A stretch of 64,000 nt of DNA. Source: an uncultured Verrucomicrobiota bacterium. Its GTDB lineage: Bacteria; Verrucomicrobiota; Kiritimatiellia; RFP12; UBA1067. Under the pieces are notes generated by a model that was not told where the DNA came from, searched no databases, and saw only the letters and a program-made list of their open reading frames with translations. This document shows positions 1-64,000 of the stretch, piece by piece; position 1 is the stretch's first letter; the number at the start of each line of letters is the position of its first letter. The stretch covers positions 35,948-99,947 of the forward strand of contig CAMOCC010000001.1 in the NCBI GenBank assembly GCA_946610035.1, in the 5' to 3' direction. Both the position numbers and the translations under genes were made by a program.

Positions 1-150
1 GCTGTACCTTTGGAGACGCGGCATCCTGCCGCGTCGCAGTCTGTGAGTGACGCGGCTGGAAGCCGCGTCTCCAGGACGGGTGGTGGTGATTGTTGTGACG
101 CGGCTGGAAGCCGCGTCTCCAAGGGAGAGGCCGAGCATCCCGCCGGGCCT
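1..150. repeat. Three copies (one inverted, two direct) of a ~36-48 bp palindromic repeat, core GACGCGGC-n6-GCCGCGTCTCCA. Same family as the array inside the hydrogenase large-subunit gene.
   Basis: Direct reading: tggagacgcggcatcctgccgcgtc (inverted), then 2x gtgacgcggctggaagccgcgtctccag. Each unit contains a perfect 8-bp inverted repeat. Confidence 0.8.
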
Positions 151-439
151 ACAGGGGGTTGCGTCGCTCCGCGACGCAACAAATAAGTGCCTGAAGCAAT
201 CGACCCCCATCCACGTCCTTTCTTGTTCCGTCGCGGAGCGACGGAACCCCCTTGCAATAGCTGTCGTTTGCCCATATTTCAGCGCATACACATATATAAG
301 GTATTTTTCATGCTGCTATCGACTAACGACTGACAACTAGTGACTCATTTCATTTTACATTTCCCATCTTCAGGGTTTTTAGTGGTTGCGCGAGTGGGCG
401 AATGAATTGTGGTTGGGAAGTCGACGGTTGTGAAGTCTT

Positions 440-1174
440 CTAGAGCGAGCCGGTGAAGCGGAGGAGCGCTTCAAGCGTCGTGGCCGGGTGCGGAGGGCAG
501 CCCGGGATGTAGAGGACCGGCGTCGCGGGCAGGTTGCCGCGCTCGTAGAGTCCGCCAGATATGGCACATGCGCCGGCGGCTATCAGGAACTTGGGCTCCG
601 GCGCGGCGGCGAAGGTCTTGTCGAGCGCGAGCTGCATGTTCTTCGACACTGGGCCGGTCACGTATATTGCGTCCGCATGGCGCGGCGAGGCGACGAAGCG
701 GATTCCGAACCGCCCCATGTCCCACGCAAGGGTTCCCAGTACGTTCGCATCGAGTTCGCACGCGGCGCAGCCTCCGGCGGAAACCTCGCGGAGCTGCAGC
801 GAGCGCTTCAGCGAAAGCGCGGCGGGGTCGGTCTGCTTCGGCGGCTCGTAGCCATGCTCTCCGGACTTCACGACGAGGTCCTCTCTTCTGAACACCCCGA
901 GACGGTATTCCTTCGTGAAGCGGATCTTGCCGCAGACCTCCGCGCAGCGTCCGCAGAAGATGCATCGCCCCATGTCGAGCTTCGCGCCCTCGACGTCGCG
1001 GGAAAGCGCGCCGACAACGGGGCAGACGGACTGGGCGCGCTCGACATCCTCGGCCGTGATGTCGGAGTCGATCTCGGGCCGTCCGCGGAAGTCCGGCGGA
1101 AGGTTCGGCGCGGCGGGAGGAAAGGCGCCCGTCTTGAAACCCTGTCTAAGTCGTTCGAATAAAGCCTTCAGCAT
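440..1174 (-). CDS. Group-4 hydrogenase small subunit (NuoB/HycG/HyfI-like) fused to an N-terminal 4Fe-4S ferredoxin-like segment (HyfH/HycF-like)
   Basis: N-terminal CIFCGRCAEVC (CxxCxxCxxxC). Then NuoB-type motifs GGCAACE, YVTGPV, AAGACAISGG, IPGCPPHP. ATG at 1174 follows a GACAGG spacer after the upstream gene's stop. Confidence 0.75.
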   Translation of the reverse strand: MLKALFERLRQGFKTGAFPPAAPNLPPDFRGRPEIDSDITAEDVERAQSVCPVVGALSRDVEGAKLDMGRCIFCGRCAEVCGKIRFTKEYRLGVFRREDLVVKSGEHGYEPPKQTDPAALSLKRSLQLREVSAGGCAACELDANVLGTLAWDMGRFGIRFVASPRHADAIYVTGPVSKNMQLALDKTFAAAPEPKFLIAAGACAISGGLYERGNLPATPVLYIPGCPPHPATTLEALLRFTGSL

Positions 1175-1178
1175 GGTG

Positions 1179-2462
1179 TCACCTGTCAGTTCCGCAGTAG
1201 GAGAGGTTGAATGATTTGTTGCAGATCGGGAAGTTCGATATCTGTTCGCCGCGAAGAGCGTAGGCAAGTCCCTGCCAGTTGTGGGCGGAAGGGTCCACGA
1301 TCTTGTAGCGGAGGAGTTTTCCGTCGGGATCGAAGAGTGCCGCGTGGACGAGCGGACCGCGCCAGGCGTTGACGGTTACGACGATTGTTGTGACGCGGCA
1401 AGATGCCGCGTCTCCATGACGGGTGGCGGTGATTGTTGTGACGCGGCAAGATGCCGCGTCTCCAGGGTGGGGAGCGGTGATTGTTGTGACGCGGCTGGAA
1501 GCCGCGTCTCCAGGGTGGGTGGCGGTGATTGCTGTGACGCGGCAAGATGCCGCGTCTCCAGTGTGGGGGGCGGTGATTGCTGTGACGCGGCAGGATGCCG
1601 CGTCTCCAAGGAGGGAGGCGATGCGCGCATGCGCCTCGTCTATCTCCATGCGGCGCACCAGTGCGCGCGAAAGGACGTCGCCTTGTAGCTCAGCGCTAGC
1701 GCGCCGCGCGACGCCGACGAGCCCGATTTCCTCTGCGGTCTCCTTTGGAACGACGCCTGTGCCTTCGAGCCGCTCAAGCACCGTCGGCTCCTCGAACATG
1801 AGCCTCAGCGCGCCGTCGAGATCTTTCCTGACGCGCGAGATCCACTCCGCGAGCTTCGCCTTCTTTTCGTCCGTCAGAGCCACACGCATTCCGCCAGGGA
1901 CGACCGCGTTGCGTCCGAACCTGTTTCCGCAGAGAAGCGCCGTCATGTTGAGGTATTCGCCGCGGATGCGTCCGCAGAACGACGCCGTCGGAAGGAACGC
2001 GACGTCTCCTGCGAGCGCGCCGAGATCGCCGACGTGGTTGGCGACGCGCTCGAGCTCGAGCAGCAGTTCGCGCAGGCGAAGGTCTTCGTCCGTCGGATGC
2101 TTCCCGTCGCGCGTCTCGCAGATTTCGGCGAAGCAAGTCGCCGCCGCGATCGAGGTGTCGCCCGCGCACGTCTCGGCTAGGGCGATCTGGCGGGAGCGGT
2201 TCCCGTCCGCCGCGGCAATTGCATCCTCAACGCCGCGGTGCTGGTAGCCGAGGAATATCTGGAGGTTGTATACATCCTCGCCCATGCACTGGAACCTGAA
2301 GTGCCCCGGCTCGATGACGCCGGCGTGAACGGGGCCGACGGCAACTTCGTGCGCTGACTCTCCCTTGAGCGGCGTCACGGCTTTCGGTTCGACATATCCG
2401 CCGAGCGAATCGAGAAAGGCGTTCGCTTCAGCGGCAGTTTCAAATATCTTTGTCTCGGTCAT
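1179..2462 (-). CDS. Group-4 hydrogenase / complex-I NuoD-like large subunit (HycE/HyfG/EchE-like), with an 80-aa in-frame repeat insertion
   Basis: Segments HFRFQCMGEDV, GYQHRGVEDAIA, ...VNAWRGPL.H..L...G...R.KIVDPSAHNW and C-terminal ...CGTDR match the NuoD/HycE fold. Five copies of DAASCRVTAITAPHTG are encoded by the 48-bp repeat array. Confidence 0.7.
   Translation of the reverse strand: MTETKIFETAAEANAFLDSLGGYVEPKAVTPLKGESAHEVAVGPVHAGVIEPGHFRFQCMGEDVYNLQIFLGYQHRGVEDAIAAADGNRSRQIALAETCAGDTSIAAATCFAEICETRDGKHPTDEDLRLRELLLELERVANHVGDLGALAGDVAFLPTASFCGRIRGEYLNMTALLCGNRFGRNAVVPGGMRVALTDEKKAKLAEWISRVRKDLDGALRLMFEEPTVLERLEGTGVVPKETAEEIGLVGVARRASAELQGDVLSRALVRRMEIDEAHARIASLLGDAASCRVTAITAPHTGDAASCRVTAITATHPGDAASSRVTTITAPHPGDAASCRVTTITATRHGDAASCRVTTIVVTVNAWRGPLVHAALFDPDGKLLRYKIVDPSAHNWQGLAYALRGEQISNFPICNKSFNLSYCGTDR
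1376..1622. repeat. 5 x 48-bp tandem palindromic repeat (240 bp, in frame) inside the large-subunit CDS
   Basis: Units ggtgattgttgtgacgcggcaagatgccgcgtctcca + 12 nt GGGTGG-like. Period is exactly 48. Each unit has the hairpin GACGCGGC/GCCGCGTC. Confidence 0.9.
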
Positions 2463-2478
2463 TGAAGGTGCCTTTCTG

Positions 2479-3744
2479 TCAGTTGTGCCAGGCCCCGGGA
2501 ATCGAAATGCATATGCAGGCCAGGACGCCGGACGCCACGAGGATGGCGAGCAGGGTGAATGGGACGATTAACATCTTTCCCGGAACGGGCTCGGGCTTCG
2601 CGACCGGAGTGCCCATCGTCATCGCGAGCGCGACTTTCATCATCGCCGCGAAGACGATGAAGAGAAGTGCGAGAACGAGCGCGGACATCCAGAGGGGCGC
2701 GGAGACGACGAGTCCGAGCTCGGAAGCGAACAGGACCGACGGCGGCATTCCGCAGATGAAGAGGACGCCGACGATCCACAGCGCGGAGTGTCCCTTCATG
2801 GAGACGCCGAGTCCCTGCACGGACGCGATCGCGCGCGTTCCGAAGGCGAGGAGAAGGTTGCCTGCCGTCTGGAAGAGCATCGTCTTCGTCAGTGAGTGGA
2901 AGACGATGTGCGCGAGGAGCGCTAGGCCGAGAACGGCGTCGCCTACGATTTCCCCGCCGGATATCAGGACGCCTCTGCCGGGGTCGGCCGGCGTGTGCAT
3001 GAAGATCGCGAACAGTATGACGATGAGACCCATGTGTTCGACGGACGAGTAGGCGAGTAGGCGCTTGAAGTCAGTCTGCCGCACCATGAAGACTGCCGCG
3101 ACCGCGACGGAGAGGATGCCGAAGAAGATCATCGACGCGTCGCAGAAGCCCGCGATCTCCGCCGGCATTATTTCGCGGAAGCGCGCGATCGCGAAGAACG
3201 AGCAGTTGAGGAGCGCGCCTGAGAGAAGCGCCGAGACGGGGGCGGGGGCTTCGGAGTGGGCGTCGGGGAGCCAGGTGTGGAAGGGCGCGAGGCCTGTCTT
3301 TGTTCCGTAGCCTGCGAGAATGAAGACGAAGCCGACCTTGAACCACATGCGGCAGCCTTCCGCCACGCCTTTCTCCTGGAGTTCCAGGGCGTGCATCACG
3401 AGCATGGTGCCGAATAGGGCGAGGCCGATTCCGATAGAGCAGATGAGAAGGTACTTCCACATCGCCTCAAGGGCGCCGCGGCTCCTGTGGTAGGCGATGA
3501 GCGGCGCGGAGACGAGAGTCGTAAGCTCCACCGCGACCCACATGAGCGGAAGGCTCGGGGAAAGGAGCGCAAACACCATCGCTCCGAAGAACGCCGAGAG
3601 GCATACGTAGTACGTCCGGTGCGACATGTGGTCGCCGCCTTCGCGGCGGTCGGCCTCGCGGATGTAGAACACGCTCTGCACGAGGTCGGCGACGAACAGG
3701 ACGGACGTGAGAGCGAGCATCAGTTTCTGTAGGGTTGAAATCAT
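2479..3744 (-). CDS. NuoM/NuoN-like antiporter-type membrane subunit (HyfF/HyfD-like)
   Basis: Polytopic membrane protein with the GLAPFHTWLPDAH motif typical of NuoL/M/N-family proton-translocating subunits. Confidence 0.7.
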   Translation of the reverse strand: MISTLQKLMLALTSVLFVADLVQSVFYIREADRREGGDHMSHRTYYVCLSAFFGAMVFALLSPSLPLMWVAVELTTLVSAPLIAYHRSRGALEAMWKYLLICSIGIGLALFGTMLVMHALELQEKGVAEGCRMWFKVGFVFILAGYGTKTGLAPFHTWLPDAHSEAPAPVSALLSGALLNCSFFAIARFREIMPAEIAGFCDASMIFFGILSVAVAAVFMVRQTDFKRLLAYSSVEHMGLIVILFAIFMHTPADPGRGVLISGGEIVGDAVLGLALLAHIVFHSLTKTMLFQTAGNLLLAFGTRAIASVQGLGVSMKGHSALWIVGVLFICGMPPSVLFASELGLVVSAPLWMSALVLALLFIVFAAMMKVALAMTMGTPVAKPEPVPGKMLIVPFTLLAILVASGVLACICISIPGAWHN

Positions 3745-3787
3745 GGTTTCTTAATTCCTCAATTCGTCTTTGACTGTTGTCCGCGTT

Positions 3788-4474
3788 TCAGTTCGACTGG
3801 TGCCTGTGCATAAGGTGCACGTCTCCAAGCGCGTTCAGCTTGTCCGTGTCGATGGACGAGAACGTGCGGTTGATTTGGTAGATTGCGATGCCGAGGACGA
3901 AGACGAGGACGAAGACGTCCAGCAGGATGCCAAGTTCGACGACGAGTCCGTATTCGAGCAGTATGCCCGAGCCGAAGACGGCGATTCCGTTTTCGAAGGC
4001 GAGGAATCCGAGGACCTGCGTTATCGCCTTGCGCCGCGCGCAGATGAGGAAGAGCCCCGTGCCCATCGTCGTGAACGCGACGGGGATCGCGAGCTCGGAG
4101 GCGACGGTCTCGTGGATGTGGAGGGCTTTCCCGATCGCGAAGCTCGCGGACGCGATTGCGAACGCGATGACCTGCGAGAGGCGGAATCCTACGAGCGGCT
4201 CGAGCTCGAAGTTGGCCTTTGCCCTGTCCGCTGCGTAGCGCAGGAGAATCGGCAGCGCGACGCCCTTGACGGCGCCGTTGACGAAGGCCACGGCCCATAC
4301 CCTGAAGCCCGGCGCTCCGGCGTCCGTCCAGTTCCAGAGGAGTATCGGCAATAGCCCGACCATCCATCCCTGGACAGCGACGAGGCGGATCGCCTGGCGC
4401 AGGCGTCCCGTGCCGGCGAGCACTATGTTCGTCAGAAGGAAAAGCGCGAGAAGAATTTCTGCTGTGGAAGTCAT
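3788..4474 (-). CDS. Small hydrophobic hydrogenase-4 component E-like membrane subunit (HyfE)
   Basis: 228-aa multi-TM protein. Sits between the NuoH-like and NuoN-like genes, as in hyf operons. Confidence 0.5.
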   Translation of the reverse strand: MTSTAEILLALFLLTNIVLAGTGRLRQAIRLVAVQGWMVGLLPILLWNWTDAGAPGFRVWAVAFVNGAVKGVALPILLRYAADRAKANFELEPLVGFRLSQVIAFAIASASFAIGKALHIHETVASELAIPVAFTTMGTGLFLICARRKAITQVLGFLAFENGIAVFGSGILLEYGLVVELGILLDVFVLVFVLGIAIYQINRTFSSIDTDKLNALGDVHLMHRHQSN

Positions 4475-4484
4475 TTGTGTTTCC

Positions 4485-5387
4485 TTAGAAAAGTATGTAA
4501 AGGACTGCCCCGAGCGTCGCGACCATCAGAGTGCCGAGAAGGACCTGCGGCGTCTTGAGGAAGCGCATGCGCGCGATCACGGACTCGACGATCCCGACTA
4601 GCACGGCCGTCGCAAGGATTCCTCCGAAGAGGACGACGGTCTTCGCCTCCGGTCCTATTGATAGCTTCGGAACGAGCATCGCAACGAGGAACGCGGCGAG
4701 CAGCTCGAACTTGAGCGCGGCACCGTAGAGGATGAAGGCGAGGTCTGGTCCGGCGTTGTCGAGTATCATCGCCTCGTGTATCATCGTGAGCTCGAGGTGC
4801 GTCTCGGGGTCGTCGAACGGCACGCGGCAGTTTTCGCAGAGGAGAATCGTGAAGAAGGCGACGGCGATCAGGATGAGCGAGAACGCGTGGTGCGTCCATG
4901 CCCCGCCGTCGTAGTCGCCGAGCATCCCAGGGAGATTGACGTCTCCCGAGAGGCAGACGAGGAAGCCGAGAATGACGAACACGATCGGCTCGACGAGGGC
5001 CGAGAACTGGACCTCGCGGCTCGCGCCCATTCCCTCGAACGCGCTGCCCGTGTCCAGCGCTCCGAGCACGGTGAAGAATCGTCCGGTGCCGAGAAGGTAG
5101 AAGAAGAGCGCCGCGCTGGCATGCGCGAACGTGCCCTGCCCCGGCCCCCACGGGAAGAGCATCGCCGCGATGGCCGTCGCAGCGAGCGAGACGGACGGCG
5201 CGATGTCGAAGAGCCACGTCGATGTCGTGGAGCGCGGACATGACTTGCGCATGAGCTTCGCGAGATCGAAGTAGAGGCGGAACAGCCCCGGGCCGCGGCG
5301 TCCCGCAAAGAACGCCTTCGTCTGGTTGACGATGCCGGGGAGGAGCGGCGCGAGCAGCGCAGCAAGGAGGAAGGTGAGTATGTTCAT
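4485..5387 (-). CDS. NuoH/HycD/HyfC-like membrane subunit
   Basis: Starts MNILTFLLAALLAPLLPGIVNQTKA. The ATG overlaps the upstream stop (ATGA). Multi-TM NuoH-like topology. The six-frame ORF upstream of this start is GC-rich read-through, not coding. Confidence 0.65.
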   Translation of the reverse strand: MNILTFLLAALLAPLLPGIVNQTKAFFAGRRGPGLFRLYFDLAKLMRKSCPRSTTSTWLFDIAPSVSLAATAIAAMLFPWGPGQGTFAHASAALFFYLLGTGRFFTVLGALDTGSAFEGMGASREVQFSALVEPIVFVILGFLVCLSGDVNLPGMLGDYDGGAWTHHAFSLILIAVAFFTILLCENCRVPFDDPETHLELTMIHEAMILDNAGPDLAFILYGAALKFELLAAFLVAMLVPKLSIGPEAKTVVLFGGILATAVLVGIVESVIARMRFLKTPQVLLGTLMVATLGAVLYILF

Positions 5388-7138
5388 GATGCGAAGGCGG
5401 CGACGAGAAGAACGACAACCGTGATGAGTATGAGAAGTATGTAGAGATGGAGCGATCCGCTCTGGAGGAGATGCGCACGCTGGAAGGCGCGGGCGAAGAA
5501 GGTGAAGAGCGGACGCCAGAAGCCCGCAAGCGCGCGGTCGTCCGTCTCGGTGACGAGCGCTGCGTCCGTCGGCGCGGCGGGATGTCCCTTGAACGGGATG
5601 AGGTGCTTCCGGGGCCTGAGCGCGAACGCGAAGAGGTCCGCAAGCGGCTGCGTGAACGCGGTCGCCGTGTAGGCCATGCGCGCGGTCGGCTCGTGGTAGC
5701 CGCAGTCCCAGGTAGGGCATTGCGGCTTGACCGCTCCGCGCGGACACAGGAATCGGCGCAGTCCGACGAGCGCGGCGGTCATCAGGACAAGCGCGCCTCC
5801 GATCGTCGCAGCGGTGAGGAGCGTGGCCTCGCCTATGCCGTTGGCGAACTTGTGGACGATGAAGATCGTTCCAGGGATCATCGCCACGGAACCGAGGAAC
5901 AGCGCGAGCTGGGCTATCCACATGCGCTTCGGCGTCTCGATGGCGTCTGCGGCGGCTTTGCTGCGAGGCTCGCCGAGGAAGGTCGCGCCGATCGCCTTGC
6001 AGTAGGCCGCCGCGGCGAGTCCGCCGGTGAAGGCGAGCGCCGCGAGCACGGTGAATCCGGCGGCGACGAGCAGGGGGCTGCCGGACCTGACGGCGAGGAA
6101 TCCTGCAGTGTAGATGAGGAGCTCGCCGAGGAAGCCGTTGAGCGGGGGGAGTCCGGCGAGGCCGAGCGCGTTGAGGGTGAAGAGCGTGCCTGTGAAGGGC
6201 ATGCGCTTCATGAGTCCGCCGAGCCTGTCCTGGTCGAGCGTTCCCGTCTGGCGCAGGATGGAGCCTGCGCCGAGGAAGAGCGCGCCCTTGAGGAGCGCGT
6301 GGTTCATGACGTGCACAAGCGCGCCGGTGAAGGAGAGGACATAGATCTCGGAGAAGAGCGAGCCGCCGTCGCGCGAGTTCGCGACGAGGGCGAGCCCGAG
6401 ACCCATGGCTATGACGCCCATGTTCTCGACGGACGAAAAGGCGAGGAGCTTCTTCAGGTTGACCTGCGGGAGGGCGAAGAGGATTCCGCCTATTGCTCCT
6501 GCGACACCGAGCGCGATAAGGGTGAGACCGGCGGTCGTGTTGTATGGAACGACTGTGCTGACTGGCCAGAAAAAGTTGAGAAGGCCGTAGAAGCCGAGGG
6601 GGATCATCGCGCCGGACATGACGGCGGAGGCGGGGGCCGGGGCGGCGGGATGCGCTTCAGGGAGCCAAACATGGAACGGCGGGAAGCCTATCTTGAGTCC
6701 GAAACCGACGATTGCGCAGAAGAACGCGGCGAGAAAGGCGTCCGGACTATTGAGGAACACGCCCGCGAGCATGAGCGCGCACGCGCCCGCGTGGCACGCG
6801 AGGAGGTAGATCCATGTCGCCCTGCGTACGGTTTTTTCGGTGTTTTCGAAGGCGACGAGTCCGGCCGAGGAGAGCCCCATCGCCTCCCAGGCGAGGAGAA
6901 ACGAAATCTTGCCGGGCGCATAGACGACGGCGAGCATGGACGCCAAAGTCGCCAAAAAGAAGGCCCAGAAGCGGGGAAGGTGATTTTTCGCCTCGCCGTG
7001 AAGGTAGGCGGTCGCATGCAGCGCGGCCGCCGCGCCGACGGCTGCGATAGGCAGTGTGAATAGAAGTTTTGTCTGCACGATAATGATCCCGGTTTGAAGA
7101 AGACCGCATATTATACTCTTATGCGCCGATTCTGGCAA
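5384..7138 (-). CDS. NuoL/HycC/HyfB-like large antiporter-type membrane subunit (exact start uncertain)
   Basis: Motifs FPPFHVWLPEAHPAAPAPASA, KKLLAFSSVENMG and many TM helices. First gene of the minus-strand operon. Confidence 0.7.
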   Translation of the reverse strand: MPESAHKSIICGLLQTGIIIVQTKLLFTLPIAAVGAAAALHATAYLHGEAKNHLPRFWAFFLATLASMLAVVYAPGKISFLLAWEAMGLSSAGLVAFENTEKTVRRATWIYLLACHAGACALMLAGVFLNSPDAFLAAFFCAIVGFGLKIGFPPFHVWLPEAHPAAPAPASAVMSGAMIPLGFYGLLNFFWPVSTVVPYNTTAGLTLIALGVAGAIGGILFALPQVNLKKLLAFSSVENMGVIAMGLGLALVANSRDGGSLFSEIYVLSFTGALVHVMNHALLKGALFLGAGSILRQTGTLDQDRLGGLMKRMPFTGTLFTLNALGLAGLPPLNGFLGELLIYTAGFLAVRSGSPLLVAAGFTVLAALAFTGGLAAAAYCKAIGATFLGEPRSKAAADAIETPKRMWIAQLALFLGSVAMIPGTIFIVHKFANGIGEATLLTAATIGGALVLMTAALVGLRRFLCPRGAVKPQCPTWDCGYHEPTARMAYTATAFTQPLADLFAFALRPRKHLIPFKGHPAAPTDAALVTETDDRALAGFWRPLFTFFARAFQRAHLLQSGSLHLYILLILITVVVLLVAAFAS

Positions 7139-7204
7139 TGGCGTCCCGCGCCGTGCGGGTCTCTTTCCTTGGTTTGTTCAACTGAATCCACCGCTTTGCG
7201 ACGA

Positions 7205-7222
7205 TTTTTGATATAATATACA
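7205..7222 (+). promoter_or_regulatory. Extended -10 promoter TGATATAAT, 9 nt upstream of the argS ATG (leaderless-type)
   Basis: tttTGaTATAATatacagcctATG. AT-rich island in a GC-rich genome. Confidence 0.5.
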
Positions 7223-7226
7223 GCCT

Positions 7227-8960
7227 ATGACGCTCACAGACATTGTAAAATCGGCCTTTGAGAAGGCGTTCCCCGGGGAGGATCTCGGCGGCATCCGCGT
7301 GGTGCCCGCGACCGACCCCAAGTTCGGCGACTACCAGTGCAACGATGCCCTGAAGCTGGCCAAGAAGGTGGGCTTGAAGCCCCGCGACGCCGCACAGAGG
7401 GTTGCGGACTCGCTTGACCGCGCCTGCTTCGAGAAGGTTGAGGTCGCGGGGCCGGGCTTCCTCAACCTCACCGTTTCGCAGAGCTGGCTCAACTCCCGGC
7501 TTGCGGCGCTCGACGCGGCGCCCAATTGCGGCATCCCGCAGAACGGGAGGGGCAAGAAGATCGTGATCGACTACTCCTCCCCGAACGCCGCCAAGCAGAT
7601 GCACATCGGGCACATCCGCTCGACCGTGATCGGCAACGCCATCGACCGGATCTTCCGTTCGCTTGGATACGAGGTCGTCGCAGACAACCACCTCGGCGAC
7701 TGGGGTACGCAGTTCGGCATCCTCATCAAGGGCTACCGCGACCTCCTGACGGACGACGAGAGGGCGAACCTGACGGTCCCCGTCCTTGAGAAGTGCTATG
7801 TCCTCTCCGCGGCGAAGGCGAAGGAGGAGGACGGCGTGTGGCGCGAGGAGTGCAAGGCGGAGCTCGTGAAGCTGCAGCAGGGCGATGCGGAGAACCTTGC
7901 GCTCTGGAAGCGCTTCATCGACATCTCCATAGCCGAATTCAACCGCATGTACGCGAAGCTCGGCGTCAAGTTCGACACCTACCGCGGTGAATCGTACTAC
8001 AATCCGCTGATGCCCGGCGTCGTCGACCGGCTGCTGAAGGCGGGGCTCGCCGAGGAGTCGGAGGGTGCGCTCGTCGTCAAGCTCGAGAAGGAGAAGCTGG
8101 GAGTGGCGATCGTCAGGAAGTCCGACGGCGGCTACAACTACACGACGAGCGACCTTGCATGCGTCGAGAGCCGCGTGAAGGACTACGACCCCGAGCGCAT
8201 CATCTACGTGACCGACGACCGTCAGCAGCTCCACTTCAAGCAGTTCTTCTCCATCTGCGGCAAGCTCGGCTACACCGTGAAGCTCGTACACGTTCCGTTC
8301 GGGCTCATGAGCTACCAGGGCAAGGCCATATCGACGCGCGAAGGAAACCTCATCAAGCTCGACGACCTCCTCGCGGAGGCCGTGAGGCGCTCGAAGGCTA
8401 TCGTCGAGGCGAGGGCCGAAGGGGCCGCGGAGGGTCCGAAGGCCGCCGAGGGAGACGTCCTCAGGCTTGCCGAGCAGATCGGCTTCGGCGCGGTCAAGTA
8501 CGCCGACTTGAGCCACGACCCCGCGACGGCCATCGACTTCAACTGGGACAAGGCGCTCGCCCTTGAGGGCAACTCCGGCCCCTACCTCCAGTACGCCTAC
8601 GCGCGAGTCAAGTCGCTGCTGGCGAAGGCGGGGGGCGACGGGGCCTCTGGCGGAGTCGCACCCATGCCCAATGGCGTTGGAGGCTTTTTGGTTGCGGGGC
8701 CCGTAGAGAAGCGTCTCGCGTTGCAGCTCCTGGAGTTCCCGGGGGCCGTGGTGAGGGCGGCGGAGGCGTACAAGCCGAGCGTCCTCGCAGACTACCTCTT
8801 CCAGACGGCGCAGCTCTACTCGAGCTTCTACCAGAACTCGCCGATACTGAGGAGCGAGGAGCCTGTGAGGTCCGCAAGGCTCAGGCTTTGCGCGCTCTTC
8901 GGCGAAATCCTGAGGTCAGGACTCGGCCTTCTCGGCATCGAGACGCCCGAGCACATCTGA
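7227..8960 (+). CDS. argS: Arginyl-tRNA synthetase
   Basis: Class-I HIGH motif (QMHIGHIRSTVIGN), DNHLGDWGTQFG, 577 aa. Confidence 0.9.
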   Translation: MTLTDIVKSAFEKAFPGEDLGGIRVVPATDPKFGDYQCNDALKLAKKVGLKPRDAAQRVADSLDRACFEKVEVAGPGFLNLTVSQSWLNSRLAALDAAPNCGIPQNGRGKKIVIDYSSPNAAKQMHIGHIRSTVIGNAIDRIFRSLGYEVVADNHLGDWGTQFGILIKGYRDLLTDDERANLTVPVLEKCYVLSAAKAKEEDGVWREECKAELVKLQQGDAENLALWKRFIDISIAEFNRMYAKLGVKFDTYRGESYYNPLMPGVVDRLLKAGLAEESEGALVVKLEKEKLGVAIVRKSDGGYNYTTSDLACVESRVKDYDPERIIYVTDDRQQLHFKQFFSICGKLGYTVKLVHVPFGLMSYQGKAISTREGNLIKLDDLLAEAVRRSKAIVEARAEGAAEGPKAAEGDVLRLAEQIGFGAVKYADLSHDPATAIDFNWDKALALEGNSGPYLQYAYARVKSLLAKAGGDGASGGVAPMPNGVGGFLVAGPVEKRLALQLLEFPGAVVRAAEAYKPSVLADYLFQTAQLYSSFYQNSPILRSEEPVRSARLRLCALFGEILRSGLGLLGIETPEHI

Positions 8961-9118
8961 CCCCTTGCGCTTTCGCCGCATTTTTGATAAACTATGCGAC
9001 TGTCTTGTGAAGTCGGGGGCAAACCGGCTTCCCTGGCCGGGGCGGGCGCTCTGGTCTGTATCGCGGACAAAACCCCGGAAAAAGGGCACAAATCCGCAAG
9101 AAAAAGGAAAGTAAGAAG

Positions 9119-9550
9119 ATGAAGAAGAGCTACCGTGCTCCGAACCCGGGCGACAATCGCCAGTGGTTCCTCGTCGACGCGAAGGATCAGCCGCTCGGCC
9201 GCCTCGCAGTCGTTATCGCCAACAAACTCCGTGCGAAGGACCTTCCCACGTTCGACCCGTCCGTCGACGCCGGCGCGTTCGTCGTCGTGGTCAACGCCGC
9301 CCAGGTCAAGCTCTCCGGCAACAAGGAGGAGAAGAAGGACTACACGCGCTACAGCGGATTCCGCGGCGGACTCAAGCACTTCACGGCCGCAGAGATGCGC
9401 GCTTCGCATCCCGACCGCATGATCCTCGAGGCCGTCTGGGGCATGCTCCCGAAGAACAACATCGCGCGCAAGATGATGACGCGCGTGAAGGTCTTCGCCG
9501 GCGCCGAACACACACACGCCGCGCAGAAGCCGGTTGAAATCAAGCTGTAA
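9119..9550 (+). CDS. rplM: 50S ribosomal protein L13
   Basis: 143 aa, MKKSYRAPNPGDNRQWFLVDA...; canonical L13. Upstream TGaTAAACT promoter (~8980) and AAAGGAAAG SD. Confidence 0.9.
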   Translation: MKKSYRAPNPGDNRQWFLVDAKDQPLGRLAVVIANKLRAKDLPTFDPSVDAGAFVVVVNAAQVKLSGNKEEKKDYTRYSGFRGGLKHFTAAEMRASHPDRMILEAVWGMLPKNNIARKMMTRVKVFAGAEHTHAAQKPVEIKL

Positions 9551-9563
9551 GGAGAGATAGAAA

Positions 9564-9965
9564 ATGGCTACCAAGAAGGCAATTTCCGCCGGAACCGGCC
9601 GTCGCAAGACCGCGAGCGCCCGCGTCAACCTCGTCGAGGGGACTGGCGTCTGGACCGTCAACAAGGTCGCTCTCGAGGAGTACATCACCTCCGAGGCCCT
9701 CCGCGACTATCTCAAGCAGCCCGTCGCGATCAGCGGCTACGACATGTCCAAGGTGGACGTCGTGGCGTTCGCCAAGGGCGGCGGCATCGCCGGCCAGGCC
9801 GGCGCGATCCGCCACGGTCTCGCCCGCGCCCTTGTCGCGGCTGACGAGTCCACGCGCGCGGCCCTCAAGAAGGCCGGCTGCATGACTCGCGACAGCCGCA
9901 TGAAGGAGCGCAAGAAACCCGGTCAGCCCGGCGCCCGCAAGCGCTTCCAGTTCTCGAAGCGTTAA
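9564..9965 (+). CDS. rpsI: 30S ribosomal protein S9
   Basis: 133 aa, C-terminal ...PGARKRFQFSKR. Confidence 0.9.
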   Translation: MATKKAISAGTGRRKTASARVNLVEGTGVWTVNKVALEEYITSEALRDYLKQPVAISGYDMSKVDVVAFAKGGGIAGQAGAIRHGLARALVAADESTRAALKKAGCMTRDSRMKERKKPGQPGARKRFQFSKR

Positions 9966-9976
9966 TCGCGGTTGTC

Positions 9977-11887
9977 ATGGCATTCGGTTTTCTCAAGAAG
10001 ATCGTCTCCGCCCTCTCCGGCGGCAAGAAGCCGGAGAAGGGCGGGAAGTCCGACCGACAGGGCCAGGGCGGCGACGGCAAGGGCCGTCGCGGCAGGCGCG
10101 GCGGGAAGGACGGCGCGAAGCAGCAGGGCGGCCGCGGCGACAAGCAGCCGCAGGGCCGTCGCGGCGACAAGCAGCCGCAGGGCGATCAGAAGAAGTCGCG
10201 CGACGGGCAGCAGCCGCGCGGCGAGCGTCGTTCGGAGGGGCGCGGGCAGAAGGCGCGTCGCGACGACAGGCGCGGCGGCAGGGGCGATCGCGGCAGGCGC
10301 GGTCCGGCGCCGGTGAACACGGCGGCGGGCGAGATGCGCCCGGGCGGCGAGGTTTCGTCAGCCGAGCTTGAGGCCCGCAAGGCCGCCCACGCGGCCTGGG
10401 ACCCGGCGTCGTTCGTGGTCGAGCCCGCCGAGGGCAAGAAGCGCTTCCACGATTTCGACCTTCCCTCCGAGGTGATGCACGGCATAGCCGACCTCGGCTT
10501 CAAGTACTGCACCGAGATACAGGCTCTTTCGCTCGAGCAGGCGCTCGCCGGCAAGAACATCGCCGGCAAGGCCCAGACCGGCAGCGGCAAGACGGCCGCG
10601 TTCCTCGTGGCGATACTGACCCGCTACCTCAGGACGCCCGAGAGCCGCGCCAAGACGGGCGGCACTCCGCGTGCGCTCGTGATCGCGCCCACGCGCGAAC
10701 TCGTCATCCAGATTTGCAAGGACGCCGATGCGATCGGCAGGTACTGCGGACTTAGGTCCCTCGCAATCTACGGCGGGATGGACTACGACCGCCAGAAGCG
10801 CGAGGTATCCGACGCTCCCGTCGACCTTCTCGTCGCGACCCCCGGCCGACTCCTCGACTTCGTCAAGTCGCACGTGATCAACCTCTCGAGCGTCGACACG
10901 CTCGTCATCGACGAGGCGGACCGCATGCTCGACATGGGCTTCATCCCGGACGTCCGCCGCATAATGAGCTATCTGCCGCCGAAGAACAAGCGCGCGACGA
11001 TGCTCTACTCCGCGACGCTCAACGACACGGTGATGCGCCTTGCGATGAACTGGATGGAGGAGCCGTTCAAGGCCGAGGTCGCAAGCGAGACCAACGCGAC
11101 GGACACCGTCCGCCAGGTCGTGTACATCGTACGCTCCGACGACAAGTTCAAGGTCCTTTTCAACCACATCGCCCTCCACCCGGAGGCGCGCGCGATCGTC
11201 TTCTGCAACCGCAAGTCGACGACCGAGGACGTCTACGACTCGCTGCGCGTGCGCGGCGTGAACGTCGAGATGCTCTCGGGCGACGTCAACCAGAACAAGC
11301 GCCTCAAGGTGCTCGACGCGTTCAGGGACGGAGAGGTGAAGGTCGTGGTGGCGACTGACGTCGCAGGCCGCGGAATCGACATCAAGGGACTCGAGTACGT
11401 GATCAACTTCGACTTCCCCTACGAAGCCGAGGACTACGTGCACCGCATCGGCCGCACGGGCCGCGCGGGCTCGACCGGAATCGCGATCAGCTTCGCGGAC
11501 GAGGACGAGAGCTTCGCGATCCCCGAGATCGAGGAGTACATCAAGGAGCCCCTCAAGTGCACGATGATCCAGGACGACGACCCGCTCCTGAAGCCTCTTC
11601 CCGCCCGCGGTACGAGGCTCGGCGACGTCGACGCCTCGGCGAAGGCCGAAGTCGACGCGCGCGAGGCCGTCGGCGAGGAGGAGATTGCCGCCGCGGCGGC
11701 GCTCACAGGCGTCGCGAACGCGACGACGGCGAGCGGGGCCCCTGCGGTGCTGAAGGAGGACGCGCCCATGCGGACGCTCCCTAAGTTCGAGAACGCGCTG
11801 GAGCCGAAGGCCCCGCCGCCGGACGAATCGGACGTCTATTCCAAGCCGGTCGAGCAGAAAACGAAGCTCGAGGAGTGGAAAATGTGA
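9977..11887 (+). CDS. DEAD-box ATP-dependent RNA helicase with ~130-aa N-terminal Gly/Arg/Lys/Gln-rich low-complexity extension
   Basis: Motifs AQTGSGKT, PTRELV, DEAD (VIDEADRMLDMGF), SAT, HRIGRTGRAG. Confidence 0.85.
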   Translation: MAFGFLKKIVSALSGGKKPEKGGKSDRQGQGGDGKGRRGRRGGKDGAKQQGGRGDKQPQGRRGDKQPQGDQKKSRDGQQPRGERRSEGRGQKARRDDRRGGRGDRGRRGPAPVNTAAGEMRPGGEVSSAELEARKAAHAAWDPASFVVEPAEGKKRFHDFDLPSEVMHGIADLGFKYCTEIQALSLEQALAGKNIAGKAQTGSGKTAAFLVAILTRYLRTPESRAKTGGTPRALVIAPTRELVIQICKDADAIGRYCGLRSLAIYGGMDYDRQKREVSDAPVDLLVATPGRLLDFVKSHVINLSSVDTLVIDEADRMLDMGFIPDVRRIMSYLPPKNKRATMLYSATLNDTVMRLAMNWMEEPFKAEVASETNATDTVRQVVYIVRSDDKFKVLFNHIALHPEARAIVFCNRKSTTEDVYDSLRVRGVNVEMLSGDVNQNKRLKVLDAFRDGEVKVVVATDVAGRGIDIKGLEYVINFDFPYEAEDYVHRIGRTGRAGSTGIAISFADEDESFAIPEIEEYIKEPLKCTMIQDDDPLLKPLPARGTRLGDVDASAKAEVDAREAVGEEEIAAAAALTGVANATTASGAPAVLKEDAPMRTLPKFENALEPKAPPPDESDVYSKPVEQKTKLEEWKM

Positions 11888-11894
11888 AAATCAA

Positions 11895-11945
11895 TCGCAT
11901 TTGCCCCCTTGCCAAACGGGGGCAAAATGTGGTAAACTATCAATC
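11895..11945 (+). promoter_or_regulatory. rpsL promoter: -35 TTGCCA, 18-nt spacer, TGgTAAACT extended -10. A GC hairpin gcccccTTGCCAaacgggggc overlaps the -35.
   Basis: cccTTGCCAaacgggggcaaaatgTGgTAAACTat. About 30-nt leader with AAGGAAAAC SD before the ATG at 11975. Confidence 0.6.
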
Positions 11946-11974
11946 TTGTTTGGAAAAGTAAGGAAAACAACTAA

Positions 11975-12358
11975 ATGCCGACTATCAATCAGCTGATCCG
12001 CAAGGGCCGCTCGCCGCTTGCGAAGCATTCGAAATCGCCCGCGCTGAAGGCGTGCCCCCAGCGCCGCGGCGTCTGTCTCGTCGTCAAGACGATGACACCC
12101 AAGAAGCCTAACTCCGCGCTCCGCAAGGTCGCCCGTGTGCGCCTTACGTCCGGCTACGAAGTGACGGCCTACATCCCCGGCGAGGGACACAACCTCCAGG
12201 AGCACAGCGTCGTTCTCGTGCGCGGTGGCCGCGTGAAGGACCTTCCGGGCGTCCGCTACCACATCGTCCGCGGCAAGCTCGACTCGCTGGGCGTCGCCGG
12301 CCGCAACCGCAGCCGCTCGAAGTACGGCATGAAGCGCCAGAAGAAGGAGGCGAAGTAA
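11975..12358 (+). CDS. rpsL: 30S ribosomal protein S12
   Basis: [12 protein letters not shown]..., 127 aa. Confidence 0.9.
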
Positions 12359-12361
12359 GCC

Positions 12362-12886
12362 ATGTCCAGAAGAGCAAAGAAGATCGAGAAGCGCGTCTCG
12401 CTCGACCCCAAGTACAACTCCGAGCTCGTCGCCCACATGATCCGCGTGATCATGAAGGACGGCAAGAAAACCGCCGCCGAGAAGATCGTCTACGGTGCGA
12501 TCGACAAGATCAAGGAGGCCGTCGAGAAGGAGCCCGCCAAGTTCACCAAGGACGAGAAGCAGTTCACCGATCCCCTGGAGGTCCTCTCCGCTTCGATCGA
12601 CAACATGAAGCCCCAGGTCGAGGTCAAGACCCGCCGCGTCGGCGGCACGACCTACCCCGTCCCGGTGCCGATCGCCCCGAACCGCCAGCTCTCGCTCGCG
12701 CTTCGCTGGACGACGCAGTTCGCCGGTGCGCGCCACGGCATGGGCATGCCCGCCGCTGTCGCCGCCGAGGTCATCGACGCGTTCCTGGGCCAGGGCAACG
12801 TCATCAAGAAGCGCGACGACGTGCACAAGATGGCCCAGGCCAACAAGGCGTTCGCCCACTACGCGTGGGGCAACAACGCCGGTTGA
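12362..12886 (+). CDS. rpsG: 30S ribosomal protein S7
   Basis: 174 aa, canonical S7. Not followed by fusA/tuf. Confidence 0.9.
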   Translation: MSRRAKKIEKRVSLDPKYNSELVAHMIRVIMKDGKKTAAEKIVYGAIDKIKEAVEKEPAKFTKDEKQFTDPLEVLSASIDNMKPQVEVKTRRVGGTTYPVPVPIAPNRQLSLALRWTTQFAGARHGMGMPAAVAAEVIDAFLGQGNVIKKRDDVHKMAQANKAFAHYAWGNNAG

Positions 12887-12914
12887 GGTCCATGGAAAAA
12901 CTTTTCCAGGCATG

Positions 12915-12946
12915 AAAACGCCGCGGCACGGGCCGCGGCGTTTTTG
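12915..12946 (+). terminator. Rho-independent terminator after rpsG
   Basis: cgccgcggc-acgg-gccgcggcg followed by TTTTT. Confidence 0.7.
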
Positions 12947-12963
12947 ATATAATATACGATGTC

Positions 12964-14919
12964 ATGAAAATACTAGGTGAACAGATATTCGCTAAGGATG
13001 CCGAGGGCCGCCAGGTCAGCCGCATCGGAACGCTCTTCTTCAAGACCCCCGGCCTTGTGACGCGCCGGGGCATCCACGCCATGCAGCGCATGATGTGGAT
13101 CGACGACATCAACGCGGGCCGCGCGGCTGCGGGGCTTGCGCCGCTTACCGAGGCCGAGGAGGACGAGGAACTCGCGCAGTCCGTCGACCTCATCTTCACC
13201 GACGAGCACGTGCTCATCCGTCCCGATCCCGACCACATGGACCTCGCGATGAAGGCGGACGAGGTGCTGCAGACGCTCGTCTCCAAGAGGAAGATACGCT
13301 TCCTCAACACGCATGCGGCGAAGGTGCGCAACGCACTCAGGGCGCGCGGCGAGAACTGGCGAATGGCGCGCCAGCCGATTTCGCAGGATGACATGGTCCG
13401 CCTCATCGAGAGCTCCAAGGTCGCCATCAGCGGCGAGCCGATCTACTACTACAACTCCGCGACCGGCACGCGCTACGTGACGGTCGGCGGCTCCGAGGGC
13501 CTCGCCCACCTTCCGCCCGCGGCCTGCCGCGAGCAGCTGAAGGAGGCGCAGAAGATGCTTGTGCGGCGCAACAGGCTGGGGCACGTCGAACTGGACCTCT
13601 TCCCGACGACCACGCCAGTGGAGATCAAGCAGAAGTTCAAGTCCCTCGACGTGGATTCTCTTACCGACGAGCAGCTTTGCGAGACGGTCGAGCGCTTCGA
13701 CGCCGAGTGGCGCATGTCCATCCCGGCGGAGCTTCGCGAGGAGTCGGTGGACAACTTCGAGTGGCGCAACGCGATGTGCGCGACGATCACACAGGAGGCG
13801 AACGAGACGTCCGCCGACGAGCGCGAGCTCATCCAGGGCATAAGCCCCGAGTTCTACCGCCAGATCGAGTGGCTGCCAGGTCTCCGCATAACGGACGGGG
13901 AGATCATCTTCGACCCGCTGTGGGACGAGTACAACCGCACCCGCGACCCTGAGCTCGCCGAGATATGCGATCCGCGCGTAAGGAACATCCTCTTCAACTT
14001 CACGCGCCAGTTCGGCGAATTCGAGTACGTGAACGTCGGGCGCATCTCAAAGTCGCTCGCCCGCAGGCCCATCACCGGCTCCCGCCGGGGGAGCGTCTAC
14101 ATCCTCCAGTACAAGATCGCCGGCCAGCCGGAGTCGCGCGTCTCCATCCTGCGATTCCAGAAGTGGGGCGTGGCGGAGCACCTGGACGAGGGCAAGGACC
14201 TGCTCACCGCGATGTTCGAGGCGAACGACTACTCGGACTACATCATGGACAGGCGCATCATGTGCCGACAGCTGGGCATGAACCTCCCGCCCTATCTCGG
14301 CGCCGGGCAGTTCCCGGAGCAGTACAACGGGCAGAACCAGTACCGCGGCACGACGATCAGGACCACCTACTTCATCCGCGAGTACGTCCCCGGCACGGCG
14401 TCCGACAAGATTCCGCCCGCGCGCTTCCGCAACCCCGTCTTCGCGCTCAAGTTCGCAAGGCTCATGGGCGAGGCGGCCGCGCTGGACCTCGTCGTCGGCC
14501 GCCGCTCGTCGGAGACGAAGGAGAACCTCTTCGACAAGAACTACGAAGTCGTCCAGTTCGGCCCGGACGGCCTCCCCCGAGGCATAATGGTTTCCGACCA
14601 CGCCGGCAGCTTCGTGAACTACCTCCACACGTTCGAGGACGCCGTCGCGCCCTACGCGAACGTCGTCCGCCGCCGCTTCGGATTCGTGTCCGACCCCAAG
14701 GCTTTCGCCAACGCGTACGTATCCGCCTTCGAGGCGAAGCTGGAGGCCGTCCAGGAGTGCTACCGTGCGCGTCGCAGTTCGTTCGACGAGCTGCTGATGC
14801 ACCGGCCCTTCGACTCTGCAGGCTCCGTTGCCTACCGCTGGACGAAGACGCTCGAGCGGCTCGACGGATGCAATCCGAAGAACGTCGCCGCGAAGCTCAG
14901 GGAAGCGATAGAGGCCTGA
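12964..14919 (+). CDS. Hypothetical 651-aa cytoplasmic protein (no recognisable family). Own TGaTATAAT promoter lies 11 nt upstream.
   Basis: Long ORF with coding-like composition. The TATAAT island sits at 12947-12952. Confidence 0.5.
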   Translation: MKILGEQIFAKDAEGRQVSRIGTLFFKTPGLVTRRGIHAMQRMMWIDDINAGRAAAGLAPLTEAEEDEELAQSVDLIFTDEHVLIRPDPDHMDLAMKADEVLQTLVSKRKIRFLNTHAAKVRNALRARGENWRMARQPISQDDMVRLIESSKVAISGEPIYYYNSATGTRYVTVGGSEGLAHLPPAACREQLKEAQKMLVRRNRLGHVELDLFPTTTPVEIKQKFKSLDVDSLTDEQLCETVERFDAEWRMSIPAELREESVDNFEWRNAMCATITQEANETSADERELIQGISPEFYRQIEWLPGLRITDGEIIFDPLWDEYNRTRDPELAEICDPRVRNILFNFTRQFGEFEYVNVGRISKSLARRPITGSRRGSVYILQYKIAGQPESRVSILRFQKWGVAEHLDEGKDLLTAMFEANDYSDYIMDRRIMCRQLGMNLPPYLGAGQFPEQYNGQNQYRGTTIRTTYFIREYVPGTASDKIPPARFRNPVFALKFARLMGEAAALDLVVGRRSSETKENLFDKNYEVVQFGPDGLPRGIMVSDHAGSFVNYLHTFEDAVAPYANVVRRRFGFVSDPKAFANAYVSAFEAKLEAVQECYRARRSSFDELLMHRPFDSAGSVAYRWTKTLERLDGCNPKNVAAKLREAIEA

Positions 14920-14926
14920 CGGCGCC

Positions 14927-15901
14927 ATGTGGCGGTACATCGGCAGGAGGCTCCTGGAGGTGATTCCGACTACGTTCGGGATTCTCCTCCTCACGTTCGT
15001 CCTCTTCAACGTCGTCTCCGGCGGCTCCCCCGCCGCGACGATACTGGGGAAGGGGGCGGACGAGAAGTCGATCGCCGCTTTCAACAAACGCTACGGATAC
15101 GACAAGCCGCTCCTTGTCGGCGACTGGCGCGCCGAGGACGGCTCCTTCCGGCCGTCGAAGGCGTTTGACAGCCAGTTCTTCAACTTCCTGAAGAGCGTCG
15201 CGACGGGAGACCTCGGCTACTCGTCCAAGCTGGACGAGCCGGTGGCGGACGTCCTGAAGCGCGGCGTCGGGCCGTCCCTTTCGCTAACCGTGCCGATACT
15301 CTTCCTCGGAGTCGTCTTCGCGCTGTTCCTCGCGCTCCTCTCCGCCGCGTATCGAGGGCGGGTGCCTGACAGGATAATACTCTTCGTCTCGGCGGCCCTC
15401 ATGAGCGTCAACTACGTCGTGTGGGTCCTCGCCGGACAGTTCCTTCTGGCGTTCAAGGCGGGCTGGTTCCCGATATGGGGGTATTCGGGGCCGAGCTACC
15501 TCGTCCTCCCCGTGGCCATCGGGGTGCTCAGCTCGCTCGGAATGGACGTGCGTTTCTTCAGGACCGCCGTCATGGACGAGATTTACAAGCCGTACGTCCT
15601 CACCGCCCGGGCGAAGGGACTGACGCCGTCCGTCATAATGACACGTCACGTCCTGCGGAACGCCCTGATACCGATAGTGACGTACGTTTCGCTCTCGATT
15701 CCGTACCTCTTCACTGGCTCGCTCCTCCTGGAAAGCTTCTTCGGGATCCCCGGTCTCGGGTCCGTCTCGATAAACGCGATACAGTCGGCGGACCTCGCAG
15801 TCGTCCGCGCCGTGGTGGTCCTGGGCGCGCTCCTGTACCAGTTCGTGAACCTTGCGACGGACCTCCTGTATGCGATTCTCGATCCGAGGGTCGCCTTGTA
15901 G
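14927..15901 (+). CDS. ABC transporter permease, DppB/OppB family (orphan: no partner C/D/F/A genes nearby)
   Basis: N-terminal YIGRRLLEVIPTTFGILLLTFVLF. EAA-like loop ARAKGLTPSVIMTRHVLRNALIPIVT. Confidence 0.75.
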   Translation: MWRYIGRRLLEVIPTTFGILLLTFVLFNVVSGGSPAATILGKGADEKSIAAFNKRYGYDKPLLVGDWRAEDGSFRPSKAFDSQFFNFLKSVATGDLGYSSKLDEPVADVLKRGVGPSLSLTVPILFLGVVFALFLALLSAAYRGRVPDRIILFVSAALMSVNYVVWVLAGQFLLAFKAGWFPIWGYSGPSYLVLPVAIGVLSSLGMDVRFFRTAVMDEIYKPYVLTARAKGLTPSVIMTRHVLRNALIPIVTYVSLSIPYLFTGSLLLESFFGIPGLGSVSINAIQSADLAVVRAVVVLGALLYQFVNLATDLLYAILDPRVAL

Positions 15902-15915
15902 GTGTGGAGGTGTTG

Positions 15916-16599
15916 ATGGAGCGGTTCGACAGCGAAATTGACGTTGATCGCGTTCGCGAGGAGCTTTCGCGCGGTTCGCGCGTGCTGCTCGTGGTGCGCC
16001 ACGCGGAGCGTCCGAGGATAGACAACGAGGACAAGACGTTCGGCGCCCACCTTCCTCTCACCCCGGCGGGCGAGCGGATGAGCGAGGAGTTCGGGCGGAT
16101 GCTGAAGGGCGCTTCGGACGACGTGCAGTTCATGGCGAGCCCGCTCAGGCGCACGGTCCTCACCGCCCGTTTCATCGCGCGCGGCATGGGGATCGACGTG
16201 CCTGTGATCCCGACGGATGCGGCGATAGGCAACTCGAGCGCGTACATCGAGGACGAACTGAAGGTGTGGGAGCTCTTCAGGGACGGACGCTTCTTCGAGA
16301 AGATGGTCGACTACTTCGAGCGCGGCGAGCAGTACGGCTTCAATACGCTCAAGGAGGCGACTGACGCCTTCGAGGAGTACTGTCTTTCGCTCTTCACGGG
16401 GAAGCTCGGGATATTCTCCTCCCACGATGTCTACATCGCTGCGTTTGCGAAGGGGCGCGGGATACTGCCCGCAGTGGTGAGGGAAAACTGGCCGCGATTC
16501 CTCGACTCGATTGCGATAATCGTCGATCCGGACGGCACGAGGCGCTACAGGTTCGTACGTGCGGGGCTTACGGACGGCATATGCGGGGTCGCGACATGA
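15916..16599 (+). CDS. Histidine phosphatase superfamily protein (SixA/PGM-like)
   Basis: LLVVRHAERP (RHG-type catalytic motif). GGAGG SD precedes the ATG at 15916. Confidence 0.6.
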   Translation: MERFDSEIDVDRVREELSRGSRVLLVVRHAERPRIDNEDKTFGAHLPLTPAGERMSEEFGRMLKGASDDVQFMASPLRRTVLTARFIARGMGIDVPVIPTDAAIGNSSAYIEDELKVWELFRDGRFFEKMVDYFERGEQYGFNTLKEATDAFEEYCLSLFTGKLGIFSSHDVYIAAFAKGRGILPAVVRENWPRFLDSIAIIVDPDGTRRYRFVRAGLTDGICGVAT

Positions 16600-17207
16600 A
16601 GGCGCGACGCGGAGAGACCGTCGTCCTTGCGGCGGGCGACTTCCCGAAGAGGGGCGGCGAGGCGTGGCGGCTTCTCGCAGGGGCGAAGCGCGTCGTATGC
16701 TGCGACAGCGCGGCGGACGCCTACGTGCGGCGGATGAAGAAGCCGCCGTCGGCCGTCGTCGGCGACCTCGATTCGTGGTGCGGACGCGCCCCCGAGGGGT
16801 CCGAGATAATACGTATTGCGGAGCAGGAGACGAACGACCTCTCCAAGGCGGTCCGCCTCTGCGAGGAGCGCGGCTGGCGCAACCCGGTAGTCCTCGGGGC
16901 GACCGGGCGGCGCGAGGACCATACATTGGGCAACGTCTTCAGGGCGATGGAGTTCGGGCTGGAGGTCGTGACGGACTTCGGGCGCTTCATCCCGGTCGAC
17001 GGCGAGGCGCGCATCAGGGTGGCGACGGGGACTCCGGTATCCATCTTCGCGACCGACCCTGCGACGCGCATGACGTCGAAGGGGCTTCAGTGGCCGCTCG
17101 ACGGCGTCAGGTTCGGGAATTTGTACTGTGCGACGCTGAACAGGGCTGTTTCGTCCGTCGTGACGCTGACTTCCACAAGCCGAGTTTATGTCTATATCGC
17201 CTTTTGA
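16596..17207 (+). CDS. Thiamine pyrophosphokinase
   Basis: VVGDLDS ... EQETNDLSKA, typical of the TPK catalytic domain. ATGA overlap with the upstream gene. Confidence 0.6.
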   Translation: MKARRGETVVLAAGDFPKRGGEAWRLLAGAKRVVCCDSAADAYVRRMKKPPSAVVGDLDSWCGRAPEGSEIIRIAEQETNDLSKAVRLCEERGWRNPVVLGATGRREDHTLGNVFRAMEFGLEVVTDFGRFIPVDGEARIRVATGTPVSIFATDPATRMTSKGLQWPLDGVRFGNLYCATLNRAVSSVVTLTSTSRVYVYIAF

Positions 17208-17353
17208 CTCCTGAGTGGAACATGTTCCGGGTGACGGCAAGGGGTCTCTCGCCATCTGATAGTCGGGTCGTTGCGCAGGCGACGAGTTGCGGAATGGCAG
17301 TGTCCGTAAGATGATTTCCCGAAGGCGGCGTAAAAATGATATAATATCCTTCA

Positions 17354-18496
17354 ATGAAAATTCTACAGGTCCTACCGGCGCTTGAACAGGGGGGCGTCGA
17401 ACGCGGCACGATTGAAATAGCGACGGCGCTTGCCGCCGCCGGTGTGCCGTCCGCAGTCGCGAGCGCGGGCGGGCGGCTCGTAGGCGAGCTGGAGCGGCTC
17501 GGCATAGAGCACTTCACACTGCCTCTCGCCTCGAAGAATCCGTTCACAGTCCGTCGTAACGGCAAAGCCCTCGCGCGTATTGCGCAGGAGGGCGGCTTCA
17601 CCCTGATGCACGTGCGCTCGCGTGCGCCGGCGTGGAGCGTGAGGCGCGCGTCGAGGCTTTCGGGCGTCCCTTTCATGTCGACATGGCACGGACTCTACGG
17701 GACTGAGCCGAAGTTCCTCAAGATACCCTACAATCGGGTGATGCTGGACGGTTTGAAGACGATAGCCGTCTCCGACTGCGTGAGGAACCACATCTTGTCC
17801 GTATACGGCGCAGATCCCGCGAAGGTCGTGAGGATCCACCGCGGCGCCGACGTCGAGACGTTCCGCCCCGACGCCGTATCCGCCGAAGAGGCGGCGGCGT
17901 TCAAGGCCTCCCTTGGCTTCGACCCCGATACGCCTGTCGTCACGCTGCCCGGGCGCCTTACGTTCTGGAAGGGGCAGAAGGACCTCCTCGCGGCCGTCGG
18001 CATTATGCGCGAGCGCGCCGTCGGGGTCCTGTTCGTCGGCTCCGACCAAGGGCGGACGGAATACACGGCCGAGCTGAAGGCGCTTGCGGCGAAGCTGCCC
18101 GCCGCGAAGAAGGTCGTCTTCCTCGAGCATTCGAACGAGATGCCGAAGATATACGCCGTGAGCGACGTAGTGGTGAGCGCGTCGTCGTCCCAGCCGGAGG
18201 CGTTCGGCAGGATCATCCCCGAGGCGCAGGCCATGGGGCGCCTCGTCGTCGGTACTGCACACGGCGGCGCGTGCGAGACGATAGAGGACGGGAGGACCGG
18301 CTTCCTCGTCCCGCCCGCCGACCCGCCCGCGCTCGCGGCGGCGCTTGACAGGGCGCTCGACCTCCCGGCGGAGGAGAGGGCGAAGATGGCGGAGGCGTCC
18401 GTCAAGTCGGTGGGGGAGAACTTCTCCGTCGCCAAGATGTGCGCAAGGACTCTGGAGCTTTACAAGGAGATACACAATGGACTTCATCACAGGTAG
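17354..18496 (+). CDS. GT4-family glycosyltransferase (GT-B, retaining)
   Basis: C-terminal EAFGRIIPEAQAMGRLVVGTAHGGACETIEDGRTGFLV (E-x7-E motif). TGaTATAAT sits 9 nt upstream of the ATG. Confidence 0.75.
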   Translation: MKILQVLPALEQGGVERGTIEIATALAAAGVPSAVASAGGRLVGELERLGIEHFTLPLASKNPFTVRRNGKALARIAQEGGFTLMHVRSRAPAWSVRRASRLSGVPFMSTWHGLYGTEPKFLKIPYNRVMLDGLKTIAVSDCVRNHILSVYGADPAKVVRIHRGADVETFRPDAVSAEEAAAFKASLGFDPDTPVVTLPGRLTFWKGQKDLLAAVGIMRERAVGVLFVGSDQGRTEYTAELKALAAKLPAAKKVVFLEHSNEMPKIYAVSDVVVSASSSQPEAFGRIIPEAQAMGRLVVGTAHGGACETIEDGRTGFLVPPADPPALAAALDRALDLPAEERAKMAEASVKSVGENFSVAKMCARTLELYKEIHNGLHHR

Positions 18497-20330
18497 GAAG
18501 GGGTGGATGCTCCCGCCCGTCGTCTTCTTCGCGCTCGTCGTGGCGCTGTTCGCCGTCTGGGCCGCGCTCGAACCCGCGACGCTCGTGCGGCTCTTCGACC
18601 AGGACGGCCGCTCGCCGTTCGAGCTCGCGACGCTGCCTTTCTACGCGGCGATCGTCCCGATGGTCTGGATATTCAATCCGTTCGGCGGCTCGCGTCGCCG
18701 CAGGACCGTACTTGCGCTCATGGTGAGCATCGTCGCGGTGATGGCGATAGTCAAGGAGCTCGACCTCCACAACATGGCTCTGCACGCGCTCTATCCGCAG
18801 TTCGTCGGCGACGACGGAAGCATCCTCGCAAGCGCGGGCCTCCACAAGCCGGACGGCAAGTTGCTGACCGGGACGCCCTTCAAGATGCGCGTCCTCACCA
18901 ACGGCGGCGTCCCCTTCGGGATGAAGGCGCTCGTCGTCGGCTACTTCGCGGCCTTCTTCGGAGTGTTCGCTGCGGGCTTCGTCTACCTCCTCCAGTTCTG
19001 GATCGACGGCGTCCTCAGGCTGAGGCCGTGCGCATGGGCGTGGGGCTGCTTCGGCGGAAGCGGGGTCATGGTGCAGATCGCGGACAGGCTCCCCGCGTGG
19101 CTCGACCACGCGCACGGGCTGTCGAAATCCGAGGGCGCCGTTACGGCCGCGCAGTCGCTCTGCACCGCGCTGGAGGAGGGCGGCGAGCTGATGATAGCCG
19201 TCTTCGCGCTTCTGACGATCTACCTCGGCTGGCGGGAAGTTCGCGATTCGCGCACCACCGCCCGCGCGCCGCGCCGCGTCCTCTTCTGGGGCCGGTTCGA
19301 CCACGGCTACTCCAGGAACCGCGTCAACATCGCGCTTTTCAGGGAGCTGGGCTGGGCGGTCGACTTCTTCGACGTCGTCGTATCGCCGCGCTTCGGCGAC
19401 ATCGAGGCGTTCTGCCGCGGGCTCGGCCGCCGTCCGAAGCCGGACCTCGTCTGGGTGCCGGTGTGCCGTCAGCGCGACATAATGGCGGCATGCCGCTGGG
19501 CGCATCGCCGCGGCGTCAAGGTCCTCTTCGACCCGATGATCTCGGCCTGGGACAAGAAGGTCCTCGAACAGCGCAAGTGGAAGGCCGACGAGCCGAGGGC
19601 GCGTAAGCTCCACGACGCCGAGACGGCGATGATGAACGCGCCCGATTTCGTCACCTGGGATACGAGCTGCCACGTCGACTTCTGCGAAAGGGAGTTCCAT
19701 GTGCCGCGCGAGAGAATGGCGCCGCTCTTCACTGGAACCGACGAGAAGGTGTTCAGGCCGCAAGAGGGAGCGCCGGCGCCGAACGCCGAGTTCCGCGTCC
19801 TCTACCACGGCGCGTACCTGCCGCTGCACGGAATGGAGTACATCGTAGAGGCGGCGCGCATGACGGAGGGGAGGGGCATACACTGGGACCTCCTCGGCTG
19901 GGGCGCGTACAAGGCTCCGACCGAGGCGCTTGCCAAGGGCATATCGAACATCACATTCCTCGACAAGGTGCCGTACGTCGACGTCCCGAAGGTCATCTAC
20001 ACGGCGGACGTCGTCCTCGGCGTCTTCGGGACGACGGAGAAGGCGTCCCGCGTGATCGGCAACAAGATCTTCGAGGCGATGGGCTGCGCAAGGCCGGTCA
20101 TCAACGAGTTCTGCACGGGCTATCCGCCCGAGGCGAAGGACTGCAAGGCGATAAAGTTCGTCCCGCCGGGCGACGCGGCGGCGATCGTGAAGGCCGTCGA
20201 GGAGTACCGCGCCGACTGGGCGAACCGCGAGAGCTACAACGAGGCGGCCTACGACTTCTTCAAAAGGCACCTCTCGATGGCCGAGGTCAAGAAGCAGCTC
20301 GTCGGGATCCTCGGGAGGATGGGGCTGTGA
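18476..20330 (+). CDS. Membrane-anchored glycosyltransferase (N-terminal polytopic domain + C-terminal GT4-like domain)
   Basis: Starts MDFITGRKGWMLPPVVFFALVV. Overlaps the upstream gene by 21 nt. C-terminal region resembles the GT-B C-domain. Confidence 0.5.
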
Positions 20331-21367
20331 AGCGCCGTCCGAGACTGCTGTTCGTCGGCAACTTCCTCATCCGCCACTGGGGGAACGGACGCACCGGCAT
20401 AGACATGCGCTTCGAGGCCGCGGCCTTGAGGATGAACCACCCCGTCCTAACATTCTCCGAGCGCGACGTCGCCCGCTTCCTCGCCCCCCTCGGCTTCATG
20501 CGCAACATCGGCGCGAGGATGATGAACGGACGGCTCGTTAAGGCCGTCGCCAACTTCAAGCCGGACGTCGTCTTCATCTCCCACTGCGATTACGTGACGA
20601 ACGAGACGCTCGAGGCGTGCCGCAGGGCCGCGCCCGGGGTGAAGCTCGTCCATTTGAACTGCGATCCCGTCGAGACGGAGCACTGCTGTGCGCAGATAGC
20701 GAGGCGCATGCACTCGTGCGACGCGATCTTCGTGACGACCGCCGGCGAGAAGCTCAAGACATGGGTCACCGGCAGGAACGTCGTCGGGTACTTCCCGAAC
20801 CCCAGCGACCCCGCATTCGAGACGGAGGACAACTCGGTCAAGGCGGACTTCAAGTACGACCTCTTCTTCGCGGGGCGCCCCGCGCTCGCTGATGCGAGGA
20901 GGGACCTCCTCGACAAGCTCGTCGCGAAGCTCGACCCGAAGGTGAGGTTCGGCCTCTTCGGCATGGACCGGGCTCCGCTCGTCGTGGGACGCGCCTACGA
21001 GGAGGCGATAGCCGCGTCGAAGATGGGGCTTTCCATCAACCGCTTCGAGAACTGGAAGTGGTACGCGTCGGACCGCATCACGCACCTCATGGCGAACGGG
21101 GTCCTCACCTTCCAGTACGACGGCAACGACATGCAGAGGTTCTTCTCGGACAGGGAGACCGTCTACTTCCACACGCCTGAGGAGCTAGCGGAGAAGATCG
21201 CCTGGTACAACGAAAACGACAAGGCGAGGCGCACCGTGGCATCGGCCGGACGCGAACGGTACAACACGCTCTTCGACGCACGAAGGGTCCTTTCCTACAT
21301 CCTGGAGACGGTGCTCGGCGAAGGCTACACCTCCGCGTACGAATGGGCGAGGGAGGTATACCGTTGA
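20327..21367 (+). CDS. Putative GT1-like glycosyltransferase (CgeB/DUF3880-type)
   Basis: GTGA start overlap. C-terminal ...YFHTPEELAEKIAWYNENDKARRTVASAGRERY resembles the CgeB-like GT tail. Confidence 0.35.
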   Translation: MKRRPRLLFVGNFLIRHWGNGRTGIDMRFEAAALRMNHPVLTFSERDVARFLAPLGFMRNIGARMMNGRLVKAVANFKPDVVFISHCDYVTNETLEACRRAAPGVKLVHLNCDPVETEHCCAQIARRMHSCDAIFVTTAGEKLKTWVTGRNVVGYFPNPSDPAFETEDNSVKADFKYDLFFAGRPALADARRDLLDKLVAKLDPKVRFGLFGMDRAPLVVGRAYEEAIAASKMGLSINRFENWKWYASDRITHLMANGVLTFQYDGNDMQRFFSDRETVYFHTPEELAEKIAWYNENDKARRTVASAGRERYNTLFDARRVLSYILETVLGEGYTSAYEWAREVYR

Positions 21368-22740
21368 TGCACCTCGGCTGGTCGTCGCACATCTACCCGT
21401 TGGATGCCGCCGATCTGGCGGGCGTCCCGGACTACGACGGGCCGGACATCCCCGCATGCGACCTGCCGGGCGACGAGGTGGTGCTCCTGATCCGACGCGA
21501 AGCGCCCGACGCGCTGTTGCGCGGACGCGCCGCGATCGAAGCGGCCGGCGCCGGAACGGTGGACGTCCGCATAGTGTTCGTCCCGACCATCGCGAAGTGG
21601 AACCTCCCGTTCACCCTCATGCGCCTCCTGCGCAACAGGAGGCGGTTCAAGAGCTCGGGCGTGTACCATATTGCGACGGACTCCCTGCGCAGCCTCGGGC
21701 TCGAACGCGCCGTAAGGACGCTCGACCATCCGCAGCGCAGAGGCTCCTCGGACAGGATTGAAAGGATGCATCGCCTGGAGGAGAGCCTGCGGACGGAAGG
21801 CTACGACGACTCGAAGCCCGTTGTCGTCATGCTCTGCCGCACGCGCGGCGTCGAGGACTCCGTCCGCCAGGGGCACCACCGTATCAGCGTATGCCTGGAG
21901 GTCGGAATCCCCAAGGTGGCGCTTCGCTTCTCCGCTGCAGGGGCGCTGCCGCGCATCCTGGGAAGGGCCGTGGGGCGCCCGCCGATCAGGCTGGACGTGC
22001 TGAAACGCTCCATTGAAAGCGCATGCGGCAAGCCCGTGCGGCGGATCGTTCCGCTCGGGGACAGTCCCAATCCGGCGAAGGTCATCGTCGTCCCCGAGCC
22101 GGGCGGAAGGTTCGTCCTCGACCTCTCCCAGAGCCGCAGGCTTACAGTGGGGCTCGCCCCGGCGATACTCGTCCCGCTGCTCGTCGCAGGCGCGTTCGTA
22201 TTGGACGTCGCCGTCATGAAGACGGCGATGGGCGAACACTCCCTGGTGGCTTGGAGCCAGTTCGCGCTTTCGGGCGCGTCGTCAGTGCTTTTGTGGATCC
22301 TCGTCTTACGCGAGAGGCGCGCGAGGTGCGGATACGCGGCCCTTGCCTTCACCTTCGCCATGACTGCGGTGTACGAGCTTCTGAGGGACGTCCTCGACGT
22401 GGGCTCCAACGTTGTCGGACCGGCCGCCACGCTATCCGCCGTCTCCTTCGCCGTTCTCGTCGCGGTGTTTGCGAGGCGCTCCTTCGCCGTCGGCGTCCGC
22501 CGCATAGCCTCGTCTCGCGCCTTCCCCGCGCTCGTCTTCGGGGCTGTTCTCACGTGGATCGTCGCGAAGCTCGTCTCGAGCCGCGCGATTTGGGGCGCAC
22601 TCAAACTCACCGAGCACGACTTGAAGACGGTGAAGCACGTCATCGAGGAGGGGACGGAGTTCCTGGGCGACGCCATTGCGGCGTGCTGGGCGATCTCCTT
22701 CTTCCTCGAGCGCCTTGCGGATTGGAGGCACCGGAGATGA
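21367..22740 (+). CDS. Hypothetical protein with C-terminal multi-TM domain
   Basis: TGATG start overlap. At least four hydrophobic helices in the C-terminal third. Confidence 0.4.
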   Translation: MHLGWSSHIYPLDAADLAGVPDYDGPDIPACDLPGDEVVLLIRREAPDALLRGRAAIEAAGAGTVDVRIVFVPTIAKWNLPFTLMRLLRNRRRFKSSGVYHIATDSLRSLGLERAVRTLDHPQRRGSSDRIERMHRLEESLRTEGYDDSKPVVVMLCRTRGVEDSVRQGHHRISVCLEVGIPKVALRFSAAGALPRILGRAVGRPPIRLDVLKRSIESACGKPVRRIVPLGDSPNPAKVIVVPEPGGRFVLDLSQSRRLTVGLAPAILVPLLVAGAFVLDVAVMKTAMGEHSLVAWSQFALSGASSVLLWILVLRERRARCGYAALAFTFAMTAVYELLRDVLDVGSNVVGPAATLSAVSFAVLVAVFARRSFAVGVRRIASSRAFPALVFGAVLTWIVAKLVSSRAIWGALKLTEHDLKTVKHVIEEGTEFLGDAIAACWAISFFLERLADWRHRR

Positions 22741-24689
22741 AGGCCGATTTCGGGATAGGTGAATTGAAGTCCGCGCTGGAGTCCGGCTACGGCGTCGCGG
22801 TAGCCGCCCTTGAGCGGCTTCCCGGGCACGCCCATTCGATAAACTTCAAGGTCGCGACGGAAGACGGAGCGGCCTTCGCCGCGAAGTGCTTCCCCGCCGC
22901 CCACGTGTCGATGTTCGAGCGCCTTCTCGCGCACACCGCCCCTTCGGAGAATCCCCTCGCGGTGACGCGTCTCTTCGACGGGCGCATACTCGAGTTCGGA
23001 TCGTGGCGGATCGCGGCGCTCAAGTGGATCCCGGGCGGACGCAAATACCCGGATGAACTTACTGACGCGGAGGCGGATGAATTCCTCTCCGCATACGGCG
23101 CCTTCGCCGCCGGGTTGAAGGACGACGGATTCATAATGCCCGTCCGGGACGGCCTTGCGCTCAAGCGGAAGCTCATCGAGCGGCTGAAGGGCGGCAATGC
23201 GCCCGCGATCGTGCGTGAACTGAAGCTCATGCCGGACGACACGCTCTCGCTCGCACCGGAGGCGAGGCGGATCATCCACGGCGACCTCCACTGGGAGAAC
23301 TTCAGGTTCGAGGGCGGCAGGGTGAGCGGCTTCCTCGACTTGGAGGCGCTCAGGTTCGGGACGCCGGCGGAGGATTTTGTCCGCTACATAGTCTGCCGCG
23401 CCGAGCACCTCAGGTGGTACGATCTCGGTGGACGGCGCAGGCTGCTCGATGCGTTCCGCATGTTCCTCGCCCGGACGTCCCTTACGCGTGCGGAGTGGCT
23501 TTTCGCAATCGACGGCTACCTCCTCAGGAAGCTCGACAAGAAGATCAAGGCGAGGCGCGTCCCGCTGGCGACGAGGATAAACCTCGGGGCGCGATTCGGC
23601 TTCTACCGCGAACTGAGGGACGAGGTGTATCGCGCCATGCCGCACGTACGCACGGACGACCGGACTGTAGTCAAGATTCTTGGCGGGACGGTCAAGCGCT
23701 TCATGGGCGGACGCGTCTTCGACTGGGGCGGGAGGTTCCGCTTCGTCTGCGATCCCGCCTGCCGCGACTACGACTGGCTGTGCGTCTACGACGAGCTGCC
23801 GAACGCGTACCCGGGGGTGGTGCGCGGGAGGATGCGCGTGGAGTGTCCGAGGGGGCGGACGATCCTCGCCACGCAGGAGCCGGTGTCCGTCAAGTTCTAC
23901 AACAAGGCGTATACGCGCCAGTTCGGAGTCCTCCTCACGAACCGTCCGCCCGAGGCCGAGGGCCATCCCGGCTACGTGAAGGGCGAGGGGTACATGGTCT
24001 GGTACACCGGTCGCAGCTTCGCCGGGGAGCGCGCACACGAGGTCCCGGAGAAGACGAAGGTCCTCTCCGCCGTCTATTCGGCAAAGCGCATGGCGCATAC
24101 GCGCCATGCGGACCGCTACCGCTTCCTGGAGCTTCTCAGGCGCGAGGTGTCCGGCTTCGACTGGTTCGGGAAGGGCGTGAAGCCCATCGAGGAGAAGTCC
24201 GACGCCCTGGACGGCTACAAGTACACGATTGCCTTCGAGAACCACATCGGCGCGGGGCATTGGACGGAGAAGCTTTCTGACGCGCTGGTCGCGGGATGCC
24301 TTCCGTTCTACGCGGGCGATCCGGAGGTCGGGCGCATACTTCCGCCGGACTGCTTCATCCCGATTCCGGCGGACGACCCCGACGCGGCGCTTGCAATCGT
24401 GAAGAAGGCGATTGCCGAAGGCGAGTACGGGCGGCGGCGCGACGCGATAATGAAGGCGAGGGAGCTTCTGATGACGAAGTACAACCTCTTCGCCCAGATC
24501 GAGAAGGCATGCGAATGGAAAATGGAAAATGTAAAATGTAAAATGGAAAATGGGGAATGGGGAATGGACGAGCCTTCGTGCTGCATTTGCACGCGCAGGC
24601 ATACGAGGCTGTATCCGAGCGCGGCCGTTGCAGATTTGACGCATCACATCAAGAGATTGTTAAAGAGAAGTCCGGGAGGAACGCCATGA
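22738..24689 (+). CDS. Fusion protein: APH/choline-kinase-like phosphotransferase domain + GT10 (alpha-1,3-fucosyltransferase-type) domain. The 3' end contains a 7-nt repeat tract.
   Basis: IIHGDLHWENFRF (HGDLHxxN kinase motif). YKYTIAFENHIGAGHWTEKLSDALVAGCLPFYAGD matches the GT10 signature (Y-K-[FY]-x-[IL]-AFEN...TEK). ATGA overlap at both ends. Confidence 0.65.
24513..24568. repeat. Heptanucleotide tandem repeat (GAATGGA/AAATGGA/AAATGTA) x8 at the 3' end of the kinase-GT10 gene
   Basis: gaatgga aaatgga aaatgta aaatgta aaatgga aaatggg gaatggg gaatgga. AT-rich tract in a GC-rich gene. Unit length is not a multiple of 3. Confidence 0.85.
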
Positions 24690-25489
24690 CCGACGCCGAT
24701 CAGGGTAAAGTGAACGTTATCTGCCTCAAGTGGGGGACGGCATATCCGCCTTTCTACGTGAACAGGCTCTATGCGGGCGTCAGGCGCCACATGAAGCGTC
24801 CGTTCCGCTTCATCTGCTTCACCAACGAGCCGGAGGGACTCAATGCTGGGATCGACGTCCAGCCCATTCCGCCGCGCCCGGACGGGCTCGACCCGAAGCG
24901 CAGGTGGCCGACGGTGTACACGAAGCTCGCGCTGTTCAAGGATGGATGCGGCGGATTGAAGGGACCGACGCTCTTCCTCGACATCGACCAGATAATCGTC
25001 GGCGACATGGACCGCTTCTTCGACTACAAGCCGGGCGAGTTCTGCATCATCCACAACTGGATAGAGCGCAGGAAGCTCATCTTCAGGGGGCGTCCGAACA
25101 TCGGCAACTCCTCGTGCTTCCGCTTCGAGGCGGGCTCGATGAACAGGGTGTGGGAGGCGTTCGCGACAGACCTGCCCAATGCCTACGACAAGAAGAGGTT
25201 TGCGACGGAGCAGGCGTTCATGACCCACGCGGTCGGGCTCGGACAGAAGGTGAACTGGTGGCCGGAGGACTGGGTCGTCTCGTTCAAGCGCGTCTGCCAC
25301 AGGATATTCCCGATGAACCTGATGCTGCCGCCGAAGAGGCCGGCGGGCGCTTCGATCCTCTGCTTCCACGGCGATCCGAGTCCGCTGGAGGCGATAGACG
25401 GGTTCAGGTTCCACCACGGTGTGAAGGTGCCCATTCACCAGACTACGCTTCCGGCGCCGTGGGTCAAGGATCTGTGGGAGAACGGCTGA
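24686..25489 (+). CDS. Putative nucleotide-sugar glycosyltransferase (DXD-type)
   Basis: ICLKWGTAYPPFYVN...RFICFTNEPEG and LFLDIDQIIVGDMD (DxD). ATGA overlap. Confidence 0.35.
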   Translation: MTDADQGKVNVICLKWGTAYPPFYVNRLYAGVRRHMKRPFRFICFTNEPEGLNAGIDVQPIPPRPDGLDPKRRWPTVYTKLALFKDGCGGLKGPTLFLDIDQIIVGDMDRFFDYKPGEFCIIHNWIERRKLIFRGRPNIGNSSCFRFEAGSMNRVWEAFATDLPNAYDKKRFATEQAFMTHAVGLGQKVNWWPEDWVVSFKRVCHRIFPMNLMLPPKRPAGASILCFHGDPSPLEAIDGFRFHHGVKVPIHQTTLPAPWVKDLWENG

Positions 25490-26790
25490 TGTCTGCGGAG
25501 CTGCACCTCTTCGTCCTCTGGGAGAAGGCCCGCTTCGCGGAGAGGCGGATACTCGACGACCTGCGTTCACAGGCGAAGATCGAGGTCGTCGACGCGCGGG
25601 AGATGGAGTTCCGGGGCGATCCCGCCGAGTCGTTCACCGCGTTCTACGGGCCGAGGAAGCCGCTCGACGCGGCGCTCAAGGTGAAGAAGTGCGGAGGGGG
25701 CCGGTTCCTCGTCGTGGTCGTGCGCGACCTTGAGCCGAGCTACGCCCGGCGCTTGGCGCGCGAGGGCAAGTACTACACTGCGAACGAGAGGATGTACGAC
25801 CTCAAGGAGAAGTACCGGAAGTGGGCGGGGCGCAGGCATCGCGTCCACGGGACGACGGACACGGGCGAGTTCGCGCGCGACGTGTTCCTCCTCACGGGCC
25901 GCACGGCGGCCGAGTGGGAGCGGGGCGTCCCCGGGGGAATCGCCTTGAACATCCCGGCGAAGGCGTCGTGGCGCACGGTCGTCGATACCGTCGGTGCGGA
26001 CCTCGGGCTTTCCGACTGCCGCGTAGTCCTCGAGGGCAAGTACATAAACGACGTGTTCTTCGAGGGGAGGTTCAAGGGACGCGACGCGATGGTGAAGTGT
26101 TCGTCGAAGTGCGCGTGGTCGGTCGGGAACGAGTTCCGCCTTGCGAAACGGATGTTCGCCGAATCGCCCGGCGTAGTCCCGGAGCCGTTGGCCGAATGGA
26201 CGTCGGAGGACGGACGGATGGCGTTCACTGTCGCGGAGAGGGTGGCGGGCCCGTCGCTCACTGACCTCCTGCGGCGCGGAGTCTCGGACGGGGAGGCGGA
26301 CCGCTTCGCCGCCGACATCCTGAATCTTGCGTCCGCCCTCAAACGAACGGGAATACTCCACCGCGACCTCTTTGCGGACAACCTGCTCGTCGGCGCGGAC
26401 GGCCACCTCAGGGCGATAGACTGGCAGCTTTCGATAGACCGCGCCGACTACAGGGAGGACCCTTGGGTCGTCAGGAACTGGAAGTTCCGCTACGTCGTCT
26501 TCGGCGTCAACCGAGAACTGGGGCTTGGCGTCTGGAACGACTTCCACGCGCTTGGAAAGGTCCTTGCGCTCCTGCCGCAGACCGAAGCCGTAGTCAAGGC
26601 GTCCGAACGCCTTGCGGCGGAGGAGCGGGGGATGACCTTCGCCGCGCCGCCTGACCGGGCGACTTGGCTCAAGCTCCGCCTCTACGCGCTTTCGCTTCGC
26701 CTCCAGATGCTCGTCAAGGGACGCCGCCATCGCAAATACGCGCAGCTCGAGCGCCGGCTCAGGACGATAACAGGGTACTGTCGGGACTAG
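25489..26790 (+). CDS. Protein-kinase-like (PK-like/APH fold) domain protein
   Basis: ILHRDLFADNLLVGADGHLRAIDWQLS (HRDLxxxN catalytic loop + DW). TGATG overlap. Confidence 0.5.
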   Translation: MSAELHLFVLWEKARFAERRILDDLRSQAKIEVVDAREMEFRGDPAESFTAFYGPRKPLDAALKVKKCGGGRFLVVVVRDLEPSYARRLAREGKYYTANERMYDLKEKYRKWAGRRHRVHGTTDTGEFARDVFLLTGRTAAEWERGVPGGIALNIPAKASWRTVVDTVGADLGLSDCRVVLEGKYINDVFFEGRFKGRDAMVKCSSKCAWSVGNEFRLAKRMFAESPGVVPEPLAEWTSEDGRMAFTVAERVAGPSLTDLLRRGVSDGEADRFAADILNLASALKRTGILHRDLFADNLLVGADGHLRAIDWQLSIDRADYREDPWVVRNWKFRYVVFGVNRELGLGVWNDFHALGKVLALLPQTEAVVKASERLAAEERGMTFAAPPDRATWLKLRLYALSLRLQMLVKGRRHRKYAQLERRLRTITGYCRD

Positions 26791-26824
26791 GGTCAAGCGC
26801 GAAAAGGCGATATTTGGTATAATA

Positions 26825-28225
26825 TTGTCCGTGGCTACCAATTTCAAGACAAGGCTTATACGGCTTGCGACGGCGCTCATCCCTGCAAAGGGGGTGAGGA
26901 AGCGCATTCGCAGGCGGCTTCTGGACCGCGAGCGCGACGAAAGGGTTGCGCTGACTCTGCCGGGGGTCCGTGCCCGCTACGCCGCGCACGAGGCCGCGTG
27001 CCGTGCGAAGCTTGCGCGCGGCGAGCGGCTGTCAGTCGCCTTCCTCGTCTGCGACGCGTCCATGTTCTCGGGCGAGCCCGTCTTCCTGAAGATGCGCGAC
27101 GACGCGCGCTTCAGGCCGTTCATCGCCGTCGCCCCGCGCGTGACGAGGGGAGACGAATTCCTGCGCGAAACGCTCGACAAGACCGCGGGTGCGCTGGAAG
27201 GGCGCTATCCGGGGGCGGTGGTGCGGCTCTACGACCCCGCCACCGGGCGGAGGGAGCGCCTTGATGCGGACGTCGTTTTCTCCACCGTGCTCTACGAGGA
27301 CCAGACGTATCCCGACTGGACGACTGAGAGGCTTTCGGAACGCTCGCTTGTCGCGATACTCTACTACGGCTACGGCGGACTCTTCTTCACGAACGAGAGG
27401 AAGACGCCGTTCCTCCCGAACATCGTCCTCTCCTGGCGCTATTTCGTGTCCAACGAGGCGACCAGGGCGATGAGCGCCGCAAAGAACCCGCTCCTCTCGC
27501 ACAACACGTTCGCCGTAGGCTACTGCAAGATGGACAGGCTAGAAGAATGTAAAATGGAAAATGGAAAATGTAAAATGGGAAGAGGCGAATGCAGTGTAGG
27601 ACTTGCACCGGGGCCTGCGAGGAAGAAGGTGATGATATGTCCGCACCACTCCATAGACAGGGAGGCGGACGGCCTCGCGCTTTCGACGTTCCTCGAGCAT
27701 GCGGACCTCTTCAGGCGCCTTCCCGCGATGTTTCCGGATGTCGATTTCGTGTTCAGACCGCATCCGCTCCTCTTTCCGAGGCTCGCGACGGCGAAGTGGT
27801 GGGGGCCCGAGAGGACGGCCCGCTACGCGGCGGAGATGGAGGCGCATCCGAACGTGGAGTTCCAGAGGGGCGGCGACTACTTCGCGACGTTCGCCGGGTC
27901 GGACGCGCTCATCCACGACTGCGGGTCGTTCCTGGCGGAGTATTTCTACACGGGGAAGCCGCAGTGCTACATGCTGGCGGACGACGCCACGGTGGAGCGG
28001 CAGTTTCTGCCGTTCGCGAGGCGGCTTCTCGACCACGTGGAGCGCGCGTACACAGACGACGACATCGTCGCCTTCGTGCGACGGGTGGTCCTGGCGGGCG
28101 ACGATCCGCGCAAGGCGGGGAGGGAGGACTTCGCGGCGCGCGAGGTGTGCGTGAACCATCCGCATGCGGCGGCGGGCGTCGTCGATGCGGTTGTGAAGGG
28201 AATCAAACAAGAGGAGGTCAAATAA
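26825..28225 (+). CDS. TagF/TagB-like CDP-glycerol glycerophosphotransferase family protein (start TTG 26825 or GTG 26831). Internal 7-nt repeat tract.
   Basis: C-terminal half carries KKVMICPHHSID...FRPHPLLFPR motifs reminiscent of the Glyphos_transf domain. Low certainty on family. Confidence 0.4.
   Translation: MSVATNFKTRLIRLATALIPAKGVRKRIRRRLLDRERDERVALTLPGVRARYAAHEAACRAKLARGERLSVAFLVCDASMFSGEPVFLKMRDDARFRPFIAVAPRVTRGDEFLRETLDKTAGALEGRYPGAVVRLYDPATGRRERLDADVVFSTVLYEDQTYPDWTTERLSERSLVAILYYGYGGLFFTNERKTPFLPNIVLSWRYFVSNEATRAMSAAKNPLLSHNTFAVGYCKMDRLEECKMENGKCKMGRGECSVGLAPGPARKKVMICPHHSIDREADGLALSTFLEHADLFRRLPAMFPDVDFVFRPHPLLFPRLATAKWWGPERTARYAAEMEAHPNVEFQRGGDYFATFAGSDALIHDCGSFLAEYFYTGKPQCYMLADDATVERQFLPFARRLLDHVERAYTDDDIVAFVRRVVLAGDDPRKAGREDFAAREVCVNHPHAAAGVVDAVVKGIKQEEVK
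27545..27593. repeat. Heptanucleotide tandem repeat (GAATGTA/AAATGGA) x5-7 inside the TagF-like CDS, between its N- and C-terminal domains
   Basis: gaatgta aaatgga aaatgga aaatgta aaatggg (aagaggc gaatgca). Same repeat family as 24513-24568. Confidence 0.85.
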
Positions 28226-28227
28226 AG

Positions 28228-28668
28228 ATGAGCAAGACGATTATAGGCTATACGAGCGGGGTCTACGACCTCTTCCACATAGGGCATCTCAACCTTCTGA
28301 AGAACGCGCACGGGCTCTGCGACAAGCTGATCGTGGGCGTTTCTGTGGACGAGCTCGTGGCGTACAAGCACAAGAGGGCTGTTATCCCGTTTGCGGAGCG
28401 GCTGGAGATCGTCCGTTCGATCAAGTACGTGGACGCGGCGATTCCGCAGGACGACCTGGACAAGTACAAGATGTGGGAGAAGCTCCACTTCGACGTCCTC
28501 TTCGTCGGCGACGACTGGTTCAACACGCCGAGCTGGAAGGAGATGGAGGCCAAGTTCTCGAAGGTGGGCGTCAGGGTCGTCTACTTCCCGCGCACCAAGG
28601 GGACGAGCTCGACGATCCTCTCCGCTACGCTCAAGAAGCTGCGCGAGGGAGAGGGAGGGGCGGCATGA
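28228..28668 (+). CDS. HxGH-family cytidylyltransferase (glycerol-3-phosphate cytidylyltransferase TagD / CCT-ECT type)
   Basis: GYTSGVYDLFHIGHLNLLK (HxGH). RTKGTSST near the C-terminus. GAGGAGG SD. Confidence 0.8.
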   Translation: MSKTIIGYTSGVYDLFHIGHLNLLKNAHGLCDKLIVGVSVDELVAYKHKRAVIPFAERLEIVRSIKYVDAAIPQDDLDKYKMWEKLHFDVLFVGDDWFNTPSWKEMEAKFSKVGVRVVYFPRTKGTSSTILSATLKKLREGEGGAA

Positions 28669-29609
28669 GCCTTCTGGAGCGCAAGTACGAGAAGGGCCAG
28701 CTGGTGACGCGCCTTTGCGGCCTGCGCGTGTGGCGCAGCGCCGGGGAGCCGGGGCTGTCGCTGCAGTCGCAGCTGCTCAGGCGCGAACTGCTGACGGCCG
28801 CCGACATCGGGAACATGCCTCCGGCGCGGGGCTATTCGCGGGATGTCCAGCTCGCCGGCGTCGTGCTGCTCAAGGAGGTGCTGCGCGTCGCGCACGAGAA
28901 CGGATTCCATCCGTGGATGATAAGCGGGAGCCTTCTCGGGGTCGTCCGCCACGGCGGGAGGTTCGTGCCGTGGGACGACGACGTCGACGAGGGGATGATA
29001 CGCGAGGAGTACGACCGTTTCTGCGAGGTGTTCAACGAGAAGTGCCGCGAAGGTTTCTTCGCCTGGCGCCGCTTCTCGCGCAAGTGGAACCAGATCAAGG
29101 TCTCGCACCGCGAGCTGCCGAAGGACGTCACCGCGTCCATCATGTCCTATGATCGCTACTACGCCCCCCTCCCCGGGCTCAAGGAGAAGCACGAATTGTT
29201 CATGAAGGTGAGGTCCGCCCAGGAGCGCAACGCGAAGCGGTTCGATCCGCAGGCGGACGACGCCGCGCACCGCGCGGCGCTCGACCAGGCGAGGCGGGAC
29301 TGGATCATGGACGGCAGGGAGGCGGCGCCGGACGCGGCGAAACCGGCGATCTACCGCGGCGTCGAATTCTCCGTCGCCGGCTGGGTGAAGGAGGCCGCCT
29401 ACGATTACGACGACATATTCCCGCTTAAGTCCGCGACATTCGAGGGCGTCCCCGTGATGGTCCCGAACGACCCCGAGACGGTGCTCACGTACAACTACGG
29501 CGACTGGGCCGGATGGCCCGGACGCCTGGGGCCGCACCATCCGGCCTCGCGATTCAACATGGAGAAGGCGTTGTCGCTCAGGAGGTTCCTGGCGCGGCAC
29601 CGGGATTAG
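28665..29609 (+). CDS. LicD-family phosphotransferase (phosphocholine/phospho-alcohol transferase)
   Basis: ISGSLLGVVRHGGRFVPWDDDVDEGM matches the LicD signature. ATGA overlap. Confidence 0.7.
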   Translation: MSLLERKYEKGQLVTRLCGLRVWRSAGEPGLSLQSQLLRRELLTAADIGNMPPARGYSRDVQLAGVVLLKEVLRVAHENGFHPWMISGSLLGVVRHGGRFVPWDDDVDEGMIREEYDRFCEVFNEKCREGFFAWRRFSRKWNQIKVSHRELPKDVTASIMSYDRYYAPLPGLKEKHELFMKVRSAQERNAKRFDPQADDAAHRAALDQARRDWIMDGREAAPDAAKPAIYRGVEFSVAGWVKEAAYDYDDIFPLKSATFEGVPVMVPNDPETVLTYNYGDWAGWPGRLGPHHPASRFNMEKALSLRRFLARHRD

Positions 29610-29621
29610 GGGAGGGCGGCG

Positions 29622-30173
29622 ATGCTTGACGTGTTGACCGGAATTATGACATTCTGGGTCCTGCCCAGGTCCCGCCGTCTCAAGTGGCGGCGGCGGCTTG
29701 TCTCGTTCTGGCACGGCCTGCCGGTGAGGCGGCGCGCGAAGTCCGTCGGCAGGGGGCTTAAGTGCCATGGGCCCGTAAAGGTCACGCGCCACACCGTCGT
29801 CGGCGAGGGCGTTTCATTCAACGGAGCCAGGATACTTGGGACCGGCAACGTCGTCTTCGGCAACTACGTGCATTCCGGCGAGGGCCTTGTGATCTTCACC
29901 CGCAACCACAACTACAACGGCGGCGAGGCGATCCCGTACGACAGGACATACACGGTCAAGGATGTGACCATCGGCGACTTCGTCTGGATCGGCGCGTATG
30001 TGATCCTCCTTCCCGGCACGAAGATCGGGGAGGGCGCGATCATCCAGGCGGGTTCCGTCGTCCACGGGGAGATTCCGCCCATGGCCATCGCCGGCGGCAA
30101 TCCCGCAAAGGTCTTCGCCGAGCGCGACAGGGCGCACTTCCTTCGCCTTAAGGCGGAAGGAAGATTCCACTGA
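29622..30173 (+). CDS. Hexapeptide-repeat (LbH) sugar O-acetyltransferase
   Basis: Repeated [LIV]GxxxxI hexapeptides. C-terminal IAGGNPAKV. Confidence 0.7.
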   Translation: MLDVLTGIMTFWVLPRSRRLKWRRRLVSFWHGLPVRRRAKSVGRGLKCHGPVKVTRHTVVGEGVSFNGARILGTGNVVFGNYVHSGEGLVIFTRNHNYNGGEAIPYDRTYTVKDVTIGDFVWIGAYVILLPGTKIGEGAIIQAGSVVHGEIPPMAIAGGNPAKVFAERDRAHFLRLKAEGRFH

Positions 30174-30226
30174 ATGTCGTCGATCAAAAACCCGTAGCCG
30201 CCGGCGGAAAAGCCGGGGCCTGGCGC

Positions 30227-31033
30227 TTATCGCGCGTTATCCTCGTCGTCGTCGGGTTCCGGCGGCGTATAGTTTTCATCGAGCCACCTGTTCGCGGCGT
30301 CGATGTCGGTCCACTCTTCGCCCGTCAACTGTTCATATTCCTCCCGGGCGACACGAGCGCCGGCCTCGTTGCCGCTTTCAATGATTGAGACAAGGGACTC
30401 GAGTATCTCAAGGTCGTCGTCGCGGGATGTGATCTCGCTTACGATGCTGGTCAGCGCTTCGACGCTGTCGAGCGTCTTCATCGTCGCCTCGGCGATTGAC
30501 AATCGCAGGTCGTTGTCCTCGATGTCGCTCATTGCCAGCTCCCACTGGGATATAGCCGTGTTGGCCACATCGTCATCGGGGTCCGCCATCAACGGAGTCA
30601 GATCGGGAAGCGCCTGCGGACCGAACCACCCCAATGCCTCGATTGCCGCCTCACGAACGGCGGGGTTTGTCGACTTAAGCGCATGTTGAGCCGCGCTTGC
30701 AACAGCGGAGAAGTTGTCCTCGTCCAATGCGTCCTGGACTGACAGCACGATCTTGCGGTCGTCGGCGGAAAGTTCATCAAGAAACGCTTCAAAGCCTGGT
30801 TTTTCGCCCAACCGTGACTGTGGAATCCGCCGTTTGGAAACCACATCCTGCACTGCAGCTTTCGGGTCCTGCCGTCCCGGTTTCGGCTTGGACCGGATGA
30901 CTCGTCTGCCTGGATCGGGTTTAACCCGGCCGCTCTCGTCACCCGTCCCACGCTCCGTTTGATATAGGCATATAAGCCCTGCGGCGACGGTCGCCACCGC
31001 CAGGGCTGCCCAACTAACAGTCTTACGATTCAT
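30227..31033 (-). CDS. N-terminally membrane-anchored HEAT/ARM-like repeat protein with acidic C-terminus (paralog of 49133-50083)
   Basis: One TM helix, then repeated A.EALGW.G helical repeats and a DDDEDNAR tail. Confidence 0.5.
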   Translation of the reverse strand: MNRKTVSWAALAVATVAAGLICLYQTERGTGDESGRVKPDPGRRVIRSKPKPGRQDPKAAVQDVVSKRRIPQSRLGEKPGFEAFLDELSADDRKIVLSVQDALDEDNFSAVASAAQHALKSTNPAVREAAIEALGWFGPQALPDLTPLMADPDDDVANTAISQWELAMSDIEDNDLRLSIAEATMKTLDSVEALTSIVSEITSRDDDLEILESLVSIIESGNEAGARVAREEYEQLTGEEWTDIDAANRWLDENYTPPEPDDDEDNAR

Positions 31034-31043
31034 GTCCAGTATA

Positions 31044-32042
31044 TCAGTCGATGACGACCGGCCAGCTGGCCTTCAGTTTCTTGCAGGTTGCGATGCCTGT
31101 CGCCGTTTCGCCGTTGATGCGTCCGCTGACGTTGAACGAATACTTCTTGAGCTTTGGCTTGCCTTTCTCGATATTCGCCTCGTTGGTTGCATAGACCTTG
31201 AACGAACCGGTGAAAGTCGCCTTCTTGGAGTTGTACTTGAGTTTGAGACCGGATATGTTGGTCTTGTTCTCGTCGTCGAGGCCGATGAGTTCATACCACG
31301 TTTCGCCGTCTTCCTTGAATTTCTTGTACTTGATGCTCGGCGCCTTGCCGCAGTTCCAGCTCTTGGCGTTCGAGGTCACAATCTCGAGATCCGGAATCGT
31401 CTCGAAAATCAGGTCGTAGTCGTCGCTTGGCATCTCGTAGTCATCCGCTTCGACGGAGAAGGTATGCTGCCCGTGCACAAACGTCCCGTCGTCGTCATCG
31501 TCATCCGTCTCGTATTCGTCGGCGAATTCGTAGGCTCCCGCCTTGCCGCCGACCTCGCCGTCTGACGTAATTACCACCTCGACAGCTCCGAGGTTCTTGA
31601 CACTCGACCATGTAGCCGTGATTGTGCCGCCTTCATCGGGCGCGAATGCGGTTTTGGACGCCGTTGCGCTCTTGCCCGACGCCAGCTTGAAGGCGATCTT
31701 GACCGAAACCTTTCCCTTCTTCGACTTTTTGCTAGTCGTGATGGTTGCGAGACCTGCATAGGTGCCGTCTTCGTTCACGATGTAGGCCTGTTTCGTCATG
31801 GCCTTCGACCAGTCCGTCGTGCTCCAGCTGCCGCCCGACGACGAGCCTCCGCCCGACGACGAGCTCTCGTCTCCGCAGAACACGCAACCCGAGGAGGGCT
31901 TCGATGGTATGATGACAGGATCGTCGTCTATGACGATTTCGCCGCCGTTGCAGAACGCGCAGCCGTCGTAGACGGTCGTTTTCTTGGCCTGCGCCGCAAT
32001 CGCGACGGCGCCGAGCAGGGAGAGAAGAATCGCTTTTTTCAT
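31044..32042 (-). CDS. Secreted protein with two CxxC pairs and the shared Lys-rich C-terminal module
   Basis: Signal peptide MKKAILLSLLGAVAIAAQA. CAFC and CVFC. C-terminal LKLKYNSKKATFTGSFKVY...KKLKKYSF...GIATCKKLKASWPV. Confidence 0.6.
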   Translation of the reverse strand: MKKAILLSLLGAVAIAAQAKKTTVYDGCAFCNGGEIVIDDDPVIIPSKPSSGCVFCGDESSSSGGGSSSGGSWSTTDWSKAMTKQAYIVNEDGTYAGLATITTSKKSKKGKVSVKIAFKLASGKSATASKTAFAPDEGGTITATWSSVKNLGAVEVVITSDGEVGGKAGAYEFADEYETDDDDDDGTFVHGQHTFSVEADDYEMPSDDYDLIFETIPDLEIVTSNAKSWNCGKAPSIKYKKFKEDGETWYELIGLDDENKTNISGLKLKYNSKKATFTGSFKVYATNEANIEKGKPKLKKYSFNVSGRINGETATGIATCKKLKASWPVVID

Positions 32043-32084
32043 AGCCTTGTCCTTTCTTGTAGATGGGTTTTGGTGGGCGTTCGG

Positions 32085-32963
32085 TTATTCGCCGAGAGTC
32101 TCGGCAATTTTTGCGGCAACCGCAGCTTTGACCGTTGCGGGGAATTTCTTGTAGACGTCGAGAATGGAGGTTGAGTTGCGGAGCTTCTTCGACAGCTGGG
32201 AGTTGTATTTGATCGACCACGTGCCGGACACCGCCGTGAAGTCGACGTCGCCGAATTCTGCGCAGTCGCAGAAGTTCCAGGCCGTGGCATAGTCAACTTC
32301 GTCTTCCTCGTCCTCCTCGGCGTTGCAGAACGTGCAGACGCCTTTCTTGCCGGGCGTCGTGACGGAGGGAGCCGGCATCCATCCGGCGACATTGCCCGAG
32401 ATTGTCTTGACGTAGCTCATGCAGTCGGCAAGCACAAGGTTCCCGTCCGCCTTCTCCGTGCTCAGGACAAGGGAGCCGAACCCGGCGAAGGAAAGGAATG
32501 CGTTGGAGCTGTCGCTTGAGTCTCCGATCGTCCAGGCCCCCTCGCACTTCGTCCCGTTCTGGTCGATGGCGTTGAGCAGCCGCCAGTGTATGTCCTCGTC
32601 GAAGACGATCGTGTTGGGGCTTTTCTTGTCCCAGATGACGCATCCCGCGACGATTCCCATGCTCTGGTTTATGACCGTCCAGTTGCCGAGGATGGCGTCG
32701 CAGCTGCATCCCCAGATGACGCCGTTCCAGGTCTGCGACCCCTGCGTGCGGTAGACGATCGTGCCGGTTTCGTCGACGAATGCGTTCTTGCCGGCCGAGA
32801 TGGACGACTTCTTGGCCGAAGTGGTCTTGATCGTGATCTTGACGTCGTAGACCTGTGCGGCCTTGTCGTCTTCGGCATTGCCGAACGCGGCGGGAGTCGA
32901 GCAGCAGACGCCGGCGGCGAGTGCGATTAGCATGGTGGTGTGTTTCATGGTATGTTCCTTCAT
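32085..32963 (-). CDS. Secreted Cys-rich 'IWGCDCE' family protein (paralog 1)
   Basis: Signal peptide. AQVYDVKITIKTT, VIWGCSCDAILG, SGNVAGW, CTFCNAEEDEED, SGTWSIKYNSQLSKK. Confidence 0.6.
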   Translation of the reverse strand: MKEHTMKHTTMLIALAAGVCCSTPAAFGNAEDDKAAQVYDVKITIKTTSAKKSSISAGKNAFVDETGTIVYRTQGSQTWNGVIWGCSCDAILGNWTVINQSMGIVAGCVIWDKKSPNTIVFDEDIHWRLLNAIDQNGTKCEGAWTIGDSSDSSNAFLSFAGFGSLVLSTEKADGNLVLADCMSYVKTISGNVAGWMPAPSVTTPGKKGVCTFCNAEEDEEDEVDYATAWNFCDCAEFGDVDFTAVSGTWSIKYNSQLSKKLRNSTSILDVYKKFPATVKAAVAAKIAETLGE

Positions 32964-34564
32964 TTGTTGTGTTTGGGTTTTGTCCTTGAAGCTCTGCGCC
33001 TGGACGCGGGTGGCTTTGCCGGACGGTAGACCGCGCCGTCCGTGTCCGTAATCACCGCCCCCGCGCTGCCTGCACCCGGACGGCTCAGGCGCTTGCCGTC
33101 CTCGAAGACGAAGACGGGCCCGCCATCGTTGGCAGCCTCTTCCCGGAGGAATCCGTCTTGCGTATTTTTCTCGCTCCGGAACGCCTTGCGGCGGACGAGA
33201 CGGATGTTACCATGGCTTGAAATGGTAATCTCGGAATTGCCGTCTTCCGCAACGAATTTTCCTGTGGCCCATTCGGGAAGCGGCTCGACGCGAAACAGCA
33301 CCCGCCGCGGTACGCGCAGCCCGCCGGTTCGCTGCGTGAATGTGAATGTCGCGGTATAGGACCCCGGTTTGGTCGCGCACCCGGAAAGGACGCGGCCCTC
33401 GGCGTCGCAGGAGAATCCCGGCGGGATGCGCGCAGCTTGCAGGCGCACGTCGTTCGAAACGCCTCCAAGCGCGAATGTGCGCCGCACGCCGCATCGCAGG
33501 GCGATCGCCCCGTCCCGCATTCTCGGAACGTTCCCGTCTTCCAGCAACGCGAAGGCAAGCTCGCTCGCGAACCTTGCATCGGTTTGCGTCGGCTTTGCCG
33601 CGCGGTACTGCGCGATAATAGGACAGGTCGCGATCAGCGTCCGTGTGTTGTCGTTTGTCGGCGTACCCACGGGAATGTCGCGTACGACTGTGCCGTTGTC
33701 GGCCGTGAACGTCAGCGCATAGTCCGGCGAGGAGAAGAACGGCAGTATGACGCCGTCCTTCTCCTCGGGGTACCCTGTTACCGTCGTGAGCGGCGTGTCG
33801 CCGGCGCGGAAACGGTAGGCGGATGACCACGGGTGAAGCTGCGGCCCGGGCGTTTTGTGCTGCGTATCGCTGTGGCCTGCGCCGAAAAGGTGCCCGATTT
33901 CGTGCATCAGTGTGTGGCGTTGTTCGATTGCATCGATCCGACAGGCGCAATAGGCCCTCTCGGAGAGCGCGTCCAGATCGCCGGCGGCCAGCTGGTCGTG
34001 GTAGATGGAAGTGGCGTAGCCGTAGATGTTGGGTGTTTTGCTGGTCGTGAGGATGGCGACGATATCGGCATGGCTGGCATCGCGCGCCGCCCGGATGTGT
34101 TCGGCCGTCTGCGCATCGAGAGCTGGCGTCGCACCCAGTGTAGGGGCAAAAGCCGCGACGATTTCCGTTAGCTCATGCGCGCCGAAATCCAGCGGCGAGA
34201 CGTCCATCACGTCCGCCAGGCGGAACGTGAAGCGCCGGTCGATGCCCGTGTACGCCAGCGATGCGTTCAGATCGTCCACACACGCCTTGGCGTAGCCTTC
34301 CGTGGCGTGTCCGGCGGCTGCGAGATGATTCTGTGCGGACGCATCGAACACGAGTAGAACGTCGACCACATTGGTCTCCGTATCCCCGCCGTACCAGTTC
34401 GGCGCGAGAGGCAATGCCGCCGCCTGCGAACCGTCAGATTCCGGACGTCGGGCCAGCGTCCAGTTCTCCGCCGCGCACAGACCGCCTGCCAGCAAGACTG
34501 TGGTTAGAAGCGCGCCTTTCACGGCACCTCCTTTCTGGCGGGTTCTAGCACCTTGGAAATCCAT
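32960..34564 (-). CDS. Secreted metzincin-type zinc metalloprotease (possible GTG start at 34522)
   Basis: HTLMHEIGHLFGAGHSD (HExxHxxGxxH). Confidence 0.65.
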   Translation of the reverse strand: MDFQGARTRQKGGAVKGALLTTVLLAGGLCAAENWTLARRPESDGSQAAALPLAPNWYGGDTETNVVDVLLVFDASAQNHLAAAGHATEGYAKACVDDLNASLAYTGIDRRFTFRLADVMDVSPLDFGAHELTEIVAAFAPTLGATPALDAQTAEHIRAARDASHADIVAILTTSKTPNIYGYATSIYHDQLAAGDLDALSERAYCACRIDAIEQRHTLMHEIGHLFGAGHSDTQHKTPGPQLHPWSSAYRFRAGDTPLTTVTGYPEEKDGVILPFFSSPDYALTFTADNGTVVRDIPVGTPTNDNTRTLIATCPIIAQYRAAKPTQTDARFASELAFALLEDGNVPRMRDGAIALRCGVRRTFALGGVSNDVRLQAARIPPGFSCDAEGRVLSGCATKPGSYTATFTFTQRTGGLRVPRRVLFRVEPLPEWATGKFVAEDGNSEITISSHGNIRLVRRKAFRSEKNTQDGFLREEAANDGGPVFVFEDGKRLSRPGAGSAGAVITDTDGAVYRPAKPPASRRRASRTKPKHNK

Positions 34565-36378
34565 CCGGGAATGTAGAGTTCCGCGCCGGGAACGATATCG
34601 ACCCAGGTCCTTTCGCGCCCATACTGCGTATCGAACTGCGCGGCGAACTCGCCAATCGCAAGCCGGACTTCCGAGCCGGACGACAGGGTGTACGGAACGG
34701 CATCAGGCGCAAACGGCGGCGAGAGAAAGATCGTCCGCCGCGCATGGCAGTAGGCTCCATCGCCCAGATGTTTCGCACGGTGCTTGAGATAGCGCGCCGC
34801 GCCCCTACCGGCAGCCACAAGGCGATCGACGGCATTGGGGAGTTCGTCCGGATTGTTGACGACGAGCACGGAACCAGCATCCGGCGTCGCATGGATTCCA
34901 TCGCGCAGCTCATGCCCGAAGCTGCCGATGGCGTCGCCTGCTAATACTGCGTCGTCACGAATGATGGCCGTATGCACGTCACCACGACCGATGCGAACCG
35001 TGCCGCCATCACACGCAACGGGAATCTCGCGGGCGTCCGCCTGACGGCGACCAATGGCTTCGAGTGCCAGAACCGTGAGGCACCCCAAAACGACCGCGAT
35101 GGCGAAAAGGAGGGCGAGACGCCGACGGGTCGCGCCGCTGCCGCCCTGTGCCAGCTCTTTGCCGACGACGACAAGCACCGCTCCGCCGCAGAGCGCCGGG
35201 AGAATCCACAACGTCGGGAAGATGCCGACGGTGCTGAACCAGAGCGAAACGGCAAACGCACTCCAGACGGCCAGCGCAACCTGGACTGTTTTGCGTCGTG
35301 CAAAGGCGAAAAGGAGCATGAACAGCATCAGCCAGGCCGACACATAGGCGCAGCGGAAGACGCGTCCGTACTGCACCATCCAAGTGAGATGGCTGTTCAC
35401 GAGATAGTAGAGACGGTGATTGTCGGAAGGGGCCTGGAACCAGTCGCAGTATGCGCGGCCGGGTTCATCGCCCCAGCCTTCGGGCGCAACCGCCATCATC
35501 TCGGGTGCTGCGGCCCAGCATCTGAGCCGTTGCACGTTGCCTTCATCCACGGAAAGCAGGTTCGCGCCAAAACGTCCGTCCGTCATCTTCCCGACGGCAA
35601 AAAGGGCGACACCTCCCAGAAGAACGGTAAGCATGGTGCCCAGCAGGACCCTTTTCCCCCCAAGACGCGGAACGAAGTGCACAAGCGCCGTGATGGCGAT
35701 GCCGAGGATAGACGCGATAAACGATCCGCGCGAGCCGGTTAGAATCAAGGCGACGAGCGCGGCTGCCGAGGCTCCCAGACACGCTAGGCGTACACCGCAC
35801 CGCCGCCAAACGAGGGCGAATGCGGCAAACAGCGCCGCAATCTCCGCAAAGAGCGTGCCGGCGGCATTGGGGTTGAAGTATCCGAGTCTGAGACGCGCGC
35901 CGTCACGCCACCAACTGGCTTTTTCCGCCTTGTCCCGTTCGGCCGAACGCGGACGCCAGAGCTGCTGAAGAGTCGGCGGCCTCTTGGGATGGGCGGAAAG
36001 GAAGGCGAGATCCTTCGCCTTCCGGTTTTCATCGCCTTCACGCCGGAAACTTCTGAGTCGGCCTTGCGTGAAGACAAGCGTCGCCGCCCCGGCATCAAGA
36101 AAATTGCGATGATGAACGTCGATGCGACCATCCGATTCCTCCATTGCCGTGGCTTCGTGCGACTGCCATGTGCGTTTGCGCGCGCCGGGGCGCGCGTCGA
36201 AGGACATGACGGGGATCGACGCATACTTGAGGACAAGTCGGTCCTTCCCGCCCGGCGCCAGATAGAAATCCGACACGCCTGCCGCGGTCCCTTCGCCCAC
36301 CGGGATATCGTATCCGAAGGCGGGAAGCGCGGCAAGCGCAAGGCAACTCAGGATCTTTCTGGCGCAAGAACCAATCAT
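34519..36378 (-). CDS. Wzy_C-domain (O-antigen-ligase / PglL-like) polytopic membrane protein
   Basis: Many TM helices. LILTGSRGSFIASILG resembles the Wzy_C TxSRG motif. C-terminal VPGAELYIPGW is shared with the paralog at 46911-48680. Confidence 0.55.
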   Translation of the reverse strand: MIGSCARKILSCLALAALPAFGYDIPVGEGTAAGVSDFYLAPGGKDRLVLKYASIPVMSFDARPGARKRTWQSHEATAMEESDGRIDVHHRNFLDAGAATLVFTQGRLRSFRREGDENRKAKDLAFLSAHPKRPPTLQQLWRPRSAERDKAEKASWWRDGARLRLGYFNPNAAGTLFAEIAALFAAFALVWRRCGVRLACLGASAAALVALILTGSRGSFIASILGIAITALVHFVPRLGGKRVLLGTMLTVLLGGVALFAVGKMTDGRFGANLLSVDEGNVQRLRCWAAAPEMMAVAPEGWGDEPGRAYCDWFQAPSDNHRLYYLVNSHLTWMVQYGRVFRCAYVSAWLMLFMLLFAFARRKTVQVALAVWSAFAVSLWFSTVGIFPTLWILPALCGGAVLVVVGKELAQGGSGATRRRLALLFAIAVVLGCLTVLALEAIGRRQADAREIPVACDGGTVRIGRGDVHTAIIRDDAVLAGDAIGSFGHELRDGIHATPDAGSVLVVNNPDELPNAVDRLVAAGRGAARYLKHRAKHLGDGAYCHARRTIFLSPPFAPDAVPYTLSSGSEVRLAIGEFAAQFDTQYGRERTWVDIVPGAELYIPGWISKVLEPARKEVP

Positions 36379-36390
36379 CTACCGAATGTC

Positions 36391-39300
36391 CTATTTGATT
36401 TCGACCGGGAAGCTTCGCTTCGCGGTCTTTCCTCCAAGGCGATCCGAGAAAAGGCAATGGCCGAGGCCGAACGCCACATTCTCCATTTCAATCAGCTCGT
36501 CGTTGTCCTCGCCGCAGTCGCAGTCGCTGAACCAGCCGCGTGTGAGTACGCCCGTGAACTTCGCCGATACCCGGGCCTTGCCTTCGAACGAGAGTGTCGA
36601 TTTCCCGGTGAAGACGCCCGTTGAACGGTTCAACTTGAACGAGAACCCTGTCGCCTTCGTTGCGGTGGCGCTGGAATCCGTGATGGTCACAACCGCGCCC
36701 TCGCCGGCCACATGCATGAGCTCTCCCCAGGCCGGACTCGGCGCGACGGACTCCGTCACGGGCGCAAACTGCAACGCCAGCGTTTCGTCGTCGATGCCGA
36801 CAAGCAGCGAATCGTTCTTGTCATACCAGCTCCCGCGTACGGCAAAGGTGCGCGTAAACGATCTTCCCTTGGTTTTATTCGTCCAGACGGCCTCGGTGCC
36901 GTCCTGCGCGATGACGGCGCGGGTCGACGGGGCGTCCCCGGCGTTGCGCCGTACCTTCAGCACAGCCGCGAACGTTTCGACGCCGACCGTGCGCAACACG
37001 GGCACAATGCCGAAGTTGGCGTCCACCCACGTTACGCTGGACGACCCCGTCAGCGTCTTGCCGTCGGGAAGGTGGATCGTGTATTTAAACTGTCCTTTCT
37101 TTTTCGCCGTCGTCGTCGCGGCCATCTTCAGTGTCATGACGGCATCTCCTGCCGGTTCTGTCGTCGACGCGTTGTCGACAGACGGAAACGCCACGGTGTA
37201 TACGCCGGAAAATGCGCCATAGCTCTCGGCGAGGCCGCATTCACCCGAAGCAAGTGTGCTTGTGCCGTCGTCGACTTCAGCGGCCACAACGCCGTCTGCT
37301 CCCATGACCAGCGAAAGGGTGAAGTTCTTCTTGGTCAAAAGGGCGGTCGCGGTGCCGTCGGCGGCTATGTCGTCGTCCCACTTGCCCGTGAACAGGGCAA
37401 GACTGCCTCCGCCCGCCGAATACTTGGCAGAGATCCTTCCGTTCTTTTTCAGCGACAACGCAAGGAGCCCTTTGAGCGTCGTGCCGTCGGACGCATAGAG
37501 CGGCAACGTCGTCGTCAGGGCCTTGGATGTCCAGTCGTTTGTGAACGGATTGTCTATGGCTTTGCGCGAACCAGCCAGCGTGTAGGCCGTGACGGTGCTC
37601 GCGGCGGACGCGTCGGCCGCAAGCGTCCCCGAACCTTCGCCCACGACCGAAACGTAATAGTTGCCTCCCGTGGATGATATGACGCCCGTCGCGCTCACGC
37701 CGTCTGAAAGGCGTCCCGTGGCAGTCGCCACCGTGCGCGCCGTACCGCCGACGACTTCTATGATGCTGACGGTCGCCGTTGTGTTGGCGTCGCTGCCGCT
37801 GACGGTGATTGTCTGCGAAGCCGCCGCTGCGGAAGTCGCGGCAAGGCGGTATGTGTCGGCGAGGTCGAGCGCTGAAAGCGTCGCGGTCGTTGCGGTGTCG
37901 CCCGTGAACGAATCATTCGTCGTCTGCCAGGAACGGTTGTCCAGATCTCCGTCGCCGTTTGCGCCCATCTCCACCAGCTCCGTGAAACGCTGGAGGTATG
38001 CCGCATTGAACTCGGAAGGACCAATCGCGTCGAACGTCTCGAACGTCCCCGCGAGTTTGCCGTCGCGCGTCAGCGCGAAGAAGTTCGGGATGCCCGTGCG
38101 GTTCTGGTTGGCGCGGTTCGGGTCGTTCCAGCCCCCGTTCAGCGTGTTCTGGCCGACAAGCGACCGGTTGCGGTTCAGTGTCGCTTGCGCGGCGGCATCC
38201 GAGACCATGTGGCGCGAAAGGTAGCCGGCGCCGCTCTGGTAGCGTTCGAGCTCGTTTGTCGCCAGCGTGCCGCGGCCCGAGATGTAGCCGTCGCTAGTGC
38301 GGCCGACGACGCGCGTCAGCAGGCAGGCGGAATTCGTCGTATTCGGGAAGTTGGGCACGTCGATGTCGACGAGAATAACCTTGTTGTCAACGGCCCATTC
38401 CTTGAAAGCCGTGGTTTCCAGTACATGTTCGTCGGTCATCACGCAGTCGGGGCACCAGAGTGAACCACTGGCCACGGCCATCAGGCGCGAATCGGGTTCG
38501 TTGCGGTATTTTTCCATCGCCACGTCCAGGTCCATCGTCCATTCGCCGTAATCAAGCGTCGCGGCGGTGCGCTCGCCGATGAAGAAGGGGTTCTTCGTCG
38601 AGTTCTCCCGTTCGCCCACGAGGAAGATGCGGACGCGTCCGCGCGCGTTCCCGGTTTCGTCCAGGAGCGCGAGGGCGATCGCGCCGCCGGCTTTCGCCGA
38701 TTCCGGCACGGCGACGCGCACGGTCCGCGCGGTTTGATTCTTCTGCCAGGCGACCGTCGCGCGCTGTATTTCCTGGCCGCCATAGGTGGCCGTTAACGTG
38801 TTCGTGGCCGCAAAAGCAGCCGCCGCAGCGTCACGCACGAGCGGAACATCGACGTATTTCGTGAAACCGACCTCGGCCTCCAGTCGCGCGTGTTCATATT
38901 CGGACGTAAACAACAGATCGCCGCCGAGATAATCGGGAATTGGCGCGTACCCGGCGAAGAAGGACTCGGCGCGGCTCTTGAGCGTCGCGGCGCTGTCGGT
39001 GGTAAAGCTTGTCGCCGCCACGCCGCTGGCCTTGGGCCAGTAGAGGCAGAGGTACGGATATCTCGATGGCGTCTTTGTCGCGGTGCCGGCCGCTTTCCCG
39101 GCGAAATTCTTGACGACGGACGTGCCGTCCGGATCCTTGCCGTTTTTCCCGAGAACGAAACAGAACAGATAGCCGGACGCGTCCATCCACTGCGTAAACG
39201 ACGACGATTGCACGTCCGCTTCCAGCGCCGCGCAGTGGCTGCAGCCGGTGTTCGCCCAGAAGACCACGAGCGGACGATGCGCCGTGACGGCGGCGTTCGT

Positions 39301-39417
39301 CGCGGCGACGAAATCGGCATCCCAGCCAGGCAGAGTCGCACCCGCGACGCCAGAGGAGGACACGCCAAGTCCTATCGCAAGGACGAGCGCTGACAAAAGA
39401 GGGGGTTTTGTTCTCAT
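36391..39417 (-). CDS. Large (1008 aa) secreted protein with two thioredoxin-like CxxC modules and the shared Lys-rich C-terminal module
   Basis: Signal peptide. VVFWANTGCSHCAALE and MAVASGSLWCPDCVMTDEH. C-terminal ...KSTLSFEGKARVSAKFTGVL... Confidence 0.55.
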   Translation of the reverse strand: MRTKPPLLSALVLAIGLGVSSSGVAGATLPGWDADFVAATNAAVTAHRPLVVFWANTGCSHCAALEADVQSSSFTQWMDASGYLFCFVLGKNGKDPDGTSVVKNFAGKAAGTATKTPSRYPYLCLYWPKASGVAATSFTTDSAATLKSRAESFFAGYAPIPDYLGGDLLFTSEYEHARLEAEVGFTKYVDVPLVRDAAAAAFAATNTLTATYGGQEIQRATVAWQKNQTARTVRVAVPESAKAGGAIALALLDETGNARGRVRIFLVGERENSTKNPFFIGERTAATLDYGEWTMDLDVAMEKYRNEPDSRLMAVASGSLWCPDCVMTDEHVLETTAFKEWAVDNKVILVDIDVPNFPNTTNSACLLTRVVGRTSDGYISGRGTLATNELERYQSGAGYLSRHMVSDAAAQATLNRNRSLVGQNTLNGGWNDPNRANQNRTGIPNFFALTRDGKLAGTFETFDAIGPSEFNAAYLQRFTELVEMGANGDGDLDNRSWQTTNDSFTGDTATTATLSALDLADTYRLAATSAAAASQTITVSGSDANTTATVSIIEVVGGTARTVATATGRLSDGVSATGVISSTGGNYYVSVVGEGSGTLAADASAASTVTAYTLAGSRKAIDNPFTNDWTSKALTTTLPLYASDGTTLKGLLALSLKKNGRISAKYSAGGGSLALFTGKWDDDIAADGTATALLTKKNFTLSLVMGADGVVAAEVDDGTSTLASGECGLAESYGAFSGVYTVAFPSVDNASTTEPAGDAVMTLKMAATTTAKKKGQFKYTIHLPDGKTLTGSSSVTWVDANFGIVPVLRTVGVETFAAVLKVRRNAGDAPSTRAVIAQDGTEAVWTNKTKGRSFTRTFAVRGSWYDKNDSLLVGIDDETLALQFAPVTESVAPSPAWGELMHVAGEGAVVTITDSSATATKATGFSFKLNRSTGVFTGKSTLSFEGKARVSAKFTGVLTRGWFSDCDCGEDNDELIEMENVAFGLGHCLFSDRLGGKTAKRSFPVEIK

Positions 39418-39490
39418 TGGATTATTCCTTTCATGTTAACTTGTTGTTATTGTTGTTTGTGTTTTGCATTCACCCCTCTATACAAAAATC

Positions 39491-40639
39491 TCAGAATAAC
39501 GCCGGTTGTGCAGCCGTCCGTTTCGCATCTTCAAAAATCTTTTCGCCGCTTGGATATGTAGGCGGATTTTTCGTGGCGAGATCTGCGATGAATTCATTGA
39601 ACAGTCGGTTCTGCCGCGCCTCGCGAATCTCCTTGGCGAACGCAGCGTCGTCAAGTTCGGGATAGAACTCAGGCAGATGGAAAAAGATGCGGCTAAGCGA
39701 GTAGACGGCGCGTCCGTCGCTTTCGACCTGCTTGTCGTCGACCCTGAGGATCATGAGCCCGTTGTCGCCTTCGACGGGCGGCGAGATGTTCCCGGACTCC
39801 ATCCGCGAAAGCGTCTTCGCGAGGACGGGGCTGTCGTTGAAATAATCCAGCGCGAAATCGCCCCATATGCCATCGTCCGTATCCGTTTCGTCGGTGGAAT
39901 ATTTCCGCACGGCGTCGCCGAAGGCGAGCTCGCCGTTTTCGATGGCGCGCCAGACGTTGGTCGCCTGCGCGAAAGTGAAATCGTTGGTGGCCGCGGCCAT
40001 TTGGTTGTAATTGCGCTGGCGTTGGCGAAGGCGGGCGATTTCCTCGTCCGTCACCTTCGCCGGACGGTTTGCGGCGTGCCACATGCGTACGCTCTCGGTG
40101 AGCGCTTCGATCCGGATGCGTTCGTCCAGTGTCGCGCGCTCGTCAGCGGTGAGCTTGCGCACGAACGACGGCCACGACGAAAAATCCTGTTTCGCGCTTT
40201 TCATCGCGCGCGCCCGCATAAGGTCAATCTCGTTCCGTCCCGCGGCTATGCCGTTTGTGGCGGCGAATTCCCTTACGGCGCAGTCGCGGGGGAATCCAAC
40301 CGGAACGGCGGCGAGCACGCGCGCGCCGAGAGCGTCGCGCAGCTGGAGGTTCTGTCCCTTTGGAAGCGACAGCTGCACCATCTTGACGCGCAGATCAATC
40401 AAACGGTCGGCCTCGGCCTTCGTGAGTGCGTTCGTGCCGCAACGGATGAGCACGGCGTCGTCAGCCAGATTCGTCCGCGCAGCCCGCGTCTTTGATTTCT
40501 TGGCACGATCACCGGTTTGTACGCCTGCGGGTGAAGCCGCATCCGCTTCGGGCTGCTCGCGCGAACACCCCGCGACAAGCAGAAGCGGCACGACAACGGA
40601 AAGCAGGAATTTTCTCGTGATGTTCATGTTCATGCGCAT
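39491..40639 (-). CDS. SurA/PrsA-like parvulin-type peptidyl-prolyl isomerase lipoprotein
   Basis: Lipobox LLVAGCS. PPIase/chaperone-like architecture. Paralog of 44533-45585. Confidence 0.5.
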   Translation of the reverse strand: MRMNMNITRKFLLSVVVPLLLVAGCSREQPEADAASPAGVQTGDRAKKSKTRAARTNLADDAVLIRCGTNALTKAEADRLIDLRVKMVQLSLPKGQNLQLRDALGARVLAAVPVGFPRDCAVREFAATNGIAAGRNEIDLMRARAMKSAKQDFSSWPSFVRKLTADERATLDERIRIEALTESVRMWHAANRPAKVTDEEIARLRQRQRNYNQMAAATNDFTFAQATNVWRAIENGELAFGDAVRKYSTDETDTDDGIWGDFALDYFNDSPVLAKTLSRMESGNISPPVEGDNGLMILRVDDKQVESDGRAVYSLSRIFFHLPEFYPELDDAAFAKEIREARQNRLFNEFIADLATKNPPTYPSGEKIFEDAKRTAAQPALF

Positions 40640-40645
40640 GGGTTT

Positions 40646-40683
40646 AGCCTGAAAAGGGGAATCGAGAAACCCCGATTCCCCCT
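40646..40683 (-). terminator. Rho-independent terminator after the left 'IWGCDCE' gene
   Basis: Minus-strand AAGGGGGAATCG-gggtttct-CGATTCCCCTTTT. Ends only ~12 nt before the next ATG. Confidence 0.6.
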
Positions 40684-40712
40684 TTGGCGTTCAGTAAGAA
40701 CGTATGGTTGGA

Positions 40713-41720
40713 TTACGACGCGTCGCCGCAGCTGGTCAGGAACAGAAGAGCGTTGACAACGTCGTTGTCGCCCTCATACTCTTCAGGCTCCATGTCTGCG
40801 CCATCGACGGTCGCGGTTGTGTAGGCCGCAACTGCGACGTCAGCAGCATCGACATACTCGCCGAACTGCTCACCTTCCTCCTCGACGGGCCAGAGTTCGT
40901 CATCGTCGTCGGAGGAGAGAGCGCCAGCAGCTGCGGCAGCCTCGATGCGCGTGACGAGCGTCTCGGCATCAGCAGTCTTCTTCGAGAACTTGAAGGACTT
41001 GCTGAGACGACCAGTCTTGCGGAGCTTTTGGGACGCAGACTTGTTGTACTTGATCTTCCAGGATCCGTACGCGGCCGTCAGGTCGGTGTCGTAGTACGCC
41101 GCCGTGCAGGGGCAGACCTGCCACGCGGTGCAATCGCTCTCGCCGCAGAACTTGCAACCGCCAGCCTCGGAGCCCGCGAGCAGGAAGCCTGCGAAGTTGC
41201 CGGACATGCTCGACAGGATCGTACGGCAGGTCGTGCCGCTAACCTTGCCGAAGCCAGCGCCGAGAAGCGCGACGGTGTTGTCGGCGTCCCAGTTGCGGAG
41301 GAGCCACACGCCCTCGGCCTTGTCGCCGGTGTCGATGCGGTTGAACGCGGCCCAGCCGAAGGTCGTGGAGAAGATGTTGAACACATTGTCCGCCCCGACA
41401 TTCCAGAAGAGGTAGCCGCCGACGGTCGTGCCGTTGTTGTAGGTGCGCCATGCGGGATCGGCGATCGTTTCGCAATCGCATCCCCAGATCACACCGGCGA
41501 TCTTCGTGGTGCCCTGCTTGCGGACAGCAATCTTCTCACCCTTGACGTCAGAATAGTCTTCACCCTCAAGCGTGGCGATCGTCTTGGTGTACTTAATCTC
41601 CTTGCACGCGGTGGACTTGACCGTCAGCGAGACGTCGTAGACCTGCGCATCCAGGGAGGTGGCTGCAAAGGCACCCGCACCAATGGCAGCGGTCGCTGCA
41701 GCAATCATGAGTTTCTTCAT
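40713..41720 (-). CDS. Secreted Cys-rich 'IWGCDCE' family protein (paralog 2, left target of the switch)
   Basis: MKKLMIAAATAAIGAGAFA. AQVYDVSLTVKST, GVIWGCDCETIADP, SGNFAGF, CKFCGESDC, GSWKIKYNKSASQK. Acidic C-terminal tail. Confidence 0.65.
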   Translation of the reverse strand: MKKLMIAAATAAIGAGAFAATSLDAQVYDVSLTVKSTACKEIKYTKTIATLEGEDYSDVKGEKIAVRKQGTTKIAGVIWGCDCETIADPAWRTYNNGTTVGGYLFWNVGADNVFNIFSTTFGWAAFNRIDTGDKAEGVWLLRNWDADNTVALLGAGFGKVSGTTCRTILSSMSGNFAGFLLAGSEAGGCKFCGESDCTAWQVCPCTAAYYDTDLTAAYGSWKIKYNKSASQKLRKTGRLSKSFKFSKKTADAETLVTRIEAAAAAGALSSDDDDELWPVEEEGEQFGEYVDAADVAVAAYTTATVDGADMEPEEYEGDNDVVNALLFLTSCGDAS

Positions 41721-41988
41721 TGTTTCTTTTTCCTTTTGCTTATTCGTTCGGCTTGGCGGACTTCCGCGTTGCCTCCCCCGGAGCTACCCGGTCGATCCAT
41801 TTGTTCCGGCGGTATCTTGCCGACCCACTTTGTTGCACCCGCGTGAGCACGGTCGACACACATGTTATGCCATTCAGCAGATTCGGGACGGTTTGAGTTT
41901 CACACCCCTCTTCCACCGACTCCTGTAGAGCAATTTGCGGGTCAACTTTCATTGAGCCCGGTTTTTCCTAGGCCCGGACACAATGTCC
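41690..41988. repeat. Left arm of ~295-bp inverted repeat (IR-L). Includes the 5' leader and first ~10 codons of the left family gene.
   Basis: Its reverse complement matches 43384-43680 almost base-for-base (about 5 mismatches near the ATG). Inner end is the palindromic GGACACAATGTCC. Confidence 0.9.
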
Positions 41989-42106
41989 GTGCCGGAGGCG
42001 TGTTTGTTTGCACCAAAGGCAAGTTTTTCTAAAGCAACATCAAACTGAGAAACTAGTGTTGAGGCTGACGGCCCCGTCATAGGGTGACTTTTTGGGCTTT
42101 GCCCTT

Positions 42107-43216
42107 CTAACAGACATCGCTGCAAAGCGGCGGAATGGCCCGCATCATAGAGTCCCTTAACGCTGACAGGGACGGTTGAGTGTATCGTGAGTGCATTCCT
42201 CCTCCGCCATGACCGGTGATGGCATCGGTAATGTGGGGCGGGATGCCGGCCTCGTCCATCATTGATATGAATGTCGCTCGCAACGAATGAAAAGAGGCCC
42301 GTCCCGCCCCGATTTGCATCACTCCGCACCTCCTAAAGGCATTTGCAAGTCGTCTTGACGGTCGATTTCTTACGGAATCCGGGAATATGTATCCTTTCTC
42401 CGTCATTCTGGCCTTGATGGCCTCCCCAGCCTCCCTTATTAGAGGTATAATGAGAGGGCGTGGCTTTTTCAAGCGCGTTTTGTTGGGGACGATTCTGAGA
42501 AATTTCCCTCCATCTGCTATTTCGGACGCTTCGAGCTCGGTTACATCCGATAGCCGCAATCCTGTGCCGAAGCCAATGGCCATCACGGCGGACATATCCT
42601 GGTCGTTTTCTCGCAAGTATTCATATATTGAGCTGGCTTCTGCCAGGGAGAGTCTTCTATAGAACTCTCTGGACCTGCTTCCAGCTGCTAGATTTCTGGA
42701 TTGTTGTGGACCGAGGTCCCATATTGAGTCGTCCAGCCCGACTGCTTGCCAGCATCGCCTATAGAAAGAAACCATACGTCGACATGATACGTATCTAGCC
42801 GACAACTCGTCCGAAATCGCAGCCGCCATTGACGGTGTCAGCTCGGACGGGCTTCCTTGACACTTCTCCATGGCAATTTGGTGAAGAATCTCGAGCCAGC
42901 GCGTGTGAGTCGGCTCTTCTTTGATGCACCGGGCGTCAATGACCACAGGAAGCGACAGTGCGCCCAGATTGTCCCAGTTGACGGATTTAGCAGCATTAAG
43001 AACCCTTAGCCTTTGTTCTGCGTCGCGCCCAAGGTTCTTAAGGTGCCTTAACCACTCCAACTCGCTCTGCGATTGGGGTATGAAGGCTCGCGCACGGATA
43101 CGCGCGACTTCGATATCGCCTGTTTTCAGTGAGAACCAGCGTATGCGGCCCTCGGTTCTTACTACATAGTAGAGCATTCTGCCCTTGCGTTGTATTGATC
43201 CACATTGAATTTTCAT
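42107..43216 (-). CDS. Tyrosine site-specific recombinase (integrase/invertase family)
   Basis: GLRLSDVTEL (box I Arg), KTRLKKPRPLIIP (Lys), HSLRATFISMM (H-x-x-R), ITGH, MHSRYTQ (Tyr nucleophile). Confidence 0.85.
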   Translation of the reverse strand: MKIQCGSIQRKGRMLYYVVRTEGRIRWFSLKTGDIEVARIRARAFIPQSQSELEWLRHLKNLGRDAEQRLRVLNAAKSVNWDNLGALSLPVVIDARCIKEEPTHTRWLEILHQIAMEKCQGSPSELTPSMAAAISDELSARYVSCRRMVSFYRRCWQAVGLDDSIWDLGPQQSRNLAAGSRSREFYRRLSLAEASSIYEYLRENDQDMSAVMAIGFGTGLRLSDVTELEASEIADGGKFLRIVPNKTRLKKPRPLIIPLIREAGEAIKARMTEKGYIFPDSVRNRPSRRLANAFRRCGVMQIGAGRASFHSLRATFISMMDEAGIPPHITDAITGHGGGGMHSRYTQPSLSALRDSMMRAIPPLCSDVC

Positions 43217-43312
43217 GATGTCGACATAGTATAAGTGCTTTATGTCTGATTGTCACGTGGAGCCGCGGAATTATGGCCATTATGAGCCGAAAGACACCCG
43301 AAAAAAAAATCA

Positions 43313-43358
43313 CGATACCCCCTTGCGCAACGGGGGTAAAATGTGGTACAATATTGTC
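43313..43358 (+). promoter_or_regulatory. Strong sigma70-type promoter inside the invertible segment: -35 TTGCGC, 18-nt spacer, TGgTACAAT. Near-duplicate of the rpsL promoter module at 11895-11945.
   Basis: cccTTGCGCaacgggggtaaaatgTGgTACAATat versus cccTTGCCAaacgggggcaaaatgTGgTAAACTat. Confidence 0.6.
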
Positions 43359-43383
43359 GCTTCCGTGGAACAGGGCGGGTTTC

Positions 43384-43680
43384 GGACATTGTGTCCGGGC
43401 CTAGGAAAAACCGGGCTCAATGAAAGTTGACCCGCAAATTGCTCTACAGGAGTCGGTGGAAGAGGGGTGTGAAACTCAAACCGTCCCGAATCTGCTGAAT
43501 GGCATAACATGTGTGTCGACCGTGCTCACGCGGGTGCAACAAAGTGGGTCGGCAAGATACCGCCGGAACAAATGGATCGACCGGGTAGCTCCGGGGGGAG
43601 GCGAAGCGGAAGTCCGCCAAGCTGAACGAAAAAGCAAAAGGAAACAAAGAAACAATGAAGAAGCTCATGATTGCTGCCGC
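43384..43680. repeat. Right arm of ~295-bp inverted repeat (IR-R). Includes the 5' leader and first ~10 codons of the right family gene.
   Basis: See IR-L. Inner end GGACATTGTGTCC. Confidence 0.9.
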
Positions 43681-44440
43681 TGTTGCGGCCATGACTGCTG
43701 GTGCCTTCGCTGATGCTTGCAGCGATCCCGAAGTGTCGAGCCAGTGCCGTGCCTGGGATGTCAAGATGTCCCTCAAGTCGCTCGGCCCCAAGAAGACCAC
43801 ATGCAAGATCTCGGCTGAGTCTCCTTGCGAAGACGACACCAAGGACACCGTCTACTACATGGACAACGTGACGCGTAAGGTGAAGGGCTACCTCTGGGTT
43901 TGCGACTACACCTGCGGCGCGGATGCCAACGTCGTTCTCTGGGATGAGAAGAACAAGGTCGCTCTTATTGCCTACGCTGAAGAGGCCGTCGCTATGGACA
44001 GTCTCTACGTCTATGGCAAGAAGGCCACGAAGGTTGGCGGAACGCTCGTGTTCGAGGGTGCTGACGCTCTTGGCGTCGACGGCATCGCGGTCACCGCTTC
44101 CGGCGTCACCGGCAAGATGGTCCGTGGCACGGCGGACGACGACTGCTACGTCAAGTCCCTCTCCGGCTACGCGGCTGGCGAGATCGCCTACATCAAGCCC
44201 GGCGCCAAGACGATCGTCAAGTCCGGCGGTCTCTGCGGCGAGCCTGAGGTCGAGGTTTGCGACGAGTACACGGCTAAGCTCCTCCCGTTCTGCGATGCTT
44301 GCTGCTTCGAGGGCTGGTGCGATGCCGAAGATGCTCCTGACATGGTCCCGGCGGCTGGTACCTGGTCCATGAAGTACAGCAAGAAGGTCTCGAAGGCCAA
44401 CAAGTCCATTGCGCAGCTCGTTCCTGCCTATGCCCTCTAA
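43655..44440 (+). CDS. Secreted Cys-rich 'IWGCDCE' family protein (paralog 3, right target of the switch; divergent member)
   Basis: MKKLMIAAAVAAMTAGAFA. AWDVKMSLKSL, KGYLWVCDYTCG, SLSGYAAG, CDACCFEGWC, AAGTWSMKYSKKVSK. Confidence 0.6.
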   Translation: MKKLMIAAAVAAMTAGAFADACSDPEVSSQCRAWDVKMSLKSLGPKKTTCKISAESPCEDDTKDTVYYMDNVTRKVKGYLWVCDYTCGADANVVLWDEKNKVALIAYAEEAVAMDSLYVYGKKATKVGGTLVFEGADALGVDGIAVTASGVTGKMVRGTADDDCYVKSLSGYAAGEIAYIKPGAKTIVKSGGLCGEPEVEVCDEYTAKLLPFCDACCFEGWCDAEDAPDMVPAAGTWSMKYSKKVSKANKSIAQLVPAYAL

Positions 44441-44464
44441 TCGGACATACCTGTAACGCAGCTA

Positions 44465-44500
44465 AGAGGGGTGATGGCTGATGCTATCCCCCTCTTTCAT
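44465..44500 (+). terminator. Rho-independent terminator after the right family gene
   Basis: AGAGGGG-tgatggctgatgctat-CCCCTCT followed by TTTCATTT. Confidence 0.6.
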
Positions 44501-44532
44501 TTATAGGTCCAATTGATGATAATATTGCAAAG

Positions 44533-45585
44533 ATGAGCCACCGCCTTTCGACATCATTGACTCTTGCATTGGCGACATGGAGCCTTGCGGCGTTTGCCGA
44601 TGCAAATGCAACCGGGGGGACTGCCGCAGTGCCGAAGAAGGACTCGAAGGCGACCATCCTTGTCCGTGTAAACGACAAAGTCATCACACGCGGAGATCTT
44701 GACCGCTACTCCGACATGATGGTCTTCCTTCTACGGAATCGTCGCAACGGCAAGCTCACGGCCAAGGAGGCGGAGAAGTTCAAGAAGAAGAATCTGCAAC
44801 GCTTCAGCGAGATGATGATGTCTCGACTCGTTATCTCCGAAGGCCTGGCGTCATCAAACATCGTTGAAACAGCCCACGCTCGCGAGATGAAAGAGCGCGA
44901 GTGCTTGAGGAATTACGCGCACAAGCGGCAGACAATGCCCCAGCTGGAGGCGGCGTTGAAGAAGGCCGGATATCTTGAGGATTTCAAGTCGGGGCTGGAG
45001 TTCGACATAAAGCTTCAGAGTTTTTTCGAAACAGTCCGCTCAAATGAGTATTTCGCGTCGGAGGCGGACCTCCCCGTTGTAAAGGCAAACTTGACGCGTT
45101 ACAACGAAATAGCCGCCGCCACGAACGCCCTGAACCTCGCCTTGGCGCGTTCCGTCCGCGAAAAGGCGCTCGCCGGTGAAGACTTTTCAAAATTGGCCGA
45201 TCAGTATTCCCAGGATTCAGAGAAGGAACCGGGCGGAGCACTTGGGGATTGCGATGAAACGGACTTCCCGGAAGAGGCGACCTTGTGGAAGACGTTGAGC
45301 AAGGCGCCGGAGGGATTCATCAGCGAGGTTGTCGAGTCCGACGCAGGCTATGTTATCTACAAGGTCCTGCGGCACAACACGGCGGAAACGTCGAATACGG
45401 GCACTCCTTCAACTTCACTTGCGAGAATATACTTCCGTCAGGCCTACCTGTATCCGGAACAGACGGATGACGAGTTGATGGCTGACATTGCCGCCGAGAA
45501 GCGGGCGAAGTGCATGGCGGATGTCTACAAGGATTTCCGGTCCCAAGTCAAGGTTGACTACCCTGACGGGCACGTGAAAAAGTAA
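44533..45585 (+). CDS. SurA/PrsA-like parvulin-type PPIase (paralog of 39491-40639)
   Basis: Signal peptide. SQDSEKEPGGALGDCDETDF resembles the PpiC-type rotamase core. TGaTGATAAT sits 9 nt upstream of the ATG. Confidence 0.5.
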   Translation: MSHRLSTSLTLALATWSLAAFADANATGGTAAVPKKDSKATILVRVNDKVITRGDLDRYSDMMVFLLRNRRNGKLTAKEAEKFKKKNLQRFSEMMMSRLVISEGLASSNIVETAHAREMKERECLRNYAHKRQTMPQLEAALKKAGYLEDFKSGLEFDIKLQSFFETVRSNEYFASEADLPVVKANLTRYNEIAAATNALNLALARSVREKALAGEDFSKLADQYSQDSEKEPGGALGDCDETDFPEEATLWKTLSKAPEGFISEVVESDAGYVIYKVLRHNTAETSNTGTPSTSLARIYFRQAYLYPEQTDDELMADIAAEKRAKCMADVYKDFRSQVKVDYPDGHVKK

Positions 45586-45608
45586 AACAAAACAAAGGAA
45601 ATAAAATA

Positions 45609-46883
45609 ATGAGAAGGCTAGTCCTCATGGCTATTGTTGGGTGCGTACTTGGCATCCACAGCACGGCAAACGCCGTTGATTTGGATAATGTGTCCTCTGG
45701 TGCGGTCGTTCCAGGCGTATGGAATTCCAATTTCAACGCCTGCAAGAAGTATGCGGACGACAACAAGACTCCGCTGCTTCTGCTTTGGTCCAATCCCGGA
45801 TGCCCCAAGTGCAACAAGTTGAAGACGGCATGCAATACCGCCGAGTTCAAGGCGTGGATGGCGAAGAAGAAAATCGTCATGGCCGTATCCGAGGGAGATC
45901 TGACGGTCAAGGCCTTTGCCAAGAATTCGTCGGGGCACTTCCCCTATATGCGCCTTTATTGGCCGGCTGGCGGTGCGGATGTGAGATTCTCCGGCCGTAG
46001 CGGTGAGATGCCGGTTACCTCGGGATCGCTTCAGGCGCAGTTGATGAACTCGGTCGACCGTTATACATCCGCATGGAATCCGGACAACGCCGGCGGCGGT
46101 GGAAGTGTCGAGCCGACGGATCCGGAGCCCGAACCGGAAGTCGACCCCACGACGGATGGAGTCGTCGGCAAGGAGTGGGGCAAGTCGCGTAAACTCGTTG
46201 GTGCGGCAACCGACGAAGCTGGCAATGTCGTTGGACGCGTCGAGCTCAAGCTTGGGAAGGCCAGTGCCAAGAAAACGGCGCGAATCAGCGCTAAATTCAT
46301 GGATTTCACTGGGCGTCAGAAGTCCTTCAAGTCCCTTACCGTCAAGGTCAACACCCGGACGAGCTTCATTTCGAGCGGTGCCGCCGGCTCGGTCAGCGCA
46401 ATCATAGAGGGTCAGTCCCTCTCGGGCAAGCTCGTCACCGCCACTGGGACAAGTTGCACAATCAGCGTTGCCAATGTCGGAGGTTCACTCGGCTCCGGCA
46501 AGGGCACATTCGTGCTTGAGGACTTCCCCAGCACCCTGGGAGGAATGCCGATTATCGGTGGCGAGGAATATCTTCCGTTTGACCAGACTTTCGACTACTC
46601 CGGCAACAAAATGACCTTCCCCCGCGGGGCGACGCTTACCTACAACAAGGCCAAGGGCGAATTTGTGCTGAGCCGTGTCGGCAACCCCTCGTCGCTCAAG
46701 CTCTCCTACAAGTATCCGACCGGACTCTTCAAGGGCACGTTCAAGGCGTACATAGAGGTGTCTGCAGGCCGCAAGCGCGCATACACGGCGAATGTGGCCG
46801 GGCTTGTTGTCGATGGCAAGGGAGCCGGACAAGTGACTGTCAAGGGCGTTTCAGGCACCTTCCCTTGCAGGATTGACCTGTAA
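45609..46883 (+). CDS. Secreted protein with N-terminal thioredoxin-like CxxC module and the shared Lys-rich C-terminal module
   Basis: LLWSNPGCPKCNKLK. C-terminal SLKLSYKYPTGLFKGTFKAYIEV... Confidence 0.55.
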   Translation: MRRLVLMAIVGCVLGIHSTANAVDLDNVSSGAVVPGVWNSNFNACKKYADDNKTPLLLLWSNPGCPKCNKLKTACNTAEFKAWMAKKKIVMAVSEGDLTVKAFAKNSSGHFPYMRLYWPAGGADVRFSGRSGEMPVTSGSLQAQLMNSVDRYTSAWNPDNAGGGGSVEPTDPEPEPEVDPTTDGVVGKEWGKSRKLVGAATDEAGNVVGRVELKLGKASAKKTARISAKFMDFTGRQKSFKSLTVKVNTRTSFISSGAAGSVSAIIEGQSLSGKLVTATGTSCTISVANVGGSLGSGKGTFVLEDFPSTLGGMPIIGGEEYLPFDQTFDYSGNKMTFPRGATLTYNKAKGEFVLSRVGNPSSLKLSYKYPTGLFKGTFKAYIEVSAGRKRAYTANVAGLVVDGKGAGQVTVKGVSGTFPCRIDL

Positions 46884-46910
46884 AAGGATTGTTGAAAGGC
46901 GAAAAGCCGC

Positions 46911-48680
46911 ATGTCGATTCGCAATACAGGAATTGCCATCGTTCTGCTCGGCAGCGCATTTTGCGCTGTCGAGCTTGAAGCTTCTCCTGTATGCCCCCGC
47001 TTTGTCCAGACAAGCTCGTTCAGCTACAAGATGGTGGAGCCAGACGGGTCCGTCGTGCGGTTCGTCCAGGACGAAGACGATCCGTCCGGTTTGGTTGGCG
47101 AGGGCCCCTGGGCGGCGGAGCGGACGGGCTCCCAGATATTGGCCATGGCCGAGGACCAGAATGGGCAGCGCGGCTTTCTTTTCCAGGAGGGTTTCCTTGC
47201 AGCAAGCCTTGAGGACGGCATCGAGCATCGCCATCAGCGTCCCGCAACGAGGGATCCGGACCCGGCGGCATTTTCCGACCTTTGGGCGCATGATTCCGCA
47301 GTGGAGAGCCTGGGTGCTCCGCCCGACATCTGGAGTCGCGGAGAATACAGGCTGCGCCTCTGGCTCGAGAACCCCAACGTCACGGCCGTTCTTTTCGCGC
47401 AGTTGGCGCTGTGCGGCCTGGCGGCACTGTTGGCGGCGGGACGGGGCGTAAAGGCACTTGGATTCCTCGTTTCGGCAGCGGGAATCGTATGCCTGCTGCT
47501 GACGAAGTCCCGCGGGGGGCTTCTCGCATTCGCCGCGGGAGCGGCGGTGCTTGGCGGATTGCGCTTGAGAAGCCTCCTGAACGTCAAGTTCCTCGCTGTC
47601 GCAGGTGTCTTGATTATTGTCGCCGTGGCAGGCGTGTTGGCCGCTGGCTCAGGCGCCCGCTTTACATCGGAATTTCTCAAACAGGATCAATCCAACAGTC
47701 GACTTGCAATCTGGAGCGAAGTGCCGAGGATGATGGTTGACGCCCCTGGTGGATGGGGTGCGGGGCAGTCCGGGCGTGCATACGTCGACTGGTATCAGAA
47801 GGATAGCACCTGCCTGTTGAAGAATATGATCAGCTCCCATGTGACGAAGCTGGTCGAATATGGGTGGATCGGTCGATTCGTCTACATCTTTGCATGGTTT
47901 TGCGTCATAGCGCTTTGCGCGCTCTATTCCGTTCGAGGCGGAACTCCTCTTGCATGCTCGCTATGGACTGTGTTGTGCGCGGCGGCATGGCTGAATCCGG
48001 TCCTTGAGTCCTTCGAGCCTTGGGTGATGCCGGTCGCATCTTCGCTTTTGCTGCTCGCCGGTTGTCGGCGATACGCTGGTCGACCCGCTGTCGCCATGAT
48101 TGTTCTCTCTGCGATTGCCGCCGCATCATCCCTTGTCGCAGTCGCCTTCGTTGGAGCGCGCTCTTCGAAATCGACCGACGTTTCCGTACGTGCCGATGGT
48201 GGTGCCGTCATCGTAGGTGTCGGCGGGGACAGTGCTCCTTCGACTTGGATCGTCGACGACGACTACACGCTCCACGGAGGCTATTGGTGGAGGCTGGGCC
48301 GCGATGTGCGTGCGTACGTAGGGGAGACTTCGACATCCGTCGGTTTTTCACGGACGTTGGACGATGTCCCTTCCAAGGTCGGGCGTCTGGTGCTCGTAGG
48401 CGGGCGCGCATTGGAATACGTCCGTCGCTGGACGGACGACAGGGCGTCGCTTCCGATTTCCGACGAACTGGTGTTTGTGTCCCCGAAGCTTTCGGCGCTC
48501 GACGTACCAGGAGATCTCGCCAGGACAAAGGGTTTCCGCATGTACCAGGGAGCGTTTGCGGCGCGGCTGGCACCTGCGTCCGAAACTGATGCGCCATGGC
48601 TTGAAGTCGTGCCGGGGGCGGAGCTTTATCTTCCCAATTGGCTGGATTTATCAACAAAAACAATCCGAAAGGAGAAATGA
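46911..48680 (+). CDS. Wzy_C-domain (O-antigen-ligase/PglL-like) membrane protein (paralog of 34519-36378)
   Basis: LLLTKSRGGLLAFAAG (Wzy_C motif). C-terminal VPGAELYLPNW. Confidence 0.6.
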   Translation: MSIRNTGIAIVLLGSAFCAVELEASPVCPRFVQTSSFSYKMVEPDGSVVRFVQDEDDPSGLVGEGPWAAERTGSQILAMAEDQNGQRGFLFQEGFLAASLEDGIEHRHQRPATRDPDPAAFSDLWAHDSAVESLGAPPDIWSRGEYRLRLWLENPNVTAVLFAQLALCGLAALLAAGRGVKALGFLVSAAGIVCLLLTKSRGGLLAFAAGAAVLGGLRLRSLLNVKFLAVAGVLIIVAVAGVLAAGSGARFTSEFLKQDQSNSRLAIWSEVPRMMVDAPGGWGAGQSGRAYVDWYQKDSTCLLKNMISSHVTKLVEYGWIGRFVYIFAWFCVIALCALYSVRGGTPLACSLWTVLCAAAWLNPVLESFEPWVMPVASSLLLLAGCRRYAGRPAVAMIVLSAIAAASSLVAVAFVGARSSKSTDVSVRADGGAVIVGVGGDSAPSTWIVDDDYTLHGGYWWRLGRDVRAYVGETSTSVGFSRTLDDVPSKVGRLVLVGGRALEYVRRWTDDRASLPISDELVFVSPKLSALDVPGDLARTKGFRMYQGAFAARLAPASETDAPWLEVVPGAELYLPNWLDLSTKTIRKEK

Positions 48681-48690
48681 CATGAAGAAG

Positions 48691-49155
48691 ATACTGTTCG
48701 CGGCGTTTGCTGCGTTTGTCGCATGCACGGGCCTTGCGGCTAAGTCGGTGACGCTGTACTACGGCGACGGCGACACCCTGGAACCCGAAGACAGCGTTAT
48801 GTTCTCCCTGGATGATTTCCCGGAGGAGATCAACGGCTATCCTGTCCTCGACGAGTATCTGCCCAACGGCGTGGAGCTCACATGGACCGGCAAGAAGTTC
48901 AAGGCTCCCAAAAAAGGCAAGGTGAAGTACAGCAAGAGCGAAGAGGACTTCATTACGACAAACGACGAGAATCCGTGCGGACTTTCCGTGAGCTATTCCA
49001 AGAAGAAGGGGATCATCAAGGGCTCCTTCAAGGTCTACTGCCAGAAAAGCGAGAAGAAGCTGAAGTCGTACACGGCGAAGTACAGCGGCTACCTGGGGGG
49101 GACGATCAGCGTCACTATAAAGAAATCCACCGTTGCGGAGGCCAGCATTGACTAA
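48691..49155 (+). CDS. Small secreted protein consisting essentially of a signal peptide plus the shared Lys-rich C-terminal module
   Basis: KVKYSKSEEDF...GIIKGSFKVYCQKSEKKLKSYTAKYSGYLGG. Confidence 0.55.
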   Translation: MLFAAFAAFVACTGLAAKSVTLYYGDGDTLEPEDSVMFSLDDFPEEINGYPVLDEYLPNGVELTWTGKKFKAPKKGKVKYSKSEEDFITTNDENPCGLSVSYSKKKGIIKGSFKVYCQKSEKKLKSYTAKYSGYLGGTISVTIKKSTVAEASID

Positions 49156-50083
49156 GGTAGTCTATCAGAAAAAGGGCAGCGGCGGCAAAGGCCGCAATGC
49201 ACGAGTCCGGCTGCTTGTCGGCGCTGGCCTGTTGGTCTGCGCCGCGGCGGCGGCATTGCTTTGGTTCGTTTCCAGCGGCGAGTCGGGCGTGGATGAACCG
49301 CGTCCGGCCCGCGTAGCGAAGGCCAGGATCAAGCATGGAGACGGACGGGCGCGCGATGCGGTGCAAAGCGTTCTCGACAAAAACAAAAATAAGCTGGGGA
49401 AGGATAAGTCCGGCAGAAAGTCGGACAAGCCCAGGCCTCTCGCCGACGAATTCGCTTCGTTCTCCCCTGCTGACAGGGCCCTGGCCCAGGCGGTGCAGGC
49501 CGCCTGGGACGCAGACGACTTCGAGGCGGTAGTCGAGGCGGCCGACAAGGCGCTTGGATCCGCCAATCCCGACGTTCGCGAGGGTGCCGTGACCGCCCTT
49601 GGATGGTTCGGCGCAAAGGCTCTTCCCATGCTCACGTCCCTCATGGCGGACCCTGATGAAAACGTCAGCGAAACAGCCATCAACGAATGGGAGCTCGCCC
49701 TCAGCGACGTAAACGACCTCGACTTGCAGGTCGAAATCGCCACGGCGGCTATGTCCACCGTCGACAATCGCGACGCACTGGAGATGATCGTCACGGAAAT
49801 CACGGCGCATGACGATGAAATCAAGGTGATCAACTCCCTGATAGACATCATGGAGAGCGGTAATTCCGTAGGCGCGGAGATCGCCCGCGAGGAGTACGAG
49901 GGACTGACGGGCGAGGAATGGACGTCGGTGGAGGATGCGGAGGCGTGGCTCAGGGAGAACTACGTGCCGACAGACGAGGAGGGCGAGCGTCGCGTCGCCG
50001 AAATGAAGCAGGCCGAGGCGGAGCGGACGGGGGGCGAGCGCGAAGCCGACCTCCCCGTCGATGAGCCGGAAGGCGACGAGTAG
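49133..50083 (+). CDS. Membrane-anchored HEAT-like repeat protein with acidic tail (paralog of 30227-31033; start uncertain)
   Basis: TM helix LLVGAGLLVCAAAAALLWFV. ALGWFGAKALPMLTSLMADPDENV repeats align to the paralog. Confidence 0.5.
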   Translation: MRRPALTKVVYQKKGSGGKGRNARVRLLVGAGLLVCAAAAALLWFVSSGESGVDEPRPARVAKARIKHGDGRARDAVQSVLDKNKNKLGKDKSGRKSDKPRPLADEFASFSPADRALAQAVQAAWDADDFEAVVEAADKALGSANPDVREGAVTALGWFGAKALPMLTSLMADPDENVSETAINEWELALSDVNDLDLQVEIATAAMSTVDNRDALEMIVTEITAHDDEIKVINSLIDIMESGNSVGAEIAREEYEGLTGEEWTSVEDAEAWLRENYVPTDEEGERRVAEMKQAEAERTGGEREADLPVDEPEGDE

Positions 50084-50134
50084 CGTGGATTTTTAACTGA
50101 AATACAGAAAAGTACACAAGAAGGGACAAAAACA

Positions 50135-50944
50135 ATGAAAAAGATGATGGTGATGGCGGCGTTTGCCGTCTTTGGGTCTATCGCCTGGGCTGATGCGCAG
50201 GTCTATGAGATGCAGCTCACGCTGAAGACTACGCAGACGAAATCCGGGAAGGTGAGTTTCGTCTCCTGCGACTGCGGAGTGGACGAAGCGACGCTCTATC
50301 GCAAGCAGGGGACGGTGAAGATCAAGGGCCTCATCTGGGGATGCGACTGCGAGACGATCGCCGAGCCTCAGATATCCGATGACGGAGCCAGCCTCTCCGA
50401 GTCCGGCTATGGCTACATCTTCTGGAACGAGACGACGAAGAAGCCCCTCAACCTCAAGTTCGAGTGGGAGTTCCTCAACCGCATCGACAAGACCGCGACC
50501 AAGTCCGAGGGAACCTGGAAGCTCTCCGATGACGATGACACGTTTTGCCTTTACGGTTCCGGATTCGGCACCGTGAAGGACACGACCGTCAAGGAGCCGA
50601 TATGCGAACGCATAGCCACCTGGATCCCGTCCATGAACGGCAACATCGCCGGTTGGTCGACGCCCGGCGCCATCGTCACCGTAAAGGCGACGAGCGGCGA
50701 GTGCTCCTGGTGCGAGAAGGTCGAGGGCACGGAGGAGGAGACCGAGTCCGCTAAGGGCTGGTCCCTTTGCGCTTGCGAAGAATCCGACGAGCGTACCGCC
50801 GCATCCGGCACATGGAAGCTGAAGTACAACGCCAAGGCCTCGAAGGCTCTTTCAAGCACGAAGAAGGAAATTCAGAGAGTGACCGAGGTCTACAAGTTCC
50901 CCGCTTACGTCAAGCGTCTCATCGAAGGCGGAGAAGAGGATTGA
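50135..50944 (+). CDS. Secreted Cys-rich 'IWGCDCE' family protein (paralog 4)
   Basis: AQVYEMQLTLKTT, GLIWGCDCETIAEP, NGNIAGW, CSWCEKVEG, SGTWKLKYNAKASK. Confidence 0.65.
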   Translation: MKKMMVMAAFAVFGSIAWADAQVYEMQLTLKTTQTKSGKVSFVSCDCGVDEATLYRKQGTVKIKGLIWGCDCETIAEPQISDDGASLSESGYGYIFWNETTKKPLNLKFEWEFLNRIDKTATKSEGTWKLSDDDDTFCLYGSGFGTVKDTTVKEPICERIATWIPSMNGNIAGWSTPGAIVTVKATSGECSWCEKVEGTEEETESAKGWSLCACEESDERTAASGTWKLKYNAKASKALSSTKKEIQRVTEVYKFPAYVKRLIEGGEED

Positions 50945-51011
50945 CATTTCGCCTTGGCTTTGAGGGGGGTGGAGGCCGGGCGCAAACAACAAAACAAAAG
51001 GAAAAAGCAGA

Positions 51012-52820
51012 ATGAACAGTTGCAGAACCAAGATGACCGGCCTCGCCGTTGGAGTCTTCCTCTCGGTTGGCGCGTTTGCGTTCGAGTACAACGTGACCAA
51101 ACCGGCCATCCGCCCGCGTTGGAGCGGAGCGGTGGCCGGCGAGTGGACGATGGACTACAAGGCGGCCCTTGAAAAGGCGCAGAACGAAGGCAAATGCACA
51201 CTTCTCATGTTCACCGGAGCATGGTGGTGCCCCTATTGCGAGACTGGAGAGGAGAAGGTGCTCACGGCGGCCGCATGGCAGAAGTACGTGGAGGAGAAGG
51301 GCTTCTACCTTGTGGAGTTCGACTACCCCTACCGTTTCCCAGTCCCGGAGGGGCAGGAGTGGAAGGGCACGAGTCCCCTCGGCGACGGCTGGGGATTCCA
51401 GTGCTGGCTCTACGACGCCGAGTATCTTGCCGAGAACGGGCTGACCGCCGAGGAGGGCCTGGCTGCGATTCAGGAGCGCTACGACTTCCAGGACGCAAAC
51501 GCCCTGCCTGGCAGCACCGTCAACACCATCAGCCGCTACGACGGCGGCACCATGGACCTTCACAAGATCGGCTACATGACGCTGATCGCGATCCTGCCCG
51601 ACGGCACCGAGGCGGGACGCGTGTCCTTCCCGTGGTACAAGTCGTCGTCCGTCTCCATCGAGGAGGCCTGCGACTATGTCATCACGAGCCTCGACACGGT
51701 GATAGACGCAGCCATTGAGGCGCAGTGCGGACTCTGCTCCGACCCCGAGGCAGGCGGTTTGGACGGAACCGCGCGGGAAAAGTACGACGGATGGATCACC
51801 GATGCCTCCGGCGGCGTCGTCGGCACAGTCTCGTTCACCGTTGTAAAGGCGAACAGGAAAGGCGTCATGAAGGCGTCTGCAATCGTGTCCCAGTCCGGCT
51901 CGCGCAAGCAGTACAAGGCGACGATTACGGATGGTTACCACCCCGTCAAGTTCACCAGTTCCCACAATTCATACGGGACCTTGAATGTTCGCTTCGGCTC
52001 GTTGGGGCTGACAGGCACTTTGACAGACGAATCCGGAACGTATGAGATCAAGGGCGGACGCGATGTCTTCTCCGCGCGCGACGCGGAATCGAAGAAGTCC
52101 GCTGAATCCCTGGCACAGGGCGTCTGGAATGTTGTAGTCCAGACCGCGGAGCCCCCGACTGCGCTGGCGGCGGGCAACGGATACTTGTCCGTCGAGATCA
52201 AAGGACGCGGCCGCGCCTCGGTAAGCGGCGTCCTTGGCGATGGAACGAAGGTCAAGTTGAGCGGACGTGTGATAGTCGGCGAAGACGGTGTCAGCTGCCT
52301 TCCTCTGTGGGTCGCCCCCTATTCCCGTCGCCAGGGTTCGATCGGCTGCGTATTGTGGTTCAGGGACGGAAAGCTTTTCAACGTGAATTCCATTACGCCC
52401 TGGACCTCTGGCGGCGAGAACCCGTTCAGCACGACTTGGAAGGCCGTTTTCTCCCATGCACCCGGTTATGAACTCGAATCCGACGAGATGGAACTTGACA
52501 TCGAGGGCCTGGAGGAGGGGACCCTCATCAAGGGCAAGCCCGTTGTTGTCGACCCTGCGGACGACGAGGTGTCGGTCAAGGGCGGGATACGCTTCCGCGG
52601 ATCGTCCACCACCGGCTTTTCGGGGAAGATCACCCCGAAGAACGGTGTGTTCAGCGGGAGGATGACGCTGTTCGTCGATGCGGGCAATGTCAAACCGAAG
52701 AAGGTTTCCGCCAAGATGACAGGTGCCGTCATGTCGGGCACCGTCTACGGATCGCTCCTGGTCCCCAAGGTGGCCTCCTGGCCGCTCAAGATCTCATCCT
52801 GCAACGCCTGTAGCGACTGA
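51012..52820 (+). CDS. Secreted protein with thioredoxin-like WCPYC module and the shared Lys-rich C-terminal module
   Basis: LLMFTGAWWCPYCETGEEK. C-terminal GFSGKITPKNGVFSGRMTLFV...KKVSAKMTG. Confidence 0.55.
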   Translation: MNSCRTKMTGLAVGVFLSVGAFAFEYNVTKPAIRPRWSGAVAGEWTMDYKAALEKAQNEGKCTLLMFTGAWWCPYCETGEEKVLTAAAWQKYVEEKGFYLVEFDYPYRFPVPEGQEWKGTSPLGDGWGFQCWLYDAEYLAENGLTAEEGLAAIQERYDFQDANALPGSTVNTISRYDGGTMDLHKIGYMTLIAILPDGTEAGRVSFPWYKSSSVSIEEACDYVITSLDTVIDAAIEAQCGLCSDPEAGGLDGTAREKYDGWITDASGGVVGTVSFTVVKANRKGVMKASAIVSQSGSRKQYKATITDGYHPVKFTSSHNSYGTLNVRFGSLGLTGTLTDESGTYEIKGGRDVFSARDAESKKSAESLAQGVWNVVVQTAEPPTALAAGNGYLSVEIKGRGRASVSGVLGDGTKVKLSGRVIVGEDGVSCLPLWVAPYSRRQGSIGCVLWFRDGKLFNVNSITPWTSGGENPFSTTWKAVFSHAPGYELESDEMELDIEGLEEGTLIKGKPVVVDPADDEVSVKGGIRFRGSSTTGFSGKITPKNGVFSGRMTLFVDAGNVKPKKVSAKMTGAVMSGTVYGSLLVPKVASWPLKISSCNACSD

Positions 52821-52854
52821 TGGACGTCTGAAACAAGGTGGGGTGGGGGGAAAG

Positions 52855-54720
52855 ATGGACATTATAAACAGACTTGGATGTTTGGCGATCACGGCCTTCG
52901 CAGTTGCTGCGCAGGCGAAAGTGTCGGCTGACGTGCCGCGATGTGGACTTCTGCATCCCGCCCCGGAAGCGCTGGAAGCGCGGGAGACGGCCTTGGATTT
53001 GTCGGGCCGCTCCCGTCTGGCTCCGGCTGTTGCAAAGGAGACGCGTCTCGATGTAATAGACCTTCTGCTGGGCTACGACCTTTCTGCGCAGCAGTGGCTC
53101 AAGGAGAACGGCAAGGGTTCTGTCGAGGAACATGCGAAGGCGCGAGTGGAGGCCCTGAACAATTGCCTCAATGAGTCCAAGATCACGGACTTTACATTCC
53201 GCCTTGCAGGTGTTGTTCGCATAGAAGACGATGCGACGAAATACAAGATCGAGTCCGCCGGTATTGTTGACTACGTGACAATCCTCTCCGGGAAACTCGT
53301 CGCGGCGGACGGAACGGTGGTCGCGACCGGCCCATGGGCGGCGGTTCCCAAGATGCGCGACAGCGTCGGTGCCGATATTGTGTGCGTTCAGATCTCTTCC
53401 GGACGGCTCGGGATGGTGGGACTTGCCTACGGTCTCGAAAACAGTTCTGTGCGCAATTACGCCGCCAACCCGTCGCTTATCGCGAAAGCGGGAGATTGGG
53501 GGTATTGCGTGTGCAGCATAGACATGGAGGACTACGACTACACGCAGCTCCATGAAATAGGGCACGTCATGGGATGCGGACACGCCGATCCCGACATTGC
53601 CGACGTGGGAGGCTTGCCTATAGGCCCGCAACTATTCGACTATTCCGCCGCATACTACCTCTGGTATGCAGAGGACGCGGCATATTACACGATAATGGGT
53701 TACAACTACGGCGGGAAGCGTCCTGACGGGTCGCTCGTCGCGACGGACTTCTTCAAACCGGCTCCGATATTCTCGTCCCCCGAATTGACTTACGGGGGGA
53801 AAGTGGCCGGGGACGCCTTGCACGATAATCGAAGGACGCTGATGACCGTCTATCCCTACGTTGCGCAGTTCAGGGTTTCAAGACAGGATGACGACACCGA
53901 GCCGGAGGAAGAACCCGATCCCGGGACGCGCATCTTCAAGTCGGAGTACCGGCCTGCAAAGGCGGTGAACGGCGCATCGCCGTATGTCGGCGCCGTTACG
54001 CTTGACGACGAGGTTGTGGCCGTTGTTTCGCTCAAGTGCGGAAAGGCGGGTACGTCAGGCAAAAAACTCGGAATCGGCAAGCTCTCTGCTTCTGTGACGG
54101 GGTTTGACGGCAAGACGAAGTCGTCGAAGGCGGTAGATGTGAAGTGCGGCTACGATGCGGCCGCGGCTCTTGAAGTCAAGGGCTGGGGCACGTTGAAGCT
54201 TACTCTCGGAGGCGAGGGCTTCATCGGTACGCTAAGGGCGCCCGACGGCAAAGTTTATGAAGTCAAGACCGCGAATGTCGGCGGAGAATGGCCTTCAAAG
54301 GCGACTTATGCGACGGTTGAGTTCAACGACCTGTCGATGATCCCCGGCGAGCCGCTTGCGGAGCTGCTTCCGACCGGGGAGAATGGAGCTGCCATTGCCG
54401 TCGTGAACGGAAAATGGAAGTTCGCCAAGGCGGCGACAGTCAAATACGCCAAGGCCAAAGGCGAATCCGTGAAGTCCCTGATTGTCGATACAGGCAGGCA
54501 GGGCGAGAAGTCAAATCTCTCGGCGATGAAACTTAGCTATAAGCCTAAAAACGGCTTGATCAAGGGGTCTTTCAAGCTTTACTCCCTTCAAGGCTCTGGC
54601 GACAAGGCGAAGTTGAAGAAATTCACCGTCAAGGCATCCGGTCTGACTGTAGGGCAGATAGGACATGGCGAGGCGGTCCTGAAGAGTCCGTATGCTCAAT
54701 GGCCGATGACAGTGCAGTAG
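52855..54720 (+). CDS. Secreted metzincin-type zinc metalloprotease carrying the shared Lys-rich C-terminal module (paralog of 32960-34564)
   Basis: YTQLHEIGHVMGCGHAD (HExxHxxGxxH). C-terminal MKLSYKPKNGLIKGSFKLY...KLKKFTVKASG. Confidence 0.65.
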   Translation: MDIINRLGCLAITAFAVAAQAKVSADVPRCGLLHPAPEALEARETALDLSGRSRLAPAVAKETRLDVIDLLLGYDLSAQQWLKENGKGSVEEHAKARVEALNNCLNESKITDFTFRLAGVVRIEDDATKYKIESAGIVDYVTILSGKLVAADGTVVATGPWAAVPKMRDSVGADIVCVQISSGRLGMVGLAYGLENSSVRNYAANPSLIAKAGDWGYCVCSIDMEDYDYTQLHEIGHVMGCGHADPDIADVGGLPIGPQLFDYSAAYYLWYAEDAAYYTIMGYNYGGKRPDGSLVATDFFKPAPIFSSPELTYGGKVAGDALHDNRRTLMTVYPYVAQFRVSRQDDDTEPEEEPDPGTRIFKSEYRPAKAVNGASPYVGAVTLDDEVVAVVSLKCGKAGTSGKKLGIGKLSASVTGFDGKTKSSKAVDVKCGYDAAAALEVKGWGTLKLTLGGEGFIGTLRAPDGKVYEVKTANVGGEWPSKATYATVEFNDLSMIPGEPLAELLPTGENGAAIAVVNGKWKFAKAATVKYAKAKGESVKSLIVDTGRQGEKSNLSAMKLSYKPKNGLIKGSFKLYSLQGSGDKAKLKKFTVKASGLTVGQIGHGEAVLKSPYAQWPMTVQ

Positions 54721-54776
54721 CGTGTCGCGTTTGTGCCCGAAGGGGTAGGGGACGATGGGCGGGAAAATGGTAAGAT

Positions 54777-56819
54777 ATGGGCATGAAGATTGCAAAAGCA
54801 TTTTCGTTTGCCCTATCAACCATGGTCGCGGGGTTCTCCGTCGCCGTCGATGTGACCTTCGACGGGATGGAGAATCGCTTTGTCGCTGAACGCGCCGGTG
54901 AAATCCTGAAGGCTAGGCTCGCCGACGTCGATGCAACCGTGCGCCTCAGGGTCGGACCCGTCGCCGGGATGAAGCACGACGGCTACGAAGTCGTGCGCGA
55001 GGGGTCCGCCTACACCGTCACCGCCTCGCGCCCCCGCGCACTGCTGTACGCGGCGGGCGAGCCGGAGGTGTGGATCGGACGCGACAGGACGCTCCGCGAC
55101 CCGGCGTTCAGGGTTCGTATGGCCAACTGGACAAAGTCCCGCCATCCCACGGCGGAGTGGATCGCCGCGACCGGGGCGAACGTCATCCATGCAGGGCGCG
55201 GCGGGACTGTGACGCTGGAGAAGTCAATGCCTGAGGTGTTCGCCGCGCTGAAGGAGGACGAGCGCAATGCGCTTGTGCAAAGGCGCGAGCGGAACATGCG
55301 GACGGCGGGCGACATGGTCGCGATGAACAAGGCGCTGGACGTGCCGACGTATCCGCTTCTCTACGGGTGCGATGCGATGAAGTGGAACATGGCGCTGACG
55401 ACGGCGTTCCTTGCTGTGCACCCCGAGGCGAAGGGCGTCGATCCCGGACGGAGCTGGGAGAAGGGCGTGCTGTGCCCGAGCGCCAAGGCGACATGGGACT
55501 ACATCCGCGCCTACGTCGCCGAGTTCGCGTCCTCCACCCCGTGCGAGGGCATTGTCGCGACGTTCTGGGACGACTACGGGATTAACTGCCATTGCAGGCA
55601 GTGCCGCAAGGGCGGGATGGACAGGTTCCCCGGACAGATTGCGAAGCTCGTGAAGACGTATGAAGAGGCGTTGAAGCCCCTGGGCAAGAAACTGATCGTC
55701 CGCACATGGGCGAGCGGCGCACCGCACTTCCTCGGCGAGGAGTGGGTCAACGCGCCCGGGTACGCAGGGCGGGAGGATGCCGTTGCGACGTGGGGGAGGG
55801 CGATTGCGGGGTCCGATCCCGGCACCGTGATCCAGACGAAGGTCTACAACAGCGACTGCCAGCCCGACCCGCCGTTCTCGAACCTCCTCGGCGAAGCGAG
55901 GCGAGCGGGGCGGACGGAGCTTGCGGAGTGGCAGATCACCGGACAGACCGTCGGCCTCCAGTGGCTGCCGGCGAGCGTGTGCGGACACACTGCGTGGACG
56001 ATGAAGCGCGCCTTCGAGCTCGTCGGCCCGGAAGGCGGGGTGTGCATCTACACCGGCGGCTACAAGAACGGCGGATACGAGGCGCTGGACGACGTATGCA
56101 ACAGCATAAACCTCAAGATGTGGCGTCAGCTCTCGTGGAATCCGGAGGATGACGCGGATGCGGTGTGGGAGGCGTGGGCGAGGCCGATATACGGCAAGGC
56201 GGCGTCCGCCGCGATCGCCGCTATGAAGGCGACGGAGCGCGCGGCAGTCGCATCCTTCTCGCCGCTCGGGTTCGGTGCGCCGACGGAGAGCGGATTCGCC
56301 GGGTCCGTTGCGAGGCGCGAGGACCTCCTGAGGTACACGAACCGCCACTATCTGCCGGAATACCGCGACTTGCTGCTGCCGACGAAGGAGAACACGGAGA
56401 AGGTCGTCGCCGAGAAGGACGCCGCCATAGCGTCCGTCGACGCCGCCGTCGCCGGACTCGAGGGCGCGCATGGCGAGGCGGTGTCCGAGCTGCGCACGCG
56501 CCTCGGTTGGCTCAGGACGCACCTTGTCGTCTCCAGGGCGCTGGACGAGGCGCTCTGGCGCAGCAGACGCATACGGTACCTGAGCGACATCCAGCGGGCC
56601 GACGTGGATGAGCTCGCGGCGGTGGAGAGGTGCCGCGACGTGGTGAAGAGCGAGGGCGGGAGGCTTTTCGAGCACTCGTCCGATACGAAGATGAGCTTCT
56701 ATCCCGAGCCCCTCGGCGAGCGTGCGATATCGCTCGGCAGCCCCGGGCGGTTGATGTCCGACATACTGGAGCTTTGCCGCGCGAAGACCGAGAAGGTCGT
56801 CGGCCCCAGACGCGACTGA
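54777..56819 (+). CDS. Hypothetical secreted 680-aa protein (possibly glycoside-hydrolase-like; family not recognised)
   Basis: Signal-peptide-like N-terminus. TGgTAAGAT sits 6 nt upstream of the ATG. Confidence 0.35.
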   Translation: MGMKIAKAFSFALSTMVAGFSVAVDVTFDGMENRFVAERAGEILKARLADVDATVRLRVGPVAGMKHDGYEVVREGSAYTVTASRPRALLYAAGEPEVWIGRDRTLRDPAFRVRMANWTKSRHPTAEWIAATGANVIHAGRGGTVTLEKSMPEVFAALKEDERNALVQRRERNMRTAGDMVAMNKALDVPTYPLLYGCDAMKWNMALTTAFLAVHPEAKGVDPGRSWEKGVLCPSAKATWDYIRAYVAEFASSTPCEGIVATFWDDYGINCHCRQCRKGGMDRFPGQIAKLVKTYEEALKPLGKKLIVRTWASGAPHFLGEEWVNAPGYAGREDAVATWGRAIAGSDPGTVIQTKVYNSDCQPDPPFSNLLGEARRAGRTELAEWQITGQTVGLQWLPASVCGHTAWTMKRAFELVGPEGGVCIYTGGYKNGGYEALDDVCNSINLKMWRQLSWNPEDDADAVWEAWARPIYGKAASAAIAAMKATERAAVASFSPLGFGAPTESGFAGSVARREDLLRYTNRHYLPEYRDLLLPTKENTEKVVAEKDAAIASVDAAVAGLEGAHGEAVSELRTRLGWLRTHLVVSRALDEALWRSRRIRYLSDIQRADVDELAAVERCRDVVKSEGGRLFEHSSDTKMSFYPEPLGERAISLGSPGRLMSDILELCRAKTEKVVGPRRD

Positions 56820-56873
56820 TTCTGAAAAACTTCTCATAGCCAGACGGGGAGGCGTTTTGGTATACTATACCCA

Positions 56874-57389
56874 ATGCGCATCCTATTCATCAGCGACATA
56901 CACGGCGTTCCATCGACGCTTGAAGCCGCCCTCGCGGCGGGCGAGAGCCTTGGATGGGACAAGCTCGTCCTTCTCGGGGACCTCCTGTACCACGGCCCCA
57001 GGAACGGCGTACCCAACTTCTACGACCCCGAGCGGGTCGTGAAGATCCTCAACGGATTCAAGGACCGCATCGTGGCCGTCCGCGGCAATTGCGACGCGGA
57101 GGTGGACCAGATGCTGCTCAGCTTCCCTCTCATGGGCGACTACGCGATACTCGAGGCCGGGAAGGACACGTTCTTCCTGACCCACGGGCATCTCTGGAAC
57201 GAGTACCGCCTGCCGCCGCTCGGCATGGGCACCATCCTCGCCCACGGTCACACGCACGTCCCGGAGCTGAAGAAGCTTCCGTGCGGGCTCACCATCTTCA
57301 ACCCCGGATCGATTTCGCTCCCGAAGGGCGGGTCGTCCCGGTCGTTCGGCTACTACGACGGCGAAAACCTGAGGCACTACACGATATGA
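56874..57389 (+). CDS. YfcE/MJ0936-type metallophosphoesterase
   Basis: ILFISDIHG, GDLLYHG, GNCD, THGH, GHTH motifs. TGgTATACT sits 10 nt upstream. Confidence 0.75.
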   Translation: MRILFISDIHGVPSTLEAALAAGESLGWDKLVLLGDLLYHGPRNGVPNFYDPERVVKILNGFKDRIVAVRGNCDAEVDQMLLSFPLMGDYAILEAGKDTFFLTHGHLWNEYRLPPLGMGTILAHGHTHVPELKKLPCGLTIFNPGSISLPKGGSSRSFGYYDGENLRHYTI

Positions 57390-57703
57390 AGACGCCCGTG
57401 GACAAGACGCTGACGTTCTCATTCATCTCGCACAAGATGAAGGACGTCTCGCTCGGCTGGCTCGCAAGGGTCACGTTCCCGGGCGGGTCGGACGAAGGGT
57501 CCGTCCTGCCCATCGAGGTCGTCGACGGACACGGCGACCGCGTCGGGAAGGCCGTCCTTGAGATATTCGGGAAGTCTCTTCCGGTCATGGACGGGATATC
57601 CCGCATCAAGTACGCCGATTTCGTCAAGGGAAAGCACGAGAAGGGCGTCTGGCTGCACCGCGCGGGAGTGGAACCCGTGCCGGGCGGGCTCACATTCATG
57701 TGA
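57386..57703 (+). CDS. Hypothetical 105-aa protein
   Basis: ATGA-coupled to the upstream gene. Coding-like composition. Confidence 0.35.
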   Translation: MKTPVDKTLTFSFISHKMKDVSLGWLARVTFPGGSDEGSVLPIEVVDGHGDRVGKAVLEIFGKSLPVMDGISRIKYADFVKGKHEKGVWLHRAGVEPVPGGLTFM

Positions 57704-57715
57704 AAGGGCGGCGTT

Positions 57716-58303
57716 ATGGACGACAGGACATGGTATGAACTCGTGAAGGCCGGGGAGGACGCCGGCTGGAAGCTCGTATGGGAGCGGGTCGTGGAGCCCG
57801 AGTCGCGATCCATGAGGTCCGCCGAGCTGATGAACCGCTACTCCCTGACGGCGGGGGACTTGATGGGGATGCTCTTCGACGACATGATAGGCCGCAGGAA
57901 GATAGACCTCTACCGGGGCGAAGGCAGCTTCCAGGGGTGGCTTAGGACCTACGTGCGCGGGTATGTGCTGAATGCGGACCCCAACAAGCACGGCGAAATC
58001 TCCATAGAGGGCGCACATGCGGACGCCGAGGACGTTCCCACCGGCCTGGAGCTGCCGTCCGACGACAAGAAGGTGATGATGAACGAGGTGTGGCAGATGA
58101 CCCACCTCTGCTTCAAGGACCTGTGGAACCAGGACCCGGAAAGGGCGTATGTGATGCTCCTGAAGACGCGCTTCCACTTCTCAAGCGAGGAGGTGCGGGA
58201 CTTCCTCGACGTGTCGTCCGCCGCGAATGTGGACCAGATATTCTCCCGCGCGGTGAAGTTCATGCGCCAGGACTGGGTGGTGCGTGACAAAAAAGGCATG
58301 TAG
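57716..58303 (+). CDS. ECF-type sigma-70 family factor (candidate)
   Basis: Region-2-like LTAGDLMGMLFDDMIGRRKIDLYRGEGSFQGWLRTYVRGYVLN and region-4-like HFSSEEVRDFLDVSSAANVDQIFSRAVKFMRQ. Confidence 0.45.
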   Translation: MDDRTWYELVKAGEDAGWKLVWERVVEPESRSMRSAELMNRYSLTAGDLMGMLFDDMIGRRKIDLYRGEGSFQGWLRTYVRGYVLNADPNKHGEISIEGAHADAEDVPTGLELPSDDKKVMMNEVWQMTHLCFKDLWNQDPERAYVMLLKTRFHFSSEEVRDFLDVSSAANVDQIFSRAVKFMRQDWVVRDKKGM

Positions 58304-58392
58304 CAACAACAAAAAAAACTTGTCAGAAATCGGCATTGAATTGACCTAACCTTGTGTAACCGCAAAAAGCGGAGAAAGAAAGAGGTGAAGAA

Positions 58393-58875
58393 ATGAACAG
58401 GAAAATGACAGCTTTGGTCGCAATTGCGGCCGTTATGTGCGCGAGCGTCGGTCTCGCACGCCCCCATGGCGGACCCGGTCCGCGCGGCTTCGGCGGTCCG
58501 CGCGTGGTGCACGGCGGTGGACACCACCACCACCACTACAGCACCTGGGGCCGCGGCGGGCGCAACTTCTGGCCCGGCTTCGTGGGCGGCGTCGTTGGCG
58601 GGATGCTGACGGACGTCGTGGTCGGACCGAGGACGACCTATGTCTCGACCCCGACCGTCGTCGCGACGCCCACCGTGGTCGCGGCGCCCGCACCGGTCGT
58701 CGTCCAGCAGCCGGTCGTGGTGCAGCAGCCCGCGCCGGTCGTCGTCCAGCAGCCGGTCGTCGTCAACCAGAACGTCTGGGTCGAGGGGCGCTACGTGGAC
58801 CAGGTGCAGGCGAACGGAACTGTGATCCGCGTCTGGCAGCCGGGACACTACGAACAGCGCCAGATCGTCCAGTAA
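58393..58875 (+). CDS. Secreted low-complexity protein with His run (HHHHH) and (PVVVQQ)n repeats
   Basis: Signal peptide. GGHHHHHYSTWGRGG. 4x PxVVVQQ encoded by near-identical 18-nt DNA repeats. Confidence 0.5.
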   Translation: MNRKMTALVAIAAVMCASVGLARPHGGPGPRGFGGPRVVHGGGHHHHHYSTWGRGGRNFWPGFVGGVVGGMLTDVVVGPRTTYVSTPTVVATPTVVAAPAPVVVQQPVVVQQPAPVVVQQPVVVNQNVWVEGRYVDQVQANGTVIRVWQPGHYEQRQIVQ

Positions 58876-58879
58876 GCGG

Positions 58880-59377
58880 ATGGTCGTACTCGGCGTAGAC
58901 ACGTCGCTGCGCTCGACTGGCTACGGGGTCCTCGAAACAAACGGGAACCGCCACAGGGCGCTCGACTACGGGAACATTCCGAACGGACCCAAGGCGTCCG
59001 TCTCGGAATGTCTTTCCGCCATTCATGCGAAGATAGCCGGACTCATCGAAGCGTGGCGTCCGGACGTCCTGAGCGTCGAGAAGGTGATCTACGGGAAGAA
59101 CGCCAACACGATGATGGTCCTGGGCGAGGCCAGGGGGGCGGTCATCGTCGCCGGGGCCGAGGCGAAGCTCCCGATATACGAGTACGAGCCGAGGCGGGTC
59201 AAGATGTCCGTCTGCGGCAACGGCATGGCGGAGAAGGGGCAGGTCCAGCGAATGGTGAAGACGCTCCTTGCGCTTCCGGAGGTTCCGCAGAACGATGCGG
59301 CGGACGCCCTGGCGCTTGCGATATGCCATGCCCATTCTAAGACGCTGCTGTCCGTCGGCGGAGGATCGCTGGTATGA
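58880..59377 (+). CDS. ruvC: Holliday junction resolvase RuvC
   Basis: VLGVDTSLRSTGYGV, EKVIYGKN, NDAADALALAICHA. Confidence 0.85.
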   Translation: MVVLGVDTSLRSTGYGVLETNGNRHRALDYGNIPNGPKASVSECLSAIHAKIAGLIEAWRPDVLSVEKVIYGKNANTMMVLGEARGAVIVAGAEAKLPIYEYEPRRVKMSVCGNGMAEKGQVQRMVKTLLALPEVPQNDAADALALAICHAHSKTLLSVGGGSLV

Positions 59378-60030
59378 GCGCGGCGAGGCGTCAGACCCAG
59401 GGCGAGGAGATCGCCAACACGGTGACGCACGTGGTCGGGTCCCACCTCGGCGCCGCCATGCTGGCGCTTGTCGTGTGGACGGGCGCTGCGAGCGGGACGG
59501 ACGTCGCATGGAAGGTGACGAGCGGGGCGATATTCGGCGCTTCCATGATACTCCTCTACGCCGTGTCGTCCGCCTACCACGCTGTGACGAACGAGCGCGC
59601 CAAGGCGGTGCTGCACATCATGGACCACATGGCGATATACTTCCTCATTGCCGGGAGCTACACGCCGTTCTGCCTAGTTGTGCTGAGGCCCGATCATCCG
59701 ATCCTCGCCTGGACGATCTTCGGCGTGGAGTGGGGGGCTGCGCTGGCGGGGATTTTCTTCAAGCTGCGGACGACCGGGCGCTTCCGCTACATTTCGACGA
59801 GCGCATACGTCCTCATGGGCTGGGCGGCGCTTGCGGCGATAGTGCCGCTCGTCCGCTCGCTGCACGGTCTGGGCACGATGTGGCTCGCGACCGGCGGCGG
59901 ACTCTACACCCTGGGCTGTGCCTTCTACCTGTGGAAGTCGCTTCCCTACTCCCACATGATATGGCATCTCTTCGTCCTTGCGGGCACGATCTGCCACTTC
60001 TTCTGCATCCTCTGGTACGTGATGTCCTGA
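59374..60030 (+). CDS. Hemolysin-III/PAQR family membrane protein
   Basis: 7-TM pattern. NTVTH...SSAYHA...HMIWH conserved His positions. Confidence 0.75.
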   Translation: MSAARRQTQGEEIANTVTHVVGSHLGAAMLALVVWTGAASGTDVAWKVTSGAIFGASMILLYAVSSAYHAVTNERAKAVLHIMDHMAIYFLIAGSYTPFCLVVLRPDHPILAWTIFGVEWGAALAGIFFKLRTTGRFRYISTSAYVLMGWAALAAIVPLVRSLHGLGTMWLATGGGLYTLGCAFYLWKSLPYSHMIWHLFVLAGTICHFFCILWYVMS

Positions 60031-60172
60031 TCCCGGCCGACGTGAAGACGATGTGGTGCCGTTTCTCGCGTAGGGCGGACGAGATACGCTTCGGAATCTA
60101 CGCCTGCTCGCCCGATGATTTGTCGTTCACAGCCGTCTTCGTCCGGGGGCTTTTTCCCGCTGTGGCGTTCCG

Positions 60173-60790
60173 CTAGAACTTCAGGAGGTACTTGCGCATT
60201 GCTATGGCGACTGCCTCCGTGCGGTTCGCGGCGCCGATCTTCTGGCGGATGGCCCCGACATGCTCGCTTACGCTTTCAGGACTGAGCCCTAGCTGCTGCG
60301 CGATGTCGCGGTCGGTGAGGCCCCTTACCATCGACTCGAGGATCTCGCTCTGGCGCGGTGTCAGGTCCGGCACCGGCGGATCCGCCGCGAGCTGCTGTCG
60401 TATGTCGGGCGATATGTAGTCGCCGCCCTGCGCGACTATCCTTATCGCCTTGGCGAGCTCCGAGTTGTCCGCATTCTTCAATACCGCCCCCCTGGCACCG
60501 GCCCTCAGGGCGTGCGCTATGCCGTCCGAGGTGCCGTAGGTCGTAAGCAGTATGGTCTTGGCGGACGGCGCCTTGCGGAGGAGCTCCTTCGTGGCCTCGA
60601 CGCCGTCCATCTTCGGCATCATCAGATCCATTATGACAATGTCCGGATGAAGCTCGACCGCCTTGGATACGGCCTCCGCCCCGTTTTTCGCCTCGCCGAC
60701 GACTTCGATGTCCTTCTCGGTTCCGAGAAGGGCCGTGAGTCCGGCGCGCACTATGGTGTGATCATCTGCTATCAGGACCTTGATCTTCAT
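60173..60790 (-). CDS. NarL/LuxR-family response regulator
   Basis: MKIKVLIADDHTIVRAGL (REC). LTPRQSEILESMVRGLTDRDIAQQLGLSPESV (LuxR HTH). Confidence 0.85.
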   Translation of the reverse strand: MKIKVLIADDHTIVRAGLTALLGTEKDIEVVGEAKNGAEAVSKAVELHPDIVIMDLMMPKMDGVEATKELLRKAPSAKTILLTTYGTSDGIAHALRAGARGAVLKNADNSELAKAIRIVAQGGDYISPDIRQQLAADPPVPDLTPRQSEILESMVRGLTDRDIAQQLGLSPESVSEHVGAIRQKIGAANRTEAVAIAMRKYLLKF

Positions 60791-62853
60791 TTGCTGTCCT
60801 TGTTGATTGGTGGAATGGAAATCGTCGCCTTCGTGCCTTCGCCGGGCGCGCTTTCGATCGTGAACTCTCCCTCGAGCGATTCGATGCGCTCGCGTATGCC
60901 GAGGAGTCCGTAGTGGCCCTGTGCGAACGACGGGGCTGTCGCTGGATCGAAGCCGGAGCCGTTGTCGCGCACGGAGAACTTCGCCCTGCCGTCGTCTATC
61001 GCTCCCGCGATCCACACCTTCGTCGCGCCGCCGTGGCGCACGCCGTTGAGGACCAGCTCCCTGACTATGCGAAGGACTGCGTGCGCCGTGTTGTCAGTAA
61101 GACGCGACCTTGGCACATTGACGCGCAGCACCACCTCCACTCCCCTCAGGTGCGGCAGCAGCGTCTGGCGGATGGCGTCGTTCATGCTGCTTGCCTCAAG
61201 CGCCCTGTTGCGTAGGTCCCACAGGCAGTTCCTCAGTTCGTCGCGGCACGACTTCAGCGTCCTTGCGGCGATTCCCAGGTGCTTGCGCATGCCGGGGCCG
61301 TTTTCGTCCGCCAGCTTCTTCGCGGTGTCGATCTCAAGGGAAATGCCGGAAAGCGTCTGTGCGAGGGAGTCGTGCAGTTCGACGGCGAGGCGGGTGCGCT
61401 CCTCCGTCTTCAGTTTCGCGGCGACATGGCCGATCTGCTCCCGCATAAGTTCCCGCCCCTTGCGTGCGGCGAGCCTCCTGAGAGAGGTGTTCCAGGCGGT
61501 TACGGCGACGAGCATCGCGAGAAGGGCGCCGATGACGGTGGCGAGCTTCGCCGGAGTCCACCATGACGGACGCCTTACGACGGTGATGTCGGACGGCGTC
61601 CTCAAAATGATCGTGAAGCCCCTGAGCCTCGGTATCGCCGATGTACGCTCCGGCGCGTCCACGTCAAGTGCGCACGTCCCCGAAACATCGACCACGGTTT
61701 CCTCCTCCAGGCCGTCCAGCACACCCGGCAGTGCGCTCGCGTCCACGTAGACGGGGCAGCCGTCGCAATCCAGCAGCATGCGTCCCTCGGGGTCGTCCTC
61801 GGGCATGGACCGGATCGTCCCGCTCACGCGGATCGCTCGCCCGTAGTATTCGCAGTTGACCTTCCGCCGGCCTTGTGCGTCCTGCGTGAGCTTGCGCGGG
61901 GAAACCGACACGGGGTCCTCGTCCCTGTACGCCGGGCCGTCCAGCTTCGTCCATTGAGCATTGAAGAGCGTACGCCTGAACAGGTCCGTCTCCTCCAGTC
62001 CGGATGCCTCGACGCACTCCCCGTAGGACGGCAGGTGCGGGTCCGCCAGGTTCACGGATACGAACTCGCCCCTGTCCGTCTTGAGGATCACGCGCCCCGC
62101 GCGTTTGCTCACGGCGACGACATGTCCCTGGATGTGCGTCCTTGCGTCGGGTGCGTCTTCGAGCGGACGGATGCACTCGACGTCTGAGACCTTGAATATG
62201 CGTCCGGTGTATAGGCGCGGGCTGTGGTCGAATGGGACCACTACGCCTGTGACTTCGACGGGCCTCCCGATGAGAGCGTCCATCCTGTCGAACGCCCCCG
62301 CGTCGAATACAGGGGCCGTGGTGAAGATGCCTCGTCCGTTTGGAGCCTCAATCATGAACAGCATGTAGTCGGGGTCTGTTTCGTTGAAGATGACGTCTTT
62401 CAGCACGCCCCTGAAGCGCACCAGCTTGTAGTCGCAGGAGCCGCTTAGCATCGCGTCGTGCGTGAGCTCCTGCGGAGCCGGCGCCTTGCCGCGCGAGGCG
62501 AGCTCGTACGAGTCGAGGACGGCGAAGTTGCGCCCGTAGACGTTCCCCCTGACCTCCCCGGTGAAGCGCGCCGTGTCGCCGGGCATCGGCAGGACTGCTG
62601 GCCGCACCTCGTCGGACGTGCACACGAGGACGGCTCCCGAGGCGTCCTCCGCCGCGATGTTGATGCGCCTGTCGAAGTTGTTGGTGCAGACGTATGTGAC
62701 GACGGCGGAGAAGTCGAACTTCAACCCTTCGCCGCCCTGCGCAGTCAGCGCCCGCGCTAGAGAGGCGGCGTCGTGCGCGGGTTCCCCGGCGTCCGCGAGG
62801 GACGCCAGCGCGGCGACGACGGCCGAAAGGGCAAGTATTCCGTGAAGTTTCAT
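60787..62853 (-). CDS. Sensor histidine kinase (HisKA_3/NarX-type) with large periplasmic N-terminal domain
   Basis: ELHDSLAQTLSG (H-box). HATPase_c G-boxes DNGSGF / GLLGIRERIESLEG. TGtGGTATAAT sits 9 nt upstream of the ATG at 62853. Confidence 0.8.
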   Translation of the reverse strand: MKLHGILALSAVVAALASLADAGEPAHDAASLARALTAQGGEGLKFDFSAVVTYVCTNNFDRRINIAAEDASGAVLVCTSDEVRPAVLPMPGDTARFTGEVRGNVYGRNFAVLDSYELASRGKAPAPQELTHDAMLSGSCDYKLVRFRGVLKDVIFNETDPDYMLFMIEAPNGRGIFTTAPVFDAGAFDRMDALIGRPVEVTGVVVPFDHSPRLYTGRIFKVSDVECIRPLEDAPDARTHIQGHVVAVSKRAGRVILKTDRGEFVSVNLADPHLPSYGECVEASGLEETDLFRRTLFNAQWTKLDGPAYRDEDPVSVSPRKLTQDAQGRRKVNCEYYGRAIRVSGTIRSMPEDDPEGRMLLDCDGCPVYVDASALPGVLDGLEEETVVDVSGTCALDVDAPERTSAIPRLRGFTIILRTPSDITVVRRPSWWTPAKLATVIGALLAMLVAVTAWNTSLRRLAARKGRELMREQIGHVAAKLKTEERTRLAVELHDSLAQTLSGISLEIDTAKKLADENGPGMRKHLGIAARTLKSCRDELRNCLWDLRNRALEASSMNDAIRQTLLPHLRGVEVVLRVNVPRSRLTDNTAHAVLRIVRELVLNGVRHGGATKVWIAGAIDDGRAKFSVRDNGSGFDPATAPSFAQGHYGLLGIRERIESLEGEFTIESAPGEGTKATISIPPINKDSK

Positions 62854-62855
62854 TA

Positions 62856-62880
62856 CAAGAAGATTATACCACAGCGCGCG
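62856..62880 (-). promoter_or_regulatory. Extended -10 promoter (TGtGGTATAAT) for the histidine-kinase operon, leaderless-type spacing
   Basis: Minus strand: gctgTGgTATAATcttcttgtaATG. Confidence 0.45.
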
Positions 62881-63003
62881 CATGAAGGACAAGACCTCGG
62901 CACACCCCCAATTCTATGGGTGGCGCGAGGGGGCCGGGAAGTGGTATAATTTGCGGTGTGCGGTGCGAAGGGTGCCGCGAGGCAAAAAAAGGAGGCTTTG
63001 AAG

Positions 63004-63978
63004 ATGAATACGACGCGCAGAGCGTTCACGATACTGTTGGCGGCGGCTTCGCTGGCCATAGGACTAGGCGGTTGCGCCACGGCACCCCACAGAAGTGCCT
63101 CCAGGACGGAGATGATCCGCGAAAAGCTCATGTCGTCCGACAGGAACTATGTATTCGTCGCCATGCACCGCGGCGACTGGCGGAACTATCCCGAGAACTC
63201 GAGGGACGCGATACTCTCCTGCATCGCGCTCGGCGCGGACATCGTGGAGCTGGACGTGCAGATGACGAAGGACGGACGATTCGTCCTCCTCCACGACGAC
63301 AAACTCGACCGCACCACGACCGGCAAGGGGAAGGTCTCGGAACATACGCTCGCCGAGATAAAGAAGCTCCGCCTCAAGTCCAACCAGGGCGGGAAGGACG
63401 CCAAGGCAACCGACTACGAGGTCCTCACCCTCGAGGAGGCGCTCGCCCTTGCGAAGGACAAGATCATCGTGAACATAGACAAGTTCACGCAGCATCCGTA
63501 CGAGATACTCCAGGCCGTGGACAAGGCGGGCGCGATGCGCGGGGTCCTGGTGAAGTCCACCCTCCGCCCCGCCGACGCGAAGAAGATGCTCCGCGAATAC
63601 TGGGCGCGCGTGGAGTCTGGGGAACTCCTCTACATGCCGGTCGTCCAGTTCTGCTGGAAGCACGACAACTATGCGGACGAGATGATGCCGCAATGGCTGG
63701 CGACGGAGCCTCGGAAGGCCTCGATGTACGAGTTCTGCATGGATTCGGACAAGGGTGCCGCCAAACTTGAGAGCATACGCTTCGCGCCGGGTTCGCCCCG
63801 CATCTGGATCAACACGATGTGGGACTCCCTCAACTGCGGACGAGGCGAGGCGCGCGGCTTCACCAATCCGGCCGGGACATGGGGCTGGAGCCTCGAGCAG
63901 GGCGCGACGATGCTCCAGACGGACTACGGCGCCGAGTTGCTCGTATACCTGAACAATATAGGCAGGCACACGCTCTGA
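63004..63978 (+). CDS. Glycerophosphodiester phosphodiesterase (GDPD) lipoprotein
   Basis: Lipobox LAIGLGGC. FVAMHRGDWRNYPENS...GADIVELDVQMTKDGRFVLLHDD. Upstream TGgTATAAT and AAAGGAGG SD. Confidence 0.8.
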   Translation: MNTTRRAFTILLAAASLAIGLGGCATAPHRSASRTEMIREKLMSSDRNYVFVAMHRGDWRNYPENSRDAILSCIALGADIVELDVQMTKDGRFVLLHDDKLDRTTTGKGKVSEHTLAEIKKLRLKSNQGGKDAKATDYEVLTLEEALALAKDKIIVNIDKFTQHPYEILQAVDKAGAMRGVLVKSTLRPADAKKMLREYWARVESGELLYMPVVQFCWKHDNYADEMMPQWLATEPRKASMYEFCMDSDKGAAKLESIRFAPGSPRIWINTMWDSLNCGRGEARGFTNPAGTWGWSLEQGATMLQTDYGAELLVYLNNIGRHTL

Positions 63979-64000
63979 GGGACGCAAAATGGGCTTCTTT

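Follow-up and report, generated by a model that had tools for sequence, protein, structure and literature searches.

Tandem copies of a dispersed palindromic repeat within the reading frame of a NuoD/HycE-like gene in Kiritimatiellae

The host gene and its repeat array

Near its beginning, the window (the whole 64-kb stretch of DNA that was analysed) holds a minus-strand operon for a six-gene Hyf/Ehr-like membrane complex, in which all six genes are intact. The second gene from its downstream end hosts the repeat array considered here.

5384-7078, minus strand: antiporter-like gene, upstream of the host gene
4485-5387, minus strand: NuoH-like gene, upstream
3788-4474, minus strand: HyfE-like gene, upstream
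2479-3744, minus strand: antiporter-like gene, upstream
1179-2462, minus strand: host gene, encoding a NuoD/HycE-fold subunit of 427 aa (Pfam Complex1_49kDa, PF00346, E 3e-20)
440-1174, minus strand: gene for a HycF/NuoI-like 4Fe-4S part fused to a NuoB-like part, 244 aa, downstream

An earlier note on this DNA had assigned the host protein to the NuoD/HycE fold, and on this Pfam and Foldseek agree, the best Foldseek matches being 7z0s_E, complex I 49-kDa subunits and 6cfw_L (probability 1.00). The same note had called the protein a hydrogenase large subunit and an essential catalytic subunit, a designation that we do not retain. The protein scores under every NCBIfam equivalog cut-off, and in an alignment with HycE (7z0s_E), which places ETCAGD opposite RVCGIC and NLSYCG opposite DPCYSC, it keeps one of the four [NiFe] cysteine ligands. 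A group 4 [NiFe]-hydrogenase large subunit was rejected as an identity on these grounds, as the N-terminal and C-terminal CxxC pairs are absent and the first cysteine alone remains. Loss of the ligands is invariant in 77 family members, across which about 150 columns are invariant, and is therefore a trait of the family and not a sign of decay. With the [NiFe] ligands missing, "hydrogenase" is a misnomer here, and arrays such as this one can mislead annotation.

Tandem Repeats Finder reported a 48-bp period at 1383-1620 (5.0 copies, 88% matches, 0% indels, score 364). The core pattern GACGCGGC-N5-GCCGCGTC occurs eight times in the 64-kb window, always within 15-1604, against 0.22 occurrences expected from shuffles, and none of 100 shuffles reached eight. 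Parsed into units, the array and the repeats beyond the downstream end of the operon are as follows.

1389-1607, minus strand: in-frame REP array, codons 286-358 (73 aa), made of four 48-bp units and a terminal 27-bp core
1560-1607, 1512-1559, 1464-1511 and 1416-1463, minus strand: the four 48-bp units (L)
1389-1415, minus strand: the terminal 27-bp core (T), fused to the native codons for IVVTVNAWRG
11-121, no strand assigned: intergenic REP cluster with three cores, downstream of the minus-strand operon
11-39 (pattern at 15-35), inverted: first core of the intergenic cluster
47-73 and 95-121 (patterns at 49-69 and 97-117), direct: two cores 48 bp apart
153-252, no strand assigned: inverted dimer belonging to a second REP family that differs from the first, also in this intergenic region, with stems GTTGCGTCGC/GCGACGCAAC and GTTCCGTCGC/GCGACGGAAC

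These results uphold the earlier description of an in-frame array in the gene and amend its details. The period of 48 bp and the count of five stand for the cores, but only four units are complete, the fifth being the terminal 27-bp core. Each L unit consists of a 27-bp core, GGAGACGCGGC-NNNNN-GCCGCGTCACA, and a 21-bp spacer; the core does form a hairpin with a stem of 8-9 bp, but the palindrome is confined to these 21-27 bp and does not extend through the rest of the unit, as had been supposed. The array contributes 73 residues (286-358) and not 80; the protein exceeds the shortest orthologue, at 363 aa, by 64 aa and repeat-free relatives of 374-378 aa by about 50 aa. The three additional copies that the note had placed at 1-150, one of them inverted, were found as listed above.

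The core stem can be read in two ways, as 9 bp with a 3-nt loop or as 8 bp with a 5-nt loop, and folding of a single core as DNA gave -12.2 to -12.4 kcal/mol (z -5.7 to -6.3). The inverted dimer of cores in the intergenic cluster folds at -32.6 kcal/mol as DNA. The five units in the gene differ by substitutions of their own, with loops ATCCT, ATCTT or TTCCA and distinct spacer variants. The spacer of the 48-bp unit, ACAACAATCACCGCCACC, and the native sequence directly after the core, ACAGCAATAGTCGCCACC, are identical at 14 of 18 positions, and the unit thus includes duplicated host codons. This L spacer was found only in orthologues of the NuoD-like gene and once more in the window, at 73-96, where a copy of the gene's 21-24 nt spacer with one mismatch to the consensus separates the two direct intergenic cores. 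The second REP family has another dimer beyond the start of the window. No intrinsic terminators were found at the cores, as no T-run follows the stems.

All six frames of the core are free of stop codons, and it can therefore simply be translated, here as the predicted peptide GDAASCRVT. ORFs in several frames and on both strands traverse the array, and its predicted translations include DAASCR/VTAITAPHTGDAASCR. AlphaFold gave a pLDDT below 50 over residues 288-352 (pTM 0.76), between a confident helix at 263-285 and a strand of the C-terminal sheet at 357-366, and the array occupies a site at which the protein family varies in length. The simplest reading is that the 73 residues form a disordered loop tolerated by the protein, in agreement with one of the options in the earlier note; the low pLDDT and the variability of the family suggest that this loop is exposed at the surface.

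Array forms in orthologues and copies elsewhere in Kiritimatiellae

The orthologues were collected by exact-protein look-ups, a metagenome scan having yielded three close relatives only. All close orthologues carry an array at the identical codon position, with one to five cores, and the nine orthologous loci display eight array forms built from 48-bp (L) and 33-bp (S) units: T, L+T (two loci), S+T, L+S+T, LLT, LLLT, LSSST and the LLLLT of the window, which is the longest 48-bp form seen. The reading frame is intact at all nine loci, and purifying selection acts on the flanking codons (dN/dS 0.125-0.152). Pairs whose flanks differ by a dS of only 0.07-0.12 already differ in their arrays. Distant orthologues have unrelated, non-repetitive linkers of varying length at the same site, and the alignment of orthologues rules out an ancestral non-repetitive domain. 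In an orthologue of 78% identity (L075), a relic of the 33-bp unit lies at the same position (27 of 34 nt; none of 5000 shuffles was as good). In a related lineage, the same two loops of the NuoD-like protein hold an unrelated heptamer hairpin repeat. A phase-variable contingency locus was considered and rejected, as the units are 33 and 48 bp long and the frame is kept in all eight array forms.

Outside this gene, dispersal of the element was counted in related MAGs, the window's own genome being covered to 73 kb. An exact 22-nt core pattern was present at 25 loci in at least six Kiritimatiellae or "Verrucomicrobia" MAGs; MAG202 (JAEDKA01) accounts for at least 8 of these loci and Tb.RUG.298 (JAEEOY01) for at least 12. 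Most are non-coding, and 3 of about 24 MAG loci lie inside credible genes. The earlier reading of the element as a REP-type hairpin repeat with dispersed copies therefore holds, whereas its comparison with MITEs does not, as the element is a single stem-loop and its aligned flanks lack a duplicated target. Dispersed copies usually occur as inverted dimers, GGAGACGCGGCATCCTGCCGCGTC-13 nt-GACGCGGCTGGAAGCCGCGTCTCC, with cores 34 nt apart and outside credible genes; the in-gene arrays are purely head-to-tail. In the window and at the 25 MAG loci, the GCCGCGTC end of the core is followed by TCCA. Periods of 33 and 51 bp occur in non-coding arrays too, and an argument for frame selection from the repeat period was therefore dropped.

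Two other genes in related MAGs contain the element in frame. In MutS it forms three 51-bp repeats read as AVTRQDAASPCVGGALG, and in UppS an inverted dimer read as WRRGILPRHEDQNPTRQDAASP; together with the NuoD-like gene, the core is thus known from three or more reading frames or orientations. Apparent intragenic copies at further MAG loci (L002, L005, L010-L012, L015-L017 and L023) were set aside, as the spanning ORFs look spurious or the REP precedes the real start. The spurious-looking ORFs are Arg-rich, and the one that was tested had no Pfam match. Elsewhere in the window, a phage-type integrase gene at 42107-43216 is unrelated to the repeats.

Origin of the array and alternative explanations

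How did a dispersed palindrome come to occupy the reading frame of a conserved gene? We consider it likely that a REP became embedded in the linker of the NuoD/HycE-like protein, was amplified there in tandem and is tolerated as a disordered loop. A REP with a GC-rich stem of 8-9 bp, a CGTC end and a TCCA tail, dispersed in rumen and gut Kiritimatiellae, would have lodged in the length-variable linker between the last long helix and the C-terminal beta-sheet. All clade members found have an occupied site, so this insertion is inferred and not observed. Local multiplication would then have given head-to-tail copies, presumably by replication slippage or by unequal recombination between hairpin-prone cores. 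The 33-bp unit consists of the REP and its own flanks, and the 48-bp unit of the core and a duplicate of the 21 native coding nucleotides that come after it. The array changes faster than synonymous sites while the gene remains under purifying selection, would exchange sequence with the nearby extragenic copies, and over longer times its copies would decay into ordinary linker sequence. The array itself is presumably neutral.

An alternative explanation, which we regard as unlikely, is that the repeats act at the level of the mRNA. Five stem-loops in a polycistronic transcript could slow ribosomes or block 3'-5' exonucleases, and copy number could then tune the ratio of the membrane subunits and the NuoD-like protein to the downstream NuoB-like protein. 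The 281-nt array region folds as RNA at -120.6 kcal/mol (z -6.55; none of 200 shuffles as good), most in-gene copies have kept an unbroken stem while differing in their loops, and REPs downstream of ORFs are generally considered RNA stabilisers (PMC3733652). Intracistronic hairpins, however, are unwound by translating ribosomes, and copy number ranges from one to five in close relatives with no compensating change nearby. Older copies show decay of the stem (GATGCGGC...GCCGCGTC variants and the relic in L075), and MutS and UppS carry the same element with no shared regulatory logic. An Rfam scan of positions 1-3000 of the window brought no family to threshold, the miRNA look-alikes scoring 26-28 bits against gathering scores of 67-124.

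It is less probable again that selection acts on the array as a tunable protein linker. In that case it would be a coding VNTR under diversifying selection, and its length or its cysteine content would influence how the complex assembles or how active it is. The array differs in each sampled lineage, even at a flank dS of about 0.07-0.1, as would equally be expected if diversifying selection acted on loop length; moreover, the frame is always preserved and most units encode a cysteine. However, the cysteine is encoded by the codon that closes the hairpin loop, and its position is accordingly taken by C, R or S; disorder is predicted for the repeat peptide, and distant relatives function with short, unrelated linkers. 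Since other genes read this DNA element in different frames, the peptide appears to be a by-product of the DNA repeat.

Wrong duplication or collapse of units by a short-read assembler, the artefact against which the earlier note had cautioned, is very improbable. The source is a short-read metagenome scaffold (assembly ERZ28612940, scaffold_307, from sample SAMN02144230, whose name hints at a study of sheep rumen), assemblers cope poorly with arrays of 48-bp units, and REP arrays form the ends of several related contigs (L013 and L016), but each of the five units has its own substitutions, an identical 427-aa protein is encoded on two contigs, and arrays at the same site recur in independent assemblies from different samples, studies and assemblers. 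That the insertion inactivated the gene and left a recent pseudogene, another option in the note, is scarcely credible despite a 73-residue foreign segment in a conserved fold and the loss of three of the four [NiFe] ligands, since the flanking codons are under purifying selection, the frame is free of stops and frameshifts, and the six-gene operon is whole.

Beyond the embedding and tandem amplification of a REP at this one site, it is conceivable, albeit doubtful, that palindromic repeats in rumen and gut Kiritimatiellae actively and repeatedly give rise to new protein sequence. A CGTC-like REP would colonise permissive loops (in the NuoD-like protein, MutS and UppS), amplify as a coding minisatellite, exchange sequence with extragenic copies and decay to linker. 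If that is the case, every stage from fresh array to relic is available in public metagenomes; if the arrays were in addition selected, for loop length or for mRNA structure, they would constitute a free-living counterpart of the phenomenon known from the palindromic elements of Rickettsia (RPEs).

Comparison with known palindromic repeats

The closest resemblance is to the CGTC-tagged REPs, a class that includes Neisseria dRS3 and Rickettsia RPE-4 and RPE-6 (Di Nocera et al. 2013, BMC Genomics 14:522, PMC3733652). Judged by the description of the class, for which four consensus families (CGTC-1 to CGTC-4) have been published, the element shares with it a GC-rich stem-loop with a stem of 8-9 bp and a loop of 3-5 nt, CGTC at one stem end, and a short unpaired CCA-like tail (here TCCA). 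As in that class, copies are numerous, dispersed and mostly intergenic, typically as inverted dimers (here in the related MAGs); some lie in genes, often DNA-repair genes, and are translated (here MutS, by prediction); and no dedicated transposase is known. CGTC REPs form mainly inverted (head-to-head) dimers with negligible head-to-tail dimers, and they are listed from five phyla, the PVC group not among them (PMC3733652). The element described here differs in that its in-gene copies form a direct head-to-tail array, although its dispersed copies are mostly inverted dimers, and in that the 48-bp unit incorporates duplicated host codons. Kiritimatiellae would, moreover, be a new host lineage.

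The RPEs, for which the original reports are said to be those of Ogata and colleagues, are likewise selfish palindromic repeats that lie in frame in conserved housekeeping genes (here those for the NuoD-like protein, MutS and UppS) with the frame preserved, and are translated at sites compatible with the protein fold. Such in-frame elements in protein-coding genes of Rickettsia have been documented (PMC10969869). Classical RPEs, however, are single insertions of about 100-150 bp in obligate intracellular bacteria, whereas the core here is 27-33 bp long, tandem and of a copy number that varies by lineage in free-living gut and rumen anaerobes. Nor is there a single conserved peptide module here, the core being read in several frames or orientations.

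The dispersed inverted doublets, which can form one long hairpin, resemble REPINs and BIMEs. These are reportedly mobilised by RAYT transposases, as is said to have been described by Nunvar et al. in 2010 and by Bertels and Rainey in 2011; a summary is given in PMC3733652. In contrast, the core and flanks here lack GTAG, no RAYT/IS200-like Y1_Tnp transposase was found among about 35 ORFs scanned in the 64-kb window, and the in-gene array is direct, not inverted. With coding minisatellites (VNTRs) the array has in common a unit that is a multiple of three, a copy number that varies between close relatives and a disordered segment, but its unit derives from a palindromic element dispersed genome-wide and not from the gene's own sequence alone. 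Palindromic repeats at regular spacing also recall CRISPR arrays, an identity that was rejected: the "spacers" are almost identical to one another, the repeats recur at periods of 48 and 33 bp within a conserved ORF, and there are no cas domains in the window.

The earlier note had called in-frame expansion of such a repeat unusual, which is an overstatement, as REPs inside genes, among them clusters that encode 43-82 aa, have been on record since 2013 (PMC3733652) and RPEs occur in frame (PMC10969869). No new kind of system is revealed, and comparable events have been described in Rickettsia and other bacteria. Arrays of this kind break assemblies and inflate variation in protein length. One gene family here displays several stages in the passage from selfish palindrome to protein, from single cores and arrays of one to five cores to captured host codons, an extragenic copy of the spacer and decayed relics, and CGTC-type and intragenic REPs are thereby extended to an uncultured rumen lineage of the PVC group.

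The repeat array and its host protein

The feature described in the earlier note is real, and the main idea of that note is confirmed: a repeat with a 48-bp period lies inside an open reading frame and recurs outside it. Tandem Repeats Finder detects only one strong array here, at 1383-1620, with a period of 48, 5.0 copies, 88% matches, no indels and a score of 364. There are eight copies of the core GACGCGGC-N5-GCCGCGTC in the 64-kb window: five at 1392-1604 with exact 48-bp spacing and three, as had also been noticed, outside the array at 15-117; the chance expectation from shuffled sequence is 0.22, and none of 100 shuffles held eight or more copies. Each core forms a 9-bp stem with a 3-nt loop (-12.2 to -12.4 kcal/mol folded as DNA), and a census of perfect hairpins found very few in the window besides the core copies. 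The palindrome comprises the core rather than the whole 48-bp unit, and the array, although coding and in frame as proposed, encodes 73 residues instead of 80.

1179-2462, minus strand: host gene (NuoD/HycE-like, Pfam Complex1_49kDa), in a six-gene minus-strand operon with two antiporter-like genes, a NuoH-like gene, a HyfE-like gene and an Fe-S/NuoB-like fusion
1389-1607, minus (coding) strand: in-frame array of the REP (short dispersed palindromic repeat), residues 286-358 of the host protein; four 48-bp units, each GGAGACGCGGC-NNNNN-GCCGCGTCACA plus a 21-nt spacer, then a terminal 27-bp core that native codons adjoin directly

Other ORFs, on both strands and in several frames, also read through the array.

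The host protein is a NuoD/Ehr-like subunit. Its AlphaFold model (pTM 0.76) resembles HycE of formate hydrogenlyase (7z0s_E), complex I 49-kDa subunits and MbhL, and the proposal that it is a hydrogenase catalytic subunit is not supported. Of the four [NiFe] cysteine ligands the protein retains a single one (in the alignment with HycE, ETCAGD stands opposite RVCGIC and NLSYCG opposite DPCYSC), this state is invariant among 77 relatives, and all NCBIfam matches fall far under their cut-offs. The most conserved N-terminal segment (residues 35-73, GPVHAGVIEPGHFRFQCMGEDVYNLQIFLGYQHRG) has pLDDT <50 in the monomer model and probably folds only against partner subunits.

What does the insertion do to the protein? 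Residues 288-352 have pLDDT <50 and are flanked by a confident helix (263-285) and strand (357-366), which, together with the length variability of the family at this site, supports the suggestion of a tolerated loop, probably also solvent-exposed, like the surface loop that the earlier note considered. The array is most likely a REP-derived coding minisatellite, selfish or neutral, in a permissive loop. An alternative is that it acts at the level of the mRNA: as RNA, the whole array forms a much more stable fold than shuffled sequences do (z -6.55), and we regard such a regulatory role as unlikely. That the array is a selected linker is more doubtful still. Most units encode a cysteine at the loop-closing codon, and its variation among C, R and S counts against a metal-binding role. 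Readings as a CRISPR, a MITE, a phase-variation device or a known RNA family were each tested and rejected.

Variation and inferred growth of the array

An artefact is unlikely, and the exact host protein is present on two contigs. The window itself is part of a 111.5-kb ENA metagenome scaffold. In the closest orthologues (88-94% identical when the array is left out) the REP is present without exception, at one shared codon position, but the arrays differ.

Array composition in the window and in orthologous loci (T, terminal 27-bp core; L, 48-bp unit of core plus spacer; S, 33-bp unit)
L070: T
L071/L072 and L033: L+T
L069: S+T
L029: L+S+T
L068: LLT
L067: LLLT
L031/L022: LSSST
Window: LLLLT

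Arrays already differ in orthologue pairs with a flank dS of only 0.07-0.12, and array evolution is therefore faster than that of synonymous sites. Purifying selection acts on the flanks (dN/dS 0.125-0.152) and the reading frame is kept in every array form, which rejects the idea of a recent pseudogene. Nor is the segment an ancestral, non-repetitive domain, since the linkers that more distant orthologues (60-80% identity) have at the array site are unrelated to it, free of repeats and variable in length. In a 78%-identical orthologue (L075, about 3870-3905), a relic of the S unit matching at 27 of 34 nt occupies the same codon position; a match as good was found in none of 5000 shuffles. The relic has lost the 5' arm of its stem and encodes QGDSSARRVSP. 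A weaker match occurs in L076, another of the distant orthologues. Old copies evidently turn into ordinary linker as they decay.

The S unit consists of the REP and its own flanks, and tandem groups with a 33-bp period are also seen in non-coding DNA. The L spacer ACAACAATCACCGCCACC agrees at 14 of 18 positions with the native codons ACAGCAATAGTCGCCACC (T-A-I-V-A-T) that follow the terminal core; this suggests that the L unit arose by tandem duplication of the core with adjacent host codons rather than by a fresh insertion. The array could most economically have grown by slippage or by unequal recombination between hairpin-prone cores. Outside orthologues of the host gene, the L spacer has one occurrence only, at window 73-96, with an extragenic core on either side (the two cores are 48 bp apart); this extragenic copy has ~14 nt in common with the 5' flank of the host gene. 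Conversely, the third in-gene unit carries the TTCCA loop of the extragenic copies, which is absent from all other orthologue arrays. Together these patches point to sequence exchange between the copies inside the gene and those 1.3 kb away outside it.

Dispersed copies and other repeats

Uncultured Kiritimatiellae/"Verrucomicrobia" MAGs of rumen and gut origin hold the exact 22-nt core pattern at 25 loci, of which MAG202 accounts for at least 8 and Tb.RUG.298 for at least 12; one additional, unrelated match in Streptomyces was taken as chance. The commonest form is an inverted dimer, GGAGACGCGGCATCCTGCCGCGTC-13 nt-GACGCGGCTGGAAGCCGCGTCTCC, which can form one long hairpin (-32.6 kcal/mol) and is also present at window 11-73; short direct groups have periods of 33, 51 or 65 bp. 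Most copies fall outside credible genes, and the description of the element as a dispersed REP-type hairpin repeat is thus borne out. Three REP clusters (L013 1690-1720, L018 2640-2670, L020 1760-1790) are preceded by a common coding-like fragment, ...THTYFYDGWLL(V/I)KE, which looks like an RHS/YD-repeat remnant and may be a recurrent gene fragment linked to the REPs.

The same REP lies in frame in MutS and UppS genes of related MAGs, both with full Pfam architecture. Two loops of the NuoD-like gene of another lineage (L073/L074; proteins P0031/P0036, 65% identical by BLASTP), one of them the site of the REP array here, hold in-frame copies of a heptamer hairpin repeat, (GGTAGAT)n facing (ATCTACC)n, that is unrelated to the REP. 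The heptamer repeat encodes peptides such as RWQMVDG...TNYQLP, and between this gene and the NuoB-like one it also makes an inverted repeat of 340 bp.

L021 3282-3404 (Tb.RUG.298, JAEEOY010000021), opposite orientation: three 51-bp REP copies in the domain III region of MutS (1042 aa), read as AVTRQDAASPCVGGALG
L019 4837-4894 (MAG202, JAEDKA010000027): inverted REP dimer adding ~22 residues to UppS (undecaprenyl-diphosphate synthase), read as WRRGILPRHEDQNPTRQDAASP
L074 10340-10450, 10915-10980 and 11189-11526; L073 6372-6494: heptamer hairpin repeat
Window 153-252 and, beyond the window start, L027 12497-12592: inverted dimers of a second REP family

This MutS also has a C-terminal staphylococcal-nuclease-like domain. 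The two second-family dimers, with G5/C5 runs at their flanks and stems GTTGCGTCGC/GCGACGCAAC and GTTCCGTCGC/GCGACGGAAC, bracket the three extragenic cores within the 626 bp of intergenic DNA that lie beyond the downstream end of the operon. The heptamers AATGGAA/AATGTAA form short arrays (window 24514-24568, 27544-27591 and, as reverse complement, about 340-365) that recur at or shortly past gene 3' ends; one of these arrays separates the REP cluster from the end of the NuoB-like gene. Elsewhere, overlapping 42-bp and 18-bp tandem repeats (58642-58774) within ORF 57949-58902 (minus strand), which is without a Pfam match, are probably a proline/valine/glutamine-rich coding repeat. A phage-type integrase gene (42107-43216, minus strand) lies in a lower-GC stretch at 42-46 kb (0.53-0.56 vs about 0.63 elsewhere) that may be a small integrated element; the window holds no tRNA gene.

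Comparison with known palindromic elements

The element fits the CGTC-tagged REP class in its 8-9 bp stem, terminal CGTC and CCA-like tail and in the inverted dimers that most of its dispersed copies form (PMC3733652). A dedicated transposase is not known for that class (Di Nocera et al. 2013, PMC3733652), and none was found among the ~35 window ORFs scanned. Intragenic REPs are already documented, among them clusters encoding 43-82 residues, with a bias to DNA-repair genes (PMC3733652), and the in-frame Rickettsia palindromic elements are the classic case (PMC10969869). CGTC REPs are not listed for the PVC group (PMC3733652), which makes the host lineage a new one. Also new are the head-to-tail tandem organisation inside a gene, the capture of host codons into the repeat unit, and a series that begins with a single core, reaches five cores and ends in a decayed relic.

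Follow-up and report, generated by a model that had tools for sequence, protein, structure and literature searches.

In the window examined here, extended -10 promoters directly adjoin start codons at 8-9 of about 22 operon heads, and the corresponding mRNAs very probably begin at the AUG or within a few nucleotides of it. The window, by which we mean the whole 64-kb stretch of DNA that was analysed, lies on a Kiritimatiellia scaffold from sheep rumen and has a GC content of ~63%. With the -10 box ending 6-10 nt before the start codon, the mRNA would have to begin at or nearly at the AUG. The promoters are predicted to be of the housekeeping sigma-70 type and independent of a -35 element, with the consensus TnTGnTATAAT, including a T at -17. 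The start-site window of RNA polymerase, ~7-11 nt beyond the hexamer, would coincide with the A that opens the start codon, and the transcript would start with AUG, or with at most ~1-4 extra nucleotides, and carry no Shine-Dalgarno (SD) sequence. Translation would presumably follow the leaderless pathway, with the ribosome and initiator tRNA recognising the 5′-terminal AUG, and other operon heads carry a promoter of this kind 25-125 nt upstream, together with an AGGAGG-type SD. We infer the exact transcription start and the mechanism of translation; the identity, enrichment and position of the motif, the authenticity of the starts and the conservation in relatives were observed directly. The start-abutting promoters are as follows, where d counts the nucleotides that separate the final T of the hexamer from the start codon.

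7209..7229, + strand: argS; extended -10 TGATATAAT at 7209-7217, 9 nt, ATG 7227
12914..12966, + strand: 651-aa protein; TGATATAAT at 12945-12953, 10 nt, ATG 12964
17337..17356, + strand: GT4 glycosyltransferase; TGATATAAT at 17337-17345, 8 nt, ATG 17354
26815..26833, + strand: 464-aa protein; TGGTATAAT at 26815-26823, 7 nt, GTG 26831
44464..44535, + strand: PPIase with signal peptide; TGATAATAT at 44517-44525, 7 nt, ATG 44533
54768..54785, + strand: 680-aa gene; TGGTAAGAT at 54768-54776, ATG 54777 at d = 0 and ATG 54783 at d = 6
56858..56876, + strand: metallophosphoesterase; TGGTATACT at 56858-56866, 7 nt, ATG 56874
62851..62871, - strand: histidine kinase; TGGTATAAT at 62871-62863, 9 nt, ATG 62853, N-terminus MKLHGILALSAVVAALASLA

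The perfect motif TGNTATAAT occurs six times in the window against 0.14 expected, a count reached in none of 100 shuffles. All six copies are intergenic and five end 7-10 nt upstream of a start codon, the sixth being a leadered promoter with an SD. The loose form TGNTANNNT shows no overall enrichment in the window (32 observed vs 25 expected), so that the information lies solely in its placement and in the perfect consensus. For eight of the 32 TGnTAnnnT copies, the distance from the last base to one of the 55 gene starts downstream is 5-11 nt, where 0.096 would be expected (Poisson p = 1.7e-13); counted by gene, 8/55 have the motif ending 6-10 nt 5′ of the start (~0.1 expected). In all eight start-abutting cases, the motif follows a terminator, a divergent gene or a gap that measures 40 nt or more, which restricts the layout to operon heads. 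The first-pass annotation had described TGnTATAAT-like islands just upstream of start codons, and all eight of its examples exist with the placement given above. Its spacings for argS and 62853 (9 nt each) stand, and those for 12964 (10 nt, not 11), 17354 (8 nt, not 9), 56874 (7 nt, not 10), 44533 and 54777 are corrected here. A further copy, TGATATACT at 31038-31046 (d = 4), precedes an operon-internal gene and was left as a doubtful, odd case.

The same layout was found in related genomes. The comparative set, built with the perfect motif as seed and around the single gene argS, comprised 80 related genomes (624 kb including the window); within it, TGnTATAAT occurs 108 times against 3.0 expected, a 36-fold enrichment. 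Start codons are abutted by 42 of 104 unique motifs, distributed over 26 gene families, compared with only 5/102 for the reversed motif used as an orientation control. The start-abutting layout is conserved among the related genomes. That AT-rich hexamers merely happen to fall next to start codons where intergenic regions are short would fit the unenriched count of the loose motif, but this reading is refuted by the placement statistics in the window, by the 36-fold excess of perfect copies in relatives and by the orientation control. The distance from motif to start is bimodal, with one class at 6-10 nt and another, SD-bearing, at about 24-60 nt; the interval of 11-23 nt is almost empty. ATG is the start codon in 38 of the 42 start-abutting cases, consistent with SD-independent initiation at a 5′-terminal AUG, which is presumably the mode used. 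In E. coli, GTG supports leaderless initiation poorly, though mycobacteria tolerate it; GTG 26831 is the sole GTG among the leaderless-type starts of the window, and the nearby TTG 26825 (d = 1) was rejected as implausible.

These promoters have the features of the extended -10 sigma-70 class, namely TG at -15/-14, a near-consensus -10 and no conserved -35. In a logo of the 104 promoters, T-12, A-11 and T-7 are fixed and T is conserved at -17, and between -45 and -25 the aligned sequences contain no conserved -35 hexamer (~0-0.2 bit). A scan for -35 elements over positions 6900-18000 likewise returned none for the three leaderless promoters in that range. Extended -10 (TGn) promoters and the Firmicutes "-16 region" TRTG, in which the -35 is reportedly dispensable, are said to have been described by Voskuil and Chambliss in 1998 and by Mitchell et al. 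in 2003. The present promoters resemble them in the TG at -15/-14, the T at -17 and the dispensable -35, but promoters of that type elsewhere usually have ordinary leaders, whereas here 40-44% of the perfect copies abut a start codon.

Several promoters of the window are leadered or borderline, and these provide the contrast cases.

62942..63006, + strand: GDPD lipoprotein; TGGTATAAT at 62942-62950, leader ~47 nt, SD AGGAGG at 62990-62995, ATG 63004
11909..11977, + strand: rpsL; TTGCCA-18-TGGTAAACT at 11909-11938, 36-nt spacing, SD AAGGAAA, ATG 11975
8985..9121, + strand: rplM; TGATAAACT at 8985-8993, ~125 nt 5′ of ATG 9119, SD AAGGAAAG
7076..7138, - strand: Nuo/Mrp-like operon; TTGCCA-17-TATAAT at 7138-7110 without TG, 31 nt from hexamer to GTG 7078
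43214..43233, - strand: integrase, borderline; non-extended TATACT at 43233-43228, 11 nt, ATG 43216

The SD of the lipoprotein gene (AGGAGG) lies 8 nt upstream of ATG 63004, the protein has a lipobox and the public call is 324 aa. The promoter of the Nuo/Mrp-like operon is of the classical -35/-10 type and divergent from argS, and the integrase start at 43216 sits in a low-GC island. That genes with longer leaders carry an SD, as proposed earlier, was seen for rplM, rpsL, 28228 (GAGGAGG) and 63004. SD cores of the AGGA/GGAG type are present in 33/47 of the remaining window genes vs 18.5% of random 15-mers; the 16S rRNA from which an anti-SD could be read is absent from the window. The start-abutting genes were correctly said to have no SD, which is missing because the -10 occupies the space in which an SD would lie.

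The position of the box at the site of a ribosome-binding site (RBS), and its A/U-rich composition amid a GC-rich genome, could also suggest an RNA element, that is, a translational enhancer or non-SD RBS of the Bacteroidetes or S1-binding type on longer transcripts. We consider this very unlikely. The box reproduces the extended -10 consensus exactly, including the three fixed positions; it also occurs 24-60 nt 5′ of SD-bearing genes, and its reversed form has no association with starts. Operon-internal genes mostly have SD cores, and the TA motif is not found before them at start-abutting spacing; in group B/Bacteroidetes genomes, by comparison, the non-SD RBS is the same AT-rich motif before all genes, operon-internal ones included. 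Furthermore, in two cases a terminator reaches the motif or stops just short of it. The terminator hairpin of the rpsL-rpsG operon (12914-12945; -34.3 kcal/mol, z -5.1) has a U-tract that runs into TGATATAAT, and a terminator-like hairpin at 44464-44496 (z -3.5) lies upstream of the 44533 promoter. With these terminators ending at 12945 and 44496, read-through transcripts are unlikely and the two promoters, set against them, would leave a leader no space. Neither the Rfam nor the tRNA scan of the window returned a match, so that a riboswitch or leader RNA offers no explanation. The proposal that the islands are promoters is supported by the exact consensus, the strand-specificity of the motif, its placement at operon heads and the two distance classes.

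The start-codon assignment in the eight window genes is supported as authentic. The ORFs of argS, 17354 (TAA) and 54783 (TAA within 54768-54776) are delimited upstream by in-frame stops within the -10; in argS, the TGA of the motif is the stop, making 7227 the first possible start. Signal-peptide-like N-termini are predicted for the PPIase (44533), 54783 and the histidine kinase (62853). The proteins of the window share almost no neighbours with the 80 argS-centred loci by tblastn, and the starts were therefore verified through Pfam N-terminal coordinates. Pfam N-terminal domains begin at residues 1-9 in ArgRS, metallophosphatase, Ugd, CoaC-type flavoprotein, DinB, FTHFS, Adk, DnaB and FabD. 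In the families of the comparative set they begin at residues 4-9, which marks those starts as authentic. For ArgRS, residues 2-82 align to profile positions 2-84 of Arg_tRNA_synt_N, and for the metallophosphoesterase (56874), residue 1 corresponds to profile position 1 of Metallophos_2. Public gene calls match the starts of argS, 12964, 17354 and 26831; for 12964 and 26831, the support is that of gene callers.

Two public calls differ from our assignment, in line with the earlier suggestion that this layout affects start-codon annotation. The histidine kinase was called as 698 aa with a start at 62883, which runs through the -10, and the 680-aa gene was called from 54822, which removes its signal-peptide-like N-terminus. 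For the latter, the leaderless start is likely 54783 (N-terminus MKIAKAFSF...) rather than 54777, which directly adjoins the hexamer (d = 0) and was rejected. Public annotation also differs at ORF 24557 (310 aa), where it has a 267-aa gene starting at 24686.

Could the true starts lie downstream, with the -10 belonging to an ordinary leadered promoter? The public start at 54822 would fit, and one motif does behave in this way: GTG 62956 (d = 5) is spurious as a leaderless start, the real start being ATG 63004 with its SD and lipobox. As a general explanation, mis-assignment is extremely unlikely, given that no more than 1-9 residues separate the proposed starts from Pfam N-terminal domains and Rossmann/P-loop motifs, that the argS N-terminus is kept in 80 species and that later starts would truncate signal peptides.

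A finer alternative concerns where transcription begins relative to the AUG. If it began at the canonical +7/+8, the genes with d = 8-10 would receive leaders of 2-4 nt and be translated by a short-leader, non-SD route. By the standard of E. coli, spacings of 8-10 nt are at or past the distal limit of the start-site range, and -1 is a purine (A or G) in several window cases; with both features, some transcripts may have leaders of 1-4 nt. This alternative is compatible with d = 9, 10, 8 and 9 in four of the eight window genes, with the purine G7223 at position 6 past the argS hexamer and with a pyrimidine at -1 in only 4/8 window cases. In the relatives, however, 34 of 42 start-abutting motifs have a pyrimidine at -1 (p = 3e-5), which fits the Y-1/R+1 start-site rule, and in the pooled set this preference and that for ATG persist over d = 6-10. 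An alternative register for d = 8-10, with TAATAT two bases downstream, fits only some cases. Moreover, 5′UTRs of up to about 5 nt are conventionally classed as leaderless in the field, so that very short leaders would refine the main explanation within the same mechanism. We therefore give them a small chance as a separate explanation and retain transcription from at or very near the AUG.

The earlier description of the layout as genome-wide has to be tempered: placement is enriched in the window and the motif recurs in relatives, but the held-out flanks of the contig (19.5 kb) added no new leaderless case, and the two extended -10 promoters there are both leadered. Over the 83.5 kb of contig covered (window plus flanks), which is a small sample, the start-abutting layout is present at 8-9 of about 26 operon heads. 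On this contig, 12-15% of genes and about a third of operon heads have a start-abutting -10; the leaderless share per genome is uncertain, because the flanks added no case.

The orthologs of argS illustrate how the layout varies between species. Their N-terminus is common to all 80, and the promoter lies 6-10 nt from the start in 13 and 12-52 nt away in 21; in the other 46, no promoter was present within 120 nt upstream. The gene is thus laid out as leaderless, leadered or operon-internal, depending on the species, with its N-terminus unchanged. As part of the broader interpretation given below, to which we attach only moderate confidence, argS appears to have switched repeatedly among these three states between species with 70-81% protein identity.

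Comparable arrangements are known from other phyla. In group C genomes of GeneMarkS-2 and the TA-led genes of Zheng et al. 2011, a Pribnow-like box lies ~6-10 nt 5′ of first genes, the predicted leaderless share of operons is 25-50%, the other genes rely on an SD and the genomes are mostly high-GC (PMC6028130, PMC3160421). The present genome shares the -10 at 6-10 nt before operon-first genes, the SD elsewhere and the high GC content. The group C surveys highlight Actinobacteria and Deinococcus-Thermus, with Kiritimatiellia absent from the main text (PMC6028130, PMC3160421), and their high-GC genomes have a degenerate TAnnnT, whereas the full TGnTATAAT with T at -17 is found here at 63% GC. 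In Deinococcus-Thermus, the -10 directly precedes the ORF for roughly a third of the genes or operons (de Groot 2014, PMC4007540; Zhong 2025, PMC12340547), a layout that is conserved among relatives, accompanied by start mis-annotation and documented by dRNA-seq and reporters (PMC4007540, PMC12340547). Its placement before the ORF, the mis-annotated starts and the conservation are all seen here as well, and so, in the small sample from this contig, is a share of about one third; the spacing in Deinococcus is ~6-7 bp and the commonest hexamer TACACT, in contrast to 6-10 nt and TATAAT with a TG extension here, and the dRNA-seq and reporter evidence there compares with sequence evidence here. Mycobacteria and other actinobacteria have TANNNT 6-8 nt before ATG or GTG, without an SD, in a large share of transcripts (Cortes 2013; Shell 2015, PMC4633059). 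They belong to another phylum, and GTG is common in mycobacteria, unlike the starts described here, which are predominantly ATG. About 10% of Cappable-seq TSSs are leaderless in Akkermansia muciniphila (Verrucomicrobiota, PVC; PMC4782308), which provides experimental proof of leaderless mRNAs in PVC bacteria. Akkermansia is also a gut organism of the same superphylum, but it belongs to a different phylum or class, has a lower leaderless fraction and shows both -35 and -10 signals (PMC4782308), whereas the Kiritimatiellia logo is without -35 information.

The leaderless habit is therefore known in other phyla, and Kiritimatiellia would add one more clade to a known mechanism; our literature search found no paper linking leaderless initiation to Kiritimatiellia. 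It is somewhat probable that gut and rumen Kiritimatiellia, of the PVC superphylum, represent a further major lineage with a leaderless share of at least one third of operons, which would be driven by a -35-less TnTGnTATAAT promoter of unusually high information content for DNA of about 63% GC. No new mechanism is revealed, and the practical use lies in start-codon annotation, since gene callers that expect an SD misplace starts in Kiritimatiellia MAGs. These abundant, almost uncultured polysaccharide degraders of the rumen and gut are known chiefly from MAGs, and the promoter consensus together with the leaderless habit may improve start annotation, the prediction of signal peptides and secretomes, and the design of expression constructs. 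A PVC class would join the leaderless-rich bacteria, with an initiation mode that switches rapidly in one orthologous gene, and, if this is true, the clade would be a natural system for studying the evolutionary turnover of translation-initiation mode.

At 7205-7229 the window reads ttttTGATATAATatacagcctATG, in which an extended -10 element (TGATATAAT, 7209-7217) precedes the argS ATG at 7227, 9 nt past its last T. Translation from 7227 gives a 577-aa arginyl-tRNA synthetase, residue 2 of which aligns with position 2 of the Pfam profile Arg_tRNA_synt_N. The TGA within the -10 motif is an in-frame stop, which rules out any start codon before 7227. Window GC averages ~63%, and neither tRNA genes nor Rfam families were found in the window. 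Genes were called by self-trained codon log-likelihood and checked with Pfam (n = 55). The source scaffold (ENA ERZ28612940, SAMN02144230, scaffold_307) is a 111.5-kb metagenome sequence, of which the window covers bases 35948-99947. Its public calls match ours for most genes, and the leaderless starts of argS, 12964, 17354, 26831 and 56874 (genes named by the window coordinate of the start codon) are identical in both.

Mapped genes and promoters of the window
440-7078, minus strand: Nuo/Mrp-like operon; classical promoter TTGCCA-17-TATAAT without TG
Among the 55 mapped genes: argS; rplM-rpsI-DEAD helicase; rpsL-rpsG
rplM promoter: TGATAAACT, ~125 nt from the start
rpsL promoter: TTGCCA-18-TGGTAAACT, 36 nt from the start
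17.3-30.2 kb: glycosyltransferase/LicD cluster
Around the integrase: two inverted paralogous clusters
Before 44533: weaker extended -10 abutting the start, TGATAATAT
Before 54783: weaker extended -10 abutting the start, TGGTAAGAT
Before 56874: weaker extended -10 abutting the start, TGGTATACT
Downstream end: metallophosphatase, ruvC, two-component system, GDPD lipoprotein

The motif TGNTATAAT occurs six times in the window against 0.14 expected (at least six in 0/100 shuffles), each time between genes. Five copies lie 7-10 nt before a start: 7227, 12964, 17354, 26831 (GTG) and, on the minus strand, 62853. The remaining copy, at 62942, is followed by a ~47-nt leader, AGGAGG and ATG 63004, the first codon of a lipoprotein signal peptide, bearing out the earlier placement of this gene among the leadered ones; a GTG at d = 5 from the 62942 motif (d, nt between the last T of the hexamer and the start codon) was rejected as spurious. 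The loose pattern TGNTANNNT is unremarkable in overall count (32 versus 25 expected in the window), but eight of these copies end 5-11 nt upstream of a start codon among the 55 genes (0.096 expected; Poisson p = 1.7e-13). The first-pass annotation, which had noticed -10 boxes abutting start codons, is confirmed. The boxes it cited are present, three of its spacings are wrong by 1-3 nt, and its start at 54777 is an ATG directly after the hexamer, 54783 being the codon at the proper distance. On the minus strand, TGATATACT at 31038-31046 overlaps the upstream gene's stop and ends 4 nt before ATG 31033 of a HEAT-repeat gene, too close for leaderless initiation at 31033; the box may be an internal promoter for a downstream start, or chance.

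All eight leaderless-type genes are operon heads, each lying behind a terminator, behind a divergent neighbour or beyond a gap of 40 nt or more, and they make up 8 of roughly 22 operon heads in the window; the integrase is a borderline ninth case (non-extended TATACT, d = 11). At other heads, such as those of rpsL, rplM and the Nuo-like operon, the promoter lies at a greater distance. Among the remaining 47 genes, 33 carry an AGGA/GGAG/GAGG/AAGG core 4-18 nt upstream, versus 18.5% of random 15-mers, and inspection of upstream sequences showed the Shine-Dalgarno sequences that had been claimed for rplM, rpsL, 28228 and 63004. A held-out 19.5 kb of flank on the same scaffold contains two extended -10 promoters (at d = 35 and d = 22 with a Shine-Dalgarno sequence) and no leaderless case, giving a leaderless share over 83.5 kb of about 8-9 of 26 operon heads, or 12-14% of genes. 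The window holds no 16S rRNA. A published survey gives Kiritimatiellae the anti-Shine-Dalgarno sequence CCUCCUUU and reports Shine-Dalgarno pairing in 63% of mRNAs (PMC10783764), which is compatible with a sizeable minority lacking the signal.

An ArgRS protein search of GTDB species representatives yielded 80 loci (70-81% identity), nearly all of them in rumen and gut MAGs that carry the label Kiritimatiellia or Verrucomicrobia/Lentisphaerae. The argS N-terminus is common to all 80 (L001-L080, start at about position 3001), with varying upstream context. The set is built around this one gene, and its seed was the perfect motif. In 13 species the ATG follows an extended -10 at 6-10 nt, the leaderless layout; in 21 the element lies at 12-52 nt (all but one at least 26 nt), generally with purine-rich leaders, and in 46, many directly behind an upstream gene, none occurs within 120 nt. 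Across relatives at 70-81% protein identity, the initiation mode of this essential gene appears to turn over quickly in the clade. A Ugd-like gene retains leaderless-type architecture in five species, with spacers varying in sequence and length (d = 7-9). Across the window and the 80 loci (624 kb, GC 0.43-0.68), TGNTATAAT has 108 occurrences, where a first-order Markov model predicts 3.0. Distances from the motif to the first start codon that begins an ORF of 100 aa or more have two modes: 7-8 matches for every d from 6 to 9 and 5-6 for d = 10, then almost none at 11-23 and a broad hump from 24 to ~60. A start lies at d = 5-11 for 42 of 104 de-duplicated motifs, versus 5 of 102 in reverse orientation. 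These 42 motifs precede 26 gene families; ATG is the start codon in 38, and position -1 is a pyrimidine in 34 (binomial p = 3e-5), which is the Y-1/R+1 preference that bacterial transcription start sites show and that Cappable-seq found to hold universally (PMC4782308). Pfam searches of ten abutting genes placed a conserved N-terminal domain from residues 4-9 in seven (Ugd, CoaC-type flavoprotein, DinB, FTHFS, Adk, DnaB and FabD), which indicates that the -10-adjacent ATG is the real N-terminus. The aligned promoter logo, aaaTtTGgTATAATat, has 1.2-1.3 bits in T at -17 and no -35 information.

Judged from sequence, the box is evidently a promoter, not an RNA signal, because it matches the exact extended -10 consensus, is orientation-specific, falls into two discrete distance classes, is absent at leaderless spacing before operon-internal genes, and in two window cases lies at or just downstream of the end of a strong terminator hairpin. 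The hairpin at 12914-12945 (-34.3 kcal/mol, z -5.1) has a U-tract running on into TGATATAAT, with the ATG 10 nt later, packing terminator, promoter and start codon into 53 nt (12914-12966); that at 44464-44496 (z -3.5) ends 20 nt before TGATAATAT. Transcripts of 12964 and 44533 would thus have to begin between terminator and ATG. The rpsG terminator U-tract also supplies the T-rich stretch from -16 to -20 of the promoter that follows, and GGCGTTTT-TGnTATAAT junctions are seen again in relatives L009, L015, L020, L029, L049 and L058.

The leaderless interpretation is supported in silico. Most likely, sigma-A holoenzyme binds TnTGnTATAAT without touching a -35 element and begins transcription on the A of the ATG, which lies 7-11 nt beyond the hexamer; the resulting 5'-AUG mRNA would be translated by the leaderless route. 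E. coli RNAP reportedly starts at positions 6-10, preferring 7-8 (Vvedenskaya and colleagues, 2015), and for genes with d = 8-10 a start 1-4 nt 5' of the ATG is possible, in argS for example at G7223. Transcripts beginning 1-4 nt before the ATG still count as leaderless in the field.

Several repeats were also observed. Tandem heptanucleotides AATGGAA/AATGTAA (x7.9 at 24514-24568, x4.7 at 27546-27578) sit within genes of the glycosyltransferase/LicD/cytidylyltransferase cluster; a single copy lies at 351-361 (minus strand). AATGTAAAATG-like words number 10 versus 0.16 expected. The first tract lies ~40 codons before the stop of an APH+GT10 gene, just 5' of a translationally coupled 267-aa gene. 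Since a 7-nt unit alters the reading frame, these could be slipped-strand phase-variation tracts. A 48-nt tandem unit (x5.0, 88% matches) occupies 1383-1620 of the NuoD-like gene (1179-2462, minus strand), every unit holding the hairpin GACGCGGCAAGATGCCGCGTC; the protein matches Pfam Complex1_49kDa partially (profile positions 8-104 of 271), N-terminal of the repeats. A 160-aa ORF (58393-58875) has nested 18- and 42-nt tandem repeats at 58642-58774, which points to a low-complexity repeat protein. The inverted, diverged paralogous clusters (30227-41720, minus; 43655-54720, plus; 23-49% aa identity) lie on either side of a phage-type integrase (42107-43216, minus) and encode HEAT, reprolysin-like, Wzy_C, Trx7-like, PPIase and several unknown secreted proteins; GC falls to 0.53-0.60 near the integrase and over the plus-strand cluster. 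Their PPIase paralogs differ in initiation layout, 44533 being leaderless-type and 40639 not.

Comparable layouts are known elsewhere. GeneMarkS-2 placed 1028 of 4769 bacteria in group C, defined by a Pribnow box ~10 nt before the operon's first gene; most members are Actinobacteria and Deinococcus-Thermus, and 25-50% of operons in the group are leaderless (PMC6028130). In the survey of Zheng et al., 207 of 953 bacterial genomes had TA-led genes, with TAnnnT in high-GC and TAtaaT in medium-GC groups (PMC3160421). The layout was proved in Deinococcus by dRNA-seq and reporter (PMC4007540; PMC12340547), and in Akkermansia muciniphila, also PVC, ~10% of Cappable-seq start sites are leaderless (PMC4782308). 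Full-text searches found no literature tying leaderless initiation to Kiritimatiellia. Compared with these systems, the promoters here show the full TGnTATAAT with T-17 despite 63% GC, no -35 signal and somewhat wider spacing (6-10 nt); these contrasts are of degree, and the finding extends a known genome habit to a new clade. Its practical value lies in start-codon and signal-peptide annotation in Kiritimatiellia MAGs: the histidine kinase is publicly called from 62883 (698 aa), through its own -10, where the promoter-consistent start is 62853, and the 680-aa protein, whose promoter-consistent start is 54783, is called from 54822 (665 aa), which drops MKIAKAFSFALST, part of its signal-peptide-like N-terminus.

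Follow-up and report, generated by a model that had tools for sequence, protein, structure and literature searches.

The gene cluster at positions 17354-30173 of a 64,000-nucleotide stretch of DNA (the window) shows a new arrangement of known enzyme families rather than a copy of the phosphocholine (lic) pathway. The chances are slightly better than even that one part of it, unit A, builds a phosphorylated envelope oligosaccharide, which is then decorated by a self-contained CDP-alcohol unit, unit B.

Organization of the gene cluster

The gene content listed in an earlier note on this DNA was confirmed with Pfam and NCBIfam; genes G5 to G15 and the promoter boxes, repeat arrays and final hairpin placed by coordinates below lie on the + strand. 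The genes form three units, each headed by a strong TGnTATAATAT box 7-10 nt upstream of the first start codon: an upstream unit (12964-17207) unrelated to glycan synthesis; unit A (17354-26790), encoding glycosyltransferases and two kinases; and unit B (26831-30173), encoding a TagF-like protein, a TagD/ECT-type cytidylyltransferase, a LicD protein and a left-handed beta-helix (LbH) acyltransferase. All eight overlapping junctions claimed in the note were found as described: ATGA at 16596, 22737, 24686 and 28665, GTGA at 20327, TGATG at 21365 and 25487, and a 20-nt overlap of G5 and G6 at 18477-18496. They are not successive, since the junction at 16596, where a histidine phosphatase gene meets one for thiamin pyrophosphokinase, belongs to the upstream unit, and gaps at 17207-17354 and 26790-26831, each with a TGnTATAATAT box, interrupt the series. 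Thus the tight translational coupling is retained, but not the single uniform operon that had been deduced from it.

The extended -10 promoter box TGATATAAT (17337..17345) lies 8 nt upstream of the ATG of G5, which is not preceded by a Shine-Dalgarno sequence, suggesting a leaderless-type start. The box TATAATAT occurs five times in the window versus 0.06 expected, each time just ahead of the gene that opens a co-directional string. The internal extended -10 box TGGTATAAT (26815..26823), 7 nt upstream of the GTG start of G12, is kept in conspecific strains, and related boxes are present in the loci L092 and L005/L017; L018 and L093, in which G11 and G12 abut, have no such box. Between 17354 and 30173 there is no terminator-like site except a weak one within a gene, and a terminator-like hairpin with a T-rich tail (30247..30277) follows the last gene of the cluster. 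Given the internal box and no strong terminator, read-through combined with an internal promoter is the likeliest arrangement. In the overall explanation that we favor with modest confidence, the locus would be made up of two gene strings that run in one direction, each with translational coupling inside it, and an internal promoter would separate the two.

The cluster had also been placed directly upstream of a surface-protein island. This is true in the window, where the island (30189-43161) directly follows the cluster, but it is strain-specific, as conspecific strains with 97-98% identity lack the island. The link of the cluster to the Lys-rich surface proteins that had been proposed rests on this strain-specific adjacency; the putative link to a Wzy_C-family protein is better conserved. 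A strain-specific 13-kb recombinase island lies beside the cluster.

Glycosyltransferases and kinases of unit A

Unit A begins with G5 (17354..18496), a GT4 glycosyltransferase of 380 aa (Glycos_transf_1, 101 bits; Glyco_transf_4, 78 bits). In G6 (18477..20330; 617 aa, in agreement with a gene call), a multi-pass membrane domain of about 260 aa with four or five hydrophobic N-terminal segments, which is encoded by a separate gene in other species, precedes a C-terminal GT-B domain (43 bits). The GTGA overlap joins G6 to G7 (20327..21367), another GT-B glycosyltransferase (Glyco_trans_1_2, 67 bits). G8 (21367..22740; TGATG overlap with G7), which had no family match in Pfam or NCBIfam, is soluble in its N-terminal half and hydrophobic towards the C-terminus (about 4-5 segments), and in relatives it keeps its place immediately upstream of the kinase gene. 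G10 (24686..25489; ATGA overlap with G9) is a conserved 267-aa protein. Its previous description as a DXD glycosyltransferase agrees with the invariant DxD (D99, D101), but not with the family searches, in which no Pfam or PDB relative was found even with profiles; the fold is possibly GT-A.

G9 (22737..24689; ATGA overlap with G8) is a generic APH-type kinase fused to a GT10 fucosyltransferase-like domain. In its kinase part (aa 1-300; Pfam APH match at residues 26-230, 58 bits), K50, H181-G-D183..N188 and D201 are invariant among 23 homologs, and the model of this domain resembles aminoglycoside, homoserine and YihE-type kinases. The C-terminal domain (aa ~310-590) matches Glyco_transf_10 over residues 437-543 (28.5 bits, cutoff 23.9), and its FENxxxxxxxTEK motif aligns with H. 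pylori FucT. Within the linker that precedes the conserved C-terminal tail, an imperfect heptanucleotide array of eight AAATGKA units (24513..24568) runs in frame. Only 28 protein clusters contained the fusion at full length; their one source name, together with the full-length loci of the genome scan, points to Kiritimatiellae-type gut MAGs.

The second kinase, G11 (25489..26790; TGATG overlap with G10), is a protein-kinase-like protein with a weak Pkinase/APH match, an HRDxxxxN loop (HRDLFADN at aa ~300) and an extra N-terminal domain of ~200 aa without a family match. It falls below every Pfam threshold and matches WbdD in PDB, and its orthologue in L091 (65% identical) passes the Pfam Kdo/WaaP model at a borderline 26.3 bits (cutoff 21.3). 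The choline/ethanolamine-kinase model matched neither G9 nor G11 even at E<=10. By the GT10 fusion of G9 and the Kdo/WaaP likeness of G11, both resemble glycan kinases and not LicA-type alcohol kinases; kinase-glycosyltransferase fusions, of which P0176 (a kinase domain joined to a glycosyltransferase-type domain) is another, also suggest action on a glycan. We infer that the targets of G9 and G11 are sugars of the glycan under construction, as for WaaP, KdkA and WbdD, and not a free alcohol.

The proposed CDP-alcohol unit

The first product of unit B, G12 (26831..28225; GTG start), is a GT-B protein of 464 aa and a candidate CDP-alcohol phosphotransferase. Its likeness to TagF, stated earlier, holds for the fold but not for the Pfam TagF threshold (17.4 vs 22.1): the AlphaFold model (pLDDT 89.6) has a GT-B fold with a long basic N-terminal helix, reaches its best TM-score with TagF (0.57) and also matches TarL bound to CDP-ribitol, and it is structurally as close to UDP-GlcNAc 2-epimerases as to TagF. 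An imperfect heptanucleotide array of seven units (27545..27593) lies in frame in a low-confidence linker between the two domains.

G13 (28228..28668) is an HxGH cytidylyltransferase of the TagD/ECT lineage (146 aa; CTP_transf_like, 75 bits; motifs HxGH and RTxGxSST). Among solved structures it scores best per single domain with TarD/TagD (69.5 and 68 bits); human ECT scores 45.6 bits with its first domain and, with both domains summed, 73.7 bits, above TagD. It reaches 88.7 bits with the NCBIfam TagD equivalog (cutoff 165.4). G14 (28665..29609; ATGA overlap with G13) is a LicD-family phosphotransferase of 314 aa (87.7 bits), whose WDDDVD aligns with the FKRP metal motif WDYDVD, and G15 (29622..30173) is an LbH (hexapeptide) acyltransferase (Hexapep).

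Separability of the gene sets in related loci

A comparison of 44 related loci showed that unit A-type and unit B-type genes part company in both directions. The cytidylyltransferase is missing nearby in six of eleven loci with the APH kinase, and the kinase is missing in six of thirteen loci that have the TagF-like gene and at least 4 kb upstream, four of these six retaining the cytidylyltransferase. The TagF-like gene is partnered by the cytidylyltransferase in 24 of 33 loci and by LicD in 11 of 33, so that LicD is the least conserved partner in the module. In L113, L105, L107 and L122, for example, cytidylyltransferase/LicD/TagF-like genes occur without kinases; in L113 the trio stands alone, flanked by housekeeping genes, and needs no dedicated kinase, which fits a substrate drawn from central metabolism. 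Kinases and the cytidylyltransferase module nevertheless occur in the same order in the window, L005/L017, L018, L091, L117 and L130, representing several distinct species, and thus a metabolic link between them may exist.

Proposed function and alternative explanations

The TagF-like, cytidylyltransferase and LicD families handle CDP-activated alcohol phosphates, so phospho-alcohol decoration is the natural reading of unit B. In the TagD/ECT lineage, PCYT2 produces CDP-glycerol, and the LicD-family proteins FKTN and FKRP transfer glycerol phosphate (PMC8587909, PMC9223686). We propose that the host, a ruminant-gut Kiritimatiellae bacterium, would make an envelope glycan from this locus. With three GT-B glycosyltransferases, a GT10-like transferase, a DxD protein, two membrane-anchored proteins and two kinases, unit A would build an oligosaccharide on the cytoplasmic side of the inner membrane and phosphorylate it there. 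Unit B would act as a portable decoration module: G13 with CTP would activate a phospho-alcohol from central metabolism, most likely sn-glycerol-3-phosphate to give CDP-glycerol, G12 and G14 would each move the alcohol-phosphate onto the glycan, releasing CMP, and G15 would contribute an acyl group. As the acceptor, an LPS-core/LOS-type or other lipid-anchored oligosaccharide is most likely. In keeping with cytoplasmic assembly, signal peptides are missing from all cluster enzymes and membrane segments from all but G6 and G8; no flippase, polymerase, initiating phosphoglycosyltransferase or exporter family was matched by any of the 11 cluster genes, consistent with synthesis on a lipid acceptor that already exists. 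Kdo, heptose and lipid A genes were not found in the window.

The earlier note had read the cluster as lic-like, with an APH kinase phosphorylating free choline or ethanolamine, the cytidylyltransferase making the CDP-alcohol and LicD transferring it to a glycan. Its decoration step agrees with our data, as the cytidylyltransferase and LicD genes are translationally coupled and adjoin the TagF-like gene. The licA-C-D logic as a whole appears rather improbable: although choline and ethanolamine kinases belong to the APH superfamily, G13 scores about equally with human ethanolamine-phosphate cytidylyltransferase and TagD, LicD is above threshold and the gene order is shared by several species, the kinases lack a choline-kinase match and one forms a fusion with a GT10-like transferase, G13 is of HxGH and not LicC type, a LicB-type permease is absent, and the separation of the gene sets in both directions, with LicD the least conserved member, speaks against this logic.

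It is unlikely, if somewhat less so, that G12 is a processive poly(glycerol-phosphate) polymerase extending a unit A glycolipid primer, which would give a teichoic-acid/capsule-like anionic polymer, a long surface polymer instead of a short decoration. The matches of G12 to the TagF and TarL polymerases, its predicted basic helix, which would suit membrane binding, and the adjoining TagD-type gene, an arrangement known from GroP capsule loci of Gram-negatives (PMC8262930, PMC11924219), agree with it; the small size and sub-threshold TagF score of G12, the 11 cluster genes without a match to ABC-exporter (TagGH/Kps-type), Wzx or LCP-ligase families, and the isolated L113 module with no primer or export genes nearby do not. 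Anomeric kinases of the APH fold exist, and the kinase-transferase fusion of G9 would suit product channeling in a salvage or activation route in which its APH domain is an anomeric sugar kinase (NahK/AmgK-like) and G13 a sugar-1-phosphate nucleotidylyltransferase (RfaE domain II-like), the two providing the donor of the GT10-like domain. In NCBIfam, the second-best match of G13 is RfaE domain II (63.7 bits), and divergent cytidylyltransferases adjoining other G12-family genes are equidistant from it and TagD. However, the nucleotidyltransferase is coupled to and travels with LicD and the TagF-like gene, it is not coupled to the kinase/GT10 gene, which often lacks it, and LicD and TagF families use CDP-alcohols and not sugar nucleotides, making this route very improbable.

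Comparison with known systems

Like lic1 (licA-licB-licC-licD) of Haemophilus influenzae and Streptococcus pneumoniae, the cluster has a LicD-family transferase that would use a CDP-alcohol to decorate a surface glycan, with APH/protein-kinase superfamily genes nearby and short tandem repeats within coding sequence. It differs from lic1 in the TagD/ECT-type enzyme, in having no choline permease, in the nature and separability of its kinases, and in the extra TagF-like transferase, which is the better-conserved partner of the cytidylyltransferase. A small HxGH cytidylyltransferase adjoining a GT-B TagF-like protein with a membrane-associating N-terminus is a feature shared with TagD/Gct plus TagF-like glycerol-phosphate systems, that is, wall teichoic acid and the GroP capsules of Actinobacillus pleuropneumoniae, Neisseria meningitidis and Campylobacter jejuni HS:1 (PMC8262930, PMC11924219). 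In contrast to those systems, G13 does not reach the TagD equivalog cutoff nor G12 the Pfam TagF threshold, the cluster has in addition a LicD paralogue and an LbH acyltransferase but no exporter, and the host is a PVC-superphylum diderm.

The mammalian alpha-dystroglycan O-mannosyl pathway likewise directs a protein-kinase-like glycan kinase (POMK), a cytidylyltransferase (ISPD or PCYT2, the latter of the HxGH lineage) and LicD-family phosphotransferases (fukutin and FKRP) to one glycan, its kinase working on the glycan and not on the alcohol (PMC8587909, PMC9223686). That eukaryotic route takes place in the secretory pathway, works mainly with ribitol phosphate and is not encoded in an operon; the likeness is one of logic. 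G11 shares with WaaP, WaaY, KdkA and WbdD the HRDxxxxN protein-kinase-like core and a setting among cytoplasmic glycosyltransferases, in addition to the WbdD and Kdo/WaaP matches, and differs in its sub-threshold Pfam scores, its extra N-terminal domain and the lack of heptose/Kdo genes nearby. Finally, the C-terminal nucleotide-sugar-binding domain of G9, with FEN...TEK, resembles that of GT10 alpha-1,3/4-fucosyltransferases (H. pylori FucT, plant FucTA), from which G9 is distinguished by its N-terminal APH kinase and its conserved extra C-terminal tail.

Genes and transcription units of the cluster

The eleven genes G5–G15 all lie on the plus strand between 17354 and 30173. Reading frames were set by third-position G+C (the window has a G+C content of about 64%) and candidate start codons, and they match the independent gene calls of the public record (ENA ERZ28612940, scaffold_307, a 111.5-kb metagenome scaffold). 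Nearly all homologs of the window proteins come from uncultured gut Kiritimatiellae, and some from Akkermansia. G5, G6 and G7 encode GT-B-type glycosyltransferases, G6 with an extra N-terminal membrane domain; G8 belongs to no known family and its C-terminal half is hydrophobic; G9 (22737–24689) is a fusion of an APH kinase and a GT10-like domain; G10 (24686–25489) belongs to no known family and has a conserved DxD; G11 (25489–26790) has weak Pkinase and APH matches; G12 (26831–28225) has a weak Glyphos_transf match; G13 (28228–28668) encodes an HxGH cytidylyltransferase, G14 (28665–29609) a LicD protein and G15 (29622–30173) a hexapeptide acyltransferase. Family searches, frames and public gene calls agree in showing that the gene list of an earlier note on this DNA is correct, its labels “TagF-like” and “DXD” being based on weaker signals than the remaining ones.

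The eight junction overlaps listed in that note are all present, and the tight coupling that it described is borne out; seven of the ten junctions inside 17354–30173 overlap. The proposal of one operon with eight successive couplings did not survive: promoter boxes and gaps divide the region, and the overlap at 16596, where genes for a histidine phosphatase and a thiamin pyrophosphokinase meet, belongs to a separate upstream unit (12964–17207), which also encodes an ABC permease and has no relation to glycan synthesis. The best description is thus one of two units, each coupled internally: A (G5–G11, 17354–26790) and B (G12–G15, 26831–30173).

The boxes share the octamer TATAATAT, which occurs in five copies in the window against 0.06 expected, with TGn before each copy. 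These TGnTATAATAT boxes (7108–7115 on the minus strand; 7212–7219, 12948–12955, 17340–17347 and 26818–26825 on the plus strand) are located 7–10 nt ahead of the first start codon of co-directional gene strings, at 7227, 12964, 17354 and 26831 and at one minus-strand start. The first genes behind them have no Shine-Dalgarno sequence, while internal genes have GGAGG-like sequences within the preceding gene. We read the boxes as extended −10 promoters giving leaderless or nearly leaderless transcripts; their excess over expectation, together with the Shine-Dalgarno-free first genes, suggests that such transcripts are usual in the Kiritimatiellae lineage of the host. Boxes of the TGGTATAAT type head operons in related loci too (L005, L006, L044 and L088).

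The 40-nt gap between G11 and G12 contains a TGGTATAAT box ahead of G12. It is kept in conspecific strains; related boxes precede the G12 ortholog in two other species, and two more species lack a box there and have G12 directly adjoining G11. No convincing terminator was found between 17354 and 30173, and one is present after G15. Unit B thus has a promoter to itself, and transcripts that start ahead of unit A probably read through into it as well.

Several other non-coding features were observed in the window. At 12916–12947 lies a GC-rich hairpin with a T-run behind it (cgccgcggcacgggccgcggcgttttt), which stops right at the −10 box of the next unit; terminator and promoter are compressed into approximately 45 nt. 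A 48-bp unit is repeated in five tandem copies at 1383–1620 (88% matches), each unit holding a GC-rich hairpin (GACGCGGCA-AGA-TGCCGCGTC); since this array has no spacers, it is not a CRISPR array. No RNA families (Rfam) and no tRNA genes were found in the window.

The kinases and the DxD protein

Proteins of the G9 family are few: the word-indexed search identified 28 clusters, all unnamed except one labelled Kiritimatiellae. An alignment of 23 sequences shows that the kinase residues K50, H181, G182, D183, N188 and D201 are invariant; K50, the HGDxHxxN loop and D201 correspond to the ATP-binding lysine, the catalytic loop and the metal-binding aspartate. E501, N502, E511 and K512 of a FEN...TEK motif in the C-terminal half are also invariant in these sequences. 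The C-terminal domain matches PF00852 (28.5 bits, cutoff 23.9), and the profile of the family finds plant FucTA (1.7e-9) and Helicobacter pylori FucT (7e-8) across the FEN...TEK motif, while its N-terminal half matches viomycin and aminoglycoside kinases. The 50 structural matches listed for the kinase domain in the AlphaFold model of G9 (pLDDT 89.7) include APH(4)-Ia, YihE, homoserine kinase II and APH(9), on which the domain superimposes, and contain no choline kinase. At the family level, the N-terminal domain of G9 matched the generic APH model PF01636 alone, and neither G9 nor G11 matched Choline_kinase (PF01633) in Pfam even at E ≤ 10.

G11, with the catalytic loop HRDLFADN, matches protein kinases of eukaryotes and, less strongly, WbdD, which adds phosphate to the terminal mannose of the Escherichia coli O9a antigen. 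It has a weak match to the Kdo kinase model NF002475 and none to Kdo/WaaP PF06293, which is matched by its 65%-identical ortholog in locus L091 (26.3 bits, cutoff 21.3).

Comparison across the loci identifies G10 as the best-conserved core protein (50–83% identity), with an invariant DxD. Its family is large, comprising 2,795 representative clusters at E ≤ 1e-3 in an exhaustive HMMER search, and no relative was found in Pfam or among PDB sequences, profile search included. Ten sampled G10 relatives gave solely faint matches, one of them to GT8 at the DxD region; in another relative (P0176) the G10-like domain is fused to a YrbL-like kinase fold. G10 is a plausible candidate for a glycosyltransferase. 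For G8, Pfam returned no match.

The fusion of kinase domains to glycosyltransferase-type domains, seen both in G9 and in P0176, favors kinases that act on a glycan. LicA-like kinases were rejected on the family, fusion and co-occurrence evidence, and the earlier note was most probably wrong about the role of the kinases.

The probable CDP-alcohol module

G13 belongs to the HxGH CTP_transf_like family (PF01467), in the TagD/ECT/CCT lineage; the motifs FHIGH and RTKGTSST are present, and the protein aligns over its full length with TarD (2b7l) and TagD (1coz). The best curated model is glycerol-3-phosphate cytidylyltransferase TIGR01518, at 88.7 bits and hence well below the equivalog cutoff of 165.4, followed by RfaE domain II. 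Among solved structures, the best single-domain matches are TarD (69.5 bits) and TagD (68 bits); human ethanolamine-phosphate cytidylyltransferase reaches 73.7 bits over two domains, and choline-phosphate enzymes 42 bits. None of the divergent cytidylyltransferases found beside G12 homologs reaches the TagD cutoff, and they give no help in fixing the substrate.

The sequence of G13 is 86–98% identical across loci L005, L017, L018, L091 and L095–L133, where neighboring proteins are 50–83% identical, a sign of either unusually strong constraint or recent exchange. L091 contains a second copy of the cytidylyltransferase gene after LicD (55% identical).

G14 matches LicD PF04991 with 87.7 bits (cutoff 22.6), and its WDDDVD aligns with the metal site of FKRP. 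The score of G12 against Glyphos_transf PF04464 is 17.4 bits, under the gathering threshold of 22.1, and two members of its family (P0145 and P0171) have a precomputed match to this model; the family has at least 315 clusters, all unnamed. No relative was found among PDB sequences with either single sequences or profiles. In the structural model of G12 (pLDDT 89.6), two domains form a GT-B fold, and a long basic helix lies at the N terminus; TagF (3l7m_B) gives the top TM-score (TMq 0.57), TarL with CDP-ribitol (8va1) matches at E 2e-10, and UDP-GlcNAc 2-epimerases match about as well as TagF. Residues H272, H273, H311 and H362 are invariant and are candidates for equivalents of the catalytic histidines H444 and H584 of TagF. 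The TagF-like gene in the conspecific locus L014 (759–2058, corresponding to window positions 26831–28225) has an approximately 63-nt deletion between short direct repeats and is frameshifted; either the gene has lost its function naturally in this strain or the deletion arose in assembly.

The CT, LicD and TagF-like families of G12–G14 indicate that the earlier note was probably right in placing a CDP-alcohol decoration step in the cluster. That this module needs no dedicated kinase favors a cytidylyltransferase substrate from central metabolism, such as glycerol-3-phosphate.

Distribution of the two modules

We analyzed 74 species-level genome loci found with the G9 profile and 41 metagenome loci found with the G12 profile, with added contigs found by exact protein look-up; cluster proteins were mapped on all loci by tblastn, and locus counts exclude the species of the window itself. 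The genes form a nested series, headed by the GT10-like domain and G10, which are commonest and extend to Akkermansia; the APH domain, G11, G12, the cytidylyltransferase and LicD occur in progressively fewer loci, in that order. When the APH kinase is the anchor and the flank extends 3 kb or more past the core (n = 11), the cytidylyltransferase is missing from six loci and LicD from nine. With G12 as the anchor and at least 1.5 kb downstream (n = 33), the cytidylyltransferase is found in 24 loci, LicD in 11 and the LbH gene in 13; with at least 4 kb upstream (n = 13), six loci have no kinase, and four of these six keep the cytidylyltransferase.

Individual loci illustrate the range of arrangements. 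L113 has the G12/cytidylyltransferase/LicD trio alone, flanked by genes for a ketol-acid reductoisomerase, a Na+/H+ exchanger, an aminotransferase and the like; L018 has a second LbH gene in place of LicD; L093 has APH, G10, G11 and G12 without the cytidylyltransferase; and L091 has the full set, with the kinase as a separate gene. The kinases and the CDP-alcohol module are independent modules that are often neighbors, and this frequent neighborhood fits action on the same glycan.

The probable acceptor glycan and the adjacent island

None of the cluster enzymes has a signal peptide, and membrane segments are found in G6 and G8 only. The eleven cluster genes gave no family match to an initiating phosphoglycosyltransferase, a flippase, a polymerase, a chain-length regulator or an exporter. 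Together with the Kdo/WaaP-like kinase, these features suggest a glycan that is built up step by step at the cytoplasmic face, on a lipid acceptor made beforehand, in the manner of the LPS core; genes for lipid A, Kdo and heptose are absent from the window, and the acceptor is inferred. At the 3’ side of the cluster, conspecific strains and one other species share a conserved cassette encoding a secreted protein, a PpiC-type rotamase, an unknown protein and Wzy_C of the O-antigen-ligase family, an association compatible with ligation of a glycan in the periplasm.

The 13-kb block 3’ of the cluster in the window (30189–43161) includes the surface-protein island of the earlier note, with genes for HEAT-repeat, reprolysin-like and Wzy_C proteins, a protein of 1008 aa and a rotamase. 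This block, which has a tyrosine recombinase gene at its right end, is absent from the conspecific strains L009, L010 and L014 (97–98% identical). The block is a strain-specific insertion or deletion, and the surface-protein island was set aside as a functional partner of the cluster on account of its absence from these strains. Two paralogous genes for secreted proteins are oriented divergently (40713–41720, minus strand, and 43655–44440, plus strand), and each heads a rotamase, unknown protein and Wzy_C cassette. Their upstream regions and first ~20 codons, which encode signal peptides, fall within a 325-nt inverted repeat (215 nt of it 100% identical) at 41665–41989 and 43383–43710. A gene for a phage-integrase-family recombinase (42107–43216, minus strand) lies between the repeat arms. 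Repeat and recombinase could serve to switch between the two surface cassettes by inversion, or they could mark where an integrative element ends.

Heptanucleotide arrays in G9 and G12

Two imperfect, AT-rich arrays of the heptanucleotide AAATGKA were observed at 24513–24568 (8 units, in G9) and 27545–27593 (7 units, in G12). Both are in frame, lie in linker regions of G9 and the TagF-like G12 and encode peptides of the CKMENGKCKM type. No other heptamer arrays are present in the window, and the arrays were found in the host species only, other G9 homologs having Ala/Pro linkers at this position.

The comparison covered 14 and 19 near-identical alleles and, at the DNA level, 11 conspecific loci. 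Alleles differ in the type and number of units: 4, 7 or at least 5 units were counted in G12, and 24 nt are deleted from one allele of G9. Three Logan contigs end inside the arrays. Phase variation of G9 and G12 by these repeats may occur; so far it is not supported, every fully assembled allele being in frame. A phase-variable TagF-like gene is known in Campylobacter jejuni (PMC8949473).

Interpretation and significance

In summary, known enzyme families are combined in a new way in this locus from an unstudied lineage. A bolder reading, which we regard as improbable, is that the locus builds kinase-primed, teichoic-like phosphodiester chains on an outer-membrane glycan of the PVC superphylum, perhaps switched by the intragenic repeats. 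Both kinases would then put phosphates on an LPS-core-like or protein-linked oligosaccharide, these phosphates would serve as priming sites on which the TagF-like protein and LicD build phosphodiester- or pyrophosphate-linked chains of alcohol phosphate, and the arrays in G9 and G12 would switch both steps on and off in the population. In bacteria, such a system would parallel the POMK/fukutin/FKRP “matriglycan” logic, and a gut bacterium of the PVC superphylum would have a teichoic-acid-like anionic coat on its outer membrane.

Apart from the kinase-primed reading, the locus provides a testable list of parts: a lineage-restricted kinase/GT10 fusion; a large uncharacterized DxD family that travels with kinase domains; and a portable TagF-like/cytidylyltransferase/LicD module able to stand alone in a genome. 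If this module installs glycerol phosphate on the outer-membrane glycan of a diderm, teichoic-acid-type chemistry would extend into the PVC superphylum, and the locus would offer a simple bacterial model for the pairing of glycan kinase and LicD-family transferases known from dystroglycan biology.

Comparison with known systems

Kiritimatiellae are abundant in the guts of ruminants and horses; no literature on Kiritimatiellae or Kiritimatiellota envelope glycans was found. The earlier note had seen lic-type logic in the combination of kinase, cytidylyltransferase and LicD. LicD is in fact the only one of the four lic1 components that the locus shares; no LicA-type kinase, LicB permease or LicC-type cytidylyltransferase was found in it. 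A LicB choline permease is absent, neither of the membrane proteins G6 and G8 having a transporter-family match; a phosphocholine cytidylyltransferase of the LicC type (NTP_transferase fold) was not found, G13 being of the HxGH type. A cluster of kinase, cytidylyltransferase and LicD genes does not in itself imply alcohol salvage of the lic type, which is a lesson for annotation.

The locus is closer to the logic of TagD/TagF teichoic acid and of Gram-negative glycerol-phosphate capsules (PMC8262930, PMC11924219) than to lic1. The recent description of a phosphoglycerate cytidylyltransferase (PMC12275187) shows that these enzymes can take unexpected phosphorylated substrates, so that the substrate of G13 is not to be assumed. 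In bringing together a glycan kinase, an HxGH cytidylyltransferase and transferases of the LicD family, the locus recalls the dystroglycan pathway, in which PCYT2 produces CDP-glycerol and the transfer of glycerol phosphate falls to fukutin and FKRP (PMC8587909, PMC9223686).
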